In this document: positions 1 through 64,000 of the stretch, piece after piece
Layout of the letters: each line of letters begins with the position of its first letter
Numbering within the stretch: position 1 is the first letter of the stretch
The notes under the pieces: model-generated
What the model saw: the letters and a program-made list of their open reading frames with translations, nothing else
Database searches by the model: none
Told to the model about the DNA's origin: nothing
Source: Candidatus Shapirobacteria bacterium
Lineage (GTDB): Bacteria > Patescibacteriota > Microgenomatia > UM-FILTER-40-11
NCBI GenBank assembly: GCA_020059745.1
Contig: JAGVBK010000004.1
Span: 242,511 to 306,510, forward strand
DNA length: 64,000 nucleotides
Reading direction: 5' to 3'
Program-made: the position numbers and the translations under genes

Positions 1-11
1 CCAATTGCTTG

Positions 12-41
12 TTGACAAAACAAAGATCATCCACTAAAATA
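12..41 (+). promoter_or_regulatory. Sigma70-like promoter TTGACA-17nt-TAAAAT upstream of rpoB
   Basis: ttgaca at 12-17, 17-nt spacer, taaaat at 36-41, read directly from the sequence. Confidence 0.4.
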
Positions 42-92
42 GCTTCAAATTAAATAAATTGATAACGGGCGTGTAAGTCCGTTTCTTTTGCT

Positions 93-128
93 ATCGCCAA
101 AAGAGAAGTTTTTGGCGATATTTTTTGG
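93..128 (+). terminator. Leader stem-loop with U-run (attenuator-like) between the promoter and the rpoB start
   Basis: Perfect 10-bp inverted repeat atcgccaaaa/ttttggcgat with a 7-nt loop, followed by a-tttttt; sits in the 5' leader of rpoB. Confidence 0.4.
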
Positions 129-141
129 TCATTATCCTTAA

Positions 142-3100
142 ATGAACTCTAAATTAATGAAAATACAAACAAAAGACCGTGTCAATTGGGGTAGAAATTA
201 TTCAGTTTTGCCTCCTTTAGATCTAATTCAGGTTCAAAAAGAGTCTTGGGAATGGTTTAAAAAAGAAGGAATAAAAGAAGCGCTTCGCGAAATTTCACCC
301 ATAGAAGATTTTGCCGGCAAAAACTGGCAGCTTGAGCTTGTTGACTATTCTCTTAGTGAACCAGTAAGAACAATCGAGGAAGCTCAGGAAAAAGGCCTTT
401 CTTACGAAAGATCACTTAAAGTCCAAGCAAGACTTCTTAATAAGCAAACCGGTAAAACAGTTGAGCAAGAAGTATTTTTGGGCGATATTCCGGAAATGAC
501 ACCCCGGGCAACCTTTATTGTTAATGGAATAGAAAGGTGTGTTATTAATCAGGTGGTAAGAGCGCCTGGAGTTTATTTTTCCGGAGAAGTTGATCCTAAC
601 ACCGGAAGGACTCTTTATATGGCTGAAGTAAGGCCGGTAAAAGGTTCTTGGCTTGAGTTTTTTGTAGCAAGAAATGATGTTGTTTCTGTCAGGGTTGACA
701 GACGCAGAAAGTTCCCGGCTACTGTTCTTCTAAGAGCTTTTGGCTTGTCAACTGACGAAGAAATAATTTCTGCTTTTGCTCCTTTGGGCGAGGCTGGCCT
801 CGCTCTTATTGAAAAAACCCTTAAATATGATCCTACTAAGACAAAAGAAGAAGCATTAATTGAAGTTTACAAGAAACTTCGCCCCGGTGAACCGGCAATT
901 TTAGAAAACGCCCAAGAGTTTTTTGTTAATCTTTTTATGAATAATCGGCGTTATGATTTAAGCAAAGTCGGCCGTTATAAGATTAATAACCGTTTAGGAC
1001 TTGACGCAGCAAACGATGAAGACCACTGGACATTAAACCGCGAAGACCTTATTGGTATCGTCACTTATCTTATAAATCTACAAAATGGTAAAGGCGAGGT
1101 TGATGATATTGACCACTTGGCCAACCGGAGAGTAAGAAGAGTTGGCGAGTTGGTTTTGCAAACTGCGGTTAAGGTCGGGCTTTTAAGGCTGGAGAGAATG
1201 ATTAAGGAGAGAATGGCTTTAATGAGTACAGAGGAAAAGTTCATGCCTGGAGCCCTTATTAATGCCAGGCCCTTGATTTCTGCGATTAATGAATTTTACC
1301 GCCAGGGTCAGCTTTCCCAGATTTTAGATCAAACAAACCCTCTTTCAGAGCTTGACAATTTAAGAAGGCTTTCAGTTATGGGTCAGGGCGGCATTACCCG
1401 AGAAAGAGCTTCGTTTTCAATCAGAGACATTAATTCTTCTCAATATAGCCGGATTTGTCCGGTTAGATCCCCTGAAGGACCAAATATTGGCTTGGTTACA
1501 TATCTTTCTTTGTACGCCAGGGTCAATGAGTTTGGCTTTTTAGAGGCTCCTTACAAAAAAGTTGAAAAGACAAAAGTTAACGGCAAAACCAAAGTAAAAG
1601 TTACTGACGAAATTGTTTACCTTCAGGCCGACGAAGAGCGTAATCATTATATTACCCACTCAAGTATTGATATTGACGAAAAAGGCTATATTAGAAGTGA
1701 GCTGGTGCCTGCCAGGTATCTGGGTGACTTTTTAGAAGTTTCCACAGGAATGATTGAGTTCATTGATGTCTGCCCGCAGCAGATTGTTGGCTCTTCGGCT
1801 TCGCTTATTCCTTTTATTGCCAACGATGAACCTAACCGAGCTCTTATGGGTACCCACATGCAGACCCAAGCTGTACCTTTGCTTAATCCAGAAGCGCCGG
1901 TAGTGGGGACAGGAATGGAAGGTCCGGTTTCCTCAGCCATGGGTATGGTGATAAAAGCAAGAAGTAACGGCAAGGTTACTTATGTTGACGCTGAAAAAGT
2001 TGTTATTAAAACCACCGATAAAGCCAAAGAAAAAATTATTGAAGAAAATTATAAAAAAGAAGGCGACCAGGAAACGTACAAAATTGTAAAATTCCAGAGA
2101 ACAAACCCGGTTGGCACCTGCTACTCACAAAAACCATTAGTTTCTGTGGGAGAAGCAGTTAAAAAAGGACAAATAATTATTGACGGACCTGCCAGTGAAG
2201 GTGGAGAGTTGGCTTTGGGAAGAAATTTGCTTATTGCTTATGCGCAGTATGAGGGTTTGGGTTATGAAGATGCTATTGTTATTTCTGAAAGGCTAGTGAA
2301 AGAGGATCTTTTTACCTCAATTTCCATTGAAGAGTATGAGGCTCAGGTTGTTGATACTAAACTTGGACCTGAGGAACTAACCAGAGACATTCCTAATGTC
2401 AGCGAGCAGGATTTGGCGAATTTGGCGGAAGATGGTATTGTTGTTGTCGGAGCTGAAGTTGGCCCAAATGACATTCTTGTTGGAAAAATCGCACCAAAAG
2501 GAGAAACAGAACTTTCTGCCGAAGAGAGGCTTTTAAGAGCGATCTTTGGTGAAAAAGCCAGAGAAGTAAGAGACACTTCCCTAAGAATGCCTCATGGTGA
2601 AAGAGGAATTGTGGTTGGTGTCCAAATTTTAGACAGGGAGAAAAACGATGAGCTTGAACCAGGAGTTAATAAAGTGATTAAGGTCAAGGTTGCCCAGATA
2701 AGGAAGATTTCCGAAGGAGATAAGCTGGCAGGAAGACACGGCAACAAAGGCGTTATCTCAAAAGTAGTGCCCGCTGCGGATATGCCTTATCTTGAAGACG
2801 GCACTCCGGTTGATATTATTATTTCTCCTCTTTCTGTTTTGGCAAGAATGAATTTAGGCCAGCTTTTAGAGGCTCACTTAGGTTGGGCGGCCAAAAAACT
2901 TGGCTACAGAGTAGCGGTTCCTGTTTTTGAGGAATTTACAGAAGAAAGAATGACAGAAGAGATGAAAGAAGCAGGGATTCCTGTCTCGGGTAAGGTAAAA
3001 CTTTATGACGGAAAAACAGGTGATCTTATGGATAACGAAGTCACGGTTGGCATTGCTTATGTTATGAAGCTTATCCATATGGTTGAAGACAAAACTCATG

Positions 3101-3576
3101 CACGGTCAACTGGTCCTTATTCTCTTGTTACCCAACAGCCGCTTGGCGGAAAGGCCCAGATGGGTGGTCAAAGGCTTGGGGAAATGGAGGTTTGGGCTTT
3201 GGAATCACACCAGGCAGCTCATGTTTTACAGGAAATGTTAACTATAAAATCAGATGATGTGGTGGGAAGGGCAAAAGCGTTTGAGGCGGTGGTTAAAGGC
3301 GCTGCAATACCCGAGGCTTCAGTGCCGGAGTCTTTTAATGTTTTGGTAAATGAACTTAAAGCTTTGGGTTTAAATATTATTCCTGAAGGCGTAATTGAAA
3401 AACAAGAAGAGATTGAAGAAGAGGATGAAGAAAAAAGAATTCGGGAAGGGGCAGAAAACCTCGTGGATGCCGGTGCTTCTTTGGAAGTGGAAGTTAATGA
3501 AGAAAATCAGGAGATTGAGGATTTGGTTGAAGCTGATACAGATAATATTGAAACCCAGGAGGAGGCAAACGAGTAA
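142..3576 (+). CDS. rpoB: DNA-directed RNA polymerase subunit beta
   Basis: 1144 aa with hallmark beta-subunit segments (rifampicin-region-like GLVTYLSLYARVNEFGF and NMQRQAVPL-like MQTQAVPLL); acidic E/D-rich C-terminal tail. Confidence 0.97.
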   Translation: MNSKLMKIQTKDRVNWGRNYSVLPPLDLIQVQKESWEWFKKEGIKEALREISPIEDFAGKNWQLELVDYSLSEPVRTIEEAQEKGLSYERSLKVQARLLNKQTGKTVEQEVFLGDIPEMTPRATFIVNGIERCVINQVVRAPGVYFSGEVDPNTGRTLYMAEVRPVKGSWLEFFVARNDVVSVRVDRRRKFPATVLLRAFGLSTDEEIISAFAPLGEAGLALIEKTLKYDPTKTKEEALIEVYKKLRPGEPAILENAQEFFVNLFMNNRRYDLSKVGRYKINNRLGLDAANDEDHWTLNREDLIGIVTYLINLQNGKGEVDDIDHLANRRVRRVGELVLQTAVKVGLLRLERMIKERMALMSTEEKFMPGALINARPLISAINEFYRQGQLSQILDQTNPLSELDNLRRLSVMGQGGITRERASFSIRDINSSQYSRICPVRSPEGPNIGLVTYLSLYARVNEFGFLEAPYKKVEKTKVNGKTKVKVTDEIVYLQADEERNHYITHSSIDIDEKGYIRSELVPARYLGDFLEVSTGMIEFIDVCPQQIVGSSASLIPFIANDEPNRALMGTHMQTQAVPLLNPEAPVVGTGMEGPVSSAMGMVIKARSNGKVTYVDAEKVVIKTTDKAKEKIIEENYKKEGDQETYKIVKFQRTNPVGTCYSQKPLVSVGEAVKKGQIIIDGPASEGGELALGRNLLIAYAQYEGLGYEDAIVISERLVKEDLFTSISIEEYEAQVVDTKLGPEELTRDIPNVSEQDLANLAEDGIVVVGAEVGPNDILVGKIAPKGETELSAEERLLRAIFGEKAREVRDTSLRMPHGERGIVVGVQILDREKNDELEPGVNKVIKVKVAQIRKISEGDKLAGRHGNKGVISKVVPAADMPYLEDGTPVDIIISPLSVLARMNLGQLLEAHLGWAAKKLGYRVAVPVFEEFTEERMTEEMKEAGIPVSGKVKLYDGKTGDLMDNEVTVGIAYVMKLIHMVEDKTHARSTGPYSLVTQQPLGGKAQMGGQRLGEMEVWALESHQAAHVLQEMLTIKSDDVVGRAKAFEAVVKGAAIPEASVPESFNVLVNELKALGLNIIPEGVIEKQEEIEEEDEEKRIREGAENLVDAGASLEVEVNEENQEIEDLVEADTDNIETQEEANE

Positions 3577-3591
3577 CAAGCCTTAAAAAAT

Positions 3592-6500
3592 ATGATAAAA
3601 GGAATTGCAGATTTTAAATCATTAACCATTAAAGTTGCCTCTCCGGAGGAAATTCACGCTTGGTCGCACGGCGAAGTTACCAAGCCGGAGACAATTAATT
3701 ATAGAACCCTAAAACCGGAAAAAGATGGTCTTTTTTGCGAAAGAATTTTTGGTCCGACAAAAGACTGGGAATGCTACTGCGGAAAGTATAAAAGAATCAG
3801 ATATAGGGGGATTGTTTGTGATAAATGCGGCGTTGAGGTTACTCTTTCCCGCGTCAGAAGAGAAAGAATGGGACATATTGACCTTGCTACCCCGGTTGCT
3901 CATGTTTGGTATTTCCGGGGTATCCCTTCAAGGCTTTCAATTCTTCTTGACATTCCGGCAAAGAGCCTGGAGACAGTAGTTTATTTTGCTCAGTATTTAG
4001 TTACCGAAGTTGAAGAAGACAAAAGAAAAGAAGCCCTGGAAAAATTGGCTGAAAACTATAGGGAAAAAGAGGAATTAGTGCAAAAAGAGACAGAAGAGAG
4101 AACAGCACAACTTAAAAAAGATTATGAAAAAGACAAAGAATCTCTTAAAGAAAAAATTCAAAACAAAGAAGCTTACTCTTTAGCAGAAAAAGAACTTGAG
4201 CTTACCAGAAAACAAAAGGAAAAGTGGATTGAAGACAGGGCTAATACTGAACTGGCAAAATTAAAAGAAGAGCTTTCAATTCTCAGTGACAGAGTTAAAG
4301 GATTAAGAGAACTTTCTGTCATTTCTGAAGAAGACTATCTAAAGCTAAGAGATGTTAATGCCGCTGGATTTTTCAAGGTGGGAATGGGAGCGGAAAGTAT
4401 TCTTGAAGTAATAAAAAAGATAAATATTGAAAAGTTGGCCGAGGAACTTAAGGAAGAAGTAAAGTCCTCTTCCGGCCAAAGACATATTAAAGCAGTCAAA
4501 AGATTAAGGTTGGTTGAGGGAATGCTTAGGTCAAGCCAAAGTCCTTCCAGCCTTATTTTAACTGTTTTGCCTGTTATTCCGCCTGATCTTAGGCCTATGG
4601 TCCAGTTAACTGGCGGCAGGTTTGCTACCAGCGACTTAAACGATCTTTACAGAAGAGTAATTAACAGAAATAACCGTCTTAAGCATTTAATTGACCTTGG
4701 TGCACCGGAAATTATTTTGAGAAACGAAAAAAGAATGCTTCAGGAAGCAGTTGATTCTTTAATTGATTCAAACAAAAGCGTCAGGGAAAGAAGAGCCAGG
4801 AGAACTCCAACCTTAAGGTCTCTTTCCGACATGTTAAGAGGAAAACAGGGAAGATTTAGACAAAATCTTTTAGGAAAAAGAGTTGACTATTCAGGCAGAT
4901 CAGTAATTGTGGTTGGTCCTGAGCTTAATTTAAACCAGTGCGGTTTGCCTAAAGAGATGGCTTTGGAAATGTTTAAGCCCTTTGTTTTAAGGGAAATGAT
5001 TGTTAGAGGTGTTGCTCCTAATGTAAAAAGCGCCAAAAATATTCTTGAAAGAAGACCGCCTGAAGTTTTTGATATTCTTGAAGAGATTACCAAAGACCAC
5101 CCAATACTTCTTAACCGAGCGCCGACCTTGCACAAACTCGGTATTCAGGCTTTCTACCCGATACTGATTGAAGGTAGTGCCCTAAGGCTTCACCCTTGTG
5201 TTTGCCAGGGGTATAATGCTGACTTTGACGGCGACCAGATGGCAGTTCATGTTCCTTTATCGCAAAAGGCAAGAAGTGAAGCTATTAATTTAATGATGCC
5301 GGCCCACAACATGTTAAGGCCGGCTGACGGTACGCCAATAAACGCGCCGGACAGAAAAGAAATGGCTTTAGGGACTTACTATTTAACCTCACTTGACCCT
5401 ACCTTAAAAGCAAAGGAAAAGGTTTTCTTGCCGGAAGAAGCGATCACTGCTTACCAGTCAGGAAAAATCAAAGGTAGAGAGCCGGTTAAGGTGAGATTGC
5501 CAAATGCAGAAGTTGTGGAAACCTCTGTGGGGAGAATTTTCTTTAATGAGGCTTTACCGGAATGCTTAAGATTTGTTAACACCGCTGTAAAGCAAAGTAC
5601 TATTAAGGAAATCTTTACCAAAGCCATGAAAGTTTGTACTCACGAGGAAGTGGTAATGCTTATTGACAACCTTAAAAACTTTGGTTTCTTTGGCGGTAGC
5701 GTATCTGGAATCTCTCTTTCCATTAAAGATTGTGAAATGAGCCCGGAAAAAGACGAGATTATTAAAGCCGCAGAAAAACGGGTGGCTGAGATTGAAGATA
5801 CCTACAGGCAGGGATTAATTACCCTTGAAGAGGAAAAAAGACTTATCAGGGGAATTTGGATGGAGACAACCGAAGAACTGGCTGATAAAACCTGGGATAT
5901 TATTGGCGAAACAAACCCGATAAGGCTTGTTATTGACGCTCGTGTCGGCCGTGTTTCCCGGGATACGATCAAGCAGATTTCAGCAATGAGAGGTTTAGTG
6001 GTTGATCCGATGGGAAGAATCGTTGACCTGCCAACTAAAAGCAACTTCAGACAAGGACTTTCCGTTTTTGAGTATGTAACCACAACCAGAGGTTCAAGAA
6101 AAGGTCTTACAGATTCCGCTTTAAAGACCTCTGACGCTGGTTACTTAACCAGAAAGCTGGTCGATGTTTCACACGAGGCAATTATCAGGGAGGAAGACTG
6201 CGGTACCAAGGATGGCGTTGAGATTACTAAAGAAGGTCTTAGAGGCAAGGCCTTTGGTGCCAGAATTTTAGGAAGATTTACGGCTGAGCCGGTTATTGAT
6301 CCAAAGACCAAAAAGACACTTGTCGAAAGAAATGAGGAAATTGATGAAGAAAAGGCAAAACAACTTGAAGAAAACGCAGCAATTACCAAGGTGGTAGTTC
6401 GCTCACCGCTTACCTGTGAGGCTCGTTATGGTCTTTGTGTTAAATGCTATGGTTGGAGCTTTGCAAACAGAGCAACAGTTAAGCTTGGTGTGCCGGTCGG

Positions 6501-7362
6501 AGTTTTGGCGGCCCAATCAATCGGTGAGCCGGGAACTCAACTTACTTTAAGAACCAAGCACACAGCCGGTGTTGTTGGCTTGGATGTGACCCAAGGTTTG
6601 CCTAGGGTGACTGAGCTTTTTGAAATAAGAACTCCAAAAATTGTATCTCCTTTGGCAGAGATTTCCGGAAAGGTTCAGATAGTTTCTGAAGAAGGTGGTT
6701 ATAAAATTATCGTTAAAGAAGGCAAAAAAGACGGTGAAGTCAGGGAATACGTTGTTCCTTTAACGAGTACGCTTAAGGTTGAAGACGGCGAAGAAGTTTT
6801 AGCCGGTACTCAGCTTGCCTCAGGGGCTCTTGAGGTAAGAAATATTCTTGATGTCAGGGGTCTCAGGGAAGCTCAAAAATACCTGGTTGATGAAATTCAA
6901 GCGGTTTATGAATCGCAGGGAATTCCGATTAATGACAGGCATTTTGAGACAATAGTGAGAATGATGAGCGAAAATGTAAGGATTAAAAATCCGGGTGACA
7001 CCTCTTTCCTTCCGGGCGACTTAGTTAACAAAAGAAGGCTTGAAGCGGAAAACAGTGTTATTCGGGAAAACAATGGCAATCCAGCCACAGCTGAGCAGAT
7101 AATTTTGGGAATTACCAGAGCAGCCTTGTTTACCGAATCATGGCTTTCAGCTGCTTCGTTTCAGGAAACAAGCAACATTCTTGCTGACGCTGCCATGATT
7201 GGCAAAAAGGATGACCTCTTAGGCTTAAAAGAGAATGTTATTATTGGTAGGCTCATTCCTGTTTCTCCTGAACGGGCGAAAATTCCGGTTAGAGAAGAGG
7301 CGGTGCCAGAAGAAGAAATAGCTGAAACAGTCCCCGCTGCTCCGGGAGGCGTTAAAATTTAA
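3592..7362 (+). CDS. rpoC: DNA-directed RNA polymerase subunit beta'
   Basis: 1256 aa; N-terminal Zn-finger CYCGKYKRIRYRGIVCDKCGVEV and catalytic NADFDGD motif; sits immediately after rpoB. Confidence 0.97.
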   Translation: MIKGIADFKSLTIKVASPEEIHAWSHGEVTKPETINYRTLKPEKDGLFCERIFGPTKDWECYCGKYKRIRYRGIVCDKCGVEVTLSRVRRERMGHIDLATPVAHVWYFRGIPSRLSILLDIPAKSLETVVYFAQYLVTEVEEDKRKEALEKLAENYREKEELVQKETEERTAQLKKDYEKDKESLKEKIQNKEAYSLAEKELELTRKQKEKWIEDRANTELAKLKEELSILSDRVKGLRELSVISEEDYLKLRDVNAAGFFKVGMGAESILEVIKKINIEKLAEELKEEVKSSSGQRHIKAVKRLRLVEGMLRSSQSPSSLILTVLPVIPPDLRPMVQLTGGRFATSDLNDLYRRVINRNNRLKHLIDLGAPEIILRNEKRMLQEAVDSLIDSNKSVRERRARRTPTLRSLSDMLRGKQGRFRQNLLGKRVDYSGRSVIVVGPELNLNQCGLPKEMALEMFKPFVLREMIVRGVAPNVKSAKNILERRPPEVFDILEEITKDHPILLNRAPTLHKLGIQAFYPILIEGSALRLHPCVCQGYNADFDGDQMAVHVPLSQKARSEAINLMMPAHNMLRPADGTPINAPDRKEMALGTYYLTSLDPTLKAKEKVFLPEEAITAYQSGKIKGREPVKVRLPNAEVVETSVGRIFFNEALPECLRFVNTAVKQSTIKEIFTKAMKVCTHEEVVMLIDNLKNFGFFGGSVSGISLSIKDCEMSPEKDEIIKAAEKRVAEIEDTYRQGLITLEEEKRLIRGIWMETTEELADKTWDIIGETNPIRLVIDARVGRVSRDTIKQISAMRGLVVDPMGRIVDLPTKSNFRQGLSVFEYVTTTRGSRKGLTDSALKTSDAGYLTRKLVDVSHEAIIREEDCGTKDGVEITKEGLRGKAFGARILGRFTAEPVIDPKTKKTLVERNEEIDEEKAKQLEENAAITKVVVRSPLTCEARYGLCVKCYGWSFANRATVKLGVPVGVLAAQSIGEPGTQLTLRTKHTAGVVGLDVTQGLPRVTELFEIRTPKIVSPLAEISGKVQIVSEEGGYKIIVKEGKKDGEVREYVVPLTSTLKVEDGEEVLAGTQLASGALEVRNILDVRGLREAQKYLVDEIQAVYESQGIPINDRHFETIVRMMSENVRIKNPGDTSFLPGDLVNKRRLEAENSVIRENNGNPATAEQIILGITRAALFTESWLSAASFQETSNILADAAMIGKKDDLLGLKENVIIGRLIPVSPERAKIPVREEAVPEEEIAETVPAAPGGVKI

Positions 7363-7399
7363 CCTTGAGCCTGAGGCTGAAATTTGATAAAATAGACCT

Positions 7400-7813
7400 A
7401 TGCCAACGATATCACAACTTATCAGAAAAGGAAGAAAAAAGTTGCCAAAAAAAGTAAAGGCAACAGCTTTAAGACGCTCGTTTAACTCAAGAACAAGAAG
7501 AATGAACGAGTCAACAAATCCTCAAAAAAGGGGTGTAGTAACTTTGGTCAAAACAATGACTCCCAAAAAGCCGAACTCAGCTTTAAGAAAAGTAGCCAGG
7601 GTCAGGCTTTCCAACAAACAGGAAGTTACTGCCTATATTCAAGGAATTGGTCATGATATTTCCGAACATGGTATTGTCCTAATCAAAGGGGGTAGAGTCA
7701 GAGATTTGCCGGGAGTTAAATATCATGTTGTTAGAGGTAAATTTGACGCCGGTGGTGTTGTCGGCAGAAAAAGCAGTCGTTCAAAATACGGAACCAAAGG
7801 CGGAGGCGCATAA
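7400..7813 (+). CDS. rpsL: 30S ribosomal protein S12
   Basis: 137 aa; [12 protein letters not shown]-terminus and [10 protein letters not shown] motif. Confidence 0.95.
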
Positions 7814-8292
7814 TGGCTAGATCAGGAACAATTAAAAAAAGAGAAATTCAACCAGATCCGATTTATAATGACAAGCTTCTTGCTAAATTTATAAACAGGG
7901 TAATGCGTAGTGGTAAAAAAACCATAGCAGAAAAGCAGATTTACGACTCTCTTGAAATGATAAAAGAAAAAACAAACCAGGATCCTTTGCTTGTTTTTCG
8001 TCAAGCGGTTGATAATGTTAAACCTCAAATGGAAGTTCGCTCAAGAAGAGTTGGCGGTGCGGCCTACCAGGTTCCAATGTCGGTGAGGGGCGAAAGAAAA
8101 GAATCTTTAGCCATTCGCTGGATAATTTTGTCTGCTCAGAAAAAATCAAACTCTGAGTTTCATACTTTTGCTGAAAAACTGGCCGCAGAATTGATTGACG
8201 CCTATAATAATCAAGGCGGAGCAATCAAGAAAAAAGAAGACACTCACCGCATGGCAGAAGCCAACAAGGCTTTTGCCCACTTCAGGTGGTAA
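7813..8292 (+). CDS. rpsG: 30S ribosomal protein S7
   Basis: 159 aa with an S7 family signature; overlaps the rpsL stop (taATGg). Confidence 0.95.
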
Positions 8293-8354
8293 ACCCCAAA
8301 TCTTTGAACCTTTTAGCTGTTTAATAAAGCGAAGTTTTTATTTATTATTAGGAT

Positions 8355-8810
8355 TTGCAAATTTATATTTTCATGGAAAATTGGCAAATAATAGCATTGT
8401 CTTTGGGTCTGTTTTCGCTGATGGGTTTTGTTAAAGGTCTTTTAGAAGCTAAAAAGAACAATTCATTTTGTTCAGCCGGAGTATTTAATCTCATTGGCGC
8501 TTTTGTTTGGGCTGATGCAGTTGTCTTTGGACTATTTTTCTTTTTCTTTTCTTTGGTTTCAATAGTGCTTAACGATTTCATTCTTTTTTTACTGGGGATT
8601 TCCTTATTTTGGCTGGTGAGAAGCGTTGGTGAGACAGTTTACTGGTTAAATCAGCAGTTTTCCGATCTTAAGCATAATCCGCCGGAAAGGTTTTTAATTT
8701 ATAAATTTTTTAAAAACGACTCGGTATGGATTATCTACCAAATATTTTGGCAGTGCTTGACTGTCGTCTTTCTTTTATCCTCAATTTATCTCGTTAAGCT
8801 TTGGTTTTAA
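8355..8810 (+). CDS. Hypothetical integral membrane protein
   Basis: Multiple hydrophobic helices and no recognizable family; alternative start at 8373 (MENWQ). Confidence 0.45.
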   Translation: MQIYIFMENWQIIALSLGLFSLMGFVKGLLEAKKNNSFCSAGVFNLIGAFVWADAVVFGLFFFFFSLVSIVLNDFILFLLGISLFWLVRSVGETVYWLNQQFSDLKHNPPERFLIYKFFKNDSVWIIYQIFWQCLTVVFLLSSIYLVKLWF

Positions 8811-8818
8811 GAGAGAAT

Positions 8819-9754
8819 TTAAGCTTTAAAAATTGTTTTTCCTGACGGACAGTAAAAATGTTCCAAACCATCGAAAGTTCCGGGGATTGGTTCCAGCCCA
8901 TCTTTGGTTCTGGCAAACAAAGGCAGTTTAGTTAACCAGACAAAAGGAATACTGTCAATCTCTTTTACTGGTGAGCCTTCATTAAGAACAGTAGCAATTC
9001 CCGCTACCTCAAGGTTAAATTGTTTCAGAAGGGCAACCGCACTGTTTATTGTTCCCTCTGTCAGTCTGGCATCATCAACCAGAAGAACTTTTTGTTTTCT
9101 TCTTGCCATTTCTTCGGCGATTTTGGGGTCCAAGTAAAGTTTTTGCCTTGAGCCAGTGTGTGAAGTGCCTGAATTTACTTTAACTCCTGATTCTTCGCTA
9201 ATCCAAGGTTTAGGCGAGCCGACTTTCAGGTTTCCCTTTTTATCAAGGCCGGCTTTACCTTTTTGAATTGAAGTAAGATAAACAGGCTTTCCTTCTGCTG
9301 ATCTTAAACGGGCAATCTCTTGGGAAAGTTTTGAGCCAAGGCTGTCCGGAGCAACAACAGCATCAAATTCAATCTCTCTTTTTTCAACCTGGTTAAGAAT
9401 TTCCCTGCCCATTTGCTCAAGGTCATTTTGATACCTCTCGTTTGTCATAAGAAGGGCAATTCTTACTTGATTATCTAGCAAATCTGCCTGAAAGTTGGGG
9501 TTAACATCTTGCGGTGTTAAGGCCGTTGGTTCAAATCTTAGCTCTAAAATTAAAGGGTTATCTTCAGCACCAATATTGGCAAAATAAAAATCTCCGGTAA
9601 AAGCCAGCCTATTTTTGCCGGCTGGTTCTTTTATGAAAGTCATTTGTTCCGAAATTTCTCTGTCGAGAAAATGAGCAAGGATTCTTTCCCGCGGGATCGA
9701 AATCCTTTCTCTGCTAAAGCCTGTTTCGGAACTTGTTTTTGGTCTTTCTGACAT
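8819..9754 (-). CDS. Phosphoribosyltransferase-family protein with an N-terminal extra domain
   Basis: Type I PRTase PRPP-binding motif VLLVDDARLTEGT near the C-terminus; 311 aa. Confidence 0.6.
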   Translation of the reverse strand: MSERPKTSSETGFSRERISIPRERILAHFLDREISEQMTFIKEPAGKNRLAFTGDFYFANIGAEDNPLILELRFEPTALTPQDVNPNFQADLLDNQVRIALLMTNERYQNDLEQMGREILNQVEKREIEFDAVVAPDSLGSKLSQEIARLRSAEGKPVYLTSIQKGKAGLDKKGNLKVGSPKPWISEESGVKVNSGTSHTGSRQKLYLDPKIAEEMARRKQKVLLVDDARLTEGTINSAVALLKQFNLEVAGIATVLNEGSPVKEIDSIPFVWLTKLPLFARTKDGLEPIPGTFDGLEHFYCPSGKTIFKA

Positions 9755-9763
9755 ATGCCTCCT

Positions 9764-11266
9764 TTACCAAGGTAATGCTAAGCCTAAATTATTAAAAAAG
9801 CTTTTATCTTGCATAACTTCTCTGGTTGCCCCTTCCCTTACCAGTCGGCCGTGATTCATTACCACCACCTGGTTTGTAGTCCGGGCAATCATTGGCCAGT
9901 CATGGGAAATTATTATTATAGTTTTTCCTTGAGCCTGAAGAGCCTTTATTTGCTCTGTCAAAGCTAGCCTCTCCTGTTGGTTTAAGCCTTTTGTTGGCTC
10001 GTCAAAAATCAGTATCTTAGGATCAGTTGAGAGAGCACAGCCTAAGGCTAGTCTTTGTTGCTGGCCAGTAGAAAGGCTTTTGGGATGTTCATCATCAAGG
10101 TTTGCAAGGCCAATTTCTGCCGGAGAGACACAACAGGAAACACCAGCTGCTTTAGGCGTAAAGCCAAGTTCGTCTCTAACTGTGCTTGTAAAAAAAGTAT
10201 CACCAGGATTCTGGTAAAGATAAGCAATATCAAGAACCCTTTCATTTGCCGGTGTTAGAAAAGGCTCGCTGCTTTCTAGCCTTACTCTGCCTGATTTTGG
10301 CCGGTAAATGCCGGCAAGGATTTTTGCCAAAGTAGTTTTTCCAGAGCCATTGTGGCCAATTATTCCGGTAACAGAACCTTTATGAATTTCTACGGAAACA
10401 TTGTTAACAGCAAGCTTATCGTTATAAGCAAAGCAGACACTTTCTGCGGAAACAGCAACAGGGCTGTTCCCCGGTTCCCTGAATTCAACTCGAGGGATAA
10501 CTATGCCTGCTTCTTGAGCTAGAATTTGGTTATTGCGGATTTCTTGCGGGTTGCCGGAGAATATTTGTCTTCCTTCTTTTATAATTAAGGCTTTATTTGC
10601 TTGTTCAAGTAACCACTTGGGGCAAGAAGAGTCAGCCACAATTAAAGTTACACCCTTTTCTTGCAAGGCTTTCATAATTTTCTTTATCCTTTCCTGACCA
10701 TTCTGGTCAAGGTCAGAAGAAATGTCGTCAAAAATCATGAGCTTCGGATCTTTGGCAAGCATTGAGGCAACTACAACCGCTTGTCCCTCTCCGCCGGAAA
10801 GGCCATTAACCTCTCTGTCTTTAAGTTCAGAGATACCCATAAAAGAAAGAAGTGAGTTTACCCTTTGGTGCATTTCCTCGCTTTTAACCCCAATGTTTTC
10901 AAGAGGAAAGGCAATTGCTTGTTCAACCTCACTTGCCATTAGCTGGTTTCTAAAGTTCTGAAAAACTATCCCGTAATCACGGGTAAGAGCGCTAATTTCA
11001 GTGGAAGCGACATCGTTCCCAAAGAGCTCAATTTTGCCTTCGTGCCTGCCGCCTTTAAAAAAATGATGGTTGAATCCGGCAAGAGAAGAAAAAAGAGTAG
11101 TTTTGCCGCTACCACTATCACCAAAAATAACTACAAAGTCTCCTTGAGAAACTTCAAGGTTAATGTCTTCTAAAGCCCGTTTTGTAGAAAAAGGATGCTT
11201 ATAAGAATAGTGTTCAATCCTGCAAGCAGGAGTTAACAAAGACTGTTCAAATTCGTGATTAAGCAT
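9764..11266 (-). CDS. ECF transporter ATPase, duplicated/fused A1-A2 (tandem ABC domains)
   Basis: Two Walker A motifs (GDSGSGKTT and GHNGSGKTT) and two LSGG-type signatures (LSGGEGQ, LSTGQQQ); AT-rich native composition. Confidence 0.85.
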   Translation of the reverse strand: MLNHEFEQSLLTPACRIEHYSYKHPFSTKRALEDINLEVSQGDFVVIFGDSGSGKTTLFSSLAGFNHHFFKGGRHEGKIELFGNDVASTEISALTRDYGIVFQNFRNQLMASEVEQAIAFPLENIGVKSEEMHQRVNSLLSFMGISELKDREVNGLSGGEGQAVVVASMLAKDPKLMIFDDISSDLDQNGQERIKKIMKALQEKGVTLIVADSSCPKWLLEQANKALIIKEGRQIFSGNPQEIRNNQILAQEAGIVIPRVEFREPGNSPVAVSAESVCFAYNDKLAVNNVSVEIHKGSVTGIIGHNGSGKTTLAKILAGIYRPKSGRVRLESSEPFLTPANERVLDIAYLYQNPGDTFFTSTVRDELGFTPKAAGVSCCVSPAEIGLANLDDEHPKSLSTGQQQRLALGCALSTDPKILIFDEPTKGLNQQERLALTEQIKALQAQGKTIIIISHDWPMIARTTNQVVVMNHGRLVREGATREVMQDKSFFNNLGLALPW

Positions 11267-11296
11267 TATTTATTATTTGATTATTTTTTGGTGTCT

Positions 11297-11336
11297 CTAG
11301 GAGGCCGGGTGCAGATGAAGCCTAACGGCCTCCTAG
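11297..11336. repeat. GC-rich 11-bp perfect inverted repeat at the composition junction
   Basis: ctaggaggccg and cggcctcctag separated by 18 nt; contains the stop codon of the T-component gene; lies exactly where GC content jumps. Confidence 0.5.
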
Positions 11337-12001
11337 AGTTTAAGGGTGAAAGCCAAGATGGAAAGCACGAGCATAAAGCCAAGGACTAGCCAGTCCACAC
11401 GGGTGAAGTGAAGCTGGTTGTAGACTGTTCGCTTGGCAAAAGGATCATAACCTAACACTTCGTGAGACAGCCCCTGATAGCGGATTCTGTCCAGCATTGC
11501 CTCAAAAAGCGGGATAGCAAGACCAACTGCTTTTTTTGCCTTTTGGACAACGCTTCCTGTTGTGTCGATCCCGCGGGCTCTTTGGATTTCTTGAAGTCTT
11601 GATACTTCCAAGCCCACAGAAGGAACCGTGAGCAAGGACTGGCCCAAAAGGTAAGTAAAAAGCTCGGTTGCCGTTGACCATTTTTCGATCCGGATGTTTC
11701 TCATGGTCTCGACAAACCTGCTGTTTCCCATGGACATGACCAAGGCAGAGGAGCCAAGGAGAACAAACATTCTTAAGGCAAAGATGGCTGCCTTGCCAAA
11801 TCCTCCGGCAGGTAGCTCGACAACAGTGACAAAAACCAGAAAGGGTGCTACTACCCGAAAGAAGTTAAGCAACCCTCTTGGTTTTGACAACCAAAACACT
11901 AACACCGTTCCGGCAAGGAATGCCTGGCCTGTTAATGTTTTATATTTCAAGGCGAGTACCGAGAGAATCATCCACCATGCAAACCAAAGCCTGCGATCCA
12001 T
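11333..12001 (-). CDS. ecfT: ECF transporter transmembrane (T) component EcfT/CbiQ family
   Basis: 222 aa membrane protein with a C-terminal coupling-helix region containing the ARG motif (IQRARGID); markedly higher GC than neighbours. Confidence 0.75.
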   Translation of the reverse strand: MDRRLWFAWWMILSVLALKYKTLTGQAFLAGTVLVFWLSKPRGLLNFFRVVAPFLVFVTVVELPAGGFGKAAIFALRMFVLLGSSALVMSMGNSRFVETMRNIRIEKWSTATELFTYLLGQSLLTVPSVGLEVSRLQEIQRARGIDTTGSVVQKAKKAVGLAIPLFEAMLDRIRYQGLSHEVLGYDPFAKRTVYNQLHFTRVDWLVLGFMLVLSILAFTLKL

Positions 12002-12055
12002 GTCTCTCCTTTCAAGGAGAGGGCTCGGGTGAACCCTCTCCCTGCGGGATGGTTC

Positions 12056-12967
12056 TCAGAAGTTGGGGAGTTCTGATCGCCATTGGACAATGCGGAGCAG
12101 GGGTTCAGCCAGGAAAGCGGTGCAGAGTACCATTGGAATGGTGTCTGACATCACGCCGATGGCGAAGAACCCGGCCCACCAAGGAACTCCTCCTGCAGTA
12201 GTGACATTGAGCGAGGCGCCGACAAAAAAGGCCATGGTCACGCCAGCGACCAGGTTCACGAGCGCGCACTTGACGACCCATCGCCTTCTGTTCTCCTGAA
12301 TGTGGGAGAGAAGTTCCTGGCGGCTTTTTCCTCCACGGAGAATCACGGCAATGGCTGAGCCGGTGAGTGCACCGACAAGGATGCCGTCAACCACTGGGGT
12401 GTGGGGCAAAATCCAGTAGCCTGCCAGCAATGCCCAGGCTATCGAGCCCAGGTAGCCGGCAAGGAACCCGGTGGCTCTGCCAAAGACCAAGGCAACAAGG
12501 CCTGGTACAAAGGCAAAGGTTCGTAGGTGGACTGCCCCGGGGATGATCGGGACCGGCGAAAGAAACATCCAGCTGAACGCAGTAAGACCGGCCATTACAG
12601 CACCGATAAGCAAACCTTTTCTGACATCAGCAGGATCAGCGCTTTCTACCAATCCCCAGTTTCGTAGTTGACTCATCAGAGCGTACCAGTTCCCGAGTTT
12701 GGTGAGTCTGATGGCGACCAGTACCAACCCCATAGCGAACACTGCCCAAACCACGTAAGTGATGGGGTAGCTAGCCTGCTCCATCCAGGCAAGCCACGAG
12801 GGGACCTTCAGTTGGGCAACGCGCTGAAGAAAGGAAGAGATTGCCTCCCTTCCAAGCGTGGTGACGGAGATGACCAAAAGAAGGAGAACCAGAAGCCCTG
12901 CGAGGATCAGGGGAACCCGATCCTCTCTACCGACGTCTACTCTTCGAGCTGCTGTTCTCGTTGCCAC
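12056..12967 (-). CDS. Integral membrane protein, putative ECF substrate-binding (S) component
   Basis: Highly hydrophobic, about 58% GC; strong SD aaaggagg 8 nt upstream of the GTG at 12967 (the ORF track's longer version starts at 13009); family not recognized. Confidence 0.45.
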   Translation of the reverse strand: MATRTAARRVDVGREDRVPLILAGLLVLLLLVISVTTLGREAISSFLQRVAQLKVPSWLAWMEQASYPITYVVWAVFAMGLVLVAIRLTKLGNWYALMSQLRNWGLVESADPADVRKGLLIGAVMAGLTAFSWMFLSPVPIIPGAVHLRTFAFVPGLVALVFGRATGFLAGYLGSIAWALLAGYWILPHTPVVDGILVGALTGSAIAVILRGGKSRQELLSHIQENRRRWVVKCALVNLVAGVTMAFFVGASLNVTTAGGVPWWAGFFAIGVMSDTIPMVLCTAFLAEPLLRIVQWRSELPNF

Positions 12968-13009
12968 GGTCTGCCTCCTTTTTGAGACATAGAGAATTGC
13001 GGAATGCAC

Positions 13010-13100
13010 AGTCTGCTTTCAACGGAAAGCAGCAAGGAAGCGGCTTAAAAAGAAGGGCCTCTTTGCTGCCTTCCGCATTAATTGGCTTTCACTTTTCAAA
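13010..13100 (-). promoter_or_regulatory. Structured GC-rich 5' leader (unclassified riboswitch-like) upstream of the putative S component
   Basis: Sense strand shows a long-range closing helix (atgcggaaggca / tgcattccgcat, 11 of 12) enclosing two internal hairpins, ending right at the SD. Confidence 0.3.
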
Positions 13101-13333
13101 GAACTAACCGTTTAAGAAACGCTTTTGTTTTCAGAAACGGAGTTATTAAAGTCATTTTTTAATTGTTTGAAAAAGTTGGAAAAAAGAATAAAAAAAGCCC
13201 CGGCTAAAAACCGACACCGTGGGCAGTCTGAAGTTGCCATTTTATTAAACATTGTTTTTTCTCCGGCAAAAGAGAATCTTTTTGCTGATAACACTTTTTT
13301 AGCAAATTGCTACAAATAAGTCAATAGATTGAA

Positions 13334-13870
13334 TTATCGGCTGAAAACCGGAAGCATAGAAAGGTAAAGAAGCTTTCCTTGATACTGGTTTCCTTGTTTA
13401 AAAATTGAAGCAATAAGGGAGATATTTGCTCCAGTCTTTAAAAGAATTTTTTCAAGGTTGGTGATGGTTTTTCCGGAAGAAACCACATCATCAACCACAA
13501 TTACTTTTTTTCCTTTTAAAAGCTGGGCATCCGGTCCATCCAAAACCAGCATTTCCGGTTTTTTTCCGTTTGTAACTTTAAGGACTTCCGGTGAAAGCAT
13601 ATAGCCTTTTATGCTTTTTCGGCAAACAACATACCTTTTTTTGCCAAGTTTTTGCGACAAGGCAAACAAAAGGGGAACTACTTTTACTTCTGGCCCAACA
13701 ATGTAGTCAAAATCAATTCCTTTCAGTTTTTCAGCCAGCAGTGAGGCGGCTACTTCTGTAAGTTCGGCATCACCTAAAAGAGAAATGCTGGCAATTTTTA
13801 TTTTTGGAGTTAGGGAAACAATAGGCAATTTTCTTTTTAAGCCGAAAAAGTCAAGCTCGTAAAACTCCAT
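13334..13870 (-). CDS. Phosphoribosyltransferase (type I PRTase; APRT/XPRT/ComF-like)
   Basis: PRPP-binding motif VIVVDDVVSSGKT; 178 aa. Confidence 0.65.
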   Translation of the reverse strand: MEFYELDFFGLKRKLPIVSLTPKIKIASISLLGDAELTEVAASLLAEKLKGIDFDYIVGPEVKVVPLLFALSQKLGKKRYVVCRKSIKGYMLSPEVLKVTNGKKPEMLVLDGPDAQLLKGKKVIVVDDVVSSGKTITNLEKILLKTGANISLIASIFKQGNQYQGKLLYLSMLPVFSR

Positions 13871-13910
13871 ATTAAAAATAATTATATGTCAATTAGGAAA
13901 ATAAAAAATA

Positions 13911-13939
13911 TTGCTTTGGAAATGGATTTTTGTTAAAAT
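13911..13939 (+). promoter_or_regulatory. Sigma70-like promoter TTGCTT-17-TAAAAT for fusA
   Basis: ttgctt at 13911-13916, 17-nt spacer, tgttaaaat extended -10. Confidence 0.45.
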
Positions 13940-13982
13940 GTTTTTTGAAGATAGTCTTTTTTATTGACTTTCAAAGCGGTGC

Positions 13983-14013
13983 TCCGCTTAAAAAGAGGCG
14001 GAGTTCTTTTTTT
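13983..14013 (+). terminator. Leader hairpin plus U-run (attenuator) in the fusA 5' UTR
   Basis: ctccgc ... gcggag stem followed by ttcttttttt; the overlapping alternative stem aagcgg/ccgctt shares the ccgc segment. Confidence 0.45.
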
Positions 14014-14037
14014 GATATTTTTTATTAAAGGATAATT

Positions 14038-16134
14038 ATGGCAGCAATCCAAAAAACAACTGAAAGAACTATGCCTTTGGAAAAGGTAAGGAATATTGGT
14101 GTTATTGCCCATATCGACGCCGGTAAAACCACCACTACGGAAAGAATTCTTTTCTATACTGGAAAAACTTACAAGTTGGGAAATATTGACGAGGGAACGA
14201 CGGTCACCGACTGGATGGACCAGGAAAGAGAACGAGGAATTACCATTGTTTCTGCGGCAATTACCACTTTTTGGAAAGACCACCGTATTAACATTATTGA
14301 CACCCCGGGACATGTGGATTTCACGGCTGAGGTTGAGCGTTCCATGAGAGTTTTGGATGGCGGAGTTACTGTTTTTGACGCCGAAGAAGGAGTGCAGTCA
14401 CAGTCAGAAACAGTTTGGAGGCAAGCGGATAAATATCATGTTCCCCGGCTTATCTTCATAAATAAAATGGACAAGCTTGGTGCTAATTTCAAAGGCACCT
14501 TGGAAATGATAAAAGAAAGACTGGGAATTAACCCAGCCATTATTTCTTATCCTATTGGCGCGGAACAGGATTTTAAGGGAGTAGTTTTGTTACTCGAGAA
14601 AAAAGCCCTTTACTGGGAAAAGGACCCGCTTGGCATTCAGTTTGAGGAAGCTGAAGTTCCGGAAAATATGAAGGCTGAAATTGAGGAAGCCAGACATAAT
14701 CTGGTAGAACAAATCTGCGCTGAGGACGAAACCCTGCTTGAAAAATATCTAAGTGGCGAAGAGCCAACTATTTCTGAGCTTAAAACCGTTTTAAGGAAAG
14801 CCACTATCGACTACAGACTGGTGCCGATTTACGCCGGTTCTTCTTTAAGGAATAAAGGTGTTCAGCCGCTTCTCGACGGAATCATTGAATACCTGCCGTC
14901 GCCTTTGGAAGTTCCTCCGGTAAAAGGAACAGATCCCAAAACAGAAGCAGAGCTTGAAAGAAAGCCAAGTAATGACGAACCGTTATCTGCTCTGGCTTTT
15001 AAAATTCAGGTTGACCCTCATGTTGGAAAATTAACCTATATCAGGGTTTATTCAGGAGTTTTAAAGTCAGGCAGGCCGGTAATGAATTCTACAAAAAAAG
15101 ATGAAGAAAGAATCGGCCGGCTACTTCTTATGCATGCAGACAAAAGAGAAGAGATTACCGAGGCCTTTGCAGGAGAGATTGTGGCTGCCATCGGTTTAAC
15201 TAATACTTCTACCGGAGATACACTTTGTGATCAGACCAATCCGATTGTCCTTGAGTCGATCAAATTTCCAGAACCGGTTATTTCTTTGGCCATTGAACCA
15301 AAGACAAAGTCTGACCAGGAAAAACTGGGCAATGCCTTAAACCGGCTTTCGGAAGAAGACCCCACCTTTAAAATAAAAATGAACCATGAAACCGGGCAGA
15401 CCATTATTGCCGGCATGGGAGAACTCCACCTTGAAATTCTGGTGGAGAGAATGAGAAGGGAATTTGGCGTTGATGCTGAGACCGGTGCGCCTCAGGTGGC
15501 TTATAAAGAAACAATTGCTAGAATTGCTGAAGGTGAAGGAAAATATATTCACCAGTCAGGGGGGCGCGGTCAATACGGTCATTGCTGGCTTAGGGTTGAA
15601 CCTAAAAACAGAGGCGAGGGTTATGAATTTACTTCTGAGATTAAAGGTGGCGCTATTCCCAGTGAATTTGTTCCCGCGATTGAAAAGGGCGTTAAGGAAG
15701 CAATGGAAAACGGTGTTCTGGCCGGATTCCCTATGGTTGATATGAAGGTTGTTGTTTTTGACGGCTCTTTCCATGAGGTTGACTCTTCAGAGATTGCTTT
15801 TAAGATTGCCGGTACTCAGGCGCTTCAGGCAGCAACCAAAGAAGCAGGGATTTCCCTACTTGAACCAATTATGAAAGTAGAAGTTACTACCCCTGAAGAT
15901 TTCATGGGAACCATTATTGGTGATCTTTCTTCAAGAAGGGCCCAGATTTTGGGAACTGAGGTCAGGGGAGTAGCCAGGATTGTCACGGCTTTGGTTCCTT
16001 TAGCAGAAATTTCCGGTTATTCGACTACTTTAAGAAGTTTAAGCCAAGGAAGAGCAAGCTACTATATGGAGCCTTCTCATTATCAGGAAGTGCCCAAAAA
16101 TATTACAGAAGCAATTGTTGCAAAGAGAACCTAA
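14038..16134 (+). CDS. fusA: Elongation factor G
   Basis: 698 aa; GTPase G1 AHIDAGKTT and the EF-G domain order. Confidence 0.97.
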
Positions 16135-16231
16135 ATTTGTTATAGTAGCAAATTATTATCCCCTTATAGGGGAGCTTATTTAGCGAGTTTATTAATTTAT
16201 TAATTCTCATTTATTAATAGGAGGATAAAAA

Positions 16232-17428
16232 ATGGCAGATTCAGCCCAAAAGTTCGAAAGAACTAAGCCACATCTTAACATTGGTACTATCGGTCATGTT
16301 GACCATGGTAAAACCACTCTTTCTGCTGCAATCAGCACGGTTTTATCAAAACAGCCGGGAAACCCAACCAAAAAATTGGAGTTTTTTGATATTGATAACG
16401 CTCCTGAAGAAAAAGAAAGAGGGGTTACCATCAATATTTCCCACATTGAGTATGAGACAGACAAAAGGCATTACGCCCATATTGACTGTCCGGGACACGC
16501 CGACTATATCAAGAACATGATTACCGGTGCTGCCCAGATGGACGGTGCTATTTTGGTGGTATCTGCTCCAGACGGACCAATGCCGCAGACAAGAGAACAC
16601 ATTCTTTTGGCTAACCAGGTTAATGTTCCGGCTTTAGTTGTTGCCTTAAACAAGGTTGACATGGTTGACGACGCTGAGCTTCTTGATTTGGTTGAAATGG
16701 AAATCAGGGAACTTCTTAAAAAGTATCAGTTCCCAGGAGATGAAATTCCCATTGTCAGAGTTTCTGCTCTTAAAGCTCTTAACGGCGACGCTGAGGCAGA
16801 AAAAGGCATTTTGGAGCTCATGAGTAAGGTTGACGAGTATATTCCAGATCCACAAAGAGATCTTGACAAGCCTTTCTTAATGCCGGTTGAAGATGTTTTC
16901 TCAATCAAAGGTAGAGGCACTGTTGTGACCGGAAGAATTCAGAGAGGGAAGGTTAAAGTCAACGAGGAAGTAGAGATTATTGGCATTACCCAGACCAAAA
17001 AGTCTGTGGTTACCGGAGTTGAGATGTTTAGAAAAACTCTTGACGAAGGCCAGGCTGGAGACAATGTTGGTTTGCTTCTTCGAGGAATCGAAAAAGACGA
17101 TGTTGAAAGAGGCCAAGTTTTAGCCAAACCAGGGTCAGTTACTCCTCATACCAAGTTTGAAGCCGAGGTGTACATTTTAACCAAAGAAGAAGGCGGCAGA
17201 CACACACCTTTCTTTACCGGTTATAGACCTCAGTTCTATTTGGGAACAACTGATGTAACTGGAACTGTTGCCTTAGCTTCCGGAGTTGAGATGGTCATGC
17301 CTGGCGATAACGCCAAGATGACTGTTGAGCTTATTGTTCCGGTTGCTATGGAAGAAGGGCTCCGCTTTGCTATCAGAGAAGGTGGACACACCGTCGGAGC
17401 TGGAGTCATTTCTAAAATTCTAGCTTAA
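16232..17428 (+). CDS. tuf: Elongation factor Tu
   Basis: 398 aa; [22 protein letters not shown] motifs. Confidence 0.97.
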
Positions 17429-17440
17429 AAATACTTTAAA

Positions 17441-17466
17441 CCCCCGAGCTAAGGCTCGGGGGTTTT
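17441..17466 (+). terminator. Rho-independent terminator after tuf
   Basis: cccccgag ... ctcggggg stem followed by tttt. Confidence 0.7.
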
Positions 17467-17484
17467 ATGAAAAAGAACCTTTAA

Positions 17485-17793
17485 ATGAATAAGGGAAGAA
17501 TACGCATCAAACTAAAATCTTATGATCACCGTGTTGTAGACGAGGCGGCAGCTAAAATTGTGGAAACTGCGATTTTAAGTGGGGCCAAAATAACCGGGCC
17601 AATTCCCTTGCCGACAAGACGGAGGCTGATTGTTGTCAACACCAGCCCGCATACAGATAAGGACGCACGAGAGCAGTTTGAAATGTTAACCCATAAAAGG
17701 CTAATTGACATTGCTGAACCAACTCAAAAAACAATTGAAGGTTTACAACACATGGAACTGCCCGCAGGTGTGGATATTGAAATCAGAATGTGA
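17485..17793 (+). CDS. rpsJ: 30S ribosomal protein S10
   Basis: 102 aa with an S10 family signature ([15 protein letters not shown]). Confidence 0.95.
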
Positions 17794-17802
17794 TGTCTTA
17801 AA

Positions 17803-17831
17803 TTGAAATTTGAGGCAAAACATAGTAAAAT
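17803..17831 (+). promoter_or_regulatory. Sigma70-like promoter TTGAAA-17-TAAAAT upstream of rplC
   Basis: Consensus-like hexamers with 17-nt spacing in the 140-nt rpsJ-rplC gap. Confidence 0.45.
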
Positions 17832-17889
17832 AGACTGATACTTGGAGGTGTCAAATTTTTAGATAATTAATAAATTCAAAGAGTATAGA

Positions 17890-17928
17890 AAGAGCGCTTC
17901 CAGAACCTGCAGGCGCTCTTAATTTTTG
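17890..17928 (+). terminator. Hairpin plus U-run immediately upstream of the rplC start (attenuator-like)
   Basis: aagagcgc ... gcgctctt 8-bp stem followed by aatttttg, ending 6 nt before the rplC ATG. Confidence 0.45.
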
Positions 17929-17933
17929 AAAAA

Positions 17934-18371
17934 ATGGATAAAGAAAAAATCACTGCTATAAAAGGAGAAATGCTGACTTTATATGATGAGGCTGGAAAAG
18001 CTCAACCGGTAACTTCGGTTATCGGCAAAGAGGCAAAACTCGCCGATATCTTTAAGGAAGGTGATTCAATCATGGTTTCCGGCGTTTCCAAAGGAAAAGG
18101 TTTTGCCGGCGTGGTCAAAAGGCATGGTTTTGCCGGCGGTCCTAAGACTCACGGCCAATCTGACCGGCAAAGGGCGCCAGGTTCAATCGGAGCCACCACC
18201 ACCCCGGGTAGAGTTTTTAAAGGCAAAAGAATGGCAGGAAGGATGGGTGGCGAGAAAGTGACTGTTAAAAATCTTTTGGTTTCAAAAGTTGATTCGGAAA
18301 AAAATATCATTTACGTTAAAGGTGCGGTTCCGGGAAGCAAAAGAGGACTAATTACTTTAAGAAAACCATAA
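17934..18371 (+). CDS. rplC: 50S ribosomal protein L3 (compact form, 145 aa)
   Basis: C-terminal KGKGFAG...PGSIG...VKGAVPG core of L3 plus a matching N-terminal strand; about 55 internal residues are missing relative to E. coli L3. Confidence 0.85.
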
Positions 18372-18372
18372 A

Positions 18373-19044
18373 ATGAAAAGTTTAAAGATTTCAACCATTA
18401 ATAAAAAAGCGGAAGTTTCCGGAGAGGAAATAATTTCCGGTAAAATTTTGGAAAAAGAGGTTTCCCCTCTTTTGGTTTCCCAGGCAGTGAATGCTTTTTT
18501 GGCTAACCAAAGAAGATCTTTTGCTAAAACAAAAACAAGAGCCGTGGTTGTTGGTTCAAAAAGTAAAATTTACAGGCAAAAAGGCACTGGTCGGGCCAGA
18601 CATGGTGACAGGCAAGCTCCGATTTTTGTCGGTGGCGGAGTTGCCCACGGTCCGAGTGGAGAGCAAAATTATAAGAAAGCTCTCCCCAGGAAGATGACCC
18701 AAAGGGCAATTTTAAAAGTATTAACTGATAAAATTACAGAAAAAAAAGCTTATTTGGTGGAAGGGCTTAATTTCAAAAAAACAAAAGAGGCTTCTTTGTT
18801 TATAGACAAACTAAAAGAGAACCTTAAAGAAGAAGGGAAAATTGCTTTAATTATTGGAAATGAAGCAGACCTTAAAAAATCATTTAGGAATTTAGCTGAG
18901 GCAGTTGTTTTAAGCATAAAATCTATTAGCCCTTATGAGCTTTTAAGCTTTGATTGCCTGTTAATAACCCAAGAAGCTTTTGAAGAAATGAAGAAATATT
19001 TTGGCCTTGAGGCAAAGGAAGAAAAAAATGAAAAGGCTCATTAA
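18373..19044 (+). CDS. rplD: 50S ribosomal protein L4
   Basis: GTGRARHGDRQAPIFVGGGVAHGP motif. Confidence 0.95.
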   Translation: MKSLKISTINKKAEVSGEEIISGKILEKEVSPLLVSQAVNAFLANQRRSFAKTKTRAVVVGSKSKIYRQKGTGRARHGDRQAPIFVGGGVAHGPSGEQNYKKALPRKMTQRAILKVLTDKITEKKAYLVEGLNFKKTKEASLFIDKLKENLKEEGKIALIIGNEADLKKSFRNLAEAVVLSIKSISPYELLSFDCLLITQEAFEEMKKYFGLEAKEEKNEKAH

Positions 19045-19312
19045 ACCGCTTATTACTGAAACAACTCTTGATTTGGCTCAAAGGAATTGGTACACCTTTG
19101 CCGTTCCCTTAGGCCAAAACAAGAATGCAATAAAAGAAACAGTCGAAAAACAGTTTAAGGTTAAGGTTACTGATATAAAAACAATTGTTGTTAAAGGAAA
19201 AACAAAAAGGTCTTTAAGAACAAGAAAAACTACCAAGTCGTCAAATTGGAAAAAAGCCATGGTAAAGGTTAAAGAAGGTCAAAAAATTGATGTTTTTGAT
19301 ATTGGAGCATAA
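19028..19312 (+). CDS. rplW: 50S ribosomal protein L23
   Basis: Internal ATG with an aaggaag RBS; L23-like sequence. The ORF track's 19001 start overlaps rplD. Confidence 0.88.
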
Positions 19313-19314
19313 AA

Positions 19315-20082
19315 ATGGAAAATAAAAACTTAAAAACTATGATTGGAAAAAGAGGTGGCCGTGATTCAAACGGTCATGTTTCCGTTCGCCAAAGAGGTGG
19401 CGGCAGCAAAAAATACTTAAGAAAAATTGATTTTAAAAGAGACAAAATCGATATACCTGGTGTGGTTGAAAAAATTGAGTATGATCCGAACCGGAATGTG
19501 GATATTGCCCTTGTGCTTTATCCTGACGGAGAGAGGCGTTATATTATTGCCCCTCTTAATCTAGAAGCTGGCGATAAAGTGGTTTCCGGAGAAAGCGTTG
19601 AGATAAAGGCCGGAAATGCAACTAGCTTAAGAAATATCCCTGTCGGAACACCGATTCATAACCTTGAGCTGGTTCCTGGTAAGGGTGGACAAATTGTCAG
19701 AGGTGCGGGTTCTTTGGCCACAATTTTATCTAAAGAGGGCGGACTTGCCCAAGTAAAGCTTCCTTCAGGAGAGTTAAGGATCTTTTCTGAAAGCGTTAAA
19801 GCAACAATTGGCCAAGTAGGAAATATTAGTGAAAAATTTAAGAAATTAAGAAAAGCAGGTGACTCTAGGCACAGGGGGAAAAGACCCCATGTTAGAGGAG
19901 TGGCTCAGCACCCAGGTTCTCATCCTCATGGTGGCGGAGAAGGCAGAAGCGGTATTGGCATGCCTAGTCCTAAAAGCCCTTGGGGTAAGCCGACTTTGGG
20001 AAAAAAGACAAGAAAAAAAGCTAAATACAGCGACAAATATATTATTACTAACAGAAAATCTCGTTCTGTAGCGAGAAAATAA
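19315..20082 (+). CDS. rplB: 50S ribosomal protein L2
   Basis: 255 aa; HPHGGGEGR motif. Confidence 0.97.
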
Positions 20083-20089
20083 TTAAAAT

Positions 20090-20374
20090 ATGGCAAGATC
20101 AAGCAAAAAAGGACCATTTATTGACCCGAACATTACTAAAAAAATAAACGCCATGAAACAGAGCGGCAAAAAAGAACCGATTAAAACTTGGGCAAGAGCT
20201 TCGCAAATTGCTCCTGAGTTTGTCGGTCACACTTTTATGGTTCATAACGGCAGAACATTTATTAATGTTTTTGTTACTGAAGACATGGTTGGCCACCGCT
20301 TGGGAGAATTTGCTCCTACAAGGACCTTTAGAGGTCATGGCCAGGTGGTTAAAAGAACCATGGATAAAACCTAA
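20090..20374 (+). CDS. rpsS: 30S ribosomal protein S19
   Basis: S19 family signature ([10 protein letters not shown]). Confidence 0.95.
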
Positions 20375-20392
20375 ACAATTTTAAAAAAGAAA

Positions 20393-20881
20393 ATGGAAGT
20401 ACAAGCAAGCGCCAAATATCTAAGAATTAGCCCCAGGAAACTGAGGTTGCTGACACACGGTCTAGTTGGTCTAAACTCTAAAAAGGCATTAAGTATTGTT
20501 AGTACTTACCCGCAAAAAGGAAGCCTTTTTCTTGAAAAGGTTTTTAAGCAGGCAATCGCGAACGCCAAAAACAACTTTAAGCTTTCTGAAGATGAGCTGG
20601 TGGTAAAAAGCGTTGAAGTCGGTGACGGCCCGTCTTTTAAAAGAATGGACAAGTCGCATGGCGCTAGGTTCGACCGGGGAATTATTCAAAAAAGAACTTC
20701 TCACCTTTATGTTACCCTGGAAACAAAAAACAAAGAAAATAAAACCAAAGAGACTGAAGTAAAAAAAGAAAACAAAGAGGGAAAACCTAAAAGAACCGAA
20801 AAAACAGAAATTATAAAAAAGAATAAAGCCCTACCGGTAGCTAAAAAAACTAGAACAAAAAAGGAAGATAAGAAAGGATAA
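20393..20881 (+). CDS. rplV: 50S ribosomal protein L22 with a Lys-rich C-terminal extension
   Basis: L22 core followed by a roughly 55-aa K/E-rich tail. Confidence 0.92.
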   Translation: MEVQASAKYLRISPRKLRLLTHGLVGLNSKKALSIVSTYPQKGSLFLEKVFKQAIANAKNNFKLSEDELVVKSVEVGDGPSFKRMDKSHGARFDRGIIQKRTSHLYVTLETKNKENKTKETEVKKENKEGKPKRTEKTEIIKKNKALPVAKKTRTKKEDKKG

Positions 20882-20882
20882 T

Positions 20883-21533
20883 ATGGGACATAAAGCAAAT
20901 CCAATCAGTTTTAGACTCGGCAACATTTATACTTGGAATTCACTTTGGTTTGCCAACAAAAAGAACTTTAAAAAAGTTCTTCTGGAGGATGTTTCCTTAA
21001 GAGAATATTTGATGAAAAAACTTAAGTTGGCAGGAATCATTGGGGTGAAGATTGAAAGATCGATTAATAAAATTAAAATTATTCCCCAAGTGACAAGGCC
21101 GGGTGTAGTTATTGGTCGCGGCGGCGCCGGGCTTGAGGAACTGAAAAAAGAGCTCAGTAAGATGGTCTCGATTCCTGAGCCGGAAAAAAACCTGGAAATT
21201 TCGCCTGAGGAAGTAAAAAATCCTGATATTTCGGCTGTTTTTGTGGCCCAAAGAATTGTTGAGCAGCTTGAAAGAAGGGTACCGCACCGTTATGTCATTA
21301 GAAAGGCGATGGAAAGAGCAATGTCTTCGGGCGCAGAGGGGATAAAAGTTGCCTTGTCTGGTAGAATAGCCGGAGCCGAAATTGCCCGGGCAGAAAAATA
21401 TTCAGAAGGAAAAGTGCCTTTACAAACCTTAAGAGCAAAAATCGATTATGCCGATGTCCCTGCTTTAACTAGATCAGGTTATGTTGGTGTTAAAGTTTGG
21501 ATTTACCAAGGAGAAAAAGATGCTAGCGCCTAA
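20883..21533 (+). CDS. rpsC: 30S ribosomal protein S3
   Basis: KH-domain-containing S3 signature. Confidence 0.95.
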
Positions 21534-21933
21534 AAGACAAAAATACAGGAAAACATTCAGAGGTAAGAACAGAGGGAAGGCAATCAGAGGCTCGACCATT
21601 AACTTTGGCGAGTATGGCCTTAAAGCTTTGGCTCAGGGTATGGTTTCCTCCGCCCAGATTGAGGCAGCCAGAAAAGCGATTGCCCATTACACCAAAAGAG
21701 AAGGAAAGATTTGGATTAGGGTTTTTCCTGACAAGCCGATAACCGGCAAGCCGTCAGGAACAAGAATGGGTGGTGGCAAAGGTGATATTCAGGGATATGT
21801 TGTTCCGGTTACGCCTGGTAAAGTACTTTTTGAGCTTGCCGGGGTTAATGGTTTTATTGCCAGCGAAGCCTTAAGAAGAGCAGCTGATAAGCTACCGGTC
21901 AAAACAAAATTCTTAAAAAGGGATGAAATTTAA
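21520..21933 (+). CDS. rplP: 50S ribosomal protein L16
   Basis: [12 protein letters not shown]-terminus; the ORF track start at 21481 is an upstream extension. Confidence 0.92.
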
Positions 21934-21942
21934 AGGAGAAAG

Positions 21943-22167
21943 ATGAAAAGAAAACAAAAAGATGAATTGAGAGCTAAGTCAAAAGAAGAGCTAAAAGGAG
22001 AAGTTCTTAAAAAAGAAGACGAGGTTATGAACCTTAAGATTGAGGTTCAGTTAGGGAGGATAAAAAATACAACCTTACTTAGAAGAAAAATGGACGAAAT
22101 TGCCGTGATGAAAACAATTGTTAGAGAAAAAGAGCTTGAAAAGGAGGCTTCTTTAAAAGAAGTTTAA
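21943..22167 (+). CDS. rpmC: 50S ribosomal protein L29
   Basis: Small helical K/E-rich protein at the conserved position between rplP and rpsQ. Confidence 0.85.
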   Translation: MKRKQKDELRAKSKEELKGEVLKKEDEVMNLKIEVQLGRIKNTTLLRRKMDEIAVMKTIVREKELEKEASLKEV

Positions 22168-22169
22168 AA

Positions 22170-22469
22170 ATGAAAACATTTGAAGGACAAGTTGTTTCAG
22201 ACAAAATGGTTAAAGCTGCGGTTGTTTTAATTGAGCGCCGTTTCCGCCACCCAATGTACGGAAAAATTGTTAAAAAGAACAGAAAAATTCACGCTGTGAA
22301 CGAGATTGGCGCCAAAGAGGGCGAAACCGTTGTTATTGCTGAAACAAGGCCTGTTTCAAAGACAATCTCTTTTAAGATTATTGAAATTATTAACAGTAAA
22401 AAAGAAGAACCAAAAAAAGAGGTTTCTGCCAAGGCAAAAGCCAAAAAAGCGGAGGGTGAAAAGAAATGA
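22170..22469 (+). CDS. rpsQ: 30S ribosomal protein S17 with a K-rich tail
   Basis: S17 fold signature ([14 protein letters not shown]). Confidence 0.9.
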
Positions 22470-22834
22470 TTCAGTTAAGAAGTATTTTAACTCCGGCCGA
22501 TAACAGCGGAGCAAAGAAATTAAGAGTGATTCATATTTACGGTGGTTTCCGGAGAACTTACGGAACAGTTGGCCAAATTGTGGCAGCTGTGGTTGATCAG
22601 GCTGATCCTAACGGCGTGGTTAAAGACGGAGAGATTGTCAGGGTGGTTTTAGTAAGGACTAAAAAAGAAGTTCGCCGGCCTGACGGAAGCTATATCCGGT
22701 TTGACGATAATGCTGGAGTGGTTATTGATAAGGACGGCAACCCCCGCGGCACCAGAGTTTTTGGCCCGATTGCCAGAGAAGTTAGAGAAGCAGGTTTTAA
22801 CAAAATCGCTTCCTTGGCAAAAGAAATGTATTAA
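22466..22834 (+). CDS. rplN: 50S ribosomal protein L14
   Basis: [18 protein letters not shown]-terminus. Confidence 0.95.
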
Positions 22835-22861
22835 AACTTAAAGAGGTTAAAAGAGGTAAAA

Positions 22862-23173
22862 ATGAAAATTAGAAAAGGTGATAAGGTAAAAATTCTTTTA
22901 GGGAAAGACCGGGGTAAAACTGGTACAGTTGACCATGTTGACGCTAAAAAAGGATTGGTTTTAGTAGGCGGCGTAAACATGTTTAAAAAACACGCCAAAC
23001 CTAAAAGCGAGAACGATAAAAGCTCAGGCGGCATCATTGATAAAGTCCGGCCTATGCCGATTTCAAAAGTCCAGCTTATTTGTGCTAAATGTGGTAAAAT
23101 CACCAGGGCTGGATTCAGTTTGAGCAAAAATGGCAAAGAAAGAATTTGCTTAAAATGTAAAGCCCAAATTTAA
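22862..23173 (+). CDS. rplX: 50S ribosomal protein L24
   Basis: KOW motif (KIRKGDKVKILLGKDRGKTG). Confidence 0.9.
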   Translation: MKIRKGDKVKILLGKDRGKTGTVDHVDAKKGLVLVGGVNMFKKHAKPKSENDKSSGGIIDKVRPMPISKVQLICAKCGKITRAGFSLSKNGKERICLKCKAQI

Positions 23174-23174
23174 C

Positions 23175-23720
23175 ATGAATAATTTACTTGACTTTTATCA
23201 TAAAGAAGTTGTTGCCGACCTAAAAAAAGAACTTAAGGTCAAAAGCCCGATGGCTGTCCCCCGCCTGGTAAAGGTGGTTATCAACATTGGTCTTAAAGAG
23301 GCTAAAGACGATAAAAAGGTAATTGATATTGTCAGCGGTCAACTGGAAACAATTTCCGGCCAAAAACCAAGACTTAATCGGGCAAAAAAATCAATTGCCG
23401 GGTTTAAGCTTGGTAAAGGTCAGCCGATTGGTCTTTCTGTTACCCTGAGGGGCAAAAGAGCCTTTGCTTTTTTAGAAAAGCTTTTTAGAATTGTTTTGCC
23501 AAGGGTAAGAGATTTTAGCGGTTTAAGCCCAAAAGGCTTTGACGGTAATGGCAACTATTCGCTGGGAATCAGCGAGCAAATTGTTTTTTCAGAAATTGAC
23601 TTTTCAAAAATTGACAAGGTTCGCGGCCTGGAAATTACCATCGTTACAACGGCAAAAAATAATCAAGAAGCAAGGTTATTACTTGAAAGACTGGGAATGC
23701 CCTTTGCCAAGGAGGAGTAA
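23175..23720 (+). CDS. rplE: 50S ribosomal protein L5
   Basis: L5 family signature. Confidence 0.95.
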
Positions 23721-23722
23721 AA

Positions 23723-23914
23723 ATGGCAAGAAAATCTAAAATTGTCAGAGAAACAAAGCCAAAAATGTTAAAGTATGAAACCAGGGCCAGAAACCGCTGT
23801 TCTCTTTGTGGCCGGTCCAGGGGGTATTTAAGGCTTTTTGGTCTTTGCCGCCTTTGTTTTAGAAAACTGGCAAATCAGGGGGAAATTCCTGGAGTTAAAA
23901 AAGCTAGTTGGTAA
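23723..23914 (+). CDS. rpsN: 30S ribosomal protein S14 type Z (zinc-binding)
   Basis: 63 aa with a CxxC...CxxC motif. Confidence 0.9.
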
Positions 23915-23918
23915 AAAT

Positions 23919-24311
23919 ATGTTTAATGATCCAATATCAGATTTAATTGTCAGACTTAAAAATGCCTCCATGGTTGAGACGGGAACGGTTTCTCTTCCCC
24001 ATTCAAACGTCAAGGAAGGGATTGCCGAAATCCTTAAAAAAGAAGGCTATCTTTCTGATTTTGAAGTTAAAAAGGAAGGTTCAAAAAAAGAACTTATCAT
24101 GCACCTTTCTGAAATAAACGGCGAAATAAGACCGCTTGAAGTAAGAAGGATTTCCAAACCCGGTCGAAGGGTATATGCCAAGGCAAAAGATATCATGAAG
24201 TTTAAAAGAGGTTTGGGGGCAGTAGTGCTTTCCACCCCGTCGGGTTTAATGACGGGTAAAGATGCGCTTGCAAAAAAACTTGGCGGAGAGGTTCTTTTTA
24301 AGATTATTTAA
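23919..24311 (+). CDS. rpsH: 30S ribosomal protein S8
   Basis: MFNDPISDLIVRLKNA start; the ORF track start at 23838 overlaps rpsN. Confidence 0.92.
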   Translation: MFNDPISDLIVRLKNASMVETGTVSLPHSNVKEGIAEILKKEGYLSDFEVKKEGSKKELIMHLSEINGEIRPLEVRRISKPGRRVYAKAKDIMKFKRGLGAVVLSTPSGLMTGKDALAKKLGGEVLFKII

Positions 24312-24322
24312 GTAAATAAAAA

Positions 24323-24883
24323 ATGTCTAAAATAGGAGAAAAACCAATTTCAATCAAAGAAGGAGTTAGCCTTTTAAAAGAGGAAAAAAGTCTTGTGGTA
24401 AAGGGTCCAAAGGGTGATCTTATAATTCCTGTTCCCGAGGGAATTGAAATTTCTTTTAATGAGAACACCGTTAATGTAAAACGGCTTTCGGAAACAAAGA
24501 AGGTCAAAGCCCTTCACGGCACCTTGGCCCGGCTAATTGCAAATGCCATTAAAGGAACAACAGAAGGCTTTAATAAAACTCTTGAGGTGGTGGGAACTGG
24601 TTATCGGGCTCAGATGGAGGGCAATACTTTGGTTTTAGCTCTTGGGTATTCTCATCCAGTCAGGTTTGAAACTCCTGAGGGAGTGAAAATAGAGGTTAAG
24701 GAAAACAAAATTACTGTTTCCGGGACAAACAAAGAGGCAGTGGGCCGGGTAGCTGATAAAATTAAAAAATTCAGAAAACCAGATCCTTACAAAGGCAAGG
24801 GTATTAGGTATTTAGGCGAAAAACTAAGACTTAAACCAGGAAAAGCAGCCGGTAAAACCGGAGCTGCGGCAGGAGGTAAATAA
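24323..24883 (+). CDS. rplF: 50S ribosomal protein L6
   Basis: L6 family signature. Confidence 0.95.
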   Translation: MSKIGEKPISIKEGVSLLKEEKSLVVKGPKGDLIIPVPEGIEISFNENTVNVKRLSETKKVKALHGTLARLIANAIKGTTEGFNKTLEVVGTGYRAQMEGNTLVLALGYSHPVRFETPEGVKIEVKENKITVSGTNKEAVGRVADKIKKFRKPDPYKGKGIRYLGEKLRLKPGKAAGKTGAAAGGK

Positions 24884-24885
24884 AA

Positions 24886-25236
24886 ATGGAAAACAAAAGA
24901 ATAAGGGCTTTAAAAAGAAAAACCAGAGTCAGAAGCAAGATGCCAGCTGAAGGCTTTCGCCTTTCAGTCAGCCGCTCAAACCGTTATCTTTTTGCTCAAG
25001 TCATTGACCAAAAAAGCGGGAAAACGGTTTTGGGTTTAAGTGATAAAAAAATTGAAGAAAAAGAACTTAAAGGGAAAACAAAAAGTGAAAAAGCAAAAGT
25101 TTTTGGCCAAAAATTTGCCGAAGAAACAGTAAAGCAAAAGATAAAGAGAGTCATTTTTGACCGGGGACCTTACCGCTATCATGGCAGAATTAAAGCTTTT
25201 GCTGAAGGCGTGAGAGAAGGAGGCTTAGAATATTAA
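24886..25236 (+). CDS. rplR: 50S ribosomal protein L18
   Basis: L18 family signature. Confidence 0.9.
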   Translation: MENKRIRALKRKTRVRSKMPAEGFRLSVSRSNRYLFAQVIDQKSGKTVLGLSDKKIEEKELKGKTKSEKAKVFGQKFAEETVKQKIKRVIFDRGPYRYHGRIKAFAEGVREGGLEY

Positions 25237-25237
25237 T

Positions 25238-25714
25238 ATGAATAACTTAAATACTGAACCTAAAATTGAAAAAGAATTCGAAGAGAAAGTTGTTCAGGTA
25301 AACCGGGTTTCCAAAAAAACCAAAGGTGGAAACAAAATTGGTTTTTCTGTTCTGGTAGTAGTGGGGAATAAAAAAGGAGAAGTTGGTGTTGGCTTAGGTA
25401 AAGCCGGAGATGTTTCTTCTGCCATTTCTAAAGCAGTTGATTATGCCAAAAAGCATCTAATCAGAGTGCCGCTTAAAGGAACCACTATTCCTCATGATGT
25501 CCGTGTTAAAAGAGGAGCGGCTGAAGTTTTACTAAAACCGGCACCGGTTGGCTCTGGAGTTATTGCTGGTGGTGCTATCAGGTCAGTGGTTGAAGCTGCT
25601 GGAATCAGGGATGTTTCCTCAAAGGTTTTAGGGACAAGAAATCAGGCTTCAAATGTTTATGCTTGTATGGAAGCTTTAAAAAAATTAAGATCAACTAAAG
25701 AAGCGGTTAAATAG
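25238..25714 (+). CDS. rpsE: 30S ribosomal protein S5
   Basis: S5 family signature. Confidence 0.95.
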   Translation: MNNLNTEPKIEKEFEEKVVQVNRVSKKTKGGNKIGFSVLVVVGNKKGEVGVGLGKAGDVSSAISKAVDYAKKHLIRVPLKGTTIPHDVRVKRGAAEVLLKPAPVGSGVIAGGAIRSVVEAAGIRDVSSKVLGTRNQASNVYACMEALKKLRSTKEAVK

Positions 25715-25723
25715 GGAGATAAA

Positions 25724-26260
25724 ATGGAATTGTCGAAATTACCGAATACAAATACAAAAGCCAGAAAAAGAGTTGGTCGGGGTTATGGTTCAGGTCGAGG
25801 TGGCCATACCTCGGGCCGAGGTCATAAAGGCCAAAAGGCTAGGGGTTCAATTGGCCTTTTTTTCCAGGGAACTAAATTTAAAAAATCACTCATAAAAAGA
25901 CTGCCGCTTGTCAGGGGAAAGGGAAAACTAAGCCCGAAAACAGGTTCAGTGATTATTGATCTTGAAGCTCTTAGGGCTTTTAAGGCAAACGAGCTTGTTA
26001 GCTTTGAAACCCTGCAGGAAAAGGGAATTCTTTCCAAAAAGCTTCCTAAAAACACCCCGGTGAAGATTTTAGGAAATAGCCCCCTTGAAGTTTCTTTAAA
26101 TGTAGCCTTGCCTGTTTCTAAAAAAGCGGAAGAAAAAATCCAGAAAGCCGGTGGCAGAGTGATTGAGCCGGGCTCTGGGGTTGCGGTTAAAAAAGAAGTT
26201 AAGAAAGAAAAAGAAAACAAGGGAAAAGAGAAAAAAGAAACTAAGGAGAAAAATGGTTGA
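25724..26260 (+). CDS. rplO: 50S ribosomal protein L15 with a K/E-rich tail
   Basis: [17 protein letters not shown] motif; directly follows rpsE with no L30 gene between. Confidence 0.9.
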
Positions 26261-27548
26261 AAGAATTTTAAATGAGCTGAAAACAGCTTTTAAAATTCCT
26301 GAACTCAGAAACAAAATTCTTTTTACCGCCCTAATCCTTGTAGTCTTTAGGTTTGCTTCACATATACCAGTGTCCGGGGTTGATGTTACTTCCTTAAGGC
26401 AGCTTTTTGCCTCTAACCAATTTTTAGGACTTTTAGACATTTTTTCAGGAGGGACCCTGGCGAATTTTTCTGTTATGGCCCTGGGTTTGAACCCCTACAT
26501 TAATGCCTCAATTATTATGCAGCTATTAACTATGGTTTTCCCCCAACTTGAAGCTTTGCAAAAGGAAGGAGAATATGGCCGGGAAAAAATTAATCAATAC
26601 ACTCGCTACTTGACCATTCCCTTGGCTGTTTTTCAAGCGGTTGGCATGTTTGCCTTACTAAGAAGCCAAAATATCATTTCTCAGGTTATGCCGCTTCAGG
26701 TTGTTGCTTTTGTAACCACGATGGTTGCGGGAACTTTATTTTTAATGTGGCTGGGAGAGCTGATTACGGAAAAAGGTTTAGGTAACGGCATTTCCTTAAT
26801 AATATTTGCCGGTATTGTTGGCCGGCTGCCGGTTACATTTGGTCAAACCGCCGCCACCGTTGAAACTACAAATGTTCTAAACTTGCTTATTTTTGCCGCA
26901 CTTGCCTTGGGGGTTATTGCTGCGGTTATTTTTATTGATGAAGCTGTCAGAAAAGTCAGGATTGAGTATGCCAGAAGGATAAGCGGCGGAAAAATGTACG
27001 GTGGCCAAACTACCTTTTTACCTCTCAAAATTAATCAGGCTGGAGTAATTCCGATTATTTTTGCCGTTTCTTTAGTTTTACTGCCTTCAATGTTAGGCCG
27101 ATTTGTTGCCCAGGTTCCCAATCAGACTGTTTCTTCAGTTGCCACTGCCCTGGCTACGGCTTTTAACCCCGGCAGTCTTTTCTACAACCTTGCCTATTTT
27201 ATTCTGGTAGTTGGTTTTACTTATTTTTACACTGCAGTGATTTTTAACCCTACAAAAATTGCCGAGGAAATAAAAAAACATGGCGGTTTCATTCCCGGCA
27301 TTAGACCCGGTTCTCCAACAGCCAATTTTCTAAGTTACATTCTGACCAGAATTACTTTGGCTGGCGCTCTTTTTTTGGGCCTGATTGCAATTTTACCCTC
27401 AATTGTCCAGGGGATAACCGGTTTAACTACTCTAGCTATTGGCGGAACAGGTATTCTTATTGTGGTTTCTGTTGTTTTGGAAACCTTCAAAGTAATTGAA
27501 AACATGGTGCAAATGAGGGGTTATGAAAAGTTTTTGGAAAGGTATTAA
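26253..27548 (+). CDS. secY: Protein translocase subunit SecY
   Basis: Ten-TM SecY signature; aaggag RBS 4 nt before the ATG at 26253. The ORF track start at 26163 is a K-rich frame artefact overlapping the rplO tail. Confidence 0.95.
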
Positions 27549-27557
27549 GGAGGGAAA

Positions 27558-28223
27558 ATGAATCTTTTGATAATCGGACCACAAGCTTCAGGAAAAGGAA
27601 CCCAGGCGGAAAATTTGATTGAAAAATTTGGTCTGGCCCATGTTGAAATGGGCGGTCTTTTGCGCCGGGTTTCCAAGGAGGACTCAGAACTCGGTAATAA
27701 AGTTAGGGAGGTAATCAACTCCGGAAAGCTTCTTTCTGACGAGTTGGTAGTAGAAATTCTAAACCAGCACCTTAGTTCTCTGGGAAGGCTTGATAATATT
27801 CTTTTTGACGGTTTTCCGAGAGTGCTTTCTCAGGCTCAGTATTTTGAGAAATTCTTAGAAAAAAAAGGGAAAAAATTGGATGCAGTTATCTATTTAACCT
27901 TGCCAAGAGAGATTACTTTTGAAAGGCTAGCCAACCGCCGTACTTGCGGAACTTGCGGTAAGGTATTTAACCTAAAAACAAAGCCGCCTAAAAAAGAGGG
28001 AGTTTGTGATTACTGCGGAGGAAACTTGGTCGTAAGGTCTGATGAAACTCCTGAGAAAATTGAAACAAGGTTAAACGAGTTTGAAGCCCAAACTCTGCCC
28101 ATGGTTACATATTTAAAGCAGAAAGGTTTGGTAGAAGAGATAGACGGAAACAGACCGATTGAAATAATTTTTGCTGATATTTCCGAAAGACTTAAAAAAC
28201 GCGGGCTGGTAAAAAATGCCTAA
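27558..28223 (+). CDS. adk: Adenylate kinase (zinc-lid type)
   Basis: P-loop GPQASGKGTQ; CGTCG...CDYCGG lid. Confidence 0.95.
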   Translation: MNLLIIGPQASGKGTQAENLIEKFGLAHVEMGGLLRRVSKEDSELGNKVREVINSGKLLSDELVVEILNQHLSSLGRLDNILFDGFPRVLSQAQYFEKFLEKKGKKLDAVIYLTLPREITFERLANRRTCGTCGKVFNLKTKPPKKEGVCDYCGGNLVVRSDETPEKIETRLNEFEAQTLPMVTYLKQKGLVEEIDGNRPIEIIFADISERLKKRGLVKNA

Positions 28224-28995
28224 AATCTCCATTAAAACACCAGAAGAAATTTTTGCTATGGCCGAAGGTGGTAAACAATTGGCCGGGATACTATCCGAGG
28301 TTGAAAAAAAGGTAAAACCAGGGATAAGCACTTTGGAAATTGATTCCTGGATAGAAAAAGACATCTTAAGTTTTGGCGCTAAGCCTTCTTTTAAAATGGT
28401 TCCTGGCTATCACTGGGCCAGTTGTGTGGGAATAAATGACGAAGTTGTTCACAGTATTCCTAGGAAAGACAAAATTCTTAAAAACGGAGATCTTTTAAAA
28501 ATTGATCTAGGCATGTTTTATAAAGGGTTTCATACTGACCTTTCCTGGACAAGGATTGTAGGGAGCGACCTTAAGCAAAAAAGCGGTTTTTTAAAAGCGG
28601 GGGAAAAAGCTCTTAAAGAGGCAATTAACGAGGCTAGGCCCGGTAAAAGAATTGGCGACATCAGTAAAAAGATTGAAGAAGTCGTAAAAAAAGCCGGTTT
28701 TAAGCCTGTAAAAGTGCTTACAGGACACGGAATTGGCAAAAAGCTACATGAGGAGCCCTTGATACCGGGAATTACTAAGGAAAAAATCGAAAACACGCCG
28801 GAAATTTTGCCGGGAATGGCCTTTGCCATAGAGGTTATTTATAACGAAGACGACGACGAAGTTGTTCTCGGAGAAGACAACTGGACTATTTTTACAAATG
28901 ATGGTAAAATGTCAGGGCTATTTGAGAAAACAATAGCAATTACTGAAAACAAACCCCTTATCTTGACTCCATTTCAGTTTGAGAGGGGTCACTAA
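28216..28995 (+). CDS. map: Methionine aminopeptidase type I
   Basis: MetAP signature; follows adk as in spc operons. Confidence 0.95.
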   Translation: MPKISIKTPEEIFAMAEGGKQLAGILSEVEKKVKPGISTLEIDSWIEKDILSFGAKPSFKMVPGYHWASCVGINDEVVHSIPRKDKILKNGDLLKIDLGMFYKGFHTDLSWTRIVGSDLKQKSGFLKAGEKALKEAINEARPGKRIGDISKKIEEVVKKAGFKPVKVLTGHGIGKKLHEEPLIPGITKEKIENTPEILPGMAFAIEVIYNEDDDEVVLGEDNWTIFTNDGKMSGLFEKTIAITENKPLILTPFQFERGH

Positions 28996-29015
28996 AAACG
29001 GGGGGAGTTTTTATT

Positions 29016-29234
29016 ATGCTGAAAGAAGGAGAAGTAGAAAAAGAAGGAGTTGTTTTAGAGAACCTGCCGAATACTACTTTTAGAATAGAAACGGCAGACA
29101 AAAAACAATACCTTTGCACTTTGTCAGGAAAAATGAGAATGCACAGAATTCGCATTTTGCCTGGCGATCGTGTAAAATTCGTGGTTACGCCTTATGATCC
29201 TGAGAGGGGTAGAATTACCTACAGGCTCAAATAA
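29016..29234 (+). CDS. infA: Translation initiation factor IF-1
   Basis: 72 aa with an S1-like OB fold signature. Confidence 0.93.
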   Translation: MLKEGEVEKEGVVLENLPNTTFRIETADKKQYLCTLSGKMRMHRIRILPGDRVKFVVTPYDPERGRITYRLK

Positions 29235-29249
29235 GGCAAAAGGAGACAG

Positions 29250-29363
29250 ATGAAAGTTCAAGCATCAACAAAAAAAAGATGCCGACAGTGCAAAATTGTA
29301 AGAAGGCGCGGCCGTGTTTATATAATTTGTGTAAATCCCAAGCATAAACAAAGACAAGGATAA
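29250..29363 (+). CDS. rpmJ: 50S ribosomal protein L36
   Basis: 37 aa, [27 protein letters not shown]...; too short to appear in the ORF track; aggag RBS upstream. Confidence 0.85.
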
Positions 29364-29365
29364 AT

Positions 29366-29782
29366 ATGCCAAGAATTTCAGGAGTAGATATACCGGAAGC
29401 AAAAAGAATAGATATTGCCCTTACTGCCATTTACGGTATTGGCAGGAGTAATGTGGAAAGCATTCTTTCTGCAGCTAAGATTGAGTCTTCAAAAAAGGTA
29501 AAAGAACTTAACGAAGAGGAAATTAACCGGATTCAAAAGGCAATTGATGGCAGCCACAAGGTTGAGGGTGATTTAAGAAAAGAAATTCAAGCAAACATAA
29601 GCAGACTCAGGCAAACCGGGACTTATCGCGGCAAGCGCCATGCAGCCGGCCTGCCAGCAAGAGGTCAAAGGACAAGAAGCAATGCCAGAACCAAAAGAGG
29701 ACGAAGAATGACTATTGGCGCTTTAAAGAAAGATGAGCTTTTGAAAAAGCAAAAAGCAGAAACTGAAAAAGCAAAAGCATAA
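29366..29782 (+). CDS. rpsM: 30S ribosomal protein S13
   Basis: MPRISGVDIP N-terminus. Confidence 0.95.
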   Translation: MPRISGVDIPEAKRIDIALTAIYGIGRSNVESILSAAKIESSKKVKELNEEEINRIQKAIDGSHKVEGDLRKEIQANISRLRQTGTYRGKRHAAGLPARGQRTRSNARTKRGRRMTIGALKKDELLKKQKAETEKAKA

Positions 29783-29797
29783 ATTAGAAAAACAATT

Positions 29798-30166
29798 ATG
29801 AATAAAAAGACAGCAACAATAGGACCAAAAGGAAAAGTTAATGTTCTTGCCACCTTTAACAATACCGTTGTTTCGGTGTCAGACCTTGAGGGCAATGTTC
29901 TTCTTCAGGAATCAGCTGGCTCTCTGGGTTTTAAAGGAGCAAGAAAATCGACCCCATACGCTGCCACCGTTACTACAGAGAAAGCTTTGGTAAAAGCAAA
30001 ACAGCAGGGCATCAAAGAAGTCGAAGTTTATATAAAAGGTCCAGGAGCGGGCAGGGATGCGGCTTTAAGAGCAATTAGGGCTGCCAATTTAAAAATTGAC
30101 CTTATTGCAGATGTGACCCCAATACCCCATAACGGAGTTAAACCTAGAAAACCAAGGAGAGTATAA
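29798..30166 (+). CDS. rpsK: 30S ribosomal protein S11
   Basis: S11 family signature. Confidence 0.95.
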   Translation: MNKKTATIGPKGKVNVLATFNNTVVSVSDLEGNVLLQESAGSLGFKGARKSTPYAATVTTEKALVKAKQQGIKEVEVYIKGPGAGRDAALRAIRAANLKIDLIADVTPIPHNGVKPRKPRRV

Positions 30167-30167
30167 A

Positions 30168-30788
30168 ATGGCATTATATTTTTCAGAAAAATGCAGACTT
30201 TGCCGGAACGCCGGAGAAAAATTGTTTTTAAAAGGTGAAAGGTGTTTTACCAAGTGCCCGATTGATAAAAAAGGAGCAGTTGCTCCTGGCCAGCATGGTG
30301 CTAAAAGGAGAAGAAAAGTTTCTGATTTTGGCTTAAGACTTAAAGAAAAGCAAAAACTAAAAAGAATCTACGGCATAAGCGAAGCCGAGCTTAAGAAATA
30401 TTTTGGTCAGGCAAGAAAAGTTAGAGAAGCGACGGGCGAGGCAATGCTTCAGATTTTAGAGTCAAGGCTTGACAACCTTGTTTACCGGCTAGGCTTTGTG
30501 CCGTCTAGGCGTTCGGCCAGGCAGTTGGTAAGCCACGGCCATGTTCGGGTTGACGGAAAAGCAGTTAACATTCCTTCTTACCGGGTTAAGCCTGAGCAAG
30601 TGATCAGTATGGATGAAAAAGCACTTTCAATGACCCTGGTTAAATCTATGCTTGATAAAAAAGATGTCAGTCTTCCCGACTGGCTCGAAAGGAAAGCTGC
30701 GGTTGGAAAGTTGGCTGCTCTTCCCGGAAGAAACAAGATTGACACAAACATTAACGAGCAGCTTGTTGTTGAATATTACTCAAGATAA
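30168..30788 (+). CDS. rpsD: 30S ribosomal protein S4
   Basis: S4 N-terminal Zn-ribbon-like region plus an S4 RNA-binding domain. Confidence 0.95.
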   Translation: MALYFSEKCRLCRNAGEKLFLKGERCFTKCPIDKKGAVAPGQHGAKRRRKVSDFGLRLKEKQKLKRIYGISEAELKKYFGQARKVREATGEAMLQILESRLDNLVYRLGFVPSRRSARQLVSHGHVRVDGKAVNIPSYRVKPEQVISMDEKALSMTLVKSMLDKKDVSLPDWLERKAAVGKLAALPGRNKIDTNINEQLVVEYYSR

Positions 30789-30834
30789 AACTTAAATTTG
30801 TAAGTATTAAATTAATAATATTTAAGGAGACATT

Positions 30835-31749
30835 ATGATCAAACCAACTTTTCAATTCAGGATAGAAAAGGAGACTCCCGACTACGGAGTATTCATCTTT
30901 GAGCCTTTACAACAAGGCTACGGACAAACCTTGGGCAACTCTTTAAGAAGAGTGCTTCTAAGCAGCATGCCCGGTGCCGCTATTGTTCAGGTAAAAATAA
31001 GCGGAGTTAAACATCTTTTTTCGACCCTCAAAGGCATGAAGGAGGATATTGTTGAATTTACCCTTAATCTTAAGAAGGTCAGGATTAATTATAGTGGCGA
31101 CAAGCCGGTAAAAATTACTCTTGAAAAAACCGGTCCAGGTAAAATAACCGCTGCTGATTTTAAAGTTCCTTCTGGGGTAGAAATTGTAAACAAAGACCAA
31201 GTTTTAGGCACATTAGCTGACAAAAATGCCAAGCTTAAGGGTGAGTTTATAGTCGAATCCGGTTTTGGCTATATTCCTTTTGAAGAAAGAGAATCAAGTG
31301 AAATCGGAGTTATTCCTTTGGATGCAATTTTTACGCCAGTAAAAAGAGTTAACTATCATGTAAGCGCTACCCGTGTTGGAAGAGTGACAAACTTTGACAG
31401 GTTGAACATGGAAGTTTGGACAGACGGTACGATTGCCCCCAAAGATGCGGTTTTACGCGCCGCCGAAACACTAAGCTCTTTCTTTAATCAAATTGTCAAT
31501 CCTCAAGAGGTTGAAGAAGAGGTGGAAGAGGTAACAGAATATAAGGCAGAAGAGCCCTCTTTAACAATTGAGGAACTTGAATTGCCGACAAGAATAGTGA
31601 ATGCCCTTCTAAAGGTAGGGGTTAGAAATGTAGCTGATATTCAGAAAGCAGGCAGAAAAAAGATTTCTAAGGTAAAAAACCTTGGTGGTAAATCTTTAAA
31701 GATAATTGAAGCTGCTTTGGTTGAAAAGGGAGTTGAATTAAAGGACTAA
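30835..31749 (+). CDS. rpoA: DNA-directed RNA polymerase subunit alpha
   Basis: 304 aa; alpha NTD and CTD signatures. Confidence 0.95.
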   Translation: MIKPTFQFRIEKETPDYGVFIFEPLQQGYGQTLGNSLRRVLLSSMPGAAIVQVKISGVKHLFSTLKGMKEDIVEFTLNLKKVRINYSGDKPVKITLEKTGPGKITAADFKVPSGVEIVNKDQVLGTLADKNAKLKGEFIVESGFGYIPFEERESSEIGVIPLDAIFTPVKRVNYHVSATRVGRVTNFDRLNMEVWTDGTIAPKDAVLRAAETLSSFFNQIVNPQEVEEEVEEVTEYKAEEPSLTIEELELPTRIVNALLKVGVRNVADIQKAGRKKISKVKNLGGKSLKIIEAALVEKGVELKD

Positions 31750-31753
31750 CCCC

Positions 31754-32278
31754 ATGAGAAAACAAGTTTTTGGACGCCAGCTTAACCGGACGAAAAACCA
31801 GCGCCAAGCTCTTTTTAGAGGGCTTATAAACGCGCTTATTGTTAAGGGAGAAATTGAAACAACTCTGCCTAAGGCAAAGTCAATTATCTCTCAGACGGAA
31901 AAACTGATTACCAAAGCTAAAAGTGGAACATTAAACGACCGAAGGATTCTTTTTCGTTTTTTAAACAAAAGAAATTCAGTTAACCGATTGGTTGAAGAAA
32001 TTGCTCCGCTTTTTAAAGAACGAAACGGTGGATACCTGCGCCTTGTAAGAGTTGGTCAAAGAAAAGGCGATCAGGCGGAAATAGCACGAGTTTCTTTTAC
32101 GGAAAACGTTGAACCAATGGTTAAAAGACAAAAACAAGAAACCAAAGTCTTGGAAAAGGCAGAAACAAAAGAAAAAACCGCCGAAGAAATAAAAGAGATA
32201 AAAGAAGTTGAGGTTCAAGAATCGAACGAAAAACCTAGAAAAAAAGCTCAAAAAAAAGAAGCTAGGGAGAATAAATGA
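31754..32278 (+). CDS. rplQ: 50S ribosomal protein L17 with a K/E-rich tail
   Basis: L17 core followed by a roughly 60-aa charged tail. Confidence 0.9.
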   Translation: MRKQVFGRQLNRTKNQRQALFRGLINALIVKGEIETTLPKAKSIISQTEKLITKAKSGTLNDRRILFRFLNKRNSVNRLVEEIAPLFKERNGGYLRLVRVGQRKGDQAEIARVSFTENVEPMVKRQKQETKVLEKAETKEKTAEEIKEIKEVEVQESNEKPRKKAQKKEARENK

Positions 32279-32718
32279 TAAAAGCAACGAAAAAGTCAGA
32301 AATAAAAAGAGGCTGGCATCTTATTGATGCCAAGGGAGAAATTCTGGGTCGCTTGGCTACAAAAGTGGTACCCTTGCTTCTTGGGAAAAATAAACCCTAT
32401 TTTGTAAGGAATCTGGATTGCGGTGACCATGTGGTGATAATTAATGCCGGCGACATTAAGGTTACTGGTAAAAAAGAACAGCAAAAAACTTATCAGTCCT
32501 TTTCCGGATATCCGGGAGGTTTAAGAGAAATTTCTTACGCGCAAATGAAGGAGAGGTTTCCTGAAAAAATTATTGAAAAAGCAATCCGCAACATGCTTCC
32601 GAAAAATAAATTAAGAGACTGTTGGATGGGAAAACTTCATGTTTTTGCCGGAAGCGAGCACAATTATAAAGATAAGTTTAAAGAGATAAAGAAAGAAAGT
32701 AAAAAAGAGGAGAAATAA
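32275..32718 (+). CDS. rplM: 50S ribosomal protein L13
   Basis: L13 family signature. Confidence 0.93.
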   Translation: MIKATKKSEIKRGWHLIDAKGEILGRLATKVVPLLLGKNKPYFVRNLDCGDHVVIINAGDIKVTGKKEQQKTYQSFSGYPGGLREISYAQMKERFPEKIIEKAIRNMLPKNKLRDCWMGKLHVFAGSEHNYKDKFKEIKKESKKEEK

Positions 32719-32720
32719 AA

Positions 32721-33137
32721 ATGGAAAAAAAGACTAAGGTAGCGAAAAAAGATTTTATTTATGGTTTGGGAAGAAGGAAAAGGAGTGTGGCTAGAGTCAG
32801 GCTTTTTACCGGGAAAGGTCAAACTATGATTAACGAACAGCCGATTGGTGAATACTTTAAAAATGTTTCCCCAGTCCAATTTTTTAAGCCTTTTGACTTA
32901 ACCGAAACAACCGGAAAATATTATGCCACTGCCAAAGTTGAAGGTGGTGGAAAAGCTGGACAACTCGGTGCCTTTTTACACGGTTTAAGCCGGGCTTTAT
33001 CTGAAGTTAACCCTGAAAAATTTAGAAAACCTTTAAAATCAGCTGGACTTTTGACCAGGGACCCCCGAGAAAAAGAAAGAAGAAAACCAGGCCTGGCCCA
33101 GTCAGCAAGAGCCAAAAAGCAATCACCAAAGCGTTAA
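32721..33137 (+). CDS. rpsI: 30S ribosomal protein S9
   Basis: S9 signature with a C-terminal KR-rich tail. Confidence 0.93.
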   Translation: MEKKTKVAKKDFIYGLGRRKRSVARVRLFTGKGQTMINEQPIGEYFKNVSPVQFFKPFDLTETTGKYYATAKVEGGGKAGQLGAFLHGLSRALSEVNPEKFRKPLKSAGLLTRDPREKERRKPGLAQSARAKKQSPKR

Positions 33138-33252
33138 CAGGAGCGTTTCTTCCGTCTTTCTTAAACTTGAAACTTTTAATTTTTTGTCTGTGGTTAGCAC
33201 TTTTATTAAAAAAACTTTTGGTAAAAGTGAGGACAAGTGTTGCCGTGAGAAG

Positions 33253-33675
33253 TTAGGCAATTTTTAGCTCTTTGGCGACTCCGGGATCAAGTGAGGTGGT
33301 AAAAAGTATTTTCATTTCTTTGGGTTTTACCCATTTAATTTGTGCTACTTCATGAGGCTCGCTTGGTTTTTGAATTGGTTGGGGTTCAGTAAGCCGGCAA
33401 AGATGATAGGCAATAATGACATGTTGTATTTGAGGGTGAACTCTTAGGGAAATCTGTTTGGTGCATTTAATTTGGTAGCCGGTTTCGGCAAGGACTTCTC
33501 TTTCAACGCAGTCTTCGCGGCTTTCTTCAAATTTTTGCTTGCCGCCAGGAAAGGCCCACCTAAGCACGGAACCATCTTTTCCTTTTTCTTCTTTTACTCT
33601 TTGGATTAGCAGAACTTCCCCTTTTTCATTTAAGACTACACCTAGGTTAATAAAGTTTTTACTTTCTGCGTTCAT
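33253..33675 (-). CDS. NUDIX hydrolase
   Basis: Canonical Nudix box GGKQKFEESREDCVEREVLAETG (G-x5-E-x7-REUxEExGU). Confidence 0.75.
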   Translation of the reverse strand: MNAESKNFINLGVVLNEKGEVLLIQRVKEEKGKDGSVLRWAFPGGKQKFEESREDCVEREVLAETGYQIKCTKQISLRVHPQIQHVIIAYHLCRLTEPQPIQKPSEPHEVAQIKWVKPKEMKILFTTSLDPGVAKELKIA

Positions 33676-34148
33676 AAGGCTATTCTATCAGAAGGTGTCA
33701 AACTAATTTTTTTAGCAAAGAGACAGGCAAGTTTCAAATCATTACTATTAGGTCTATTTTTATTTATGCCGCCGATTTCTTTTAAAGCACCAACTTCATC
33801 ATGGCCAGAGCAGCAAAACTCGCCCACAAGCTCAAAGCCTTTTTCTTTCAATACCTCTTTAAAGGGATCATGCCAGACGAATTTTAGTTTCGGCATGCCG
33901 GCGGTTGAGAAGACAAAGGCGGGTTTTTTGTTTTGAAAAGGCAGTTTTTTTACCAGATTAAAAATAGTTTCGTGGTGCCGGCCAAAATAAATCCCTGAAC
34001 CGAAGCCGACAAGATCATATTTTTCAAGGTCAGCAGGTTTAACTTCTTCCGGTTTAAGGACTTTAGCTTTAAGTTCGCTAGCCATTGCTCCTGTAACTTT
34101 TTGAGTATTGCCTTTGTGAACTGAGCGGCAGACGATTAGTACCTTCAT
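33672..34148 (-). CDS. Flavodoxin-like fold protein (NAD(P)H-dependent oxidoreductase family)
   Basis: MKVLIVCRSVHKGNTQKV N-terminus typical of the flavodoxin-like fold. Confidence 0.5.
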   Translation of the reverse strand: MKVLIVCRSVHKGNTQKVTGAMASELKAKVLKPEEVKPADLEKYDLVGFGSGIYFGRHHETIFNLVKKLPFQNKKPAFVFSTAGMPKLKFVWHDPFKEVLKEKGFELVGEFCCSGHDEVGALKEIGGINKNRPNSNDLKLACLFAKKISLTPSDRIAL

Positions 34149-34196
34149 TTTTCAAGGCCATTTTACCAGAAAGACTTAAAATGATAAACTAGGGCG

Positions 34197-35201
34197 ATGA
34201 AAATTCTTAAAGCTTTTTTATTGCTTGTTTTTGCTTTGCTTGCAGGTTTTTCTTTTTGGTTTTACAGAGAGTTTAGCGGACCAGCCAAAGAAGCTCAAAA
34301 CCAAAGGTTTGTTATTAGTCTTGATACTAAAGAAGAAGAAGTTATTGAAAGGCTTTATAGTGAAGGCTTTTTAAAAAACAAAACCATTTTTAACCTGATT
34401 TTGGATTTTAAGGGCTGGAGGGGAAAGATTGAACCTGGAGCTTATTATCTTTCTAAAGCCATGAATGCATATGAGCTTGCCGGGACGCTTGCTTATGGCC
34501 CGGTCCAAAAATGGGTGGTTATCCCGCCGGGAAAGAGAAAAGAGCAGACGGCCCTTATTCTAAAAAAAGCCTTAAATTGGCCGGATGACATGACTATAAA
34601 TTTTATCACCGTTGCCGAGGAAGGATATCTTTTTCCGGATACCTATCTTATCAATACCGATGCTACGCCTGAGGAAGTTTTTAAAAAACTGAAAGGAAAT
34701 TTCAATGAAAAGTTCAGTGCTGAAATTCAACAAGGCCTGCTTTTGAAAAACATAAGAAATGATACGGCCATTAAAATTGCTTCGCTTATTGAAAGAGAAT
34801 CAGGCGGAGACAGTGATAAGCCGATAATTGCAGGCATTATTTTAAACAGAATAAAAAAAGAAATGCGGCTTGAGATTGACGCCACAGTTCAATATGCTTT
34901 GGCAACAGAAAATTGCTCGCTTTCCTCAAAAAACACAGAAAGCCACCCTTTATTTGAATGCGATTTTTGGCCAAAGCTTCCAAGCGGCTTGGTTAGAAAA
35001 GTAGATTCTCCCTTTAATACCTACCGGATTGATGCCTTGCCGCCTGCACCTATTTGCTCCCCCGGTCTTGCCTCAATAAAAGCAGTGGCTTTTCCGGCGG
35101 AAACAGAGGCCTTTTACTACCTTCACTCTCAAGATAGGCAAATCCATACTGCCGAAACCTACGAAGAGCACAAAGAGAATATAAAAGAGTATTTGGATTA
35201 A
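34197..35201 (+). CDS. mltG: Endolytic murein transglycosylase MltG (YceG family)
   Basis: N-terminal TM helix plus a YceG-like domain. Confidence 0.75.
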   Translation: MKILKAFLLLVFALLAGFSFWFYREFSGPAKEAQNQRFVISLDTKEEEVIERLYSEGFLKNKTIFNLILDFKGWRGKIEPGAYYLSKAMNAYELAGTLAYGPVQKWVVIPPGKRKEQTALILKKALNWPDDMTINFITVAEEGYLFPDTYLINTDATPEEVFKKLKGNFNEKFSAEIQQGLLLKNIRNDTAIKIASLIERESGGDSDKPIIAGIILNRIKKEMRLEIDATVQYALATENCSLSSKNTESHPLFECDFWPKLPSGLVRKVDSPFNTYRIDALPPAPICSPGLASIKAVAFPAETEAFYYLHSQDRQIHTAETYEEHKENIKEYLD

Positions 35202-35278
35202 TGTCGCCAACGAGCGAAAAATCTTGAACTGTTGACAGATACCATTTTAACACACTGGAAACCGCCCACTTTTGACAT

Positions 35279-35511
35279 AACAAAGGTTATTTTGGATGAA
35301 AAATACAAGTATGAGGGCTTGGGAAACGGTGGATTTACGTATCAATACTAATATGGTGATGACTATTGAACTTATTATTTTGGATATTAGTTTTACAGAA
35401 GTATCCGCCCACCTTTACCATCACTTATGGTATAAGCATTAAGTTTTCTTAACTCTTCACTTACGGAGACTTTTAGTAAGGTTCTTACTAATGAAACAAA
35501 GGTTATTTTGG
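35279..35511 (+). repeat. 17-bp perfect direct repeat aacaaaggttattttgg (35279-35295 and 35495-35511)
   Basis: Identical 17-mers 216 bp apart near the left end of the island. Confidence 0.6.
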
Positions 35512-35593
35512 TCAAATCTACATTATCCACTTGGTCTACTGGAGGCGTGTTATTTTCGTTAGCATGGAGAGTATTATTCTCTTTTAGTCCCAT
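35393..35593 (-). CDS. Hypothetical small protein
   Basis: ORF-track ORF only. Confidence 0.2.
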   Translation of the reverse strand: MGLKENNTLHANENNTPPVDQVDNVDLTKITFVSLVRTLLKVSVSEELRKLNAYTISDGKGGRILL

Positions 35594-35668
35594 GCTTCAA
35601 TTTTCATTGTTGCAACGCACTTTTACTATTAGAGGATACTGAAGAAAAGTGAGGAAACTGAGGAGAAA

Positions 35669-36043
35669 TTAACCCATTACGATTATTTTTTGGTCATCAT
35701 CTATAACAAGTTTTGCACCTCGCCATGTTTCTATAGACATTGGTAGCCCTTTTAACTCCAAACGTAGGTGGTTTATTTGTCTCTGTATCCCTTGGTTTAC
35801 TCTTGCCCGTTTCCCTTGGGGCGGATAGTGAGGGTTATAACTTGTCTTGTAAATCTCCTCATAACTACACAGATTGTTGGCATTGTAAAAAAGATGGATA
35901 AAGATTGCACACCGTACCGTTTTACTATCCTTAAAAGTGTGGACGAGTTTCTTCTTATGGTATAAGAATACGCTCCGACCGTCCGTCTCTAGTTTCCAAC
36001 TGTTCAAAGTCACCTTTTTATTAGGAAATACAATAACGTGCAT
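35669..36043 (-). CDS. Winged-helix DNA-binding protein (OmpR/PhoB-type trans_reg_C domain)
   Basis: C-terminal ...INHLRLELKGLPMSIETWRGAKLVID matches the trans_reg_C wing/recognition helix pattern. Confidence 0.5.
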   Translation of the reverse strand: MHVIVFPNKKVTLNSWKLETDGRSVFLYHKKKLVHTFKDSKTVRCAIFIHLFYNANNLCSYEEIYKTSYNPHYPPQGKRARVNQGIQRQINHLRLELKGLPMSIETWRGAKLVIDDDQKIIVMG

Positions 36044-36075
36044 ATTTATATTTATCTTTGTTTACATTATACCAA

Positions 36076-36099
36076 TGAGGCGCCTCAATCTGATATAAT
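36076..36099 (+). promoter_or_regulatory. 12-bp perfect palindrome TGAGGCGCCTCA (candidate operator) followed by TATAAT
   Basis: Palindrome at 36076-36087 and tataat at 36094-36099, in the divergent region between the winged-helix gene and the downstream structured element. Confidence 0.35.
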
Positions 36100-36139
36100 T
36101 TGGGTAACGACCTAAACTCGTAGCAATACGGGCATGGTT

Positions 36140-36280
36140 AAAACCAAAACCCACCATAGGGGAACGAGCGCTCCTCGTTCAGCGTACCTATGGTGGGTCA
36201 CAATCCGAAAGGGTTGTGTGTAGCCGAAAGGCTATGGCGCTGGCGGGGGGCGCTTATTGCGTTTACCCACCTCGCCGACC
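36140..36280 (+). ncRNA. Candidate structured RNA (GC-rich; nested inverted repeats plus two GNRA-tetraloop hairpins), unclassified
   Basis: cccaccatagg ... cctatggtggg 11-bp stem enclosing a gaacgag/ctcgttc hairpin; caatccGAAAgggttg and tagccGAAAggcta tetraloop hairpins; GC well above surroundings. Confidence 0.3.
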
Positions 36281-36328
36281 CTACGCAAATTATTAGTAGT
36301 AATTTGCTACAGAAAGGAAGGTGAGACT

Positions 36329-36535
36329 ATGAGAAAAACCGTACGCTACAAAAAGGGAGACATTGTAGGTAGAAAGTTAAAGGAAGCCACTCTGTTAAGG
36401 GGTTGGAAAATTGTTGAGGAAAAAGAAACAGGAGGATTTAGTGCTGGCAAAGGATTTTTATTAGGTCTGATATTTTTACCTCTAGCCCTTTTTGGTTTTG
36501 GAACTTATGTAGAAGTAACATACGAAAAACAGTAA
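36329..36535 (+). CDS. Small membrane-anchored protein (68 aa, C-terminal TM helix)
   Basis: aaaggaagg RBS; basic N-terminal half; C-terminal hydrophobic helix FLLGLIFLPLALFGFGTYV. Confidence 0.4.
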   Translation: MRKTVRYKKGDIVGRKLKEATLLRGWKIVEEKETGGFSAGKGFLLGLIFLPLALFGFGTYVEVTYEKQ

Positions 36536-36665
36536 ACATTAGTAAGCCTTAATAAATACCCTTCTCAAAATTAGCGAGAGGGGTATTTTTTTGGGCAAAT
36601 TACTAGCAAAGCGCTGGTTTTAGTTCGGTGTTTTCACCAAAAGAAGGATTTTTTATAATATAAAC

Positions 36666-36965
36666 ATGGGTAGAAGTATGAGAGGTGATTACGTAGAGAT
36701 GTTTAAGTTTTACTTTATGGGTATGAGAACTGATACAAATCTATCAATGGATATAGTTGACCCTCTTACCCGTGAAGTTAAACATTTTTCATTGCCTCAA
36801 TATAAGAGAACTAGTTATAGAGATGTAGCAAGGCATTTTGGCTATAGCGTAAGGCAGATTGAAAAAATTGGGAAAAAATACAAGTGGTATTTACAGCGTA
36901 AGTATTTTCATCTAAAAGTTATGAACCGCTTACCGTGGGATAAGGAGTGGATTTACAAAAGTTAA
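36666..36965 (+). CDS. Small helix-turn-helix-like protein
   Basis: SYRDVARHFGYSVRQIEKIGKK resembles a sigma70 region-4/HTH segment. Confidence 0.35.
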   Translation: MGRSMRGDYVEMFKFYFMGMRTDTNLSMDIVDPLTREVKHFSLPQYKRTSYRDVARHFGYSVRQIEKIGKKYKWYLQRKYFHLKVMNRLPWDKEWIYKS

Positions 36966-38293
36966 GCAACTTGTGGTTGTTCTATTAACCAACCGTTTTG
37001 CTTTAAGAAAGCCTTTAATAATTCGTTACTTACATCTTCATAGCCTAAGCTCCAATAGATTTCTTTTATAAAGTTAATAATATAGCCTTGAAGTGCCAAG
37101 TCGTCATATAAAAGAGACGTCTCTATTTCAACTCGCCAAATGTATTTATTCTTTAGTGGCACTTCCTCGTCCTCATGCCAGAACAAACCACCTCTGTAGC
37201 CGTTAGGAACAATACGTTTTAATTGCGCCCCATTTATACCATCTAGTTCTAAATACCCATAAATAGCCCCTTGATAATTAAACAGCTTATAAAAGTTCTT
37301 TAATGCCTTTAGAAACATGATGTAGTACACAGCTATTGCTTCTATATAAATATGCTTTCTTGTAGCGTCTTGGCGCAGTACGTTTTCTGCTAAATACATT
37401 AAGCCTGCCGAAAAGACCTGCTGGCAACTCAAACCGCCATCATAATTATGCTGGAAACGATAGACGCCCTCTTGAATTGGTTTAAGATTTAGGTCTGGGA
37501 AATCTGTACTACCCTTACGATACCTAATTTGTTCAATCTTGGTCTTTATATCATTTGGGTTGCAAAGCGCTCTTTGTGGATAGTAAGGCTGTAAAAGAAT
37601 AGTTAGCATAGAAACCTCCGTGCCTAAAGGTTTCTGGTAATACTGTGAGTTATATTCTGGCGGTTGTTGGCCTTGTGCTTTAGCTTTCTCTATTTGTTTT
37701 TGGTAATTGGCTTTTTCAACTGCTATAAGTTTTAGACGTTTTCTTTCTTCTGCTTTAAGTCCAGCCTCATAATTTTCTTTAGCAATCCTTATATAGTTTT
37801 CTCTTGCTAACCTTGCCTTATCTTTTTTACCTACTAATAACTCTACAGCTTCTGGACTAGCAAGGCTAATTGGGTCTGTAATGTTTCCACTACGAACATA
37901 GATATTAGCCTCATTGTGGACATAATAGGGCGTTCTATCTCCCTCGTAAATCCTTACTAATATAAATACTTTTCCATTTACTTCATTGGTTACGTGCAAG
38001 TCGTAGAGCGGTCTTGGGTCTACTGAAGTAGCATATTGATGTATTTTATCCGCTAACTTGCTATCAAAAGTAATGCCGTCAAAAACTACTGGTTTACCAG
38101 ATTTGTCCTCTTCTACGCCTACTATGATTACGCCACCTCTGCTATTGGAGAATGAGGCAAAATGCTTGGCTAAACCCTTACTTGGAAGTTCTTTTTTGTA
38201 ATCTAACTGAAATCCCTCAATGTAACCCTGTTTACAGAACTCAACTACCTCTTCAAATGTAAAAGTATCTATAGGTTTGCTTAGTATTTGCAT
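36962..38293 (-). CDS. AlbA_2 (Schlafen-like putative DNA-binding) domain protein with a coiled-coil linker and an uncharacterized roughly 230-aa C-terminal domain
   Basis: N-terminal FEEVVEFCKQGYIEGFQLDYKKEL...FSNSRGGVIIVGVEED matches the AlbA_2 pattern (E..E.K ... N..GG.i.iGv.d); EKR-rich coiled coil at about aa 150-215. Confidence 0.6.
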   Translation of the reverse strand: MQILSKPIDTFTFEEVVEFCKQGYIEGFQLDYKKELPSKGLAKHFASFSNSRGGVIIVGVEEDKSGKPVVFDGITFDSKLADKIHQYATSVDPRPLYDLHVTNEVNGKVFILVRIYEGDRTPYYVHNEANIYVRSGNITDPISLASPEAVELLVGKKDKARLARENYIRIAKENYEAGLKAEERKRLKLIAVEKANYQKQIEKAKAQGQQPPEYNSQYYQKPLGTEVSMLTILLQPYYPQRALCNPNDIKTKIEQIRYRKGSTDFPDLNLKPIQEGVYRFQHNYDGGLSCQQVFSAGLMYLAENVLRQDATRKHIYIEAIAVYYIMFLKALKNFYKLFNYQGAIYGYLELDGINGAQLKRIVPNGYRGGLFWHEDEEVPLKNKYIWRVEIETSLLYDDLALQGYIINFIKEIYWSLGYEDVSNELLKAFLKQNGWLIEQPQVA

Positions 38294-38321
38294 AATTCAA
38301 TGTCATGAAATTGAGTTAGTT

Positions 38322-40577
38322 TTAGCTTCTAAAGCGTAGTTTAATATAATCCTGTGCTTGTGAGCCTTGCAGTTCAGAGGTAGAGTTACCAGCACGGACA
38401 TAGAAGCGCTGACTTTGACCGTCCTTAACGTAGATAGGTACTCTAGATGGCAAGCAATCTATAGCCAGCATACGCTTGCCCTCATGGTCTTCAAATCTTG
38501 GGTGGAGGTATACCGTCCAATGTGAGCCTATCCTGTCATTAAGCAGATTTACTAAATGTAAATGTAATTTATCATCGTTTTCAAAGCCGTCTACACTTAA
38601 ACCTAATGCTTCTTTATCGTCTGAAACACCGATTAGAAGCGTCCCACCTTTACTATTTAGAAAACCAGCAATAGTTTTTAGTACGCTTAGTTCTATTCTT
38701 GGGTCTGGTTGTCCAGTATGCAAATTGGTTCTTAGAGTGGACTTAAACTCAACTGCACCCGTCTCACCTTGCGCAATAATATCAGCGATTGATAAATGAG
38801 ATATTTCATCTTCTTGTTTTAGGTCTGATTTTAGCTTGTGGTATGCGTCTGCAATTATCTGTGAAATACGCTCTCTTCTTCTCATTAAAAACTCTCTGTA
38901 CTCCATTTCTTCCCAATTATCTGGGAGACCGTGCCAGTAATACATCTTTTTAATTTCTTGAGGTGAAAAGCGAGATACTATTTGTGGTACATACTCCTTA
39001 GGGTCTGTATCAGAAATTGCGGAGTTATCATTCCATTCCACAATTGCATAGTTAGCAATTTGGTTAGTGTCTCTAAGGTCTATTATGCCTTGGGTTTTTA
39101 GATATGCTTTGGGGTACAGATGATGTCTCTCCAGAGCCGAGCGAGTGGACTTAATGGAAGCGTCTATTAAATCTGCAACTTTTTGCTTTGAAAATAATGC
39201 GTCTGCCTCTAGTAACACCAACGAAGCATAAAAGGCAAAAAGAGACGGGCTACGTGGTGAGGATGTAGCAAGGCTATTTGGTAAATTGATAGACCAATAG
39301 TCATCCGTAAATACTTCCGCACAAATACGCTCTAACTCACCTATAAACTCGTCTGCCTCTATTACATTTCTAAACCGTGCTAAATCAAACTCCATAGCGC
39401 TCTCTGGAGAGCCTGTAAATCGTCCTGTTAAGCTGGACATAAAGAACCAACGGGCGATTACTTGCCTTAACTTAAACTCTTCTACCTTGTACTCTGTACG
39501 CCCGATAAGGTAGAGAGTATAGGCAAACATTAAATTAGTCTGAGAACTTATGTAGTCACTATTACGGTAGCCAGATAGTGCTATAGCTTTGAGGAAATCG
39601 TGCCAGTAGGTAAGGTTTAATACACGGGATTGGGCATTCTTTAGTATTTCAAATTGGTCAATTCTTCTTTGCTCACTAAACTCACCCGTCTCCAAGTCCT
39701 TACCTCTTAAGATTGAATAGACGTAGTGCAATCTTGCTCTCTTAAAGCCTAAGCCAACACTTACTCTTAGCAATTGGTCTGGGTCTGGTTGAGAAACTAA
39801 ATTATAAGGGGATGGCTGACCAGTTGAGGGAGTTTTTGCCATACGGCAAAAGTCCTCTAGCATAGTCCTACCCTCATCCCAGAATACGGACATTAAAGTA
39901 AGAATAAAATCTGACTGATTAAGTGGTTTACCCTCACTATTTATACGGACAAATATCTCTGCCACTTGCTCCTCTGTAATAGCAGACGATAATTCCAATG
40001 CCGTAAAAGGGAAATTAAGTAGGTTAGATAGTCGTGTAATTGACTGTCGTATTTTCTTTACATCTTCTGGCGTAAGGTTAGCAACCTCCTGATTATTCTG
40101 GATATACGTATCTACAAGTTCAAAAATATCTGTAGATTTATTCCAGAGCATGGAGATATTGGGGATATAAGACCTATCTTTTTTAATGGCGGCGTCCGAA
40201 ACTGCAAAGCGTTCCGTGATAGGATTAAATGATATTTCTATCTTTTCCTTTTGGTAATTTTCTCTCACCACCTCTACACCTTGGATAACGGCAAAGAGTG
40301 ATGTAAGTCTTTGTTGACCATCTACAATAAGTAATCTTGCAGGTTTTTGCTTGGTGTCTGCTCCAATTTGTCTTGCTTCCTCAACAAAAGCATTTTGCCA
40401 AAATAGTAAGTAGCCAATGGGGTAACCCCGATACATACTGTCAAAGAGGTCTCTAACTTTGGTATCTTTCCAGACAAAAGGTCGCTGTATGTCTGGCAAG
40501 CCTATTTCGCCCATCTCAATATAGTTGACGAGCGTACCCAAGTCGTAGCGTACTTCTTTGAATAATCTATCTGCCAT
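38322..40577 (-). CDS. GmrSD-family type IV restriction-like nuclease (DUF262 + DUF1524) fused to a C-terminal AlbA_2/Schlafen-like domain
   Basis: DUF262 motifs IQRPFVW and DGQQRLTSL; HNH-like DUF1524 segment ERHHLYPKAYL...NYAIVEWNDN; C-terminal GETGAVEFKSTL...IAGFLNSKGGTLLIGVSDD AlbA_2 signature. Confidence 0.7.
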   Translation of the reverse strand: MADRLFKEVRYDLGTLVNYIEMGEIGLPDIQRPFVWKDTKVRDLFDSMYRGYPIGYLLFWQNAFVEEARQIGADTKQKPARLLIVDGQQRLTSLFAVIQGVEVVRENYQKEKIEISFNPITERFAVSDAAIKKDRSYIPNISMLWNKSTDIFELVDTYIQNNQEVANLTPEDVKKIRQSITRLSNLLNFPFTALELSSAITEEQVAEIFVRINSEGKPLNQSDFILTLMSVFWDEGRTMLEDFCRMAKTPSTGQPSPYNLVSQPDPDQLLRVSVGLGFKRARLHYVYSILRGKDLETGEFSEQRRIDQFEILKNAQSRVLNLTYWHDFLKAIALSGYRNSDYISSQTNLMFAYTLYLIGRTEYKVEEFKLRQVIARWFFMSSLTGRFTGSPESAMEFDLARFRNVIEADEFIGELERICAEVFTDDYWSINLPNSLATSSPRSPSLFAFYASLVLLEADALFSKQKVADLIDASIKSTRSALERHHLYPKAYLKTQGIIDLRDTNQIANYAIVEWNDNSAISDTDPKEYVPQIVSRFSPQEIKKMYYWHGLPDNWEEMEYREFLMRRRERISQIIADAYHKLKSDLKQEDEISHLSIADIIAQGETGAVEFKSTLRTNLHTGQPDPRIELSVLKTIAGFLNSKGGTLLIGVSDDKEALGLSVDGFENDDKLHLHLVNLLNDRIGSHWTVYLHPRFEDHEGKRMLAIDCLPSRVPIYVKDGQSQRFYVRAGNSTSELQGSQAQDYIKLRFRS

Positions 40578-40671
40578 ATTTATCTTTATAACTATAGTCC
40601 AAAGTCTTTAACACTTGTATTTAATCGGTTGATTTTTTGTAACAAATGCTAAATAATGATAAATAGATTAT

Positions 40672-40839
40672 ATGGCAAAAGATGACCTTTTTTCAATAGA
40701 AGAAGTAGCTAAAACGCTTAAAGTCTCATACATAACCGTTTACAGGTGGATTAGGGCTAACAAACTGCCGTCTGTTAAGGCGGGTAAGCAATATAGAATA
40801 AAAAAAGTAGACCTAGACGCTTTTCTAAAAGTTAAATAA
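40672..40839 (+). CDS. Excisionase/AlpA-family helix-turn-helix protein (HTH_17-like)
   Basis: 55 aa; SIEEVAKTLKVSYITVYRWIRANKLPSVKAGKQYRIKKVDLDAF matches the excisionase-family HTH pattern; not in the ORF track (under 60 aa). Confidence 0.55.
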   Translation: MAKDDLFSIEEVAKTLKVSYITVYRWIRANKLPSVKAGKQYRIKKVDLDAFLKVK

Positions 40840-40847
40840 AGATAAAT

Positions 40848-42698
40848 ATGAGCGACCAAAACAACAAAATTAACAAAAAAGTTGAAATTGACTTGAGTGA
40901 GCTACTTAAAAAGGATGCTCCCTATCTTGTAGAAGATGGCAAGGTAAACATAGAAAAATTAAAAAGCTTACTAACTGGCAAAACTACCGAAAAAGAAGAC
41001 GATAGATTTTATTTTAACTGGGCTGGCAAGGATAAAGTTTTCCAAGCAATCCAAGCACCCGCATTCTCAACTCTAGCGCCTCAAAAGGACAAATCTATTG
41101 GTTGGGACGAGACCGAGAACTTAATGATAGTAGGTGAAAATCTAGAGACCTTAAAACTCCTCCTAAAACCCTACTTTGGCAAAGTTAAAATCATTTATAT
41201 TGACCCACCCTACAACACAGGTAAAGACTTTATCTACAAAGACGACTTTTCCGCACCTCTTAAAGACTACCTAGAGCGTACGGGACAAAAAGGAACCGCT
41301 GGAGAAAGACTAACGACTAATTCAGAAACTAACGGGCGCTACCATTCCGACTGGCTTAATTTCATGTACCCTCGTTTATTTATGGCTAGAAATCTACTAC
41401 GTGAAGATGGACTAATTTTTGTTTCAATTGACGAAAATGAACATCAACATTTAAGAATGCTTATGGATGAGGTTTTTGGCGAAGATAATTTTATTGCAGA
41501 ATTAGTCTGGCAAAAGAAAAAAGGCGGAAGTAATGACGCAAAATACATAGCTTTAGAACATGAGTATGTAATTTTTTATGCAAAAACCAAAACTACATTA
41601 GAAAAATTATTTATACCCCACACTGAAGAATATCTAGAGAGGTACAACCAAGAGGATAAAATAGGGCGTTTTTATTGGGATACATTCAAAAGAAAAAGTG
41701 GAAAGCAGTATTACGCAATAAAAGCACCAGATAATACCAAAATAGAGTTTGATGAAAACAATAACCGTATAAGTTGGTTAAGGTCAGAAAAAAGATTTTT
41801 AGACGACTTAGAAAAGGGTGAGGTTAAGTTTGAAAAAAATGGTGACGGATGGTCTGTGTTATTCAAACAACGGGAGCCAAAGGGTAAAAAACCGAGAAGT
41901 TTAATGACCGACGTAGGAACAACAAGTGCTGGAAGTGATGAGTTGCTGGATATTTTTAAGAAAAACATATTTGATAATCCCAAACCCTCTACACTAATCA
42001 AGCATATTCTAAGCATTTCACAGGATAAAGACGCTGTTGTGTTAGATTTTTTTGCAGGCTCTGGAACTACAGCAAAAGCTGTATATGAACTTAATAAGGA
42101 TGATGAGGGTTTTAGAAAATACATCTTAGTCCAAATCCAAGAGCCAGTAGACATCAGCAAAGAAACTGGCAAAAACGCAAAGGAATTAGGTTTTAATTCT
42201 GTAGATGAAATTTGTGTTGAAAGAATAAAACGAGAAAATGAAAAGCTAAAGGGAAGTAAAGGAGATATTGGGTTTAAGGTGTTTAAGCTATCTCACTCAA
42301 ACTTTAACCTAAAGGAAGAGTTTGAACTAACCGAGAATAAAGACTTGGGAGAGTTAAAAAGTAACTACCTAAAAGAGTTAGGACTTTATGTAGACCAGCC
42401 CACCGTAGCTACAGCAAATACTTTGGATATCGTCTACGAGATAATCTTAAAAAATGGCTTTTCTCTTAACTCCAAAATTGAAGAATTAAAACTAGGGTCT
42501 AATAGTTTCTATAAGGTAAACGACGCCGAAAACGAGCTGGAGATATACATATCTTTAGACGCAAAAATTGAGGATGGGTCTGTAGAGGCTATACGCACCA
42601 CAGAGTACAAAGGCAAGACGTTTGCATTTTATGACAACGCCCTCACCGATAGCCAAAAGATAAACCTCAATACTTTTGTGAAATTGCAGGTAATTTAA
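40848..42698 (+). CDS. mod: Type III restriction-modification Mod subunit (N6-adenine DNA methyltransferase, beta class)
   Basis: Motif IV IYIDPPYN precedes motif I DFFAGSGTT; adjacent to a helicase-nuclease gene. Confidence 0.85.
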   Translation: MSDQNNKINKKVEIDLSELLKKDAPYLVEDGKVNIEKLKSLLTGKTTEKEDDRFYFNWAGKDKVFQAIQAPAFSTLAPQKDKSIGWDETENLMIVGENLETLKLLLKPYFGKVKIIYIDPPYNTGKDFIYKDDFSAPLKDYLERTGQKGTAGERLTTNSETNGRYHSDWLNFMYPRLFMARNLLREDGLIFVSIDENEHQHLRMLMDEVFGEDNFIAELVWQKKKGGSNDAKYIALEHEYVIFYAKTKTTLEKLFIPHTEEYLERYNQEDKIGRFYWDTFKRKSGKQYYAIKAPDNTKIEFDENNNRISWLRSEKRFLDDLEKGEVKFEKNGDGWSVLFKQREPKGKKPRSLMTDVGTTSAGSDELLDIFKKNIFDNPKPSTLIKHILSISQDKDAVVLDFFAGSGTTAKAVYELNKDDEGFRKYILVQIQEPVDISKETGKNAKELGFNSVDEICVERIKRENEKLKGSKGDIGFKVFKLSHSNFNLKEEFELTENKDLGELKSNYLKELGLYVDQPTVATANTLDIVYEIILKNGFSLNSKIEELKLGSNSFYKVNDAENELEIYISLDAKIEDGSVEAIRTTEYKGKTFAFYDNALTDSQKINLNTFVKLQVI

Positions 42699-42701
42699 CC
42701 T

Positions 42702-45308
42702 ATGCTAAAGCTCAAGTTTAACCCCAACCTAGACTATCAACAGGACGCTATAAAAGCTGTAACTGATATTTTTGAGGGACAGGTAAAGGTAGAGAAAAAG
42801 CATATTTTCCAAGTCATACCGAACAAACTTACCTTAGAAAAAGACACACTCCTTACAAACCTCCAGACGGTACAGGAAAACAACCATCTAGCCAAAAGCC
42901 CAGACTTTTCTGTACCCCTTAACGTAACTCTAGAGATGGAAACGGGTACAGGCAAAACCTATGTGTATCTACGCACTATCTTAGAACTTTACCAGAAGTA
43001 CGGGCTATCCAAGTTTATTATCGTCGTCCCTACGGTAGCAATTAAAGAGGGTATTATGAAGTCCCTAGCTATCACCAAAGACCATTTTAAGGGTCTCTAT
43101 AACAACTTATCCTACGAATACTACGAGTATGTATCTACTAAGCTCATGACCGTCCGTATGTTTGCGCAGTCCTCTCACTTGCAAATTATGGTCATCACAA
43201 AAGACGCTTTTAATAAAGATAAAAATATCATCCATAACAACCATGACCGTATGGGCGATAAACCAATTTCGCTTATCCAAAAGACTAACCCTATCGTTAT
43301 TCTAGACGAACCGCAAAAGATGGGCGGAGAGGCTACTCAATGGGGCATAAAAGAGCTTAACCCCTTAATCGTACTTAGATACTCTGCAACCCATAGGGAT
43401 ATTGAAAATCTAGTCTACAAACTTACTCCTTTTGACGCCTACGCAAAAGGTTTAGTAAAAAAGATTGAGTTAGCAACCGTCGTAGAGGAAAGCGACCCAA
43501 ACACTAAAAAAATTATCCTAGAAAACATCTACTCCTCTGGAAGTAGCCTAAAGGCAAAGTTAAAGGTTTTCATAAAGCAAGCGACGTCTGTACAACTAAA
43601 AACCATTACCGTAGGCTCTGGTGATAACTTGGCTACTAAGTCAAAAAATCCCTACTATGATGGGTTTACCGTTTCTGAAATTAACCTAGGCAATAACTAT
43701 ATCCTCTTCTCAAACGGATTAAAGGTACACGTAGGACAATCGTCCGTAAATGAGGATGAGATTGTACGAATGATGGTACGAGAGATAGTCTTAGAACACT
43801 TGGAAAAAAAGCGCAAGTTTAACCCTCTGGGAATTAAGACCCTTTCTCTCTTCTTTATCCACCGTGTAGACGATTATTTACCCGCCGACGGCTGGCTACG
43901 GAAAATGTTTGAGGAAGAGTACCAAAAGGCTACTAGCACCAATTACCAAGAGTTTAAGACCGCCAGACCAGATAAGGTACATTCTGGGTACTTTTCCGAG
44001 ATGAAAAAAACCTCATCTATAGAAAATGACGAAAAAGCATATGAGCTGATTATGAAAGATAAGGAAAAACTACTCTCCTTAGATAACCCCGTGGAGTTTA
44101 TCTTTTCCCATTCTGCCTTACGTGAGGGCTGGGACAACCCAAATATCTTTAATATCTGCACCCTTGCCTACTCAACCTCTGATATTAAAAAAAGGCAGGA
44201 AATTGGACGTGGGCTACGTTTGGTTGTAAACCAGCAGGGAGACCGCATTTACGACCGAGATATAAACGTACTTACCGTAGTTACCAACGAAAGCTACCAG
44301 AATTATGTATCTGAATTGCAGACCGAGTTTAGGGATGAAGCAGGAGAAAGCGCCCCACCTGTAGAGCATAAGAAAAAACGAGTTAGCCTAACCCTAAAAG
44401 ATGACGCATTAGCTAACAAGAGCTTCCAAAGCCTTTGGAAGCTACTAGCAAAAAGGGCTAAGTTTGTTGTCTCTATGCAAGAAGAGGAAATAATCAGTAA
44501 GTGTGTAGATGAAATTAACAAAATTGACGAAAGTAATATCCGAGAGATACGGGTACACATTACTAAAACAGGTATAGACACGCTTCTCTTGGATGACATT
44601 AGGGGTAATATCGTAAGCGACCGAAGCTACGAAATCGGAGCCACCAAGCAACTACCTAACATTATTGCCCTCCTCCAAGCTGATACTAAGCTCACAAAGA
44701 AAACCCTACTAGCCATACTGCAAAAGGTAAATAATTTTGACCTGTTTTTCAAAAACTCCTACCAGTATGCAAGCCTCGTTTCCTACGCCATTAAAACCGT
44801 CATATCAGACCTAGCCTCTAAAGGTATTAGCTACGTAGAGATTAGCGACGATTACGGGCTATCGCTTTTTAATAAGGAAGTCCAGACCTACGAAAAATAC
44901 CTAGTAAAGCTAGAGAGTGCCAAAACGCTCTACAAAACAACCAACAACGGACAAAAGGACGCCGTGATAATTGACCCCAGTCCGTCTTTAGAGGGCGTAT
45001 CACAACCAGAAAAAAGGTTTGCCGAGAACGCAGACCGTAACGATACCGTTAAGTTTTTCTTTAAGCTCCCAGATACTTACTCTATAGCTACCCCAGCAGG
45101 GCAATATACGCCAGATTGGGCGGTAGTAGTGGAAAATGGCGACCATAACCAAGTCTATTTTGTAGCTGAAACCAAGGATACTAATAACATTAGTAGTCTC
45201 CGTCAAGAAGAGCAAATAAAAATACTCTCTGCACGGGCTATGTTTAAGGAAATCATGCCAGAGGTCGTTTTCAAAGCTCCCGTAAGCGAGTTTAGCGACC
45301 TTTCATGA
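42702..45308 (+). CDS. res: Type III restriction enzyme Res subunit (SF2 helicase + PD-(D/E)xK nuclease)
   Basis: Walker A ETGTGKTY; DEAH-like ILDEPQK; C-terminal PDW...VAETKD nuclease motif. Confidence 0.8.
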   Translation: MLKLKFNPNLDYQQDAIKAVTDIFEGQVKVEKKHIFQVIPNKLTLEKDTLLTNLQTVQENNHLAKSPDFSVPLNVTLEMETGTGKTYVYLRTILELYQKYGLSKFIIVVPTVAIKEGIMKSLAITKDHFKGLYNNLSYEYYEYVSTKLMTVRMFAQSSHLQIMVITKDAFNKDKNIIHNNHDRMGDKPISLIQKTNPIVILDEPQKMGGEATQWGIKELNPLIVLRYSATHRDIENLVYKLTPFDAYAKGLVKKIELATVVEESDPNTKKIILENIYSSGSSLKAKLKVFIKQATSVQLKTITVGSGDNLATKSKNPYYDGFTVSEINLGNNYILFSNGLKVHVGQSSVNEDEIVRMMVREIVLEHLEKKRKFNPLGIKTLSLFFIHRVDDYLPADGWLRKMFEEEYQKATSTNYQEFKTARPDKVHSGYFSEMKKTSSIENDEKAYELIMKDKEKLLSLDNPVEFIFSHSALREGWDNPNIFNICTLAYSTSDIKKRQEIGRGLRLVVNQQGDRIYDRDINVLTVVTNESYQNYVSELQTEFRDEAGESAPPVEHKKKRVSLTLKDDALANKSFQSLWKLLAKRAKFVVSMQEEEIISKCVDEINKIDESNIREIRVHITKTGIDTLLLDDIRGNIVSDRSYEIGATKQLPNIIALLQADTKLTKKTLLAILQKVNNFDLFFKNSYQYASLVSYAIKTVISDLASKGISYVEISDDYGLSLFNKEVQTYEKYLVKLESAKTLYKTTNNGQKDAVIIDPSPSLEGVSQPEKRFAENADRNDTVKFFFKLPDTYSIATPAGQYTPDWAVVVENGDHNQVYFVAETKDTNNISSLRQEEQIKILSARAMFKEIMPEVVFKAPVSEFSDLS

Positions 45309-45469
45309 TTAGTCAAAAAAGTGTAGACGAGTTAAAGAAGATATTTAAGGAGGAGTACAAATCCGACTTAACAGACGAGGAAGCCAAGGAAACGGGTCAA
45401 AAGTTGGTGGACTACTTTAGTCTTTTAATAGAGATTGATAAAAAGGCTAAAATTGTTAGGAAAAAATGA
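45305..45469 (+). CDS. Hypothetical 54-aa protein overlapping the res stop (ATGA)
   Basis: Open frame with start-stop overlap coupling; no recognizable family. Confidence 0.25.
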   Translation: MISQKSVDELKKIFKEEYKSDLTDEEAKETGQKLVDYFSLLIEIDKKAKIVRKK

Positions 45470-45478
45470 AATATAAAT

Positions 45479-47035
45479 ATGTATGAAGATACAGAAGAAA
45501 TTGACATTACTAAACTCAAATACGTGCTGTATGCCCGCAAGTCCACGGATGACAGCTCCCGCCAGTTAAGGTCTATTGACGACCAAATAGCCGAATGTTT
45601 AGCACTTGCAAGGAGGCTAAATCTTAATGTTTCTCAACCCATAATAGAAACCAAATCTGCTAAAAGACCTAATCAACGCCCCTTATTTAGACAAATCCTA
45701 AGTGATATTAGAAAAGGCGTCTATGATGGTATCTTGGCGTGGAACCCAGACCGCCTTGCACGAAATATGAAAGAAGGTGGAGAAATCATAGACATGATAG
45801 ATGAAGGGTATATAAAAGACCTCAAGTTTGTCACCCACCATTTCACAAGCGACGCTAACGGAAAAATGTTACTTGGTATGGCTTTTGTGTTATCAAAACA
45901 ATACTCTGACGACCTTTCCCAAAAAGTTACCCGTGGAGTACGCAGGAGTTTTGCAGAGGGTAAGTCCCCAGTCCCTAAACATGGGTATATAAGAGACGAG
46001 AACGGCGTATATGTACCCGACCCAGTTACCTATCCTTTGATTGTTAAAGCATGGGAAATGCGAGCAGAGGGAACGAGCATAGAAGAAATTGTTAAATACT
46101 TAAATGACAACAGCTATAGACGTATTGTCAAAAAATCAGGTCGTAAAGTCAAAATGACGAAACAAATCCTTAGCGACCTGTTTAACGACCCTTTTTACTA
46201 TGGTGTCCTAATGCAAGCAGGAGGAGAAGCAGACTTAATAAACCTTAATAACTTCCAACCAGCTATAGATAAGGCTACGTATATTAAAGTACAAAGTCTA
46301 GCTTACCGAAAGATTAAGCCTAATAAGCAACATAAAGTAGCCTTTTATCCTTTAAGAGCTATGGTGGTTTGCTTATATTGTGGTAGAAATATGTACGTAG
46401 CACCCTCCACAGGACACACAGGGCAAAGATACCTAAATTACAGGTGTGATAACGATGGTTGTACAAGACCTAAGAAATCCATACGAGCTAAGGTGATTTT
46501 TGATTTTATTTATCAATACCTAGAAGACGGTCTTAATTTTACGGAAGAAGATTACAACCTCTACTACAAAGACCTAGAAAAAATTACAGAAGAAAAGCGT
46601 GAGCAAATTAGAATGAAAATACATTCAAAACGAAGTGTACTACTTAACGCAAGAAGAGACCTTAAAGACCGTGCATTAGCTCTTACCGACTTAAATAACA
46701 AAATTAGCGATACAGTTAGGAAAGTAACAGAGGATAAAATAGCTGAATTGAAAAACCTAGAAATAGACTTAACTGAGGAGATTGCTGAACTAGAGAAGCA
46801 AATTAGAGACCCCGAAGAGGACAGACTGACCCTCCAGCAATTCTTGAACTTGTCAAAAAATGCCTCTGTTATCGTCCAATCTGCCGATGTGGTAGTGAAA
46901 GATGAGATATGCCGACTTATATTCTTGAACTTAACAGTTGATGAGGAGAAAGTGGCGTCATATCAACTAAAAGAACCGTTTGCGACACTCCTAAAACACC
47001 GCCAAATCGTATCTAGTCGGGGAAGCGGGACTTGA
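45479..47035 (+). CDS. Large serine recombinase (resolvase/invertase N-terminal domain + recombinase domain + zinc ribbon + coiled coil)
   Basis: YARKSTDDSS...SIDDQ catalytic-serine motif, DRLARN, zinc ribbon CLYCGRN...YRCDNDGC, C-terminal coiled coil. Confidence 0.85.
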   Translation: MYEDTEEIDITKLKYVLYARKSTDDSSRQLRSIDDQIAECLALARRLNLNVSQPIIETKSAKRPNQRPLFRQILSDIRKGVYDGILAWNPDRLARNMKEGGEIIDMIDEGYIKDLKFVTHHFTSDANGKMLLGMAFVLSKQYSDDLSQKVTRGVRRSFAEGKSPVPKHGYIRDENGVYVPDPVTYPLIVKAWEMRAEGTSIEEIVKYLNDNSYRRIVKKSGRKVKMTKQILSDLFNDPFYYGVLMQAGGEADLINLNNFQPAIDKATYIKVQSLAYRKIKPNKQHKVAFYPLRAMVVCLYCGRNMYVAPSTGHTGQRYLNYRCDNDGCTRPKKSIRAKVIFDFIYQYLEDGLNFTEEDYNLYYKDLEKITEEKREQIRMKIHSKRSVLLNARRDLKDRALALTDLNNKISDTVRKVTEDKIAELKNLEIDLTEEIAELEKQIRDPEEDRLTLQQFLNLSKNASVIVQSADVVVKDEICRLIFLNLTVDEEKVASYQLKEPFATLLKHRQIVSSRGSGT

Positions 47036-47089
47036 ACCCACGACCTCACGCACCCCATGCGTGCGCGCTACCAACTGCGCCATTCCCCG
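47017..47089 (-). tRNA. tRNA-Pro (anticodon GGG)
   Basis: Minus-strand cloverleaf: acceptor CGGGGAA/TTCCCCG, D-arm GCGC-AGTTGGTA-GCGC, anticodon arm CACGC-ATGGGGT-GCGTG, T-arm GTGGG-TTCAAGT-CCCGC; the 3' end overlaps the recombinase stop. Confidence 0.85.
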
Positions 47090-47204
47090 TTTTTTATGTT
47101 TTTTTGGAATTTCTCTCTTGTATTTTACCAGGTTTTGTGCCAGAATGTAAGCAAGTTTGAGCCCAGGAGTTAAAATTATGAGTCGACAAAAAAAGGAGAA
47201 CAAC

Positions 47205-48254
47205 ATGACAGATACCGGAACTTCACAAAAACTTCAGGCCATAAAACTGGCTATGGATCAGATCGAAAAACAATACGGTAAGGGTTCAATTATGCGTTTA
47301 GGAGAAAACCCCGCTGGAAAAGTTGCCGCAGAAGTAATTCCCACCGGCACGATTGCTTTAGATATTGCTTTGGGAGTTGGTGGTGTTCCCCGGGGAAGGA
47401 TTGTTGAAATCTATGGGCCTGAAGCTTCGGGAAAAACTACAATTGCTCTTTCCATTGTTGCCCAGGCGCAAAAGATGGGCGGCACCGCTGCTTTCGTTGA
47501 TGCAGAACATGCCATGGATCCGATTTGGGCCCAGGAAATTGGAGTTAATTTAGACGAGCTTTTAGTTTCCCAGCCCGATACTGGCGAACAGGCTTTGGAG
47601 ATTGTGGAAACCTTAGTAAGAAGCGGAGCAGTTGATGTCATTGTGGTTGACTCAGTGGCGGCTTTGGTTCCAAGGGCGGAAATTGAAGGAGAAATGGGAG
47701 ACGCAATGGTTGGTGTTCAGGCGAGGCTTATGTCTCAGGCTTTAAGAAAGCTGACTGGTGCTATTTCTCGTTCAAAATCAGTTGTTATTTTCACTAACCA
47801 GCTTCGCCAAAAAATTGGGGTAATGTTTGGCAACCCCGAAACAACTCCCGGAGGTTTGGCTTTAAAGTTCTATGCCTCAGTAAGAATGGATTCAAGAAAA
47901 ATAGAAACCCTTAAAGAGGGAGACGAAGTTGTTGGCTCCCGCCACAGGGTTAGGGTGGTTAAAAACAAGGTAGCGCCTCCTTTTAAAGTAGCGGAGTTTG
48001 ACATTCTAAGTAACGGCGGAATTTCCCATGTTGGTGGAGTTTTTGATGTGGCGGTTGACCTCGAGGTTATTTCCAAGTCAGGAGCTTTTTACCGTTACGG
48101 CGAAACCATGCTTGGCCAGGGGAAAATAGCTGCAATTGCTTACCTCTCTGAAAACCCGAAGCTTTTAAAGGAAATTGAAGAAAAGCTTTGGAAGGCTGTT
48201 AAGAGCGGCAAGGCAGCAGAAGAAAAGATCATTGGCCAAGAAACCAAAGAGTAA
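47205..48254 (+). CDS. recA: Recombinase A
   Basis: Start at [34 protein letters not shown] with an aaaggag RBS; Walker [10 protein letters not shown]. Confidence 0.97.
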
Positions 48255-48883
48255 TGCCCCAAATTACGGCTATAAAGCTCCAGAAAAAAAATGACCGCTA
48301 CAATGTCTTTGTTGATGGCGAATTCCTTTTTTCTTTGCCTTCAGAAATTATTTTAAGAGAGAACCTCAAACAAGGGAGCACAATTTCTTCGGGAAAAATC
48401 CAAGAGCTTATTAAGGAAAGCGAGTTTGCAGCTGTTTTTGATAAAGTTTTAAGATTTCTTTCTTATCGTCCCCGCAGCTTTTTTGAAATTGAAGGCTATC
48501 TTGAAAAAAACAAAGTGGGCAAAGAAACCCAAAAGCTGGTTAAGAATAAGCTTGGCTCTCTTAAGCTGATTGACGATGAGGCTTTTGTACGCTGGTGGAT
48601 TGAACAAAGAACTAAGTTTCGTCCTAAAGGCCGATATTTTATTATTGCCGAGCTTAACCAGAAGGGAATTGCCAAGGACTTAATTGAAAAAGTTTTGCCT
48701 GAGGAAAGGACTAAAGATGACGAGCGAAGTGTTGCCCAAAAAATTGCCCTTAAAAAGCTTGAGAGAATAAAAAACCTGCCGGAAAACGAAAAAAAATTAA
48801 AACTTTATAGTGCTCTTTCCCAAAGAGGTTTTTCTTACGACATAATCAAGGAAATTGTTGATAAAGTCCTTGAAAAAGAGTAA
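48254..48883 (+). CDS. recX: RecA regulator RecX
   Basis: RecX-family helical-repeat protein immediately after recA with stop/start overlap. Confidence 0.85.
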   Translation: MPQITAIKLQKKNDRYNVFVDGEFLFSLPSEIILRENLKQGSTISSGKIQELIKESEFAAVFDKVLRFLSYRPRSFFEIEGYLEKNKVGKETQKLVKNKLGSLKLIDDEAFVRWWIEQRTKFRPKGRYFIIAELNQKGIAKDLIEKVLPEERTKDDERSVAQKIALKKLERIKNLPENEKKLKLYSALSQRGFSYDIIKEIVDKVLEKE

Positions 48884-49040
48884 AATTAACATACTTAAGG
48901 AAAAACTTATAGAAGAATAAGTAGAAAATGAAGAAACAAAGCAAAAACACAATTTTTCTTCTAAGACTTGCCCTCGAGGGGTGAGTTTCTTTTTGTTTTT
49001 CCAAGAGTTTTATATTTGAAGGATAATTATTGGAGGAAAA

Positions 49041-50549
49041 ATGTCACTCTTGGATAAAATTTCAGAACTCATAAAAAAGCAGCAGCAGCTTGAAAAAAGG
49101 CTGTCCCAGCTTGAAACAGGTAATCAAAAAGAGGCCGATTCTTCACCTAAGCCTTCCCGGGTTGACTTAACGGTTTACGAAACACAAGCGAGGGAGCTTT
49201 TAGCTCAAGCCAGGGAAGAAGCTTCAAAAATAAAAGAAGAAGCTTCAAAAATAAAAGAAGAGGCCTTAAGGCTTAAAAACGAATCTTTGCAAAAAGAAGT
49301 TGAGGTTGACCGGAAAGTTGGGGCAATTGAGGAAAGGGAAAGGCTTCTTAATGAACAGAAAAATGAACTTGAAAAAAGGGTTTCCGATCTTGAAGAAGCA
49401 AGAAAAGAGCAACTTCAGAGGCTTGAAAAAATTGCTTCCCTTACCAAGGACGAAGCTAAAAAACTAATCCTTGAGGCAACTGAAAAAAGGGTTAGTGACG
49501 AAATTGCTCAAAGAATTAGAGAGGGTGAAGAGGAAGTTAAGGCTACGGTTCAGGAAAAAGCTAAGGAAATATTGATTGAGGCGATGAAACACGGAGCAGT
49601 TGATTACACGGCCGAATACACTGTTTCTGCCATCAGGCTTCCTGACGAAGAAATGAAAGGAAGAATTATTGGAAAAGAAGGAAGAAATATTAGGGCCTTT
49701 GAGGTGGCTACCGGAGTTGAGGTTGAGCTTGACGAAAGCCTTGATATTAGGCTTTCTTCCTTTGATCCAATAAGAAGAGAAGTTGCCAAAAGATCGCTTG
49801 AAAAGCTGATAAAAGATGGTCGAATTCAACCTCAGCGGATTGAGGAAATTGTGACAAAAACAAAGCAGGAAGTGGAAAGAATACTTTTTGAAGAAGGCGA
49901 AAAGCTTTGCCGCGCCGTTAAGGTTTATAATCTGCACCCTGATCTAATAAAGCTTTTAGGAAGATATAAATTCCGTTTTTCTTATGGTCAAAATATGATC
50001 GTTCATACTCTTGAGGAAACAAAAATCGGGATTGCCATTGCCGACGAACTTGGCGCTGATGTGCCCATTGTCCGCTTAGCCTGTCTTCTTCACGATATTG
50101 GTAAAGTAGTTACCGACGAAGAAGGAAGCCATATTGAACTTGGTGTTGATCTTTTGAAAAAATACAGGATTCCTGAAAAAGTTATAAACTGTGTGGCTGA
50201 GCATCACGAAGATAGACCCTTTTCTTCAGTTGAATCAGCGATAGTTTGGATAGCTGATGCTATTTCCGGCTCCAGACCGGGAGCGAGATATGAGCCACAC
50301 GAAGATTATGTTAAAAGAATGACTGACATTGAAGAAATCGCCAAATCTTTCCCCGGCGTTGCCGAGGTCGCAGCTTATCAGGCAGGAAGGGAAGTGCGGG
50401 TGATTGTGGAACCGGAAAAAATTAATGACGCGGAAATGACGGTTTTAGTTGACAAAATTGTCAAAAAGCTTGAGGAAGAGGCGAAATGGGCCGGTCAGAT
50501 AAAAGTAACGGCTATCAGGGAAACAAGGTCCGTCGGCGTGGCTAAGTAA
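49041..50549 (+). CDS. rny: Ribonuclease Y
   Basis: KH domain (MKGRIIGKEGRNIRAFE) followed by an HD domain (LLHDIGK); N-terminal coiled coil. Confidence 0.9.
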   Translation: MSLLDKISELIKKQQQLEKRLSQLETGNQKEADSSPKPSRVDLTVYETQARELLAQAREEASKIKEEASKIKEEALRLKNESLQKEVEVDRKVGAIEERERLLNEQKNELEKRVSDLEEARKEQLQRLEKIASLTKDEAKKLILEATEKRVSDEIAQRIREGEEEVKATVQEKAKEILIEAMKHGAVDYTAEYTVSAIRLPDEEMKGRIIGKEGRNIRAFEVATGVEVELDESLDIRLSSFDPIRREVAKRSLEKLIKDGRIQPQRIEEIVTKTKQEVERILFEEGEKLCRAVKVYNLHPDLIKLLGRYKFRFSYGQNMIVHTLEETKIGIAIADELGADVPIVRLACLLHDIGKVVTDEEGSHIELGVDLLKKYRIPEKVINCVAEHHEDRPFSSVESAIVWIADAISGSRPGARYEPHEDYVKRMTDIEEIAKSFPGVAEVAAYQAGREVRVIVEPEKINDAEMTVLVDKIVKKLEEEAKWAGQIKVTAIRETRSVGVAK

Positions 50550-50592
50550 CATTGACTTTGCCTAGCAATTGCTATATCATAGCTGTAAGAAA

Positions 50593-50865
50593 ATGAAAAA
50601 AATTGATCTTATTGAAATTGTTGCCGATAAAGCCCATTTAACCAGAAAAGCTTCAAAAGAATCAATTGAAACTTTTCTTTCTGAAGTGGAGAAAGCACTA
50701 TCCAAAGGCGAAAAAGTTGTTATCTCCGGGTTTGGGACTTTTAAAAGTGTTTTGGTAAAAGATAAAGCGGTGATAAATCCCCAAACTAAACAAAAGCAAG
50801 TAGTTAAGTCCCATCGGGTAGCCCGCTTCACTCCGGGAAGAAGCCTCAAAAAATCAGTTAAATAA
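50593..50865 (+). CDS. hup: DNA-binding protein HU
   Basis: MKKIDLIEIVADKAHLTRKAS...GFGTFK...R.ARNP-like arm. Confidence 0.9.
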   Translation: MKKIDLIEIVADKAHLTRKASKESIETFLSEVEKALSKGEKVVISGFGTFKSVLVKDKAVINPQTKQKQVVKSHRVARFTPGRSLKKSVK

Positions 50866-50929
50866 ATTTCCCCAGTTTTGGTTGCTTATAAGCCTAAAAA
50901 GCTCTATTATGTTAGCAGCTTTAAGCTTT

Positions 50930-51916
50930 ATGGACTCTATAATTAATGTTTCAAATTTAAAAAAGTTTTATCAGGTGAGTAAACCTGAGCCTGGCCTTTT
51001 GGGCTCAATTAAGTCTTTAGTTAACCGCAAGTACGAAGAAGTAAAAGCAGTTGACGGAATTTCTTTCAAAATAAATGAAGGCGAGCTGGTTGGTTTTATC
51101 GGACCTAATGGTGCCGGCAAAACCACTACTCTTAAGTGTCTTTCCGGGCTTTTGCATTATGATTCCGGTTTTGTTTCTGTTTTTGGTTTTAATCCTTGGG
51201 AAAGAAAAGACGAATTTTTAAAACAAATTGCCCTGGTAATGGGTCAGAAAAATCAGCTTTGGTGGGATTTGCCTCCGATTGAAACTTTTAACCTCAATAA
51301 AGTTATTTATGAAATTCCGGAAAAAGAATATAAAGACAGCCTTGAAGAGCTTACCAGCCTTCTTGAAGTGAAGGATGTAATTAACATCCAAACCCGTAAG
51401 CTTTCTTTGGGCCAGAGAATGAAATGCGAACTAATTGCTTCTCTTTTGCATGGTCCCAAAGTGCTTTTTTTGGACGAGCCTACTATTGGTCTTGATGTTG
51501 TTTCTCAGAAAAAAATCAGAGACTTCATCAGAGCCTATAACCAAAAAATGAAATCAACCATTATTCTTACTTCTCATTACATGGACGATGTTAAAGAGCT
51601 ATGCAAAAGAATTGTCATTATTGATAAAGGCAGGCTGATTTTTGACGGCAAACTTGAAGAAGTAACAGCCAGGTTTGCGGACCACAAAATTATATCCGTG
51701 GTTTTTGCTAAAGACGTTGACCCAAAAAAACTTGAAAAAATAGGCCAGGTAAGAGAGTATTCATTTCCCAAAGCAGTATTTTTTGTCAAGAGGGAAGTGG
51801 CTTCTGTTGCTGCTTCTGAACTTTTGCAGAATTTTCCCATTGCCGACCTTAACATTGAAGAAGTGCCCATTGAAGACATTATCAGAGAGGTTTTTACCGG
51901 GAAAAATTTTGCATGA
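50930..51916 (+). CDS. ABC transporter ATP-binding protein (ABC-2 exporter type)
   Basis: Walker A GPNGAGKTT, signature LSLGQRMK, Walker B LFLDEP; the start is uncertain (alternatives at 50882 and 50909). Confidence 0.85.
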   Translation: MDSIINVSNLKKFYQVSKPEPGLLGSIKSLVNRKYEEVKAVDGISFKINEGELVGFIGPNGAGKTTTLKCLSGLLHYDSGFVSVFGFNPWERKDEFLKQIALVMGQKNQLWWDLPPIETFNLNKVIYEIPEKEYKDSLEELTSLLEVKDVINIQTRKLSLGQRMKCELIASLLHGPKVLFLDEPTIGLDVVSQKKIRDFIRAYNQKMKSTIILTSHYMDDVKELCKRIVIIDKGRLIFDGKLEEVTARFADHKIISVVFAKDVDPKKLEKIGQVREYSFPKAVFFVKREVASVAASELLQNFPIADLNIEEVPIEDIIREVFTGKNFA

Positions 51917-52713
51917 TAAAAAAATATGCTCAGATTTTCAAAATTACTTTTGAAGAATACTTTGCTTACCGCTTAAACTTCTTTTTGTGGCGCTTCAGAA
52001 ATTTTGTTTCTTTTTTTGCCTTAGTAATTTTTTGGTTAGCTATTTATGGTGTCGGAGAGAATGTTTTTGGTTACGAAAAGTCGCAGATGATTACCTACCT
52101 TATTGGCATTGCCTTTTTAAGAAGTTTGGTTTTAGCTTCCCGTTCATTTGAAATTTCAAGACACATCCGTCGGGGGGAGCTGAGTCGCTATCTTCTCTGG
52201 CCACTAAGTATTAACAGTTTTTGGTTTGGCCGGGATTTAGCTGATAAAAGCATTAATTTAATCTTTGCTTTTTTTGAAATTGGCCTAGTTATTTTGATTT
52301 TTAAGCTCAACCTTTATTTTCCTCAAAGCCCGGCTAATTGGATATTTTTTATTGTCCTTGTTTTGCTTTCTACCCTTCTTTACTATTTTTTAAGCTTTTG
52401 TATTTCCATTCTTGCTTTTTGGACTGAGGATGTTTGGGCTACCCGCTGGCTCTTAGGAATTATCTTTTTAGAGTTTTTGTCAGGAGCCTTCTTTCCTTTA
52501 GATATTCTTCCCGGCTGGCTCTCAAGGGTTGTTTATTTTACCCCTTTTCCTTATCTTGTTTTTTTTCCGCTTAAGATTTGGTTGGGTCAGGTAGCCATTG
52601 GGGAAAGCTTTAGAGTTTTGGCAATTACTATTTTTTGGCTGGGTCTTTTTTACTTTTTATCAAGCTATCTTTGGAAAAAAGGATTCAGAAAATATGGCGC
52701 TTATGGCGGATAA
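51913..52713 (+). CDS. ABC-2 family transporter permease
   Basis: Polytopic membrane protein following the ATPase with a stop/start overlap. Confidence 0.7.
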   Translation: MIKKYAQIFKITFEEYFAYRLNFFLWRFRNFVSFFALVIFWLAIYGVGENVFGYEKSQMITYLIGIAFLRSLVLASRSFEISRHIRRGELSRYLLWPLSINSFWFGRDLADKSINLIFAFFEIGLVILIFKLNLYFPQSPANWIFFIVLVLLSTLLYYFLSFCISILAFWTEDVWATRWLLGIIFLEFLSGAFFPLDILPGWLSRVVYFTPFPYLVFFPLKIWLGQVAIGESFRVLAITIFWLGLFYFLSSYLWKKGFRKYGAYGG

Positions 52714-53518
52714 AAAAATAAAAAAAATCAATTTAAAAAAACTTTTAAGAGTTTGGTTTGCAATTGCAAAGATTGCAGTCCAGGACCAAATGATAAGCAG
52801 TTTAAGCGGTTATCTGTTTTTAGTGGGAAAGATCTTTAGATTCCTTTTTCTTTTTGTTTTCCTTTTTTCCGTTCTTTCTGCCACTAAAACCCTTTCTGGT
52901 TATACCAGAGAGCAGGTGGTTGTCTTCTTTTTAGTTTTTTATCTTGTCGATACTATGTCCCAGTCTCTTTTCCGTGGAGTTTATTGGTTCAGGGCCTTAA
53001 TTGTCTCCGGGGACTATGATTTTGACTTGCTTAAACCCATGCCTTCTTTTTTTAGGCCGGTTTTTGGCTGGACAGATATTTTTGATCTTATTACCCTTTT
53101 TTTCCTTTTAGGTTATTTTGCTTGGTTTGCGGTAACAAGAGGTCTTGTTTCTGGTTTAGAAAGTGTTTTTCTTTTTACCCTTCTTTTTGTAAACAGCTTG
53201 GTAATTTCTTTTGGCATTCATCTTTTTGTTTGTGCGGTCGGTGTTTTAACAACTGAAATTGATCACCTTATTATGGTTTATCGCGATGTCAGCAACATGG
53301 CTCGCTTTCCCACTGATATTTATCCCCAGGGAATCAGGTTAATTCTTACTTTTGTTATCCCTGTAGTTGTTCTAATAACTGTACCGGCAAAGTCCATCCT
53401 TGGTCTTCTCTCTCTGCCATGGGTAATTATTTCGGTTTTACTCGCAGGGACTTTTCTTTATAGCTCTTTAAGATTTTGGAAATATGCCTTGGCAAAATAT
53501 TCAAGCGCCAGTTCGTAA
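52694..53518 (+). CDS. ABC-2 family transporter permease (second)
   Basis: Internal ATG (MALMADKK); the ORF track start at 52598 overlaps the previous gene. Confidence 0.65.
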   Translation: MALMADKKIKKINLKKLLRVWFAIAKIAVQDQMISSLSGYLFLVGKIFRFLFLFVFLFSVLSATKTLSGYTREQVVVFFLVFYLVDTMSQSLFRGVYWFRALIVSGDYDFDLLKPMPSFFRPVFGWTDIFDLITLFFLLGYFAWFAVTRGLVSGLESVFLFTLLFVNSLVISFGIHLFVCAVGVLTTEIDHLIMVYRDVSNMARFPTDIYPQGIRLILTFVIPVVVLITVPAKSILGLLSLPWVIISVLLAGTFLYSSLRFWKYALAKYSSASS

Positions 53519-53577
53519 GCTTCCGAGAAATTTATGAAAAGAAGCGAAAAGGACGCTTGGCTGATATAATAAGTGCC

Positions 53578-54657
53578 ATGAAATATTTCATCAAGACCTT
53601 CGGCTGCCAGATGAATGTGGCTGATTCGGAAAGGATCAGCGGTTGGTATCAACAAAAAGGCTGGCAAGAAGCAGGAGAGGTTAGCGAAGCCGACGAGGTG
53701 ATAATTAATTCCTGTTCGGTGAGACAAAGCGCTGAAAACAGGGTTTATGGCTTGGTTAATAACCTTTCAAAATTAAAAAGAAAGCCAAAAATTATTTTAA
53801 CAGGCTGCATGCTTCGGCTGCCTAAAAGAGTTTTAATAAAAAAACTACCGGCAGTTGACGAATTTAGGCCAATAAAGGATTTTTATTCAGGTTTTCCGTT
53901 AAGAAAAGATAAAAACCATGCCTGGATACCGATATCAAACGGTTGTAACAACTTCTGCACTTACTGTGTGGTACCTTATGCCAGGGGAAAAGAGATTTCC
54001 AGGCCCCTTGAGGAAATCGTTTGTGAAGTAGAAGAATTGGTAAATAGGGGGTATAAAGAAATCACCCTTTTGGGTCAAAACGTCAACAGTTACGGTAAAG
54101 ATTTAAAGAATTTTCAATTTTCAATTGACAATTTTCATTCAATTCCGCAATTATTAAATTTTCAAACAAAATATGAAACACCGTTCGCAATTTTACTTGA
54201 AGTGCTTCATCAAATAGAAGGAGTTGGAAAAATCTCTTTTATTACCTCAAACCCTTGGGATCTTAATGACGAAATTATTGAAGCAATTAGTTTGCCTAAA
54301 ATTGACCGCAATCTTCACCTTCCCGTTCAGTCGGGTGATGATGAAATTCTAAAAAAAATGAATCGCAAATACACTAAAAAAAAGTATCTTGACCTTGTTA
54401 AAAAAATTAAAAAGAAAATTCCCGAGATAAAAATAAGCACCGATATTATTGTTGGTTTTCCCGGAGAAACTGAAGAGCAGTTTATGGAAAGCGTTAAACT
54501 GGCTAAAAAGGTAGGTTTTGACAAGGCGTATATTGCCATTTACTCGCCCAGAGAAGGAACAGCCGCCTTTAAGCTAAAAGATAATATCTCTTTTAGAGAA
54601 AAGAAAAAAAGGTGGAAGATTCTTGATGAGCTTATTAATCATAATAGAACTTTTTAA
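53578..54657 (+). CDS. MiaB/RimO-family radical SAM methylthiotransferase (appears to lack a TRAM domain)
   Basis: MTTase N-terminal domain (MKYFIKTFGCQMN) plus radical SAM CNNFCTYC; the protein ends soon after the radical SAM domain. Confidence 0.8.
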   Translation: MKYFIKTFGCQMNVADSERISGWYQQKGWQEAGEVSEADEVIINSCSVRQSAENRVYGLVNNLSKLKRKPKIILTGCMLRLPKRVLIKKLPAVDEFRPIKDFYSGFPLRKDKNHAWIPISNGCNNFCTYCVVPYARGKEISRPLEEIVCEVEELVNRGYKEITLLGQNVNSYGKDLKNFQFSIDNFHSIPQLLNFQTKYETPFAILLEVLHQIEGVGKISFITSNPWDLNDEIIEAISLPKIDRNLHLPVQSGDDEILKKMNRKYTKKKYLDLVKKIKKKIPEIKISTDIIVGFPGETEEQFMESVKLAKKVGFDKAYIAIYSPREGTAAFKLKDNISFREKKKRWKILDELINHNRTF

Positions 54658-54670
54658 ACAATCAATTTAA

Positions 54671-55633
54671 ATGACTAATTCATTTGATAAGATTGGCGTT
54701 ATTTGCGGGCCAACCGCTACCGGAAAAACAAATCTGGCCATTAAACTGGCAAAAATATTTAAAGGAGAAATAATTTCAGCTGACTCAAGACAAGTTTACC
54801 GGCAGATGGATATTATTACCGGAAAGGATTTACCCAGGGGCTCAAAGTTTAATCTTATTTTTGAAGACAAAAAAAGAAGGGTTGGCTATTATCTTTTTGA
54901 GGGTATCCCGGTTTGGCTTCTTGATGTTGTCTCTCCAAAACAAAGATTTAGCGCGGCTGACTTTTACGAGCTTTCTTTAAAGGTTATTGAGATAATTCTT
55001 GGTAAAAGGAAACTGCCGATTATTGCCGGCGGAACTGGTTTTTATATTAAAACTATAACTGACAATATTGAAACCCTTGGTATTCCTCCGGATTGGAAGC
55101 TGCGGGAAAAACTGTCTTCTTATTCTGCCGTTACGCTTCTTAAAATCCTGGACAACCTGGATCCTGAGCGTAGCAGAAGGATGAATGAAAGTGATAAAAA
55201 AAATCCTAGAAGACTGGTTAGGGCAATTGAAATAAGCAAAAACCCAAAAATTAAAAAAGAATCAAAAAAATTTGATTTCTATTTAGCTGGTTTAAAGGCA
55301 TCAAACAGTTTTCTTTATGAAAAAATTGACCAAAGAGTGGAGGAAAGAGTTTCCAGTGGAGCCGAAGATGAGGTTAAATCTCTTTTAAAAAAAGGGTATC
55401 ACTGGTCGAATTCAGCTTTGGGAACAACCATTGGTTATAAAGAATGGAGAGGTTGTTTTGAGAATAAAGAAAAAAAAGGAGAGGTGATAAAAAAATGGAA
55501 ATTTGCCGAGCATGAATATGCCAGAAAGCAGTTAACCTGGTTTAAAAAAATAGCGAACCTGTCATGGTATTTAATTTCCGAAGAAGGTTGGCAAGAAAGT
55601 CTAGAAAAAGATTTTAAAGATTGGTATAGTTAA
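54671..55633 (+). CDS. miaA: tRNA dimethylallyltransferase
   Basis: P-loop GPTATGKT and ISADSRQVYRQMDIITGK motif. Confidence 0.9.
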   Translation: MTNSFDKIGVICGPTATGKTNLAIKLAKIFKGEIISADSRQVYRQMDIITGKDLPRGSKFNLIFEDKKRRVGYYLFEGIPVWLLDVVSPKQRFSAADFYELSLKVIEIILGKRKLPIIAGGTGFYIKTITDNIETLGIPPDWKLREKLSSYSAVTLLKILDNLDPERSRRMNESDKKNPRRLVRAIEISKNPKIKKESKKFDFYLAGLKASNSFLYEKIDQRVEERVSSGAEDEVKSLLKKGYHWSNSALGTTIGYKEWRGCFENKEKKGEVIKKWKFAEHEYARKQLTWFKKIANLSWYLISEEGWQESLEKDFKDWYS

Positions 55634-55636
55634 ATC

Positions 55637-56617
55637 ATGCCAAAAAAGATTGAAATTTCGCACAGGACAATTATTTTTACAGCAGCTTTTGTTTTGGGCT
55701 TATGGTTTCTTTATCTTATAAGATCTATTCTTCTTGTTGTCTTTGTTGCCTTTATTTTAATGTTTTCTTTAAATCCTTCTGTCAAAAAACTGGAGAGGCT
55801 CGGAATGTCTCGCTGGCTTGGCATTTTAATTATTTATATTTTATCTTTGGCGATATTGATTTTAACTATCAGCGGCATTGTTCCTCCTTTGGTGGAGCAA
55901 ACTTCAAAATTGATTAACCAAATTCCCGAGTTTTTCACCCAGTTTAGAATTTTAGGAATTGACGAAACGGTGATTGCTTCCCAACTAAGCCAGTTTGCTT
56001 CCTTGCCGACCAATATCATCAGGTTTTTGCTTAATGTGTTTTCTAATGTTTTAAGCGTTCTTGCTTTAGCGGTAATTACATATTACTTGCTTTTGGAAAG
56101 AAGAAGAATGGACGAGCATCTGACTCTTTTGTTTGGTGAAAGTCGCGAAAAGGAAATAGAAAAAGTGATAGACGGTATTGAGGCAAGGTTGGGTGGTTGG
56201 GTCAGAGGCGAGCTTTTGCTGATGACTTTTGTGGGAATAATAACCTACATTGGCTATACAATTATTGGTTTGCCCTTTGCCCTTCCATTAGCAATTCTGG
56301 CTTTTTTGCTCGAACTTTTGCCAAATGTCGGGCCTACTGTTGCTGCTATTCCAGCTATCCTTATCGGTTTTACCATTTCGCCGCTTACCGCCTTGGCCGC
56401 CGCAGGCTGGGCTTTTTTAGTTCAACAGGTTGAAAACTCAATTTTGGTGCCAAGGATTATGGAGAAAACTGCCCATATTAATCCGCTAATTTCTCTTATT
56501 TCCCTCGCTATTGGCTTTGAGCTTGCCGGGGTTGGCGGTGCGATTCTGGCAATTCCCACTTATCTTACCGTGGAAACTATCGCCAGGAAGGTTTTTTCTT
56601 CAGAAAAGTTTAAATAA
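55637..56617 (+). CDS. AI-2E family transporter (PerM/UPF0118)
   Basis: Eight-TM architecture with family-typical segments. Confidence 0.75.
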   Translation: MPKKIEISHRTIIFTAAFVLGLWFLYLIRSILLVVFVAFILMFSLNPSVKKLERLGMSRWLGILIIYILSLAILILTISGIVPPLVEQTSKLINQIPEFFTQFRILGIDETVIASQLSQFASLPTNIIRFLLNVFSNVLSVLALAVITYYLLLERRRMDEHLTLLFGESREKEIEKVIDGIEARLGGWVRGELLLMTFVGIITYIGYTIIGLPFALPLAILAFLLELLPNVGPTVAAIPAILIGFTISPLTALAAAGWAFLVQQVENSILVPRIMEKTAHINPLISLISLAIGFELAGVGGAILAIPTYLTVETIARKVFSSEKFK

Positions 56618-56621
56618 TAAA

Positions 56622-56959
56622 GGTTAAAGATTCGTAAGCCAGATTCTGTTTAGGAAACATCTATCTTTGCTCTTGCCCCAACTCTCGGGAAAGCATCCTT
56701 AAAAACGAGTTGGCCGAAGATTGCAGCGGGGAGGATTGCCCCACTTTGCTAAAGCTTCGCGGGGCAAGCCCCTCTTACTCTAGACGAAGTGCACCCAGTA
56801 GCTTGGTCGTTTCACCCGGCGTCACCCGGATCGTCACTGTTGCTCTTACTAGGTCCGGTGTAACACCGGACTTCCCGATTTGCATCGGGACACCCTGCTT
56901 TCTGCTGTCTGGACTTTCCTGCCCGGTGTAACACCGGACTAATTTCCCGATCTTTAACC
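56622..56959 (-). ncRNA. rnpB: RNase P RNA (bacterial type)
   Basis: Minus-strand sense has P4 5' strand AGGAAAGTCC and P4 3' strand ACAGAATCTGGCTTA, GCAACAG, GGGTGAAA, TAGATG elements; 5' GGTTAAAGATCGG pairs with 3' CGAATCTTTAACC (P1). Confidence 0.8.
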
Positions 56960-56999
56960 AGCCTTGATTATACCAAAAAATGAGGGTAAAATCAATTCT

Positions 57000-57767
57000 A
57001 TGAGCTTTTTTAAAGCCCTTTTTTTAGCTTTGGTTCAAGGCTTAACTGAGTTTTTGCCGGTTTCCTCTTCTGGTCATTTGGTTCTTTTTCAGAAACTTAT
57101 GAACTTTGGCACTCCTCCTGTTTTTTTTGATGTTCTTTTGCATTTCGGCACCTTGGGGTCAATTCTGGTATTTTTCAGAAAAGAAATTTTAGCGATTGTT
57201 AAAAACCCTGAAAAAAACAGGAAATTGATTTGCCTTATTTTTATCGGTTCAGTGCCTGCTGCAACTTTTGGTTTTATTCTAAGCAGCTATCTTGAAGAAG
57301 TTTTTGATTCACTTTTTTTTACCGGTTCGGCCTGGATTCTCGGAGGGGTAATTATTGTTTCTACTTTTTTTGTCGGTAAAAGGAGTAAGGAAAAAGAAAT
57401 GAACTTTAAAGATGCCTTTTTTATCGGTCTTTTTCAAGCTCTAGCTCTTTTTCCTGGAATTTCCCGTTCAGGAACAACCATAAGCAGCGGTCTTTTTAGA
57501 AATCTAAGTAGAGATCAGGTTTTTAATTTTTCTTTTCTTCTTGCTATTCCGGCAATTATCGGAGCCACCGGACTTCAGGCTTTAGAGGCTGATTATTCTC
57601 AGTTTTTTTCTTTTGTTAATATTTTTTCAATGGTTCTTGCCGGCATTATTGGCTATCTTGCCCTTTTTTTATTAAAAAAAGTGCTTGTTAAAGAAAAGTT
57701 TTACTATTTTGGCTTTTACTGCCTTTTTTTAGGGGCAGGGGTTTTAATTTTTTCCCTTTTTAAGTGA
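57000..57767 (+). CDS. uppP: Undecaprenyl-diphosphatase
   Basis: MSFFKALFLALVQGLTEFLPVSSSGH N-terminus characteristic of BacA/UppP; the ORF track's ttg start at 56964 is less likely. Confidence 0.9.
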   Translation: MSFFKALFLALVQGLTEFLPVSSSGHLVLFQKLMNFGTPPVFFDVLLHFGTLGSILVFFRKEILAIVKNPEKNRKLICLIFIGSVPAATFGFILSSYLEEVFDSLFFTGSAWILGGVIIVSTFFVGKRSKEKEMNFKDAFFIGLFQALALFPGISRSGTTISSGLFRNLSRDQVFNFSFLLAIPAIIGATGLQALEADYSQFFSFVNIFSMVLAGIIGYLALFLLKKVLVKEKFYYFGFYCLFLGAGVLIFSLFK

Positions 57768-57872
57768 AGAAAATTAGCAATATTCATTTCCTTCTTTTTT
57801 TTTGTTTTTTTATCAAGAATTCTTTTATTAAGCAAATCCCCGGCTTTTTTTGACAGCCCTGAATATCTCTCC

Positions 57873-59237
57873 TTGGCCACAGAACCGTCTGCGCTTGAAG
57901 CTTTAAAAAAAGCTCATTACCCGATTCATCCACTTTATATTTTTGCAAGCTGGCTTTTTTTCCGAATTCCTCTTTCAGTAAGCAGCTTTTATAAACTTGA
58001 GTTTTTAAGCGCTATTTCTGGAACTGTTTTGGTTTGGGTGATTTATCTTTGTTTAAAAGAGTACTTTGATAAAAAAAAATCTTTACTTATTTCCCTAGCA
58101 GTTTCTTTACTGCCTTATTTTTGGTTAAGCCAAATTAATATTCTTTACGAGCCTTTTTTAATGCTTTTACAAGCTTTTTCTTTTTACTTTTTAATTAAAT
58201 ACTTTAAAAAAGAAAATCTGCTTTCCATCTTACTGTCAGGAGTTTTTTTAATGCTATCGCTTTTAGTTTCAACTACCAGTCTTTTTTTCCTTGCTTTCAT
58301 GTTTGTTTTTGCTGTTCTTGAGAAGAAAATAATGGTTTTTAAGCTTACTTTATATTTTCCCTTCCTTTTTCTTTGTTTTTTTATATATCTTTTTGTAATG
58401 AGTTTGCGGGGGATTCCCTGGCAGGATTTTTGGAAAGTGTTTACTTCTTCAAACAGCCTTTTGGGTAAAATTGAAAGCGAAAGGTTTATGTTTTTTGTGA
58501 GGGCAATAAGAAATTCACTCGTTGTTTTTATTTATCATTTAACACTGCCTCTTAGCGCTTTGTCTGTTGTTTTATTAATAAAACAGGGTAGTAAATTAAA
58601 GGAAAACTTTTTTGCTAAAAATAATACTAAAAGAATCGGGTTTTTTTTGGTTTGGTTAGCACTTTTTTTAATCATTAATTCCTATTGGCATGCCGGTATG
58701 TTTGGGAGAATTTCCATGATGTTTACCTTGTTTCCTTTTATTATTTTGGCAAATCATATTTTTTCAAAAAAAAGAATTTACGGTTTTCTTTTACTTTCTT
58801 TTTTACTGGTAAGCTCTTTTTTTAAAGTTATCCCTTACTGTTTAACCCAAGTTCCTTACTATGAGGAAAAAATCTTTCTTGGGAAAACTGAAAAGAGAAC
58901 CCTTGTTGTCAGCAACTACGAGGAGCCTTATTTGTGTGCCGAAAGCGACTGTCTGGTTCTAAATTCCCCAAAAACAGATAAAGAAATCCTTTTAAGAAGA
59001 ATTGATGATTTGCTTAAAGAAAACGAGAGAGTATTAATGACATCTCAAGCTGTAAGTGCTCCTTACAACCAATACGACGGCATGCACTATCATATACTTT
59101 CAAAAAGAAGGGTTTACCCCAAAACATTGGGTGAAGAAATTGCCGAAAAGTATAGGTTAAAACTTATAAAGCAGTGGCCTCAAAAAAACCTTAAGGTTTA
59201 TCAGCTTAAAAAACCCGAGGAGACTATCAGACAATAA
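57873..59237 (+). CDS. Polytopic membrane protein, possible GT-C / PMT_2-like glycosyltransferase
   Basis: Multiple TM helices; the HP.PPLY-like loop suggests a GT-C fold; TTG start; possibly N-terminally truncated. Confidence 0.45.
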   Translation: MATEPSALEALKKAHYPIHPLYIFASWLFFRIPLSVSSFYKLEFLSAISGTVLVWVIYLCLKEYFDKKKSLLISLAVSLLPYFWLSQINILYEPFLMLLQAFSFYFLIKYFKKENLLSILLSGVFLMLSLLVSTTSLFFLAFMFVFAVLEKKIMVFKLTLYFPFLFLCFFIYLFVMSLRGIPWQDFWKVFTSSNSLLGKIESERFMFFVRAIRNSLVVFIYHLTLPLSALSVVLLIKQGSKLKENFFAKNNTKRIGFFLVWLALFLIINSYWHAGMFGRISMMFTLFPFIILANHIFSKKRIYGFLLLSFLLVSSFFKVIPYCLTQVPYYEEKIFLGKTEKRTLVVSNYEEPYLCAESDCLVLNSPKTDKEILLRRIDDLLKENERVLMTSQAVSAPYNQYDGMHYHILSKRRVYPKTLGEEIAEKYRLKLIKQWPQKNLKVYQLKKPEETIRQ

Positions 59238-59254
59238 AAGTCTGTAAATGAAAA

Positions 59255-59995
59255 ATGGAGCTTGACCAGTATTTTTTAAAAAATAAAGAACTTGCCAAAA
59301 AGTTGGTTGAAGTGGCTCGGGTGGGGAAAGAAGACATTGTGTTAGAAATTGGAGCAGGAAAGGGTTTTATTACTGAAGAGATTGCCAAAAAAGCGGGAAA
59401 GGTGATCGCCGTTGAAATCGACCGAGGTTTTGAAGGTGTTCTTAGGAAAATTCCAGGAAATGTTGAACTAGTTTTTGGTGATATAAACAATGTCTTGGAA
59501 GAGAGAGTTAAATTTAATAAAGTAGTGGCTAACCCCCCATCGTCTTTGGTTGAGCCTTTGGTCCGAAAATTTATTAACAAAGATTTTGAGGTGATGTCTT
59601 TCCTTTTGCCTCTTAAATTTTTTCAAAAACTTAAAAGCCCCTTTTTTACGGTTTATTATGATTCTTCTTTGGTAAGTGAAGTAGATAAAGACTCTTTTTC
59701 TCCGGCTCCGGGTACTAAATGGGCAATTGTTAAAATTACAAAGAAAGAAGAACCGCTTAAGAGCAAAGAGTGGGAAAGGTATATAAGGAAATATTTGTAC
59801 GAGCACTCTTCGGCCAAATTAAAAAACGCTTTAATGGAGGCTTTTGTCAGAATTTACCAGTCAAGAGGAAAAAGGTGTACCAAAAACCAGGCACGGCGCA
59901 TTGTTTTAAACTTGGGTTTTTTTTCAGAAAGTCCGCCGGAAGAAAAAGATATTCCTGAGATTGCTCAAAAAGCGGGCAATTATCTTTCAATCTAA
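59255..59995 (+). CDS. rRNA adenine N6-dimethyltransferase family (KsgA/RsmA-like)
   Basis: SAM-binding VLEIGAGKG...AVEID; NPPSS in place of NLPY. Confidence 0.75.
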   Translation: MELDQYFLKNKELAKKLVEVARVGKEDIVLEIGAGKGFITEEIAKKAGKVIAVEIDRGFEGVLRKIPGNVELVFGDINNVLEERVKFNKVVANPPSSLVEPLVRKFINKDFEVMSFLLPLKFFQKLKSPFFTVYYDSSLVSEVDKDSFSPAPGTKWAIVKITKKEEPLKSKEWERYIRKYLYEHSSAKLKNALMEAFVRIYQSRGKRCTKNQARRIVLNLGFFSESPPEEKDIPEIAQKAGNYLSI

Positions 59996-59996
59996 A

Positions 59997-60027
59997 CCCC
60001 CCGGTGTTACACCGGGGGATTATTTTC
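59997..60027. terminator. Hairpin ccccggtg-tta-caccgggg with a flanking T-rich tract between convergent genes
   Basis: 8-bp GC stem read directly; T-run follows on the + strand; the same ccggtgt(a/t)acaccgg hairpin occurs twice inside rnpB. Confidence 0.5.
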
Positions 60028-60047
60028 CCTTTTAAAGGACAAAATCT

Positions 60048-60191
60048 TTAGTTTGCACCAATTTTAAACATTGAGGTGCCGCAATCAGGACAACTAGCTT
60101 TCATAGCTGGTTTGCCATTTTTCATGGTAACTCTTTCCGGATTGGCGACTTCTTTCTTGGCGCGACACTTGACGCAGTACATTGTTGCCAT
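60048..60191 (-). CDS. Small zinc-ribbon protein (47 aa; CxxC...CxxC)
   Basis: MATMYCVKCRAKK...CPDCGTSMFKIGAN; strong SD aagggaggtga upstream; not in the ORF track. Confidence 0.55.
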   Translation of the reverse strand: MATMYCVKCRAKKEVANPERVTMKNGKPAMKASCPDCGTSMFKIGAN

Positions 60192-60211
60192 ATTATCGTT
60201 CACCTCCCTTC

Positions 60212-60547
60212 TTAGTTAATGAAGGGCAGACTAATATGTTTCTCGAGTAAGAAAAACAAAGCTAACTCGAGGCTGATTGCCAGTATGGATAAGATAAGCG
60301 TTTTTGTCAAGTCCTTCCTAATCAGTTGAACCGGATAGACATAAAGAGACTCTCTTTGATATTGTTCATTTTTTTCTTCTTTGGGAGTTTCTGGCCTTTC
60401 TATGTTGGATTTTTGGTTTGTGGGGTCAGGGGAGGTGGTAAAAACTGGTTTTTGGATTCTTCTTAAATCTGCGGCAATTTTTTGCCTTTTTGTCTTTTTA
60501 GACATCGACATTACTATAACATAATCCAATTTTTTTTGTCCAGCCAC
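60212..60547 (-). CDS. Hypothetical protein with a C-terminal TM anchor
   Basis: Basic N-terminal region and a C-terminal hydrophobic helix. Confidence 0.35.
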   Translation of the reverse strand: MAGQKKLDYVIVMSMSKKTKRQKIAADLRRIQKPVFTTSPDPTNQKSNIERPETPKEEKNEQYQRESLYVYPVQLIRKDLTKTLILSILAISLELALFFLLEKHISLPFIN

Positions 60548-60579
60548 GATGTTGACTTTAATTTTTATTACTCTTAAAA

Positions 60580-61062
60580 TTGCCTAAGATGACCGATTTT
60601 TCGAGCTCTACCCTTTTAGTCTTAACTTTAGTTGTGTTTGCATGGCTTGGGGCAATAACTTTTTTGCTGGTACGAATTTACCGCACTTTTTCCCGGTTGA
60701 CAAAAGGGGCGAGCGATAAAGATTTAAAAACATTGTTGGAAGAGCTTTTAGGACAAGTCAAAAAAAATCAGGAAAAAGACACTGATTTGGAAAAAAGCCT
60801 TTTGGAAACCCAAAAGGAAGCACTTTTGCATATTCAGAAAGTTGGACTAATAAGATATAATCCTTTTGCTGACACTGGCGGCAATCAAAGCTTTGTTTTA
60901 GCGTTGCTGGACGGCAATAATAACGGAGTTGTGATAACCAGCCTTCACAGCAGGGAATCAACTAGGGTTTTTTCAAAACCAGTTATTGCCGGCAAGGAAA
61001 GCGAGTTTGAGTTTTCTAAGGAAGAGGTGCAGGCGATTTCAGAAGCTCAGAAGAAAAAATAG
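60580..61062 (+). CDS. DUF4446-family protein
   Basis: N-terminal TM then RYNPFADTGGNQSFVLALLD...VITSLHSRESTRVF pattern typical of DUF4446. Confidence 0.65.
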   Translation: MPKMTDFSSSTLLVLTLVVFAWLGAITFLLVRIYRTFSRLTKGASDKDLKTLLEELLGQVKKNQEKDTDLEKSLLETQKEALLHIQKVGLIRYNPFADTGGNQSFVLALLDGNNNGVVITSLHSRESTRVFSKPVIAGKESEFEFSKEEVQAISEAQKKK

Positions 61063-61117
61063 TATTTTACTTTTAATTTTTTATATATTTTTATAATTTA
61101 TTAATATTGGCAAATCC

Positions 61118-62329
61118 ATGAAAAAATTAAGACTGCCCTTGCTCTTCATAGGTATTTATCTACTTTCTGCCGGAATTTCCTATGGAGTTTTTAGTTTTGT
61201 AAAAGATTCCGGCTCTGGTTCGGTGGTGGAAACGCCGATCCCCCAGGAACAGGGGCAAAAAGGCCGTTTTCCGGTTCTGACCGGCCCTAAAGACCAGGTT
61301 TGTCCGATAAACGGCGCAAAATTTACCAAAACTGAAAAAGAGCTTTGGGAAAAAAGAAGGCCACTTATGGTAATGATTGAAAACCACGCTGATTCCAGGC
61401 CTCAGTCAGGGTTAGATAAGGCCGATGTTGTTTATGAAGCAGTGGCTGAGGGAGCGATTACCCGCTTTATGGCAGTTTTTTATTGTGCCGACGCCGCTTA
61501 CGCTTTAAAGGGAGATTACGATGTTGGACCGGTAAGGTCAGCCAGAACATACTTTCTTGATTGGGCTTCAGAGTACGCTGACTATCCTTTATATACCCAT
61601 GTCGGCGGAGCACACTGCAGTCCTGCCAATGGCAATAGCGGGCCTTGTACAACTGATAAAAGAGCTCAGGCGCTTGAACAGATTCAGGCATATGGCTGGC
61701 TTAACAAAGAAACCAAATCTGATTTAAACCAGTTTGCCCTTGGTTTTAAAGTTTGCCGCCGGGAACCTGATCGGACTGGCCAGCCCGTAGCTACAGAGCA
61801 TTCGATGTATTGCAGCACTGAAGCGCTTTGGGCAACTGCAGCGGAAAGAAACTTAACTAACGTTAACTATAAAAATGTTTCTTGGGATAAAAACTTCCGA
61901 CAATGGAAATTTAAAGATGATTCGCCTTCCTCCGGTTCTGTTTCACCGGAATTTGATTTTTGGCAGGACTATAAAGACTATCGGGTTAAATGGCAATATG
62001 ATCCGTCAAGCAATTCCTATAAAAGGTTCAACGGCGGCGAGCAGCATGTTGACTTTAACACCAAAGAGCAATTGACTGCCAAGAATGTAGTGGTACAATT
62101 TGCTAAAGAAGCCGGACCGGTGGATGTTCATAAACATATTCTTTACGGAACTACGGGTACAGGCCGGGCGCTGATTTTTAGGGATGGTTTAGTGATTGAC
62201 GGCAAATGGGCCAAAAAAACAAGAGCAGATAGGACTTTGTTTTACGACAGCAAAGGCAAGGAGATTGAGTTTAACCGAGGTAACATTTGGATCGAGGTTC
62301 TGCCCACAACCGGGAAAGTAACCTATTAA
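61118..62329 (+). CDS. DUF3048-family (YerB-like) secreted/lipoprotein
   Basis: Signal/TM N-terminus; MVMIENHADSRPQSGLDKADVVYEAVAEGAITRF matches the DUF3048 N-terminal motif. Confidence 0.65.
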   Translation: MKKLRLPLLFIGIYLLSAGISYGVFSFVKDSGSGSVVETPIPQEQGQKGRFPVLTGPKDQVCPINGAKFTKTEKELWEKRRPLMVMIENHADSRPQSGLDKADVVYEAVAEGAITRFMAVFYCADAAYALKGDYDVGPVRSARTYFLDWASEYADYPLYTHVGGAHCSPANGNSGPCTTDKRAQALEQIQAYGWLNKETKSDLNQFALGFKVCRREPDRTGQPVATEHSMYCSTEALWATAAERNLTNVNYKNVSWDKNFRQWKFKDDSPSSGSVSPEFDFWQDYKDYRVKWQYDPSSNSYKRFNGGEQHVDFNTKEQLTAKNVVVQFAKEAGPVDVHKHILYGTTGTGRALIFRDGLVIDGKWAKKTRADRTLFYDSKGKEIEFNRGNIWIEVLPTTGKVTY

Positions 62330-62355
62330 GGAGACAAACGCTTGCCCCATGTAAG

Positions 62356-62931
62356 ATGCTAGAAGATATAGTTATTTCGAAAGTAAGAGTAAAGCTTCTT
62401 TGCTTGTTTTATTCAAACCCGACCGAGCTTTATCATGTCAGAGATTTGGTTAGGAGAACCAACGAGGAGATCAACGCGGTAAGAAGAGAGCTTCAGAATC
62501 TTGAAAAAGCGGGCATTCTAAAAAAAGAACCCCGCGGTAACCGTCTTTACTACTGGATTAACCCCTCTTATCCTTTATACCAGGAGCTTTTACAGATAGT
62601 TTCAAAAGAAGAAGGTTTAGGCAGCCAAATTATTAAAAACCGTAACCGCCTGGGGAAGGTTAATTACTGTGTTTTTTCAGGTAAATTCGTCAGAAGAATG
62701 GAAAGAGAAGAAGACGAAGTTGATATTTTGGTTGTCGGCAGTGTAGTGATGGTTGAACTGGCTTCTTTAATTAAGGCTGAAGAAGAAAAAAGAGGGAAGG
62801 AAATAAATTACACCGCCATGACTAATGAAGAATTTGAATTCCGCAAAAAAAGAAGAGATCCTTTTTTACTTGGCATATTAGGCAACAGTAAGGTGATGAT
62901 TATCGGCGACGAGGAAGAGCTTATTAAATAA
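62356..62931 (+). CDS. Winged helix-turn-helix transcriptional regulator
   Basis: N-terminal wHTH (LYHVRDLVRRTNEEINAVRRELQNLEKAGILKK); start at the internal ATG 62356. Confidence 0.5.
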   Translation: MLEDIVISKVRVKLLCLFYSNPTELYHVRDLVRRTNEEINAVRRELQNLEKAGILKKEPRGNRLYYWINPSYPLYQELLQIVSKEEGLGSQIIKNRNRLGKVNYCVFSGKFVRRMEREEDEVDILVVGSVVMVELASLIKAEEEKRGKEINYTAMTNEEFEFRKKRRDPFLLGILGNSKVMIIGDEEELIK

Positions 62932-62941
62932 ACTGGTTTTA

Positions 62942-63136
62942 ATGACCCAAAAAGTAATAAGAACGGGGAATTCTTTAGCTGTCACTATTCCTTCAGACTT
63001 TGTAAAGTCTGTCGGAATCAGACCTGGTGACGAGGTAAGGTTGATAACAGAAACAGATAAAGGTGAGATTACTTATGTTTTTTCCGGCGCCAAGCAACTG
63101 CCTCTTTCTGAAAATTTTCTAAAAATTCGAAAGTAA
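62942..63136 (+). CDS. AbrB/MazE (SpoVT-AbrB) domain protein, antitoxin-like
   Basis: 64 aa; IRTGNSLAVTIPSDFVKSVGIRPGDEV swapped-hairpin pattern. Confidence 0.55.
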   Translation: MTQKVIRTGNSLAVTIPSDFVKSVGIRPGDEVRLITETDKGEITYVFSGAKQLPLSENFLKIRK

Positions 63137-63185
63137 AAAGAAACCGCTTCTTTTTTGGGTTATAATTAAAAAAGTTTTAAATATC

Positions 63186-64000
63186 ATGAAAAAGACAAGG
63201 TCGGTACTCTGGCTTATTTTATTTGTTACCCTTTTTTCTGCTTTTATTGATTTGCCTAAAGATTTTCATTTTAAGCTTGATTTTGCCGGTCTTAGAGTGG
63301 ACCGCCGTTTTTCTTTTGAAAACCTGGATTTTAAAGCCGGACCGATAAATTTCAGAAGACCAATTGAAGTCAAGAAAGGTTTAGACCTTCAAGGCGGAAC
63401 TCATCTTGTTTTTAGCGCTGATATGGCCGGAATCAAAGAAGAAGATCGTGAAAGCGCTCTTGTTTCTGCCCAGGAAAATATTGAAAAAAGAGTCAACTAC
63501 TTTGGTGTCAGCGAAGCAGTGGTGCAAACCGCCAAAACAAATAATGACTATCGGTTAATTGTCGAGCTTCCGGGGGTAAAGGATGTTGACCAAGCAATTG
63601 AGCTTATTGGCCAAACCGCCCAGCTGCAGTTTTTAGAAGAAAACCCGGATCAGGAGGCAGCCTCAAAAAGCGGAGAATTTTTTTTACAGACCGACCTAAC
63701 AGGAAAAGACCTTAAAAGATCAGTAGTTCAGTTTGACCAAAACACCGGTTCGCCGGTAGTGGGCTTGGAGTTTAACCCTGAAGGAGCCAAAAAATTCGGA
63801 GAAATTACTACCAAAAACACAGGCAAAATCGTGGCCATTTTTCTTGATGGTGCTCCGGTTTCCCTGCCAGTGGTGGAAGAGCCGATCACGACCGGAAACG
63901 CGGTAATAAGAGGCGGTTTTAGCCTTGAGGAGGCAAAAAAACTAGCAGTTCAGCTTAACGCCGGTGCTTTGCCGGTTCCGGTTAAGCTGATTGAGCAAAG
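63186..64000 (+). CDS. secD: Protein translocase subunit SecD (5' partial; runs off the window)
   Basis: N-terminal TM then a periplasmic domain with SecD-typical segments (GLDLQGGTHLV...QTAQLQF...); no stop within the window. Confidence 0.85.
   Translation, partial: MKKTRSVLWLILFVTLFSAFIDLPKDFHFKLDFAGLRVDRRFSFENLDFKAGPINFRRPIEVKKGLDLQGGTHLVFSADMAGIKEEDRESALVSAQENIEKRVNYFGVSEAVVQTAKTNNDYRLIVELPGVKDVDQAIELIGQTAQLQFLEENPDQEAASKSGEFFLQTDLTGKDLKRSVVQFDQNTGSPVVGLEFNPEGAKKFGEITTKNTGKIVAIFLDGAPVSLPVVEEPITTGNAVIRGGFSLEEAKKLAVQLNAGALPVPVKLIEQ

Follow-up and report, generated by a model that had tools for sequence, protein, structure and literature searches.

Why the genes for the membrane subunits of an ECF-type importer should be GC-rich within an otherwise AT-rich operon is the question raised by a locus in a Candidatus Microgenomates genome. 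Within the window (the whole stretch of 64,000 nucleotides that was analysed), the genes for the T component and the putative S component lie together in a GC-rich patch, and the fused ATPase gene immediately downstream has a host-like composition. The initial annotation explained this arrangement by an in-situ acquisition of foreign T and S genes beside a native ATPase, and asked how such a native ATPase could pair functionally with foreign partners. The evidence summarized below points to an older and less simple history.

A mobile five-gene cassette

The genes in question belong to a cassette with the conserved order PRTase, leader, S, T, fused EcfA1A2, and PRTase, all of whose features lie on the minus strand of the window. 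The first gene, PRT1 (13334..13870), forms its own transcription unit and encodes a 178-aa phosphoribosyltransferase of host-like composition (GC3 0.33), with a score of 173 bits against NCBIfam NF005592 (PRK07322, an “adenine phosphoribosyltransferase” subfamily; cutoff 143). The last, PRT2 (8819..9754), is equally host-like (GC3 0.32) and encodes 311 aa, with a PRTase domain at the C-terminus that matches Pfam Pribosyltran at 33 bits (cutoff 26.3). The fused EcfA1-A2 ATPase (9764..11266; 500 aa; host-like, GC3 0.35) is preceded by an AU-rich spacer without an SD and contains two ABC_tran domains. It scores 334.4 bits with TIGR04520 (ECF_ATPase_1; cutoff 315), and its second half scores 304.5 bits with TIGR04521, under the cutoff of 330. 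Judged by these sequence matches, it is an ATPase of the ECF subfamily with two predicted nucleotide-binding domains.

The T component (EcfT/CbiQ-like; 11333..12001) is a 222-aa protein with AGGAG before its ATG, a GC content of 0.48, and a GC3 of 0.53. It matches Pfam CbiQ at E = 3.5e-5 and 24.0 bits, 1 bit below the cutoff of 25, and gives no match in NCBIfam; full CbiQ matches were obtained for its orthologs in three related cassettes (L001, L059, and L061). Its translation shows the Ala-Arg-Gly motif as “QRARGID”, with a single “RARG” seen. The adjacent membrane gene (12056..12967; GC 0.56, GC3 0.62) lies in an ORF that reaches 13009, and its probable start is a GTG at 12967 with AAGGAGG before it. 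The resulting protein of 303 aa consists of about 120 aa of N-terminal extension and then an S-type core of about 185 aa, and it has no match in Pfam or NCBIfam. When its AlphaFold model (pLDDT 61.8) was compared with the PDB using Foldseek, the best 15 hits were all ECF S components (RibU, ThiT, FolT, and PanT), with probabilities up to 1.0 and TM-scores (on target) up to 0.6, yet with E-values of 0.03 or more. A distant short homolog, encoded beside CbiQ and a fused ATPase, gives a weak PF07155 match (E = 0.0044). From the modeled fold and this homolog, the proposal that the GC-rich membrane gene encodes the S component is plausible. The family to which it belongs is rare, with only 28 representative clusters among 1.84 billion.

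In the window, the cassette lies between rpsG and fusA, thereby interrupting the str operon. It is conserved in more than ten contigs, whose hosts range from 36 to 60% GC, although for most relatives host GC was estimated from a handful of genes flanking the cassette on short metagenomic contigs. The S-T-A order is common to the window and eight relatives (L001, L004, L005, L059, L061, L064, L067, and L069). A PRTase occupies the PRT1 position in L001, L004, L005, and L067, and PRT2 is kept after the ATPase gene in L001, L004, L005, L059, L061, L064, L067, L069, and L071. Scans of genomes and metagenomes yielded one further close S only (L014, of the L067 lineage), plus distant short homologs. 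Separate searches with S, T, and the ATPase, in which discordant best hits to Actinobacteria or Chloroflexi had been anticipated, returned none; the closest relatives of all three are members of the same cassette family. The cassette is clearly a self-contained, horizontally mobile five-gene unit that occurs in unrelated hosts. Because the whole cassette is an insertion in the str operon, the “native” status of the ATPase is also doubtful, and the puzzle of its pairing with foreign subunits vanishes because S, T, and A travelled together.

A purine substrate is suggested by the two PRTases together with the PurH, PurP, or PurB genes that adjoin the cassette in five relatives (L001, L061, L064, L067, and L071). 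The importer probably takes up a purine base or precursor, which would then be trapped as the nucleotide, and a rare, unmodeled S family tied to PRTases and purine genes is relevant to the nucleotide supply of reduced CPR cells.

CbiMNQO, BioMNY, and QrtTUVW are dedicated (group I) ECF transporters, a group reportedly described by Rodionov and colleagues in 2009. Like these, the cassette of the window combines S, an EcfT/CbiQ-type T, and ECF-type ATPase domains in one operon; its ATPase matches the ECF models and its S core has a predicted S-component-like fold. Unlike these, its S component is very rare, lacks a Pfam or NCBIfam model, and carries the extension of about 120 aa at its N-terminus. 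The cassette further differs in its fused A1-A2, its two flanking PRTases (often with PurH, PurP, or PurB), the unequal base composition of its halves, and the conserved RNA structures that bracket S-T. A related block of S, fused ATPase, T, and PRTase is found on plasmid p1 of Brucella anthropi (NZ_CP103347.1) and on Rhizobium plasmids. Its S core is homologous to that of the window (35-37% identity over residues 119-295), and it is likewise linked to a fused ECF ATPase, T, and a PRK07322/PRK06031-type PRTase. Unlike the window, the Brucella plasmid has a short S (190 aa), the order S-A-T-PRT, a uniform composition, and flanking IS6 transposases. The label “aminotriazole resistance protein” borne by the plasmid S was set aside, as no curated model underlies it and publications using the term deal with yeast.

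Composition of the GC-rich patch

The patch extends from about 11295 to 13105 and has 48-60% GC, as compared to 39.96% for the window as a whole. Sliding 1-kb windows across the whole stretch have a mean GC of 0.399 (sd 0.034) and a maximum of 0.566 at 12001-13000 (about 4.9 sd); every one of the 14 highest overlaps the patch, and the next independent peak reaches 0.464. At 300-bp resolution, GC climbs from the T end inward from 0.38 (11050-11349) through 0.50 (11350-11649) to 0.57-0.60 (11950-12549), and at the upstream edge it declines from 0.48 (12850-13149) to 0.38 (13000-13299). This quantitative profile bears out the course described earlier from inspection, namely a step at the inverted repeat, high values over T and the membrane gene, and a fall near 13100. 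The upstream edge, at about 13105, is located roughly 140 nt 5' of the probable S start, such that part of the leader is included.

Third codon positions show the same contrast. GC3 is 0.618 for S and 0.532 for T, versus a mean of 0.359 (sd 0.054) over 64 ORFs and values of 0.348, 0.325, and 0.331 for the neighboring ATPase, PRT2, and PRT1, respectively; at the inverted repeat it drops from 0.64-0.67 in the last T codons to 0.17-0.30 in the first ATPase codons. Expected values, computed for each gene from its amino-acid content with ATPase and PRTase codon usage, come to 0.37 for S and 0.35 for T, and the observed excess amounts to +10.1 sd and +6.1 sd, respectively. The correlation of RSCU with host genes is 0.87 for the ATPase plus PRTases and 0.26 for S plus T. 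Thus, the host-like character first ascribed to the ATPase holds (GC3 0.348; RSCU r = 0.87 together with the PRTases): the composition of S and T is alien to this genome, and the ATPase has host codon usage.

The third-position pattern of S plus T is unlike that of the host, and it is also unlike that of any sampled high-GC genome. RSCU correlations with the latter are only 0.21-0.43, and fourfold sites in S plus T have C at 0.37 and G at 0.17, as opposed to G at 0.34-0.41 in the sampled high-GC genomes. Third-position G is near the host value, and the excess consists chiefly of U-to-C changes.

A number of simpler causes were tried and rejected. An assembly chimera is ruled out by two other assemblies that carry identical sequence over the borders they cover: NCBI GCA_003599075.1 differs from the window by 1 mismatch in 15,014 bp and Logan SRR22315508 by 1 mismatch in 2,233 bp, both outside the patch. 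Amino-acid composition is ruled out by the GC3 excess of +10 sd that persists after amino-acid control; membrane-protein content raises expected GC3 slightly (0.37 for S versus 0.34 for the ATPase plus PRTases), and GC3 is unremarkable in SecY and the window's other membrane genes. Optimization of codons for high expression in the host is ruled out since tuf, fusA, rpoBC, and the r-protein genes favor T-ending codons. S and T in fact fit worst to the high- and low-expression codon tables (-1.49 and -1.34, respectively, versus about -1.0 to -1.1). Nor is the GC3 excess a trait of the wider S family, for it is not seen systematically in about 40 short, distant homologs or in that of Brucella. 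Conserved third-position sites and local RNA structure inside the coding regions gave no signal, with observed values equal to expected ones, and mRNA folding relative to synonymous shuffles provides no separation (z of about -3 for S and T and -2.7 for the ATPase gene of the window). Finally, a scan for a long antisense gene found only shadow ORFs of at most 112 aa.

Structured RNA elements bracketing S and T

Conserved RNA elements accompany the cassette. Downstream of PRT1, the terminator scan identified a hairpin followed by a T-run, resembling an intrinsic terminator (13200..13214), and an equivalent hairpin and T-run is located 3' of PRT1 in L004, L005, and L067. It is followed by the leader of the S-T-A-PRT2 operon (12968..13199), which is GC-rich and structured from about 13105 downstream; 146 nt of leader have a predicted fold of -46.2 kcal/mol (z = -2.2), and a gap of 245-470 nt exists at the leader position in every cassette having PRT1. 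Between S and T is an intercistronic hairpin of the GGGAGAGGGUUCAC/GAGCCCUCUCC type (12013..12044; -28.6 kcal/mol, z = -5.0), with an equivalent in eight of nine cassettes.

A further structured element follows T (11295..11338) and marks the downstream edge of the patch. The initial annotation had noted an 11-bp perfect inverted repeat here (11297-11336), which is indeed present as ctaggaggccg/cggcctcctag at 11297-11307/11326-11336 and can be extended to a 13-bp stem at 11295-11338 that includes the T stop codon. The element has a predicted fold of -28.9 kcal/mol (z = -7 to -8), and homologs exist in eight of ten cassettes (z = -3.6 to -10.4). Rather than a junction scar, the inverted repeat is an RNA element conserved with the cassette. 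It was rejected as a rho-independent terminator, for it is without a U-tract, is followed by AGACACCAAAAAA on the coding strand, and is absent from the terminator scan. A promoter in the T-A spacer was likewise rejected, given a match to just 9 of 12 consensus positions and a regional count not above that of shuffles. Rfam searches of the window and ten related loci gave no match at gathering score and chance-level matches only at E up to 10, such that neither the leader nor the spacers correspond to a described riboswitch or other RNA family.

The two ends of the patch may also pair with one another through a candidate long-range helix. Its leader arm (13082..13092; mRNA 5'-GUGAAAGCCAA-3') belongs to inverted repeat I8 and is located at the upstream edge of the patch, and its T-end arm (11346..11356; mRNA 5'-UUGGCUUUCAC-3'), encoding the codons L-A-F-T, sits 7 nt before the terminal hairpin. 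The arms constitute the longest complement between the leader and the T end (11 nt, p = 0.007). The same register covaries in L067, L061, L004, and L005 as well (five of seven cassettes), in a comparison where the register was picked by complementarity and just five loci carry both arms. Eight columns pair in all five of these cassettes, six of them with 2-4 pair types, as counted on an ungapped register that MAFFT re-alignment of the arms shifted; among 120 permutations, the pairing of each cassette's own arms ranks first.

REP hairpins in malEFG are intercistronic stabilizers, and stems that flank 16S and 23S rRNA serve in their processing. By analogy, the cassette has a strong hairpin directly 3' of its upstream cistrons, as with the REP hairpins, and its helix arms would flank a whole transcript unit at a distance of about 1.7 kb, as with the rRNA stems. 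Unlike the latter, the candidate helix encloses a pair of protein-coding cistrons, with one arm inside the T coding sequence.

Origin and persistence of the contrast

The mosaic of high-GC S and T with low-GC ATPase and PRTases recurs in L059, L061, L069, L064, and L067, and weakly in L071. GC3 excess over expectation in S and T, respectively, is +13.3 and +8.2 sd in L061, +10.7 and +7.0 sd in L069, +11.2 and +7.4 sd in L064, +10.2 and +3.4 sd in L067, and +11.4 and +6.7 sd in L059, and S has a higher GC3 than T in all six mosaics where both genes are known. Composition is uniform in L001, L004, L005, and the Brucella homolog. The downstream border of the GC-rich block varies, falling after S in L067, in mid-T in L064, and after T elsewhere. 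Synonymous sites of the mosaic cassettes are saturated relative to the window, and where residues are identical, the window and each of the other cassettes share third positions only as often as expected by chance. A mosaic that is present in saturated relatives is therefore not a private, recent event.

Three relatives are especially informative. L061 and L069 are separated by a dS of 1.4-1.8 in all four genes, with congruent identities of 86/66/76/73%, and their S genes have a GC3 of 0.70 and 0.65, respectively, in hosts near 0.30. These two cassettes inherited the mosaic together across a dS of about 1.7; as an argument from amelioration this is rough, being drawn from 81 fourfold sites with their sampling error and leaving some room for an extreme-GC ancestor. 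L059 resides in a Chloroflexota/Anaerolineae contig of 60% GC, where the flanking genes have a GC3 of 0.68-0.79 and its ATPase and PRT2 have 0.32-0.36, so it is these genes that are out of place there, and the cassette therefore keeps its internal contrast whatever the host. In L005, a low-GC host harbors a fully low-GC S-T that has nonetheless kept the helix and hairpins, so that neither the RNA architecture nor low-GC hosts as a rule demand GC richness.

The treatment of compositionally atypical acquired segments and their amelioration by Lawrence and Ochman (1997), as cited in PMC12455944, provides a useful comparison. Like such segments, the patch is a sharply bounded GC3 and codon anomaly in host-like surroundings, and the cassette family is clearly mobile between phyla (a Microgenomates genome and a Chloroflexota contig), with distant homologs situated in a plasmid block flanked by IS6. 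Unlike them, the anomaly recurs in orthologous cassettes across saturated synonymous divergence, affects the same cassette genes each time, mostly by U-to-C changes, and has borders without an integrase, tRNA, or direct repeats. A search of the patch and cassette borders (7800-14300) for these features and for transposon-like repeats found none; the sole border repeat, I8, behaves as the covarying RNA helix. No phage or viral carriage of the cassette was found.

Taken as a whole, the evidence makes it somewhat probable that the GC contrast has long been inherited within the cassette clade and does not stem from S and T having recently been replaced in this genome, with a force specific to S-T as the likeliest cause. 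The patch would represent the membrane half (leader, S, T, and terminal structured RNA element) of a mobile five-gene cassette, itself probably a dedicated ECF-type importer with a rare, unmodeled S component and two flanking phosphoribosyltransferases. Its halves may once have had different origins, with S-T modules being shuffled in the family, and the contrast would have outlasted synonymous saturation in several low-GC lineages. The force would likely be selection, or a biased process, for C-ending, GC-rich codons. These codons would be favored within an mRNA domain closed by the leader-to-T-end helix and capped by the strong 3' structure, and this domain would give the membrane subunits an expression or stability different from that of the cytoplasmic ones. 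The analysis demonstrates the cassette itself, the recurrence of its mosaic, the synonymous saturation, a codon pattern that fits neither host nor donor, and the conservation of the RNA elements; the substrate, selective cause, and RNA function are inferred. Against this reading stand the low-GC S-T of L005, the shifting downstream border of the GC-rich block, and the mRNA folding results, which do not set S and T apart from the ATPase gene. It is possible, if doubtful, that AT-rich, CPR-type genomes actively hold S-T in a GC-rich, C-ending state within a discrete mRNA domain that is helix-closed and 3'-capped.

It is rather unlikely that S or S-T has instead been replaced or gene-converted from GC-rich relatives, such as Chloroflexota-type cassettes, in each low-GC lineage, with the patch of the window as one event that is still un-ameliorated; GC-biased gene conversion at a recombination-prone segment might act to the same effect. 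Exchange within the family does occur. The ATPase of L064 has its closest relatives in L059, L061, and L069 (65-66%), and its S is 73% identical to that of L001 but only 48% to those of L059, L061, and L069, so S-T modules are shuffled within the cassette family. Such disagreement between S-T and ATPase histories is what repeated replacement would produce, as are the discordant PRT2 of L059 and a GC-block border that differs among cassettes as independent recombination would give. For the window itself, S matches the S of L001 at all three codon positions, has an amino-acid composition of the high-GC type, and lies in a patch with sharp borders at both ends, and L005 demonstrates that a low-GC S-T is possible in a low-GC host. 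However, replacement would require at least four independent recent events, each in the same direction. Among 5.8 billion proteins, the closest S is 68% identical (partial; 63-65% at full length) and the closest T 43%, and therefore no donor is visible. The co-inheritance of the mosaic by L061 and L069 also argues against serial replacement, as does the host-like third-position G, unlike that of sampled high-GC genomes, and the excess of S over T GC3 in each mosaic with both known. The position of the window in the S, T, ATPase, and PRT2 trees has bootstrap values below 30, in per-gene NJ trees with few taxa and deep nodes without support; phylogeny therefore yields no supported discordance for the window itself, and its unsupported placement lends no weight to replacement.

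A single recent swap, in which a high-GC donor segment (for instance from Actinobacteria or Chloroflexi) replaced native T and S genes in situ beside a native ATPase, is improbable. In its favor are the host codon usage of the ATPase and PRTases and a strong, sharply bounded GC3 and codon anomaly that does not reach beyond S, T, and a portion of the leader, and the notion of a foreign S/T survives to the extent that their codons are alien and that S-T modules are shuffled in the family. Acquisition in situ lacks support: the five genes form one cassette that was itself inserted in the str operon, five to six diverged cassettes (including one from a high-GC host) show the same mosaic, best hits are not discordant, the base pattern is not donor-like, no donor is visible among the 5.8 billion proteins, and the repeat at the boundary is conserved as part of the cassette. 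An artefact or trivial cause (chimera, membrane amino-acid composition, or high-expression codons) is hardly credible given the identical assemblies, the excess after amino-acid control, the ordinary SecY, and the T-ending codons of highly expressed genes, and it can draw only on the slight rise in GC that membrane proteins bring.

Recent horizontal transfer is the usual reading of sharp GC and codon steps, and here the same step, in the same genes, survives synonymous saturation and appears in hosts of 35-60% GC. Either one small module has been replaced repeatedly in the same direction, or composition within an operon has been held off the genome equilibrium for a very long time, and either outcome bears on the reading of compositional HGT detectors, especially for CPR genomes. 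If selection is responsible, intra-operon base composition would be kept by it and would not simply report ancestry, and membrane subunits would be given their own expression or stability regime within an operon in a way not previously described. The locus also supplies a candidate for a long-range RNA helix, with compensatory changes between its arms. Finally, it exposes an annotation error, in that the odd composition of the T gene has led to a truncated version in GenBank, the 132-aa NCBI call (named EcfT) being a start-site artefact.

The GC-rich patch and its cassette

The five genes of the cassette interrupt the str operon between rpsG and fusA, with rpoBC-rpsL upstream and tuf-S10 downstream. 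All lie on the minus strand and encode, in order, a phosphoribosyltransferase (PRTase; PRT1, 13870..13334), a membrane protein (S; ORF 13009..12056, 317 aa, whose likeliest start, GTG at 12967 after AAGGAGG, yields 303 aa and agrees with the NCBI call), a CbiQ/EcfT-like protein (T, 12001..11333), a fused EcfA1-A2 ATPase (A, 11266..9764), and a second PRTase-domain protein (PRT2, 9754..8819). The complete insert between rpsG and fusA (8293-14037) also contains a 151-aa membrane ORF at 8355-8810 on the plus strand. A terminator-like hairpin with a T-run is found on the plus strand at 13981-14004, 34 nt upstream of fusA, and no plus-strand gene precedes it.

The initial annotation had described a GC step across ecfT and the adjacent membrane gene, an inverted repeat at its boundary, and a downstream ATPase of host-like composition, and all three observations held. 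Relative to a window GC of 39.96% (1-kb sliding windows: mean 0.399, sd 0.034), positions 12001-13000 reach 0.566, and the top 14 1-kb windows each overlap the patch, which spans approximately 11295-13105. A 300-bp profile climbs from 0.38 to 0.50 near 11350, peaks at 0.57-0.60 over 11950-12550, and is again at 0.38 by 13000-13300. Likewise, third-position GC (GC3) is 0.62 in S and 0.53 in T, compared to 0.35 in A, 0.32 in PRT2, and 0.33 in PRT1, the value over 64 window ORFs being 0.359 (sd 0.054). With each gene's own amino acids encoded as in A and the PRTases, the expected GC3 is 0.37 for S and 0.35 for T, leaving excesses of +10.1 and +6.1 sd, respectively. The inverted repeat is in fact a 13-bp stem at 11295-11338, with the T stop codon inside it. 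An assembly artefact is ruled out, since the patch is without mismatch in two other assemblies: GCA_003599075.1 (NCBI, Candidatus Microgenomates bacterium; 1 mismatch in 15,014 bp) and the Logan assembly of SRR22315508 (1 in 2,233 bp), both mismatches lying outside the patch. An artefact or trivial cause is scarcely credible. In GenBank, T (11333-12001; L007 10001-10399) appears as only 132 aa, from Met91, together with a spurious 100-aa antisense ORF; the full ORF is 222 aa, has an AGGAG site, and aligns to homologs from residue 2, and the atypical composition probably misled the gene caller.

The S protein has no match in Pfam or NCBIfam, only 6 word-index matches among 5.8 billion proteins, and a family of 28 representative clusters among 1.84 billion. 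The top 15 PDB matches of its AlphaFold model (modest, pLDDT 62) are all ECF S components, and a short homolog from Paenibacillus, with a weak ECF-ribofla_trS match, adjoins CbiQ and a fused ATPase. With the caveat that the structural E-values are weak, we accept the protein as the predicted S component of a dedicated ECF transporter. Such transporters and compositional islands are known kinds; an S family that has no Pfam or NCBIfam model and is tied to PRTases is one of three less ordinary features of the locus, the others being the recurrent mosaic and the candidate long-range helix described below.

The order PRTase, 245-470-nt leader, S, T, fused A, PRTase is conserved on metagenomic contigs, five of which carry PurH-like, PurP, or PurB genes after the cassette. 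PRT1 scores above the curated threshold for the PRK07322 'adenine PRTase' subfamily. A distant version on Brucella anthropi plasmid p1 (L072, NZ_CP103347.1 239451-242872) has the order S, fused A, T, PRTase and is flanked by IS6 transposases. Taken together, the flanking PRTases, the Pur neighbors, the PRK07322 match, and the Brucella block suggest that the cassette may import a purine base or precursor and trap it with PRPP. The short S homolog in Brucella is labelled 'aminotriazole resistance protein', a label without support from any curated model, and similar matches occur on Rhizobium plasmids. A third, weak PRTase-domain protein (~240-280 aa) also follows PRT2, or else a short PurH (~210 aa) limited to IMP cyclohydrolase, in L061 (5417-6859), L064 (3813-5166), L069 (3851-4639), and L067 (11776-12612). 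In L001, a short PurH sits beside two PurP genes, an archaeal-type AICAR to IMP route.

A compositional mosaic in related cassettes

GC3 in S, T, and A, respectively, is 0.70, 0.58, and 0.31 in L061; 0.65, 0.49, and 0.30 in L069; 0.63, 0.44, and 0.24 in L064; 0.53, 0.37, and 0.24 in L067; and 0.67, 0.55, and 0.32 in L059, all related cassettes on other contigs, with T and A at 0.45 and 0.36 in L071. The values are 0.63, 0.66, and 0.55 in L001, 0.72, 0.63, and 0.63 in L004, and 0.33, 0.29, and 0.24 in L005. With amino acids controlled, GC3 in the mosaics exceeds expectation by +10 to +13 sd in S and by +3 to +8 sd in T, and L001, L004, L005, and the Brucella block show only a negligible excess; the distant short S homologs likewise have no systematic GC3 excess. 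These cassettes are old relatives of the window's, with identities to it of 51-58% (ATPase) and 43-68% (S), and third positions at identical residues agree with the window at chance level only.

A clear example is the pair L061 and L069, in which identities are congruent in all four genes (86/66/76/73%; NG86 dS 1.4-1.8 each), indicating that the mosaic was inherited as a unit. S GC3 is still 0.70 and 0.65 there, with neighbors near 0.30; by a rough estimate with wide error, about half of a neutral GC excess should be gone per lineage, so that the ancestral S GC3 would have had to exceed 1. In another example, the L059 contig belongs to Chloroflexota/Anaerolineae (its ArgG clusters at >=90% identity with named MAGs) and has flanks with GC3 of 0.68-0.79, so that A and PRT2 (2126-4578, GC3 0.32-0.36; also in L060) are the misfits. 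This reverse anomaly, whose junction is present in two assemblies, implies that the internal contrast travels with the cassette and suggests that the whole mosaic came from a low-GC lineage.

The initial annotation had proposed that S and T are foreign genes acquired in situ beside a native ATPase. Its inference from composition was sound, but the recent in-situ history does not fit a mosaic shared by diverged cassettes, and a single recent swap of S-T is improbable. The accompanying puzzle of how native and foreign components pair goes away, since S, T, and A co-evolved within the cassette. A recurrent mosaic inside an operon is at odds with the common practice of taking atypical composition for recent horizontal gene transfer.

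Every codon class is shifted in S and T, chiefly from U to C. Fourfold sites in S+T (A 0.21, C 0.37, G 0.17, T 0.24) can be compared with those of the host (0.25, 0.22, 0.13, 0.41) and of three high-GC genomes (C 0.35-0.41, G 0.34-0.41). RSCU correlates with the host at 0.87 for A and the PRTases and 0.26 for S+T, which correlate with high-GC sets at 0.21-0.43. Codon optimization is ruled out, as highly expressed host genes favor T-ending codons and S and T are the worst fit to both high- and low-expression codon tables. The amino-acid composition of S is of high-GC type (GC1/GC2 0.61/0.47, like L001 S), with GARP/FYMINK of 1.72, vs. 0.99 in L005.

RNA elements bracketing S and T

A strong structured element lies directly 3' of T in 8/10 cassettes (z = -3.6 to -10.4), with arms of the GAGGAGGCCGG/CCGGCCUCCUC or GAGGGGGCC/GGCCCCCUC type, and an S-T intercistronic hairpin (GGAGAGG/CCUCUCC) occurs in 8/9. 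All cassettes with the T-A element have an AU-rich stretch and no SD upstream of A; the element is missing from L001 and L059, and in the former AAGGAGGCCGG at that position is an SD. The window's T-A hairpin (11295-11338) is followed by no U-tract and is therefore not a classical terminator.

A repeat search found the arms of repeat I8 at both patch edges (13082-13099 and 11339-11356). On the mRNA, the leader sequence GUGAAAGCCAA pairs with the last T codons, UUGGCUUUCAC, forming a helix (13082-13092/11346-11356) across ~1.7 kb. In L067, L061, L004, and L005, the longest complement between leader and T end has the same location (10-14 nt; per-locus p = 0.003-0.08). In a common register, picked from complementarity and with both arms in five loci only, 8 columns pair in 5/5 cassettes and 10 in >=4/5, and 6/8 have two to four pair types. 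Each leader's best partner is the T end of its own cassette, this pairing ranking first among 120 permutations, and the motif occupies another reading frame in L005, which argues for constraint at the nucleotide level. These features make it a candidate covarying long-range helix, absent from L001 and L059, as is the T-A element. The S leaders of L059 (~200-388) and L061 (~1010-1199) have a conserved stretch of ~120 nt in common (CTGCTGTTCCTA...CCGGATGGATA...GAGRGCAG) despite near-saturation of synonymous sites; this candidate cis-regulatory RNA has no Rfam match.

Origin of the contrast and other features of the window

On balance, it seems somewhat probable that the patch corresponds to the transcript domain for S-T within a mobile cassette, that the two halves of this cassette have for very long been unlike in composition, and that a force specific to S-T maintains the contrast; we are less sure of that cause. 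Maintenance is favored because the contrast has outlasted saturation, turns up in the same genes each time, and lines up with a bracketed RNA domain, with S always above T and an odd C-over-U signature.

The main rival, in which S(-T) has been replaced or converted again and again by sequence from GC-rich relatives, is less likely; in its favor, modules are shuffled within the family, the downstream boundary of the GC-rich block varies between cassettes, and a low-GC S-T is evidently viable, as in L005. In separate neighbor-joining trees of S, T, and A, only the clade (L059, L061, L069) is resolved (95-100% support in all three), on a branch that is very long in S and T but short in A. The S of L064 is closest to that of L001 (73%), and its A to those of L059, L061, and L069 (65-66%), whose S proteins are only 48% identical to its own; PRT2 of L059 is likewise out of place. 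These discordances show module exchange within the family, seen elsewhere than in the window, which is unplaced in every tree.

Finally, a LOOT RNA (Rfam RF03000; 36109-36236, plus strand; 73.9 bits vs. a gathering score of 46.4) lies in an intergenic region adjoining a defence island at 36962-47089. The island encodes a pair of Schlafen/AlbA_2 proteins, one of them fused to GmrSD_N, along with a Type III-like DNA methylase and a Res helicase-endonuclease. It is closed, next to recA, by a large serine recombinase (45479-47035), the 3' end of which runs into a minus-strand tRNA gene (47017-47089). Its composition is host-like, and it is probably an integrated element.

Follow-up and report, generated by a model that had tools for sequence, protein, structure and literature searches.

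The window analysed here is a 64,000-nucleotide stretch of a Candidatus Shapirobacteria genome (contig JAGVBK010000004.1), and all the data used are metagenome assemblies. Between mltG and the tRNA-Pro(GGG)/recA region, the window carries an integrated element of about 11.8 kb (positions 35203-47017). Its right end is occupied by the gene of a large serine recombinase (LSR), whose truncated open reading frame (ORF) of 518 aa (45479-47035, + strand) runs into the 3' end of a tRNA-Pro(GGG) gene on the minus strand (47016-47089 by ARAGORN, 47017-47089 by Rfam). The recombinase stop codon TGA (47033-47035) lies inside the tRNA T-loop, and the overlap, already pointed out in the original prediction, amounts to 19-20 nt. 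The left end holds a detached LSR 3' segment of 48 codons, RQRAKNLELLTDTILTHWKPPTFDITKVILDEKYKYEGLGNGGFTYQY (35205-35351, + strand, with the stop codon at 35349-35351), whose reading frame continues that of LSR codon 513 across attP. This piece went unremarked in the first reading of the sequence.

The interior of the element contains small backbone genes and accessory cargo. A 66-aa protein of the o66 family (35393-35593, - strand), which has no Pfam or PHROG matches, is the commonest accessory gene of these elements; homologues are present in 14 of the 19 mapped elements, frequently in a position directly ahead of the LSR gene, and it may act as a regulator or directionality factor. The adjacent 124-aa protein (35669-36043, - strand) belongs to the backbone common to the related elements L029 and L123 and has no family matches. 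The structured RNA-like element that had been suspected in this region is LOOT RNA (Rfam RF03000; 36109-36236, + strand), which scores 73.9 bits where the gathering threshold is 46.4 and matches model positions 1-121 of 121. LOOT was found in at least eight other distinct loci with related elements, and these counts are lower bounds because the covariance model was built on an imperfect RNAalifold structure. Directly downstream of LOOT lies a 68-aa protein with a hydrophobic segment (36329-36535, + strand; use of a TTG start at 36257 gives a longer version), followed by a 99-aa protein (36666-36965, + strand) that is conserved in L029 and L123 and has a weak HTH_28 match below the Pfam cutoff (E 0.0024).

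The larger genes form a defence cargo and encode a 443-aa Schlafen/AlbA_2 protein (36962-38293, - strand), a 751-aa candidate defence protein (38322-40577, - strand), and a Type III restriction-modification (R-M) system. The 751-aa protein had been described as a GmrSD-like nuclease, and its N-terminal half indeed contains GmrSD_N (DUF262; 2.2e-33), with HEC-05 as the best PADLOC match. However, its C terminus is an AlbA_2 domain, and no GmrSD C-terminal (DUF1524, GmrD-like) nuclease domain was detected in the protein. The Type III R-M assignment was confirmed by both PADLOC and Pfam, with mod (40848-42698, + strand; MTase_III 1.7e-163, N6_N4_Mtase) and res (42702-45308, + strand; REase_III 5.6e-219, ResIII and RE_endonuc) lying next to each other. 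Just upstream of mod, the predicted excisionase-type regulator is a 55-aa HTH_17 DNA-binding protein (40672-40839, + strand; Pfam HTH_17 3e-16) of phrog_66, a family annotated as "excisionase and transcriptional regulator." It is present in 7 of the 19 elements and is a second candidate for a directionality factor. A 54-aa ORF common to L029 (45305-45469, + strand) is located just upstream of the LSR.

The G+C profile hardly changes across the island and offers no usable shift, so codon usage was needed to set the island apart. Pooled synonymous codon usage differed strongly between island and host (chi2 = 628, 41 df, p = 5e-106), in agreement with the proposed composition difference. CTA makes up 25.7% of the Leu codons in the island versus 6.7% in the host, TAC and ACG are likewise enriched (51% versus 35% and 17% versus 7%, respectively), and CTT is depleted (18% versus 39%). 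The suggestion that the host prefers TTA did not hold, as this codon accounts for 23% in the host and 31% in the island. In a leave-one-out analysis, the log-likelihood ratio was positive in all eight island ORFs and negative in 58 of the 59 host ORFs.

Domain composition and fold of the recombinase

The recombinase carries the Pfam domains Resolvase, Recombinase, and Zn_ribbon_recom. The Resolvase match (6.6e-22) spans residues 16-162, showing that the N-terminal catalytic domain is present, and the YARKS motif, which includes R20 and S22, is invariant in 33 family members. We built an AF2 model on the full-length homologue P0096, in which the zinc-ribbon coiled coil appears as two long helices (371-404 and 410-440). 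Foldseek matched this model to the full-length SPbeta, Bxb1, phiC31, and LI integrases with E values from 2.6e-17 to 1e-8, and the identity of the LSR to solved LSRs is only ~13-16%. By its domains and fold, the protein is a large serine recombinase and does not have the catalytic fold of a tyrosine recombinase; recombination of attP with attB is its predicted activity.

Empty site and junctions of the element

Relatives with an empty site were reached through RecA homologues; no exact match to the TTG-start RecA itself was retrieved. In the close relative L119 (RecA 91%), the insert is absent and mltG and recA are spaced by 167 nt. The alignment of L119 to the window ends at 35200 and resumes at 47110, so that 167 nt there correspond to 11.9 kb here; L118 is similar. 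Among GTDB species representatives, the mltG relatives were at most 46% identical, and recA was downstream in none of them. Together with the distinct codon usage, the empty site upholds the earlier proposal of an island inserted between mltG and recA, and by these comparisons, window positions 35203-47017 are a horizontally acquired, integrated island. A circular junction for the window's own lineage was not found in the metagenome assemblies. The tRNA-like gene of L118 and L119 is not recognised by Rfam or ARAGORN; it folds as a cloverleaf corresponding to tRNA-Pro(GGG), whose T-loop, GGCAGTA in L119, lacks the motif that the LSR would recognise. This noncanonical T-loop could represent an escape from targeting.

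The left junction, at 35203, lies 1 nt past the mltG stop codon (35199-35201), and the right junction lies at 47016-47019. A comparison of the island ends, as had been recommended in search of an attL/attR pair, revealed GTCG at both junctions (35203-35206 and 47016-47019, both on the + strand) and nothing longer; long direct repeats between the ends are absent. The left core would make up attL from a host B arm and the element P' arm, and the right core attR from the element P arm and the host B' arm. The sister elements L029 and L123 become homologous to the window element precisely at the left GTCG, and the left flanks of the three differ, being mltG in one, a SpoU methylase gene in the second, and another sequence in the third. 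GTGG occupies both junctions of a tmRNA-targeting family member (L081). The exchange probably takes place within GTCG, most likely at the dinucleotide GT.

On the right, the GT of the core is the complement of the discriminator A73 plus the next base. The window element and L029 are identical up to ...tagtcgg, beyond which the two tRNA bodies differ, with acceptor stems that match and compensate. Since the tRNA bodies diverge straight after the core, the crossover falls at the final one or two bases of the tRNA gene, and the 19-20 nt of overlap are thus host DNA. On this sequence comparison, the tRNA-Pro is a host gene outside the island. The overlap results from integration itself, which cut the LSR ORF so that it now continues as far as the nearest in-frame stop; codons 1-513 are encoded by the element (to ~47017), and the last five codons and TGA are read from the antisense strand of the host tRNA. 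The left end contains no displaced tRNA fragment (no exact match of at least 11 nt to the tRNA), and the locus therefore does not show the Islander pattern, in which one end of the island has an intact tDNA and the opposite end a displaced fragment of it. Accordingly, the idea that the element carries and reconstitutes the tRNA 3' end in the classic manner is not supported, as no tRNA fragment is duplicated at the other end.

The 17-bp direct repeat reported at the left end does exist (35279-35295 and 35495-35511, 216 bp apart). As an att site it was rejected, since both copies are internal to the left end and the first has no conserved counterpart in the sister element L029; it has no part in integration.

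The putative P' half-site of attP (35203-35235, + strand) reads GTCG-N6-AGCGA-N5-CTTGAACT. In this arm, GAAC starts 23 nt from the G of GT, whereas in the tRNA arm (B') the T-loop motif GAAC starts at 18 nt and is thus 5 bp nearer the core. The same +5-bp shift of the outer motif is seen when the consensus of 18 left junctions is compared with the tRNA-side arms. For serine integrases, the outer motif of attB is known to lie 5 bp nearer the centre than that of attP (PMC3783163), and the B'/P' shift agrees with this rule for one half-site pair only. Neither the host B arm nor the element P arm contains a motif mirroring B'/P', so the symmetry of the site could be traced on one side only. The deduced attP is caaatcgtatctaGTCGccaacgagcgaaaaatcttgaact, the expected circular junction is ...caaatcgtatctaGTCGccaacgagcg..., and the expected empty site is mltG-taa-tGTCGGGGAAGCGGG.

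Distribution and targets of the recombinase family

The LSR family comprises 1383 homologues at E<1e-20. Among 80 metagenomic family loci, the junctions fall at 52 tRNA-Pro, 3 tRNA-Leu, and at least 4 tmRNA 3' ends, that is, at about 60 of the 80. With 52 ORF ends overlapping a minus-strand tRNA-Pro, 3 a tRNA-Leu, and at least 4 a tmRNA, the overlap in the window is not due to chance. The comparison of junctions shows t(m)RNA targeting throughout the family, which extends the original link between the LSR and the tRNA beyond this locus. The elements range from 2.9 to 11.8 kb in size. The L029 element is 85-86% identical to the window element at the nucleotide level, although the recA of its genome is only 68% identical, and cargo has been swapped between otherwise near-identical backbones. 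The same tRNA-Pro-recA site is occupied by islands in several species. Tandem arrays and many decayed C-terminal LSR fragments also exist. No relatives of the LSR were found when viral contigs were scanned. We conclude that such elements are common in candidate-phyla-radiation (CPR) bacteria and are moved by a dedicated LSR clade.

The detached tail of the recombinase

An open frame of 46-50 codons in the phase of the LSR is present at all 19 left junctions of the mapped elements. The other two frames have median lengths of 9 and 7 codons, with such an opening in only 1 of 19 and 0 of 19 junctions, and the background probability of such an open frame is 0.22 per site. The encoded tail peptide is conserved (R..A.NLELLT..IL.HWK..FD...GF.Y.Y). 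In four close pairs, the synonymous/nonsynonymous codon counts are 8/2, 6/0, 7/3, and 11/6, and third codon positions hold 36 of the 49 tail substitutions, a pattern that, at the level of codon comparison, shows purifying selection on the tail. The P' DNA site extends over the first ~9 codons of the tail, so the conservation of those codons could reside at the DNA level.

LSR and tail form one uninterrupted ORF in P0096, P0108, P0241-P0244, L095, and L097, which come from independent samples. A protein search with a profile of the C terminus plus tail returned only short fragments, with a few contiguous forms among them, and is not a census. In L044 and L088, the LSR end abuts the P' arm of another element, so some of the contiguous copies could be tandem junctions. 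Taken together, the comparisons of junctions and reading frames show an LSR gene that is split by integration, with attP inside the ORF. In the AF2 model of P0096, residues 1-505 are confident and the tail is a low-confidence helix behind a disordered linker; thus, no structural role can be argued for it. In our preferred reading, the tail may tune integration versus excision or affect protein stability, and the truncated and full-length proteins may differ in activity.

Discussion

The arrangement at this locus is, with high probability, that of a small mobile element whose LSR recombines an attP within its own ORF with an attB at the end of a tRNA gene and thereby splits its own gene. The attP would lie 48 codons before the stop codon of the LSR, and the attB would have its centre at the final base or bases of the tRNA gene, here tRNA-Pro(GGG), with the 3' acceptor strand and T-arm serving as the B' half-site. 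The P' arm of the element would mimic B' and place its outer CTTGAAC 5 bp further out, a spacing that would correspond to the standard distinction between attP and attB and would be read by the zinc-ribbon domain. The tRNA would remain intact after integration although the element carries no tRNA copy. Integration would leave codons 1-513 beside the tRNA and the tail 11.8 kb away beside mltG, and excision would rebuild the full-length LSR gene.

Could the locus instead be vertically inherited core DNA of odd composition, with a resolvase or invertase that has nothing to do with its placement? The indistinct G+C content and the islands at the same tRNA-Pro-recA site in several species would fit, yet the closest relatives have an empty site, the identities of island and recA are discordant, the left flanks differ, and codon usage is distinct, which makes this scarcely credible. 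It is also very improbable that we are looking at a classic tDNA island, in which the recombinase ORF would overlap a copy of the tRNA 3' end borne by the element itself. Such islands usually have the geometry of a tyrosine integrase gene beside a tRNA 3' end (PMC4383910), and the recombinase position and the 19-20-nt overlap resemble it. However, the left end holds the recombinase tail rather than a tRNA piece of 11 nt or more, and the sisters diverge right after GTCGG into host-specific tRNA bodies with compensating acceptor stems. The 48-codon segment might itself be an independent small gene or conserved att DNA that is in the LSR phase by coincidence. In L040, L086, and L103, it can be called as a 44-46-aa ORF with an internal start, the first nine codons overlap the P' site, and the AF2 confidence of the tail is low. 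Nevertheless, a conserved start codon is lacking, all 19 frames open exactly at the junction, fused LSR+tail ORFs exist, and the conservation and third-position bias reach ~110 nt past any plausible 25-bp half-site, so we regard this explanation as improbable.

More serious, if still doubtful, is a "suicidal" integration as in SSV, where the truncated LSR would be dead and integrated copies would be locked unless a full-length enzyme acts in trans. SSV has the same architecture, with the att site inside the enzyme's own ORF (PMC8371274), and the tandem arrays and numerous decayed C-terminal fragments speak for it as well. Against it, the truncated ORF retains all recognised LSR domains (1-505 confidently modelled) and is intact in dozens of integrated copies, and selection on the tail persists in integrated copies, implying that they often pass through the joined state. 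We tentatively raise the thought that the split gene is a built-in sensor of state that works through two LSR isoforms, although we would not call it likely. A form of ~561 aa would be made only from the excised circle, and a tail-less form, with a few tRNA-encoded residues at its end, would require the integrated copy. Should the tail favour attP x attB (or destabilise the enzyme) and its absence allow attL x attR, the state of the DNA would determine directionality, and not a separate factor alone.

The self-splitting LSR shares with the phage and ICE enzymes (phiC31, Bxb1, A118/LI, and SPbeta SprA) a catalytic N-terminal domain, a recombinase domain, and a zinc ribbon with a coiled-coil insertion. 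Its short att sites, with few identical bases at the crossover and a 5-bp attB/attP motif shift, are similar as well (PMC3783163). However, those enzymes target protein-coding genes, whereas the targets here are tRNA and tmRNA 3' ends; the attP lies within the ORF of the enzyme, so that integration removes a conserved 48-aa tail; and the elements are tiny (from 2.9 kb), with none found in viral contigs. The archaeal SSV-type tyrosine integrases likewise have a site in the integrase ORF, a tRNA target, and a partitioned gene (PMC8371274, PMC7253208). Here, in contrast, a serine-family enzyme is found in a bacterial host, and its gene loses no more than a C-terminal tail, with all known domains left in place. 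The self-partitioning design with att in the integrase's own ORF has been described as exclusive to archaea (PMC8371274). Tyrosine-integrase t(m)RNA islands resemble these elements in using the t(m)RNA 3' end, in the adjacent integrase gene, in their defence cargo, and in their tandem arrays. They differ in the recombinase family and in having a displaced tDNA fragment, which is absent here because the exchange would occur at the last base or bases of the tRNA.

That tRNA targeting by a serine integrase is unusual, as the original prediction remarked, agrees with the literature. Serine-family integrases were "not known" to target tDNAs (PMC4383910), and a later computational survey counted 14 of 297 cases of serine-integrase tDNA use, adding that "experimental proof will be required" (PMC7192596). 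The tRNA-targeting, self-splitting design is not described for serine integrases in the literature that we searched.

A parallel for two isoforms in two states is the integration-dependent immunity of mycobacteriophages, in which attP lies in the 3' coding region of the repressor gene and integration at a tRNA alters the C terminus to give two isoforms. In both cases, the C terminus is changed by integration at a tRNA, but there the repressor gene is affected and a tyrosine integrase does the work, whereas here the recombinase itself is affected. With the gene of a bacterial serine recombinase cut by its own reaction, control of directionality by the state of the DNA becomes open to direct test.

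The insertion of large DNA cargo relies mainly on serine integrases as tools, and the targets of these enzymes have been regarded as protein-coding or arbitrary. A large natural clade dedicated to tRNA-Pro, tRNA-Leu, and tmRNA ends, with a readable half-site logic, offers a test bed for how a universally conserved target is read. To our knowledge, the mobile elements of CPR bacteria are poorly known, and this family is a major vehicle of defence-gene exchange among them.

Genomic context and insertion of the island

The island between mltG and tRNA-Pro(GGG)/recA (35203–47017) is, on comparative sequence grounds, evidently an insertion, as indicated by three agreeing lines of evidence: codon usage, an empty site in relatives, and sister elements elsewhere. 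The codon usage of the island differs from that of the other 59 ORFs in the window (χ2 = 628, 41 df, p = 5e-106), and a leave-one-out likelihood ratio set all 8 island ORFs apart from 58 of the 59 host ORFs. As originally predicted, CTA, TAC, and ACG are more frequent in the island and CTT is less frequent, but TTA, which had also been listed as host-preferred, is not. The only host ORF without a host-like codon usage score encodes a 317-aa multi-pass membrane protein (12056–13009, minus strand) with 57% G+C versus 40% in the genome and no Pfam match; this gene may be a separate acquisition.

Relatives with an empty site were reached via RecA homologues. In locus L119 (RecA 91%), the gene order is L13–S9–two ORFs–mltG–167 nt–recA, and the blastn alignment with the window runs to 35200 and resumes at 47110 with nothing in between. 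Locus L118 (RecA 94%) has the same island-free arrangement, apart from a gene for a 254-aa HNH_repeat protein (4524–5288, minus strand), absent in L119, between mltG and the tRNA. In a RecA-87% relative, a different defense island (L120, 1–9320) lies on the 3' side of tRNA-Pro(GGG), with an OLD-like ATPase, an N6/N4 methyltransferase, RadC, a helicase, HTH_17/MerR, and no recombinase in view.

Another species carries a sister element (L029/L031/L041, GCA_002433895.1) with 85 to 86% nucleotide identity over the backbone, whereas the adjacent recA is only 68% identical. The sister element is flanked on the left by a SpoU methylase gene instead of mltG. A third copy (L123) differs again in its left flank, and in it a Type I/IIG-like R-M system replaces the Type III system. 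In all three elements, homology starts exactly at GTCG. The window belongs to a Microgenomates-type genome of the candidate phyla radiation (CPR), and its locus is also present in GCA_003599075.1 (contig QZIO01000014.1). The original observation is confirmed, and its reading as a mobile island with unusual tRNA targeting holds.

Between mltG (YceG, ending at 35201) and the large serine recombinase (LSR) lie two small minus-strand ORFs (66 and 124 aa), a LOOT RNA (36109–36236; Rfam, 73.9 bits), and genes for a small protein with a hydrophobic segment and for one of 99 aa. Next come two AlbA_2-domain proteins, the first AlbA_2/Schlafen and the second GmrSD_N-AlbA_2 (PADLOC HEC-05), then an excisionase-like HTH_17 protein, the Type III genes mod and res, and a 54-aa ORF. 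The LSR ORF (45479–47035; 518 aa; Resolvase, Recombinase, and Zn_ribbon_recom domains) is followed by tRNA-Pro(GGG) on the minus strand (47016–47089, or 47017–47089 by Rfam), and recA, recX, and rny come after it. LOOT directly precedes, in 8 of 9 loci, the ORF for a small protein whose hydrophobic segment is membrane-like (window 36109–36535; L029 910–1350; L040 11655–12300; L061 7948–8450; L068 9194–8800; L094 6796–6350; L088 3458–4300; L108 5862–5400), which suggests that these elements carry a cis-acting leader or toxin-type module rather than a free sRNA.

Junctions and crossover site

The window and L029 are identical through ...atcgtatctagtcgg and then pass into different tRNA-Pro(GGG) bodies with compensating acceptor-stem strands; therefore, the end of the element coincides with the final one or two bases of the tRNA gene. 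Only GTCG is common to both island junctions (35203–35206 and 47016–47019), and no duplicated tRNA fragment was found between the island ends. The "classic" reconstitution of the tRNA 3' end, as the original prediction had it, thus does not hold, because nothing beyond the shared core is reconstituted. The tmRNA-targeting relative L081 has GTGG at both junctions, and members targeting tRNA-Leu have GTGC. GT, which complements discriminator A73 and the base after it, is the one dinucleotide that all three target classes share and is probably where crossover occurs. In L061, three tandem 114-bp units (6978–7320), each starting with the 3' 19 nt of tRNA-Pro (GTCGGGATGGTGGGACTTG), lie directly left of the left junction of that element (7321).

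The recombinase gene is split

The predicted overlap of LSR and tRNA (19–20 nt) is real, since the TGA stop of the LSR (47033–47035) sits inside the T-loop of tRNA-Pro(GGG). At the opposite end of the island, the LSR phase (aGT|CGn) remains open for 48 codons (35205–35348, stop 35349–35351). The same frame is open for 46 to 50 codons in 19 of 19 mapped left ends, with medians of 9 and 7 in the other two frames; a random position reaches 46 open codons with a chance of 0.22. The tail peptides fit the common pattern R..A.NLELLT..IL.HWK..FD...GF.Y.Y-stop. Window and L029 tails differ at eight synonymous and two nonsynonymous codons, other close pairs at 6/0, 7/3, and 11/6, and third codon positions account for 36 of the 49 substitutions in all. 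Un-split ORFs in which the tail is fused to the LSR were recovered from independent samples, namely P0096 (four contigs, 558 aa), P0108 (552 aa), the fragments P0241–P0244, and loci L095 and L097. The open tail frame and these fusions therefore place attP within the LSR ORF.

Integration shifts the last 48 LSR codons to the opposite end of the island, and the remaining ORF runs on into the antisense tRNA as far as the first stop, which lies 2 to 17 codons on, depending on the host. The LSR/tRNA overlap is this read-through of the cut LSR ORF.

Of the two copies of a perfect 17-bp direct repeat (35279–35295 and 35495–35511; 0.1 matches expected by chance), the first falls in the tail segment and the second within the 66-aa ORF, which is encoded on the other strand; L029 does not conserve the first. 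In the P0096 loci (L114–L117), the un-split 558-aa LSR lies near Replic_Relax, DUF87 ATPase, NYN, methyltransferase, and AlbA_2 genes, with host-like metabolic genes on one side; this region may be plasmid-like or an island of another type.

Recombinase family, targets, and half-sites

Domains, fold, and site logic all mark the enzyme as a large serine recombinase. The AF2 model of P0096, confident to approximately residue 505 with a poorly predicted linker and tail, matches full-length SPbeta, Bxb1, phiC31, and LI integrases. Homologues at E<1e-20 number 1383 and are mostly 57 to 63% identical; no relative was present in the viral contigs scanned. Among 80 metagenomic loci, LSR ends overlap tRNA-Pro (anticodons GGG, TGG, and CGG) in 52, tRNA-Leu in three, and tmRNA in at least four, and in most remaining loci the LSR end adjoins a P'-like arm, in tandem arrays or un-split forms. 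More distant recombinases end at tRNA-Asn (L003, 31% identical) and tRNA-Gln (L040, 26% identical). The family members or relatives that end at the 3' ends of tmRNA, tRNA-Leu(GAG/TAG), tRNA-Asn, and tRNA-Gln are those of L081 11516–11906, L084 2067–2431, L087 11565–11915, L067–L069, L003 13938–14010, and L040 7502–7573. Mapped elements span 2.9 to 11.8 kb, and besides the LSR, recurrent genes are limited to the 66-aa family (in 14 of 19 elements) and HTH_17 (in 7 of 19). Two different LSR elements stand in tandem at one tRNA-Pro in L044 (9992–14987) and L088 (738–8729); the recombinase nearer the tRNA is from a clade with only 36 to 37% identity, and in L044 its ORF spans the whole tRNA. Dozens of public "hypothetical proteins" of 70 to 210 aa (P0245–P0285) are C-terminal fragments of this family, probably remnants of decayed or tandem elements.

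Alignment of 18 junction pairs gave the consensus GTCGGGgtg.c.gGAcT.GAAC for the tRNA-side half-site B' and GTCG.g....AGCGA..aAtCTTGAACT for the left-arm half-site P'. Counted from the G of GT, the GAAC of the tRNA T-loop (B') is 18 nt away and its P' counterpart 23 nt. In the Listeria integrase, the zinc-ribbon motif of attB is likewise 5 bp nearer the center than that of attP (Rutherford et al., PMC3783163). This geometry supports a genuine attP × attB reaction of the serine-integrase type, with the T-loop as the outer recognition motif. In the same pairs, the host-side B arm showed no conservation and the P arm, which is coding sequence, no mirrored motif, so the half-site evidence covers one half of each site. 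The empty-site relatives carry an identical 73-nt tRNA-Pro(GGG)-like cloverleaf (L119 5650–5722 and L118 5410–5482, both minus strand) with D-loop AGAUAGUA and T-loop GGCAGUA, without the CTTGAAC motif, an ARAGORN call, or an Rfam match at E≤1; it may reflect target escape or a pseudogene.

Discussion

We hold with good confidence that this is an integrated serine-recombinase element, that its junction lies at the last bases of the tRNA, that attP is located in the ORF, and that the tail is both conserved and detachable. A less likely but serious rival to a regulatory tail is that the integrated copy is dead, or "suicidal." However, the truncated LSR has lost no known domain and stays intact in dozens of integrated copies, and the tail is still under selection, which implies regular passage through a joined state. 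We therefore favor a regulatory role for the tail, which may, for example, bias integration versus excision or affect protein stability.

Serine-family integrases have been described as not known to target tDNAs (Hudson et al., PMC4383910), and Mageeney et al. (PMC7192596) listed 14 of 297 computational cases of such use and asked for experimental proof. A minority of tycheposons carry a large serine recombinase. The SSV-type tyrosine integrases of archaea are characterized by a recombination site within the recombinase gene, a feature that has been called exclusive to archaea (PMC8371274; PMC7253208); the present family resembles these enzymes in having the site inside its own gene. In the open-access papers searched, we found no description of t(m)RNA targeting or of an own-gene att site in CPR bacteria or serine integrases. 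What deserves attention here is a bacterial family of serine integrases that is aimed at t(m)RNA ends and cuts its own gene in two.

Follow-up and report, generated by a model that had tools for sequence, protein, structure and literature searches.

What is the GC-rich, apparently structured stretch that separates a divergent regulator-like gene from the gene of a small membrane protein in the window (the whole 64,000-nt stretch of DNA analysed here), and what does it do for the gene that follows it? An earlier note on this DNA had read it as a functional RNA, folded into nested helices and GNRA-capped hairpins, and had offered a regulated noncoding RNA, a cis-regulatory leader or an RNA-controlled type I toxin as possible functions. 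The first half of the question has a nearly certain answer: the stretch at 36109-36236 (+) is a LOOT RNA (Rfam RF03000). In the Rfam/Infernal scan that the note had proposed, cmscan matched it over model positions 1-121 of 121 with 73.9 bits, above the gathering score of 46.4 (E = 4.9e-12 for the whole window), and seven relatives from IMG/VR and the related locus L103 likewise scored above Rfam's gathering score. Folding of 36100-36330 yielded -98.1 kcal/mol versus -69.4 +/- 4.5 for shuffled sequences (z = -6.4; 0 of 200 shuffles equalled it), and the GC content of the element is 0.52 versus 0.40 for the window. LOOT belongs to the catalogue of Weinberg et al. 2017 (PMC5737381) as a motif drawn from metagenomes to which no function has been assigned, the main text of that paper leaving it unmentioned, and is shown in the Rfam 14 paper (PMC7779021) as a 'metagenomic-based RNA'; our literature search found no paper discussing its role. 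For the second half of the question, the reading that we prefer, with a probability of roughly 0.5, is that LOOT could be a cis-acting 5' leader of the downstream gene with a built-in conditional terminator. The features of the locus are collected in Table 1.

Table 1. Features in and around the LOOT locus, with their positions in the window
Feature	Position	Strand	Remarks
Integrated island	35203-47035		Left end right after the yceG stop; right end at a large serine recombinase gene
Divergent 124-aa gene, predicted stand-alone OmpR/PhoB-type winged-helix protein	35669-36043	-	ORF list, AF2 model, Foldseek
Perfect 12-bp palindrome TGAGGCGCCTCA, candidate operator	36076-36087		Just upstream of the -10
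Promoter-LOOT-ORF-terminator module	36086-36607	+	Present here, missing from related island L222
Extended -10 element TGaTATAAT	36091-36099	+	TATAAT 36094-36099, TG 36091-36092; read from sequence
LOOT core (RF03000)	36109-36236	+	cmscan; order P1, P2, A-rich linker, P3 with P3a, P4, P5
P1	36109-36112/36136-36139	+	5' domain of LOOT
P1/P2 internal loop CCUAAAC...GCAUGG	36111-36137	+	Invariant columns in two alignments of LOOTs
P2	36117-36122/36127-36132	+	5' domain of LOOT
P3	36149-36160/36187-36198	+	12 bp counting A36149-U36198; encloses P3a; cmscan alignment and MFE fold
P3a, inner 7-bp hairpin GAACGAG/CTCGTTC	36162-36168/36174-36180	+	Loop CGCUC
P4 hairpin	36199-36218	+	GAAA loop 36207-36210
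P5 hairpin	36220-36235	+	GAAA loop 36226-36229
3' tail GCGCUGGCGGGGGGCGC, then U-rich tract UUAUUGCGUUU	36237-36264	+	Terminator-like; outside the Rfam model
'Anti-tail' GCGUUUACCCACCUCGCC, third partner of the tail	36259-36276	+	Downstream of the U-tract; fold of 36105-36345
RBS GGAAGGTGAG (also given as GGAAGGUGAG)	36316-36325	+	Precedes the 68-aa ORF
68-aa ORF	36329-36535	+	Basic N-terminus, single C-terminal hydrophobic helix
Intrinsic terminator of the module	36559-36592	+	CCCUUCUC-loop-GAGAGGGG, then U7; read from sequence

The anatomy described by the earlier note was recovered in full, some coordinates being refined here. Its 11-bp outer helix CCCACCATAGG/CCTATGGTGGG lies at 36150-36160/36187-36197 and forms all but one pair of P3, the enclosed 7-bp hairpin is P3a, and the two adjacent GAAA-capped hairpins are P4 and P5; the 5' P1/P2 domain of LOOT and the complementarity of the G-rich segment to the inner hairpin region had been missed. 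The MFE structure of the core alone (36107-36236, -58.3 kcal/mol) reproduced the Rfam fold with every consensus helix. The three non-canonical pairs marked by cmscan in the inner helix are caused by the alignment register only, and the element has its own 7-bp hairpin there. All the LOOT invariants are present, namely CCUAAAC (36111-36117), GCAUGG (36132-36137), the AAAA linker (36140-36143) and the GAAA loop of P4. The internal loop CCUAAAC/GCAUGG is invariant in all LOOTs examined, and 26 diverse LOOTs all share the AA of the P4 loop, while the P5 loops are variable (UUCG or GNRA). A search of IMG/VR with the pattern GCATGG..AAAA...GGGCTTTTTG, omitting CCTAAAC, gave 11 new loci, none of them LOOT, and CCTAAAC is therefore a robust anchor for the family. 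The CCUAAAC/GCAUGG loop resembles the 11-nt GAAA-tetraloop receptor (CCUAAG/UAUGG of P4-P6), with a G.U pair turned into A.C. On this sequence likeness, it may be a receptor for a GAAA tetraloop, with the P4 loop as its candidate partner.

The Rfam model ends before the segment that follows P5. The G-run/CG-rich segment of the earlier note is present at 36237-36253, in a 3' tail that is complementary to 36166-36185 (the P3a loop, the P3a 3' strand and its flank) and could form with it a 19-bp helix ending at the U-tract. Adding the tail to the core fold shifts the MFE to this tail:P3a helix (-69.9 versus -58.3 kcal/mol), and a terminator scan flags 36236-36254 together with TATTGCGTTT. The pairing was followed through a comparison set of about 93 LOOT copies from genomes and 103 from metagenomes (among the matches listed), mostly of CPR/Patescibacteria, the genome scan pattern having demanded a T-run and that of the metagenome sample not. 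Since the MAFFT alignment is poor in P3, alignment-free duplex tests were used. In all 93 genomic LOOTs listed, the stretch of 14 nt that leads up to the T-run pairs with the apical region of P3, typically over 11-13 contiguous bp and with loop nucleotides included; the duplex with the own tail averages -20.7 kcal/mol versus -11.6 kcal/mol with the tails of other types (65 distinct tails, among the matches listed). In the metagenome sample, picked without reference to the tail, a T-run follows in 93 of the 103 copies, and 85 of these 93 have a duplex of -15 kcal/mol or lower (again among the matches listed). RNAalifold, run on the plain MAFFT alignment, recovered the tail:apical helix unprompted, with compensatory changes in 8/8 pairs; 93% of the cells of this helix are paired, versus about 40% in slid controls for the whole predicted structure. 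The many G.U pairs show that the pairing is strand-specific. On these comparisons, the LOOT RNA extends beyond the Rfam model and takes in the G-rich tail.

The tail can engage more than one partner. The local tail hairpin alone is weak (mean -5.2 kcal/mol), and 56/93 LOOTs (among the matches listed) have a nested MFE structure in which tail and apical region are paired, with P3a being excluded by the tail helix; as folding was done with ViennaRNA, which handles nested structures only and leaves pseudoknots unscored, the tail helix could be an alternative state or a static pseudoknot alike. In the window RNA, the fold moves among three partners as the folded segment lengthens: in the fold of 36105-36345 (-96.6 kcal/mol), the tail pairs with the anti-tail and the Rfam fold is restored. 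A complement of the own tail with -12 kcal/mol or lower lies downstream in 37/93 loci, versus 7/93 when the mean cross-control value is taken (among the matches listed). The U-tract of the window's own subtype is interrupted (UUAUUGCGUUU), and LOOT termination may therefore be weak at this locus.

The same anatomy would fit a self-terminated, stable, trans-acting sRNA, the type under which Rfam files LOOT ('Gene; sRNA'). In such a stand-alone RNA, which we consider less probable than a leader, the tail helix and U-run would be an efficient terminator, the pseudoknot would guard the 3' end, and the downstream gene would be expressed by leakage or be incidental. It would agree with the promoter-like element of its own and the near-universal T-run, with the very stable tail duplex (about -20 kcal/mol), with downstream genes that have no family in common, and with genomes that hold several copies (L151 and L172; L109 and L173), in which every copy has a matching tail of its own. 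The gene neighbourhood argues the other way. Among the matches listed, 59/84 loci (70%; p = 4e-14 versus an expectation of 0.3) have a divergent gene upstream and 77/86 (90%) a co-directional gene downstream, a strong bias of orientation. Past the T-run, the start of an ATG ORF (45 aa or longer) follows at a median distance of 36 nt, and at no more than 50 nt in 74/88 loci (among the matches listed), which leaves too little room for a separate promoter. By crude ORF-calling and hydrophobicity scripts, a hydrophobic segment occurs in 47/60 (78%) of the close downstream proteins versus 7/84 of the upstream ones (Fisher p = 1.5e-18, among the matches listed), and conserved complementarity to the tail runs past the T-run in about 40% of the loci listed. 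The proteins after LOOT belong to unrelated families of 64-907 aa, many with signal-peptide-like N-termini. Combined, these counts suggest that LOOT heads a transcription unit, with the link to a membrane-protein gene in the window as one case of a general pattern; of the functions offered by the earlier note, the comparative context thus favours the cis-regulatory leader.

On the upstream side, the palindrome and the TATAAT that the earlier note had placed next to the divergent gene are both there, and the hexamer can be refined to an extended -10 element, which a -35/-10 promoter scan of the locus had missed, finding no good -35. We infer from this element that transcription starts near 36105-36107 and that the transcript opens with LOOT. 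In other LOOT loci, a -10-like TAnnnT lies at -35 to -30, and an ACAAYTNAATA box precedes most LOOT copies; the window's subtype is without this box. The palindrome TGAGGCGCCTCA occurs once in the window, where the chance expectation is 0.06 at up to one mismatch, and is identical in the related loci L103 and L219-L221. As for the divergent gene, its call as a winged-helix (trans_reg_C) protein received no sequence-profile support, as the 124-aa protein matched nothing in Pfam (E <= 0.1, Trans_reg_C included), PHROGs or the PDB sequences, and gained its support from structure prediction. The AlphaFold2 model (pLDDT 90.6) has an N-terminal beta-sheet, a three-helix bundle and a C-terminal beta-hairpin wing, and its best 50 Foldseek matches in the PDB are all OmpR/PhoB-type DNA-binding domains (probability ~1, TM <=0.68). 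Judged by this model, the protein does have an OmpR-type winged-helix fold. Its homologs are close ones only (69-90% identity), invariably adjoining the module or a module remnant, and it is plausible as a candidate repressor of the LOOT promoter, acting via the palindrome.

On the downstream side, the strong RBS and the 68-aa ORF with its basic N-terminus and C-terminal hydrophobic helix are present as described. The protein has 22 homolog clusters with 72-100% identity, all of 67-71 aa except the window's own 92-aa ORF call, and homologs sit in phage early operons without LOOT, six such loci containing none. By these homologies, it is conserved and of phage origin, and the LOOT-free operons rule it out as a fixed partner of LOOT. 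Pfam and PHROGs searches of the 68-, 99- and 66-aa ORFs gave nothing but a sub-threshold HTH_28 for the 99-aa ORF, and BLASTN of 36050-36330 against GenBank phages gave no match. We consider it very improbable that LOOT and the 68-aa protein are a type I (or type III-like) pair of RNA antitoxin and small membrane toxin. The small product with one hydrophobic helix and the defence-rich island would suit it, and abiF/RCd22 sets a precedent for a motif of the 2017 catalogue serving as antitoxin (PMC12373285). The type I arrangement that the earlier note had raised is unsupported, because LOOT is a sense-strand, upstream RNA with no antisense element identified at the locus, and because RNA and presumed toxin are not co-inherited. 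Elsewhere, LOOT stands before the unrelated proteins of 64-907 aa mentioned above, and the locus shows no array of RNA repeats such as type III systems have.

The whole module appears to move as a block. Island L222 aligns to window 35202-36085 and 36608-36959, and is without exactly 36086-36607; on this alignment, the promoter-LOOT-ORF-terminator unit behaves as a portable cassette. Sub-threshold Rfam matches to rli38 and NsiR1 at 36504-36657 were rejected, since they merely align the terminator hairpin and U-run. The island around the cassette is marked at its left end by homology with L103 and L219, which begins at 35203, and at its right end by the large serine recombinase gene, which overlaps a tRNA-Pro(GGG) at 47016-47089. 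Its Pfam content comprises AlbA_2, GmrSD_N+AlbA_2, a type III restriction-modification pair and Resolvase+Recombinase+Zn_ribbon_recom. A constitutive role is rather unlikely. LOOT would then form a structural part at the 5' end of a mobile 'moron' cassette, stabilising or insulating the mRNA, terminating transcription in part and sensing nothing. The predicted place of LOOT at the very start of the transcript, the presence or absence of the cassette as a block, and the highly diverse cargo that follows LOOT on serine-recombinase islands all accord with this role; for a simple stabiliser, however, the invariant receptor-like and GAAA elements would be superfluous, and likewise the three mutually exclusive, covarying partners.

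A large serine recombinase gene lies within the locus (<=8 kb) in 37/85 (44%) of the LOOT loci and is the immediate divergent neighbour, mostly about 95-195 nt off, in 15/84 (both among the matches listed). LOOT could on this ground work for the recombinase, either as RNA in the manner of a cofactor or guide or as single-stranded DNA that folds into a site, comparable to IS110 bridge RNAs or integron attC. We regard this as very improbable, since over half of the loci listed have no recombinase nearby, the recombinase is 9 kb from LOOT on the window island, and the promoter, T-run and GAAA/receptor-type architecture point to an RNA with a role in cis. A tRNA within 8 kb of LOOT, found in about 20/60 loci (among the matches listed), is occasional and no rule. 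A link to reverse transcriptases or DGRs, hinted at by 3/7 viral contigs, was rejected, with a reverse-transcriptase homolog in 0/85 of the genomic loci listed.

If LOOT is a leader with a conditional terminator, the following course of events could be envisaged. The core (P1/P2, P3 with P3a, P4 and P5) would fold first, and the P4 GAAA loop would probably dock in the receptor-like CCUAAAC/GCAUGG loop and clamp it. About 20 nt later, the G-rich tail (36237-36255) would emerge and could invade the P3a region (36166-36185); the long tail:P3a helix, ending exactly at the U-rich tract, would then be a terminator, either in a pseudoknot with P3 or at the expense of P3. A compact core that resists invasion, stabilised perhaps by a ligand, an ion or a protein, would let the polymerase read through. 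On read-through, the downstream anti-tail would capture the tail, and the mRNA of the 68-aa membrane protein would be made. The divergently encoded OmpR-type protein would probably also repress the promoter at the palindrome, and the cassette would travel on the island integrated at tRNA-Pro, with the serine recombinase gene at that end. The downstream genes share no family and so give no hint of a ligand. The tetraloop-receptor reading, for its part, accounts for most of the conserved nucleotides and leaves little obvious ligand pocket. A wider and more tentative proposal is that LOOT might represent an unrecognised class of riboswitch-like attenuators, mostly of CPR/Patescibacteria, in which a tetraloop-receptor-clamped, aptamer-like core competes with a long-range terminator helix and a signal switches on diverse envelope or secreted cargo of mobile islands and phages, often with a large serine recombinase.

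CPR/Patescibacteria are mostly uncultured, and to our knowledge almost nothing is known of their gene regulation. LOOT is placed here mainly in these bacteria and tied to integrative islands and phages, its structure is extended by a helix that shows strong covariation and runs up to the T-run, and it is found to head genes of envelope or secreted proteins. An orphan motif thereby obtains a concrete hypothesis that could be tested in vitro, namely conditional termination through competition between core fold and tail. If a signal exists, LOOT would form a class of regulatory RNAs that belong to the mobile elements of CPR bacteria; if none exists, it would still be a useful marker of cargo cassettes on such islands.

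Among known systems, terminating riboswitches share with LOOT a folded leader domain, one strand able to pair directly upstream of a U-run, and a close co-directional ORF. The pbuE adenine ON switch is one with a strand common to aptamer and terminator. A terminator that has a strand in common with the aptamer, or is embedded in it, is also seen in the HMP-PP 'terminator-embedded aptamer' (PMC6478431) and in guanidine-IV (PMC11611296). LOOT differs from them in that its downstream genes form no metabolic regulon and suggest no ligand, and in the span of its competing helix, about 75 nt; with P3 still formed, this helix would be a pseudoknot. Phage 'moron' cassettes resemble the unit at 36086-36607 in having their own promoter and terminator and in being present or absent as a block, and the ORF is phage-derived here; in contrast to the LOOT unit, their definition includes no conserved, structured leader RNA. 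The 11-nt GAAA tetraloop receptor CCUAAG/UAUGG of the group I intron P4-P6 domain reportedly goes back to Costa and Michel in 1995 and Cate et al. in 1996. LOOT CCUAAA/CAUGG is identical to it at 9/11 positions, a resemblance in sequence at invariant positions, which cannot covary, and the two differences are both partners of one wobble pair, an isosteric change from G.U to A.C. By analogy only, the c-di-GMP-I (GEMM-I) riboswitch, which regulates, e.g., a collagen adhesion protein (PMC4933901), is likewise a leader built around a tetraloop-receptor contact and linked to diverse surface or secreted protein genes; it differs from LOOT in architecture and conserved nucleotides, and the Rfam scan of the window gave no match to a GEMM family. 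RCd22 of Clostridioides difficile, an abiF motif from the same 2017 catalogue as LOOT, lies upstream of a prophage gene, which it down-regulates at the transcriptional level, and neutralises AbiF by direct binding (PMC12373285); it thus acts on one specific protein family, whereas LOOT precedes unrelated proteins. With regard to Rfam's LOOT itself, the window copy is a plain member, alike in P1-P5, CCUAAAC/GCAUGG, the A-rich linker and the P4 GAAA loop; the Rfam model, typed as an sRNA, stops at P5, and the conserved tail, the T-run and the downstream ORF extend that picture here.

The GC-rich element is a genuine structured RNA, a member of the already catalogued orphan family LOOT (Rfam RF03000). 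The earlier note had proposed an Rfam scan; in Rfam 15, run over the whole window, LOOT was the single non-tRNA match above a gathering score (73.9 bits vs 46.4), with the full model covered. The region folds far more stably than shuffled sequence (z = -6.4), and its GC content is 0.52 vs 0.40 window-wide. The features first described by eye, namely the palindrome, -10 element, helices, GAAA-capped hairpins, G-rich segment, RBS and 68-aa ORF, are all found in the sequence (see table). The folded-RNA description captured P3 with its inner hairpin P3a, P4 and P5, and overlooked the 5' P1/P2 domain, which bears the family's invariant CCUAAAC...GCAUGG. LOOT was introduced in a 2017 catalogue of 224 candidate RNAs, whose main text has no discussion of it (PMC5737381); Rfam 14 labels it a 'metagenomic-based' RNA (PMC7779021), and two method papers list it (PMC7657543, PMC11701678). 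A functional study of LOOT was looked for in the literature and none was found.

Features of the element, its island and reverse transcriptases on LOOT-bearing viral contigs (window positions unless a locus is named)
Feature	Position	Strand	Remark
66-aa ORF	35393-35593	-	3' of winged-helix gene
Perfect palindrome TGAGGCGCCTCA	36076-36087		unique in window
Extended -10 element TGaTATAAT	36091-36099		
LOOT RNA (RF03000)	36109-36236	+	
P1/P2 domain	36109-36139		
Helix, 12 bp	36149-36160/36187-36198		encloses 7-bp hairpin 36162-36180
GAAA-capped hairpins	36199-36218, 36220-36235		
68-aa ORF	36329-36535		preceded by G-rich segment and strong RBS
99-aa ORF	36666-36965	+	sub-threshold HTH_28 match
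Schlafen/AlbA_2 protein	36962-38293		
GmrSD_N+AlbA_2	38322-40577		
Type III modification (mod)	40848-42698		pair with res
Type III restriction (res)	42702-45308		pair with mod
Large serine recombinase	45479-47035		last 20 nt overlap 3' end of tRNA-Pro(GGG)
tRNA-Pro(GGG)	47016-47089		
Reverse transcriptase, L027	2333-3731		viral contig
Reverse transcriptase, L041	8093-9145		viral contig
Reverse transcriptase, L004	5791-7071		viral contig

Relatives were collected with three patterns: a degenerate one in IMG/VR (7 LOOTs, 7/7 Rfam-confirmed), a more specific one in species-representative genomes (at least about 85 LOOTs) and one without the 3' tail requirement in JGI metagenomes (at least 103 LOOT-like copies). 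Among the matches listed, 47 of the 59 true genomic loci with titles carried CPR/Patescibacteria labels, including Saccharibacteria, Paceibacterota and Gottesman-, Taylor-, Nomura-, Vogel- and Roizman-bacteria; the other 12 comprised 6 unclassified loci and 6 with other labels, for which mis-binning is possible because all are metagenome bins. Among these matches, locus L103, from Ca. Gottesmanbacteria UBA6580, is closest to the window's copy, so the window probably derives from a related CPR genome.

Every LOOT among the copies listed continues about 20 nt past P5 in a G-rich tail, typically GGUGGGCUUUUUG, that ends at a T-run. The 14 nt that precede the T-run complement the apex of P3 (5' strand of the inner hairpin, loop and part of the 3' strand), typically with 11-13 contiguous pairs. 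In 93/93 genomic copies listed, the cognate duplex was more stable than that with tails of other types (means -20.7 vs -11.6 kcal/mol; 65 distinct tails). RNAalifold predicted this helix unaided when 26 diverse copies were aligned with MAFFT; the helix covaries, with compensatory changes in 8/8 pairs and 93% of cells paired; slid controls paired in about 40% of cells, a figure for the whole predicted structure. Because many of the pairs are G.U, the pairing exists on this strand only. In the tail-blind metagenome sample, a T-run was present in 93/103 LOOT-like copies listed, and 85 of those 93 formed a tail:apical duplex of -15 kcal/mol or better. Local hairpins are weak (mean -5.2 kcal/mol for the tail's own, -5.8 for the inner hairpin). 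These comparisons show that the tail belongs to the LOOT RNA, making it longer than the Rfam model. The new helix either forms a pseudoknot with P3 or takes the place of P3/P3a; it is already preferred by the nested MFE in 56/93 copies listed, a type of folding that cannot separate the two. Two LOOT copies with differing inner hairpins occur in one Taylorbacteria MAG (L151+L172) and in one bin (L109+L173), and the tail of each copy matches that copy's hairpin, in line with pairing that is intramolecular or at any rate copy-specific.

For the window's copy, folding only the core (36107-36236) gives the Rfam structure at -58.3 kcal/mol. Extending the folded stretch through the tail (to 36262) makes a 19-bp helix part of the MFE structure instead (36166-36185/36237-36255, -69.9 kcal/mol); this helix closes a loop with P4 and P5 inside, and its end is at UUAUUGCGUUU. 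A further extension through the downstream leader (to 36345) restores the Rfam structure, with the tail now paired to an anti-tail at 36259-36276 (-96.6 kcal/mol). The tail therefore has three mutually exclusive partners. Several tail positions are changed in L103, and wobble changes preserve both pairings. A downstream tail complement was found in about 40% of loci listed (37/93 with the own tail vs a cross-control mean of 7/93). Termination in the window's copy may be inefficient, because its U-tract is interrupted. In eight loci (L071, L104, L136, L137, L143, L144, L196, L198), the U-run can also pair, 3' of the T-run, with an A-rich stretch directly 5' of the start codon (UUUUUGCGU...(~25 nt)...ACGCAAAAG), and the window has a short counterpart (UUGCGU 36257-36262/ACGCAA 36283-36288).

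The genomic context argues that LOOT is the leader of its downstream gene, and thus favours the cis-regulatory option among those raised at first. Across the 92 loci listed, 59/84 had a divergent upstream gene and 77/86 a co-directional downstream gene. ATG ORFs (45 aa or longer) begin a median 36 nt past the T-run (50 nt or less in 74/88 loci listed), too close for a separate promoter to fit between. LOOT as a stand-alone sRNA is a rather improbable reading beside this arrangement and comes second to the leader. Most copies listed have a -10-like hexamer at -35..-30. In 60/89 loci listed, a conserved ACAAYTNAATA box lies 14-24 nt 5' of CCTAAAC (e.g. L026 4975-5000); it comes right after the hexamer and covers the inferred transcription start, at varying distance from LOOT, and might serve as a promoter/initiator element or an operator, or mark the RNA's 5' end. 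The window subtype is without this box and has an extended -10 and a palindrome instead. The proteins encoded downstream come from many unrelated families (e.g. tRNA_anti-like, SNase, DUF805, bPH_2, zinc ribbons, PG_binding), and a hydrophobic (TM or signal-like) segment was found in 47/60 of those listed vs 7/84 upstream proteins (Fisher p = 1.5e-18); the 68-aa protein of the window, which has a single hydrophobic helix at its C-terminus, agrees with this pattern.

The divergent 124-aa protein had no profile match in Pfam, PHROGs or PDB sequences. Its AlphaFold2 model (pLDDT 90.6) matched only OmpR/PhoB-type winged-helix DNA-binding domains among the best 50 Foldseek PDB hits, so the predicted fold agrees with the winged-helix assignment guessed earlier. 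The palindrome, just 5' of the -10 element, has the same sequence in relatives; it is a reasonable inference that the 124-aa protein represses at this candidate operator. The module is flanked by the 66-aa ORF, called as a gene in the related islands L219-L222, and the 99-aa ORF, conserved in L103 and L222.

The 68-aa ORF is a real conserved gene, with 22 homolog clusters at 72-100% identity, all of 67-71 aa except the window's own 92-aa ORF call. Most homologs are encoded within early operons of phages, by genes that abut or overlap the one before them, and none of six such loci has LOOT. Since LOOT lies upstream on the sense strand, a type I toxin-antitoxin pair, the RNA-controlled small membrane toxin once suggested, is not supported. 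The closest homologs outside the island family (L082, L083; 93% protein identity) adjoin a type III restriction enzyme with about 91% DNA identity to the window's; at their promoter region, a divergent HTH_3 (cI-like) gene replaces LOOT and the winged-helix gene, giving the same cargo a different control region.

The cassette is part of an integrated island of defence genes, about 11.8 kb long (35203-47089), where homology with L103 and L219 starts directly after the yceG stop codon. The Schlafen/AlbA_2, GmrSD_N+AlbA_2 and tRNA-Pro(GGG) genes of the island are on the minus strand. Related island L222 (3871-4001) is without exactly 36086-36607, the whole LOOT-68-aa unit; the promoter, LOOT, the ORF and the terminator therefore make up a discrete cassette. 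A truncated remnant, probably a decaying copy, is present in L223 (1839-2239): the equivalent of 36026-36193 (promoter and 5' two-thirds of LOOT) is lost, and the 68-aa gene is not called. RecA, RecX and RNase Y follow just past the tRNA (Pfam). Upstream of the island, 142-33137 has an ORF layout like a conserved core region, with two very long ORFs (1144 and 1256 aa), by their size candidates for rpoB/rpoC, and then a dense run of small co-directional ORFs, by its layout a candidate ribosomal-protein cluster. A large serine recombinase is the immediate divergent neighbour in 15/84 LOOT loci listed, and 37/85 have one anywhere within the locus (8 kb or less); about 160 nt upstream of LOOT, it is divergent and separated from LOOT by some 95-195 nt of spacer in L026, L027, L108, L131, L136, L137, L196, L198 and others, and its 3' end abuts tRNA-Arg in L139, paralleling tRNA-Pro in the window. 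Viral LOOT contigs have genes for terminase and methylase and, in some cases, for a reverse transcriptase. The reverse transcriptase of L004 immediately precedes LOOT in the same orientation, and that of L027 is beside a small ORF judged by eye to be a candidate DGR accessory (Avd-type) gene; a general link was rejected, as 0/85 genomic loci listed have one.

Taken together, we give a probability of roughly one half to LOOT being a cis-acting leader with a conditional terminator. The tail:apical helix beside the T-run would be the terminator stem and would compete with the LOOT core fold, and some signal may bias the choice between these states. That LOOT is instead a constitutive structural module seems doubtful, ranking third after the leader and the sRNA. 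For the leader, the comparison of LOOT copies gives a concrete, testable model for an orphan RNA family, whose invariant CCUAAAC/GCAUGG loop may be, as we presume from its sequence, a variant of the 11-nt receptor docking the invariant P4 GAAA loop.
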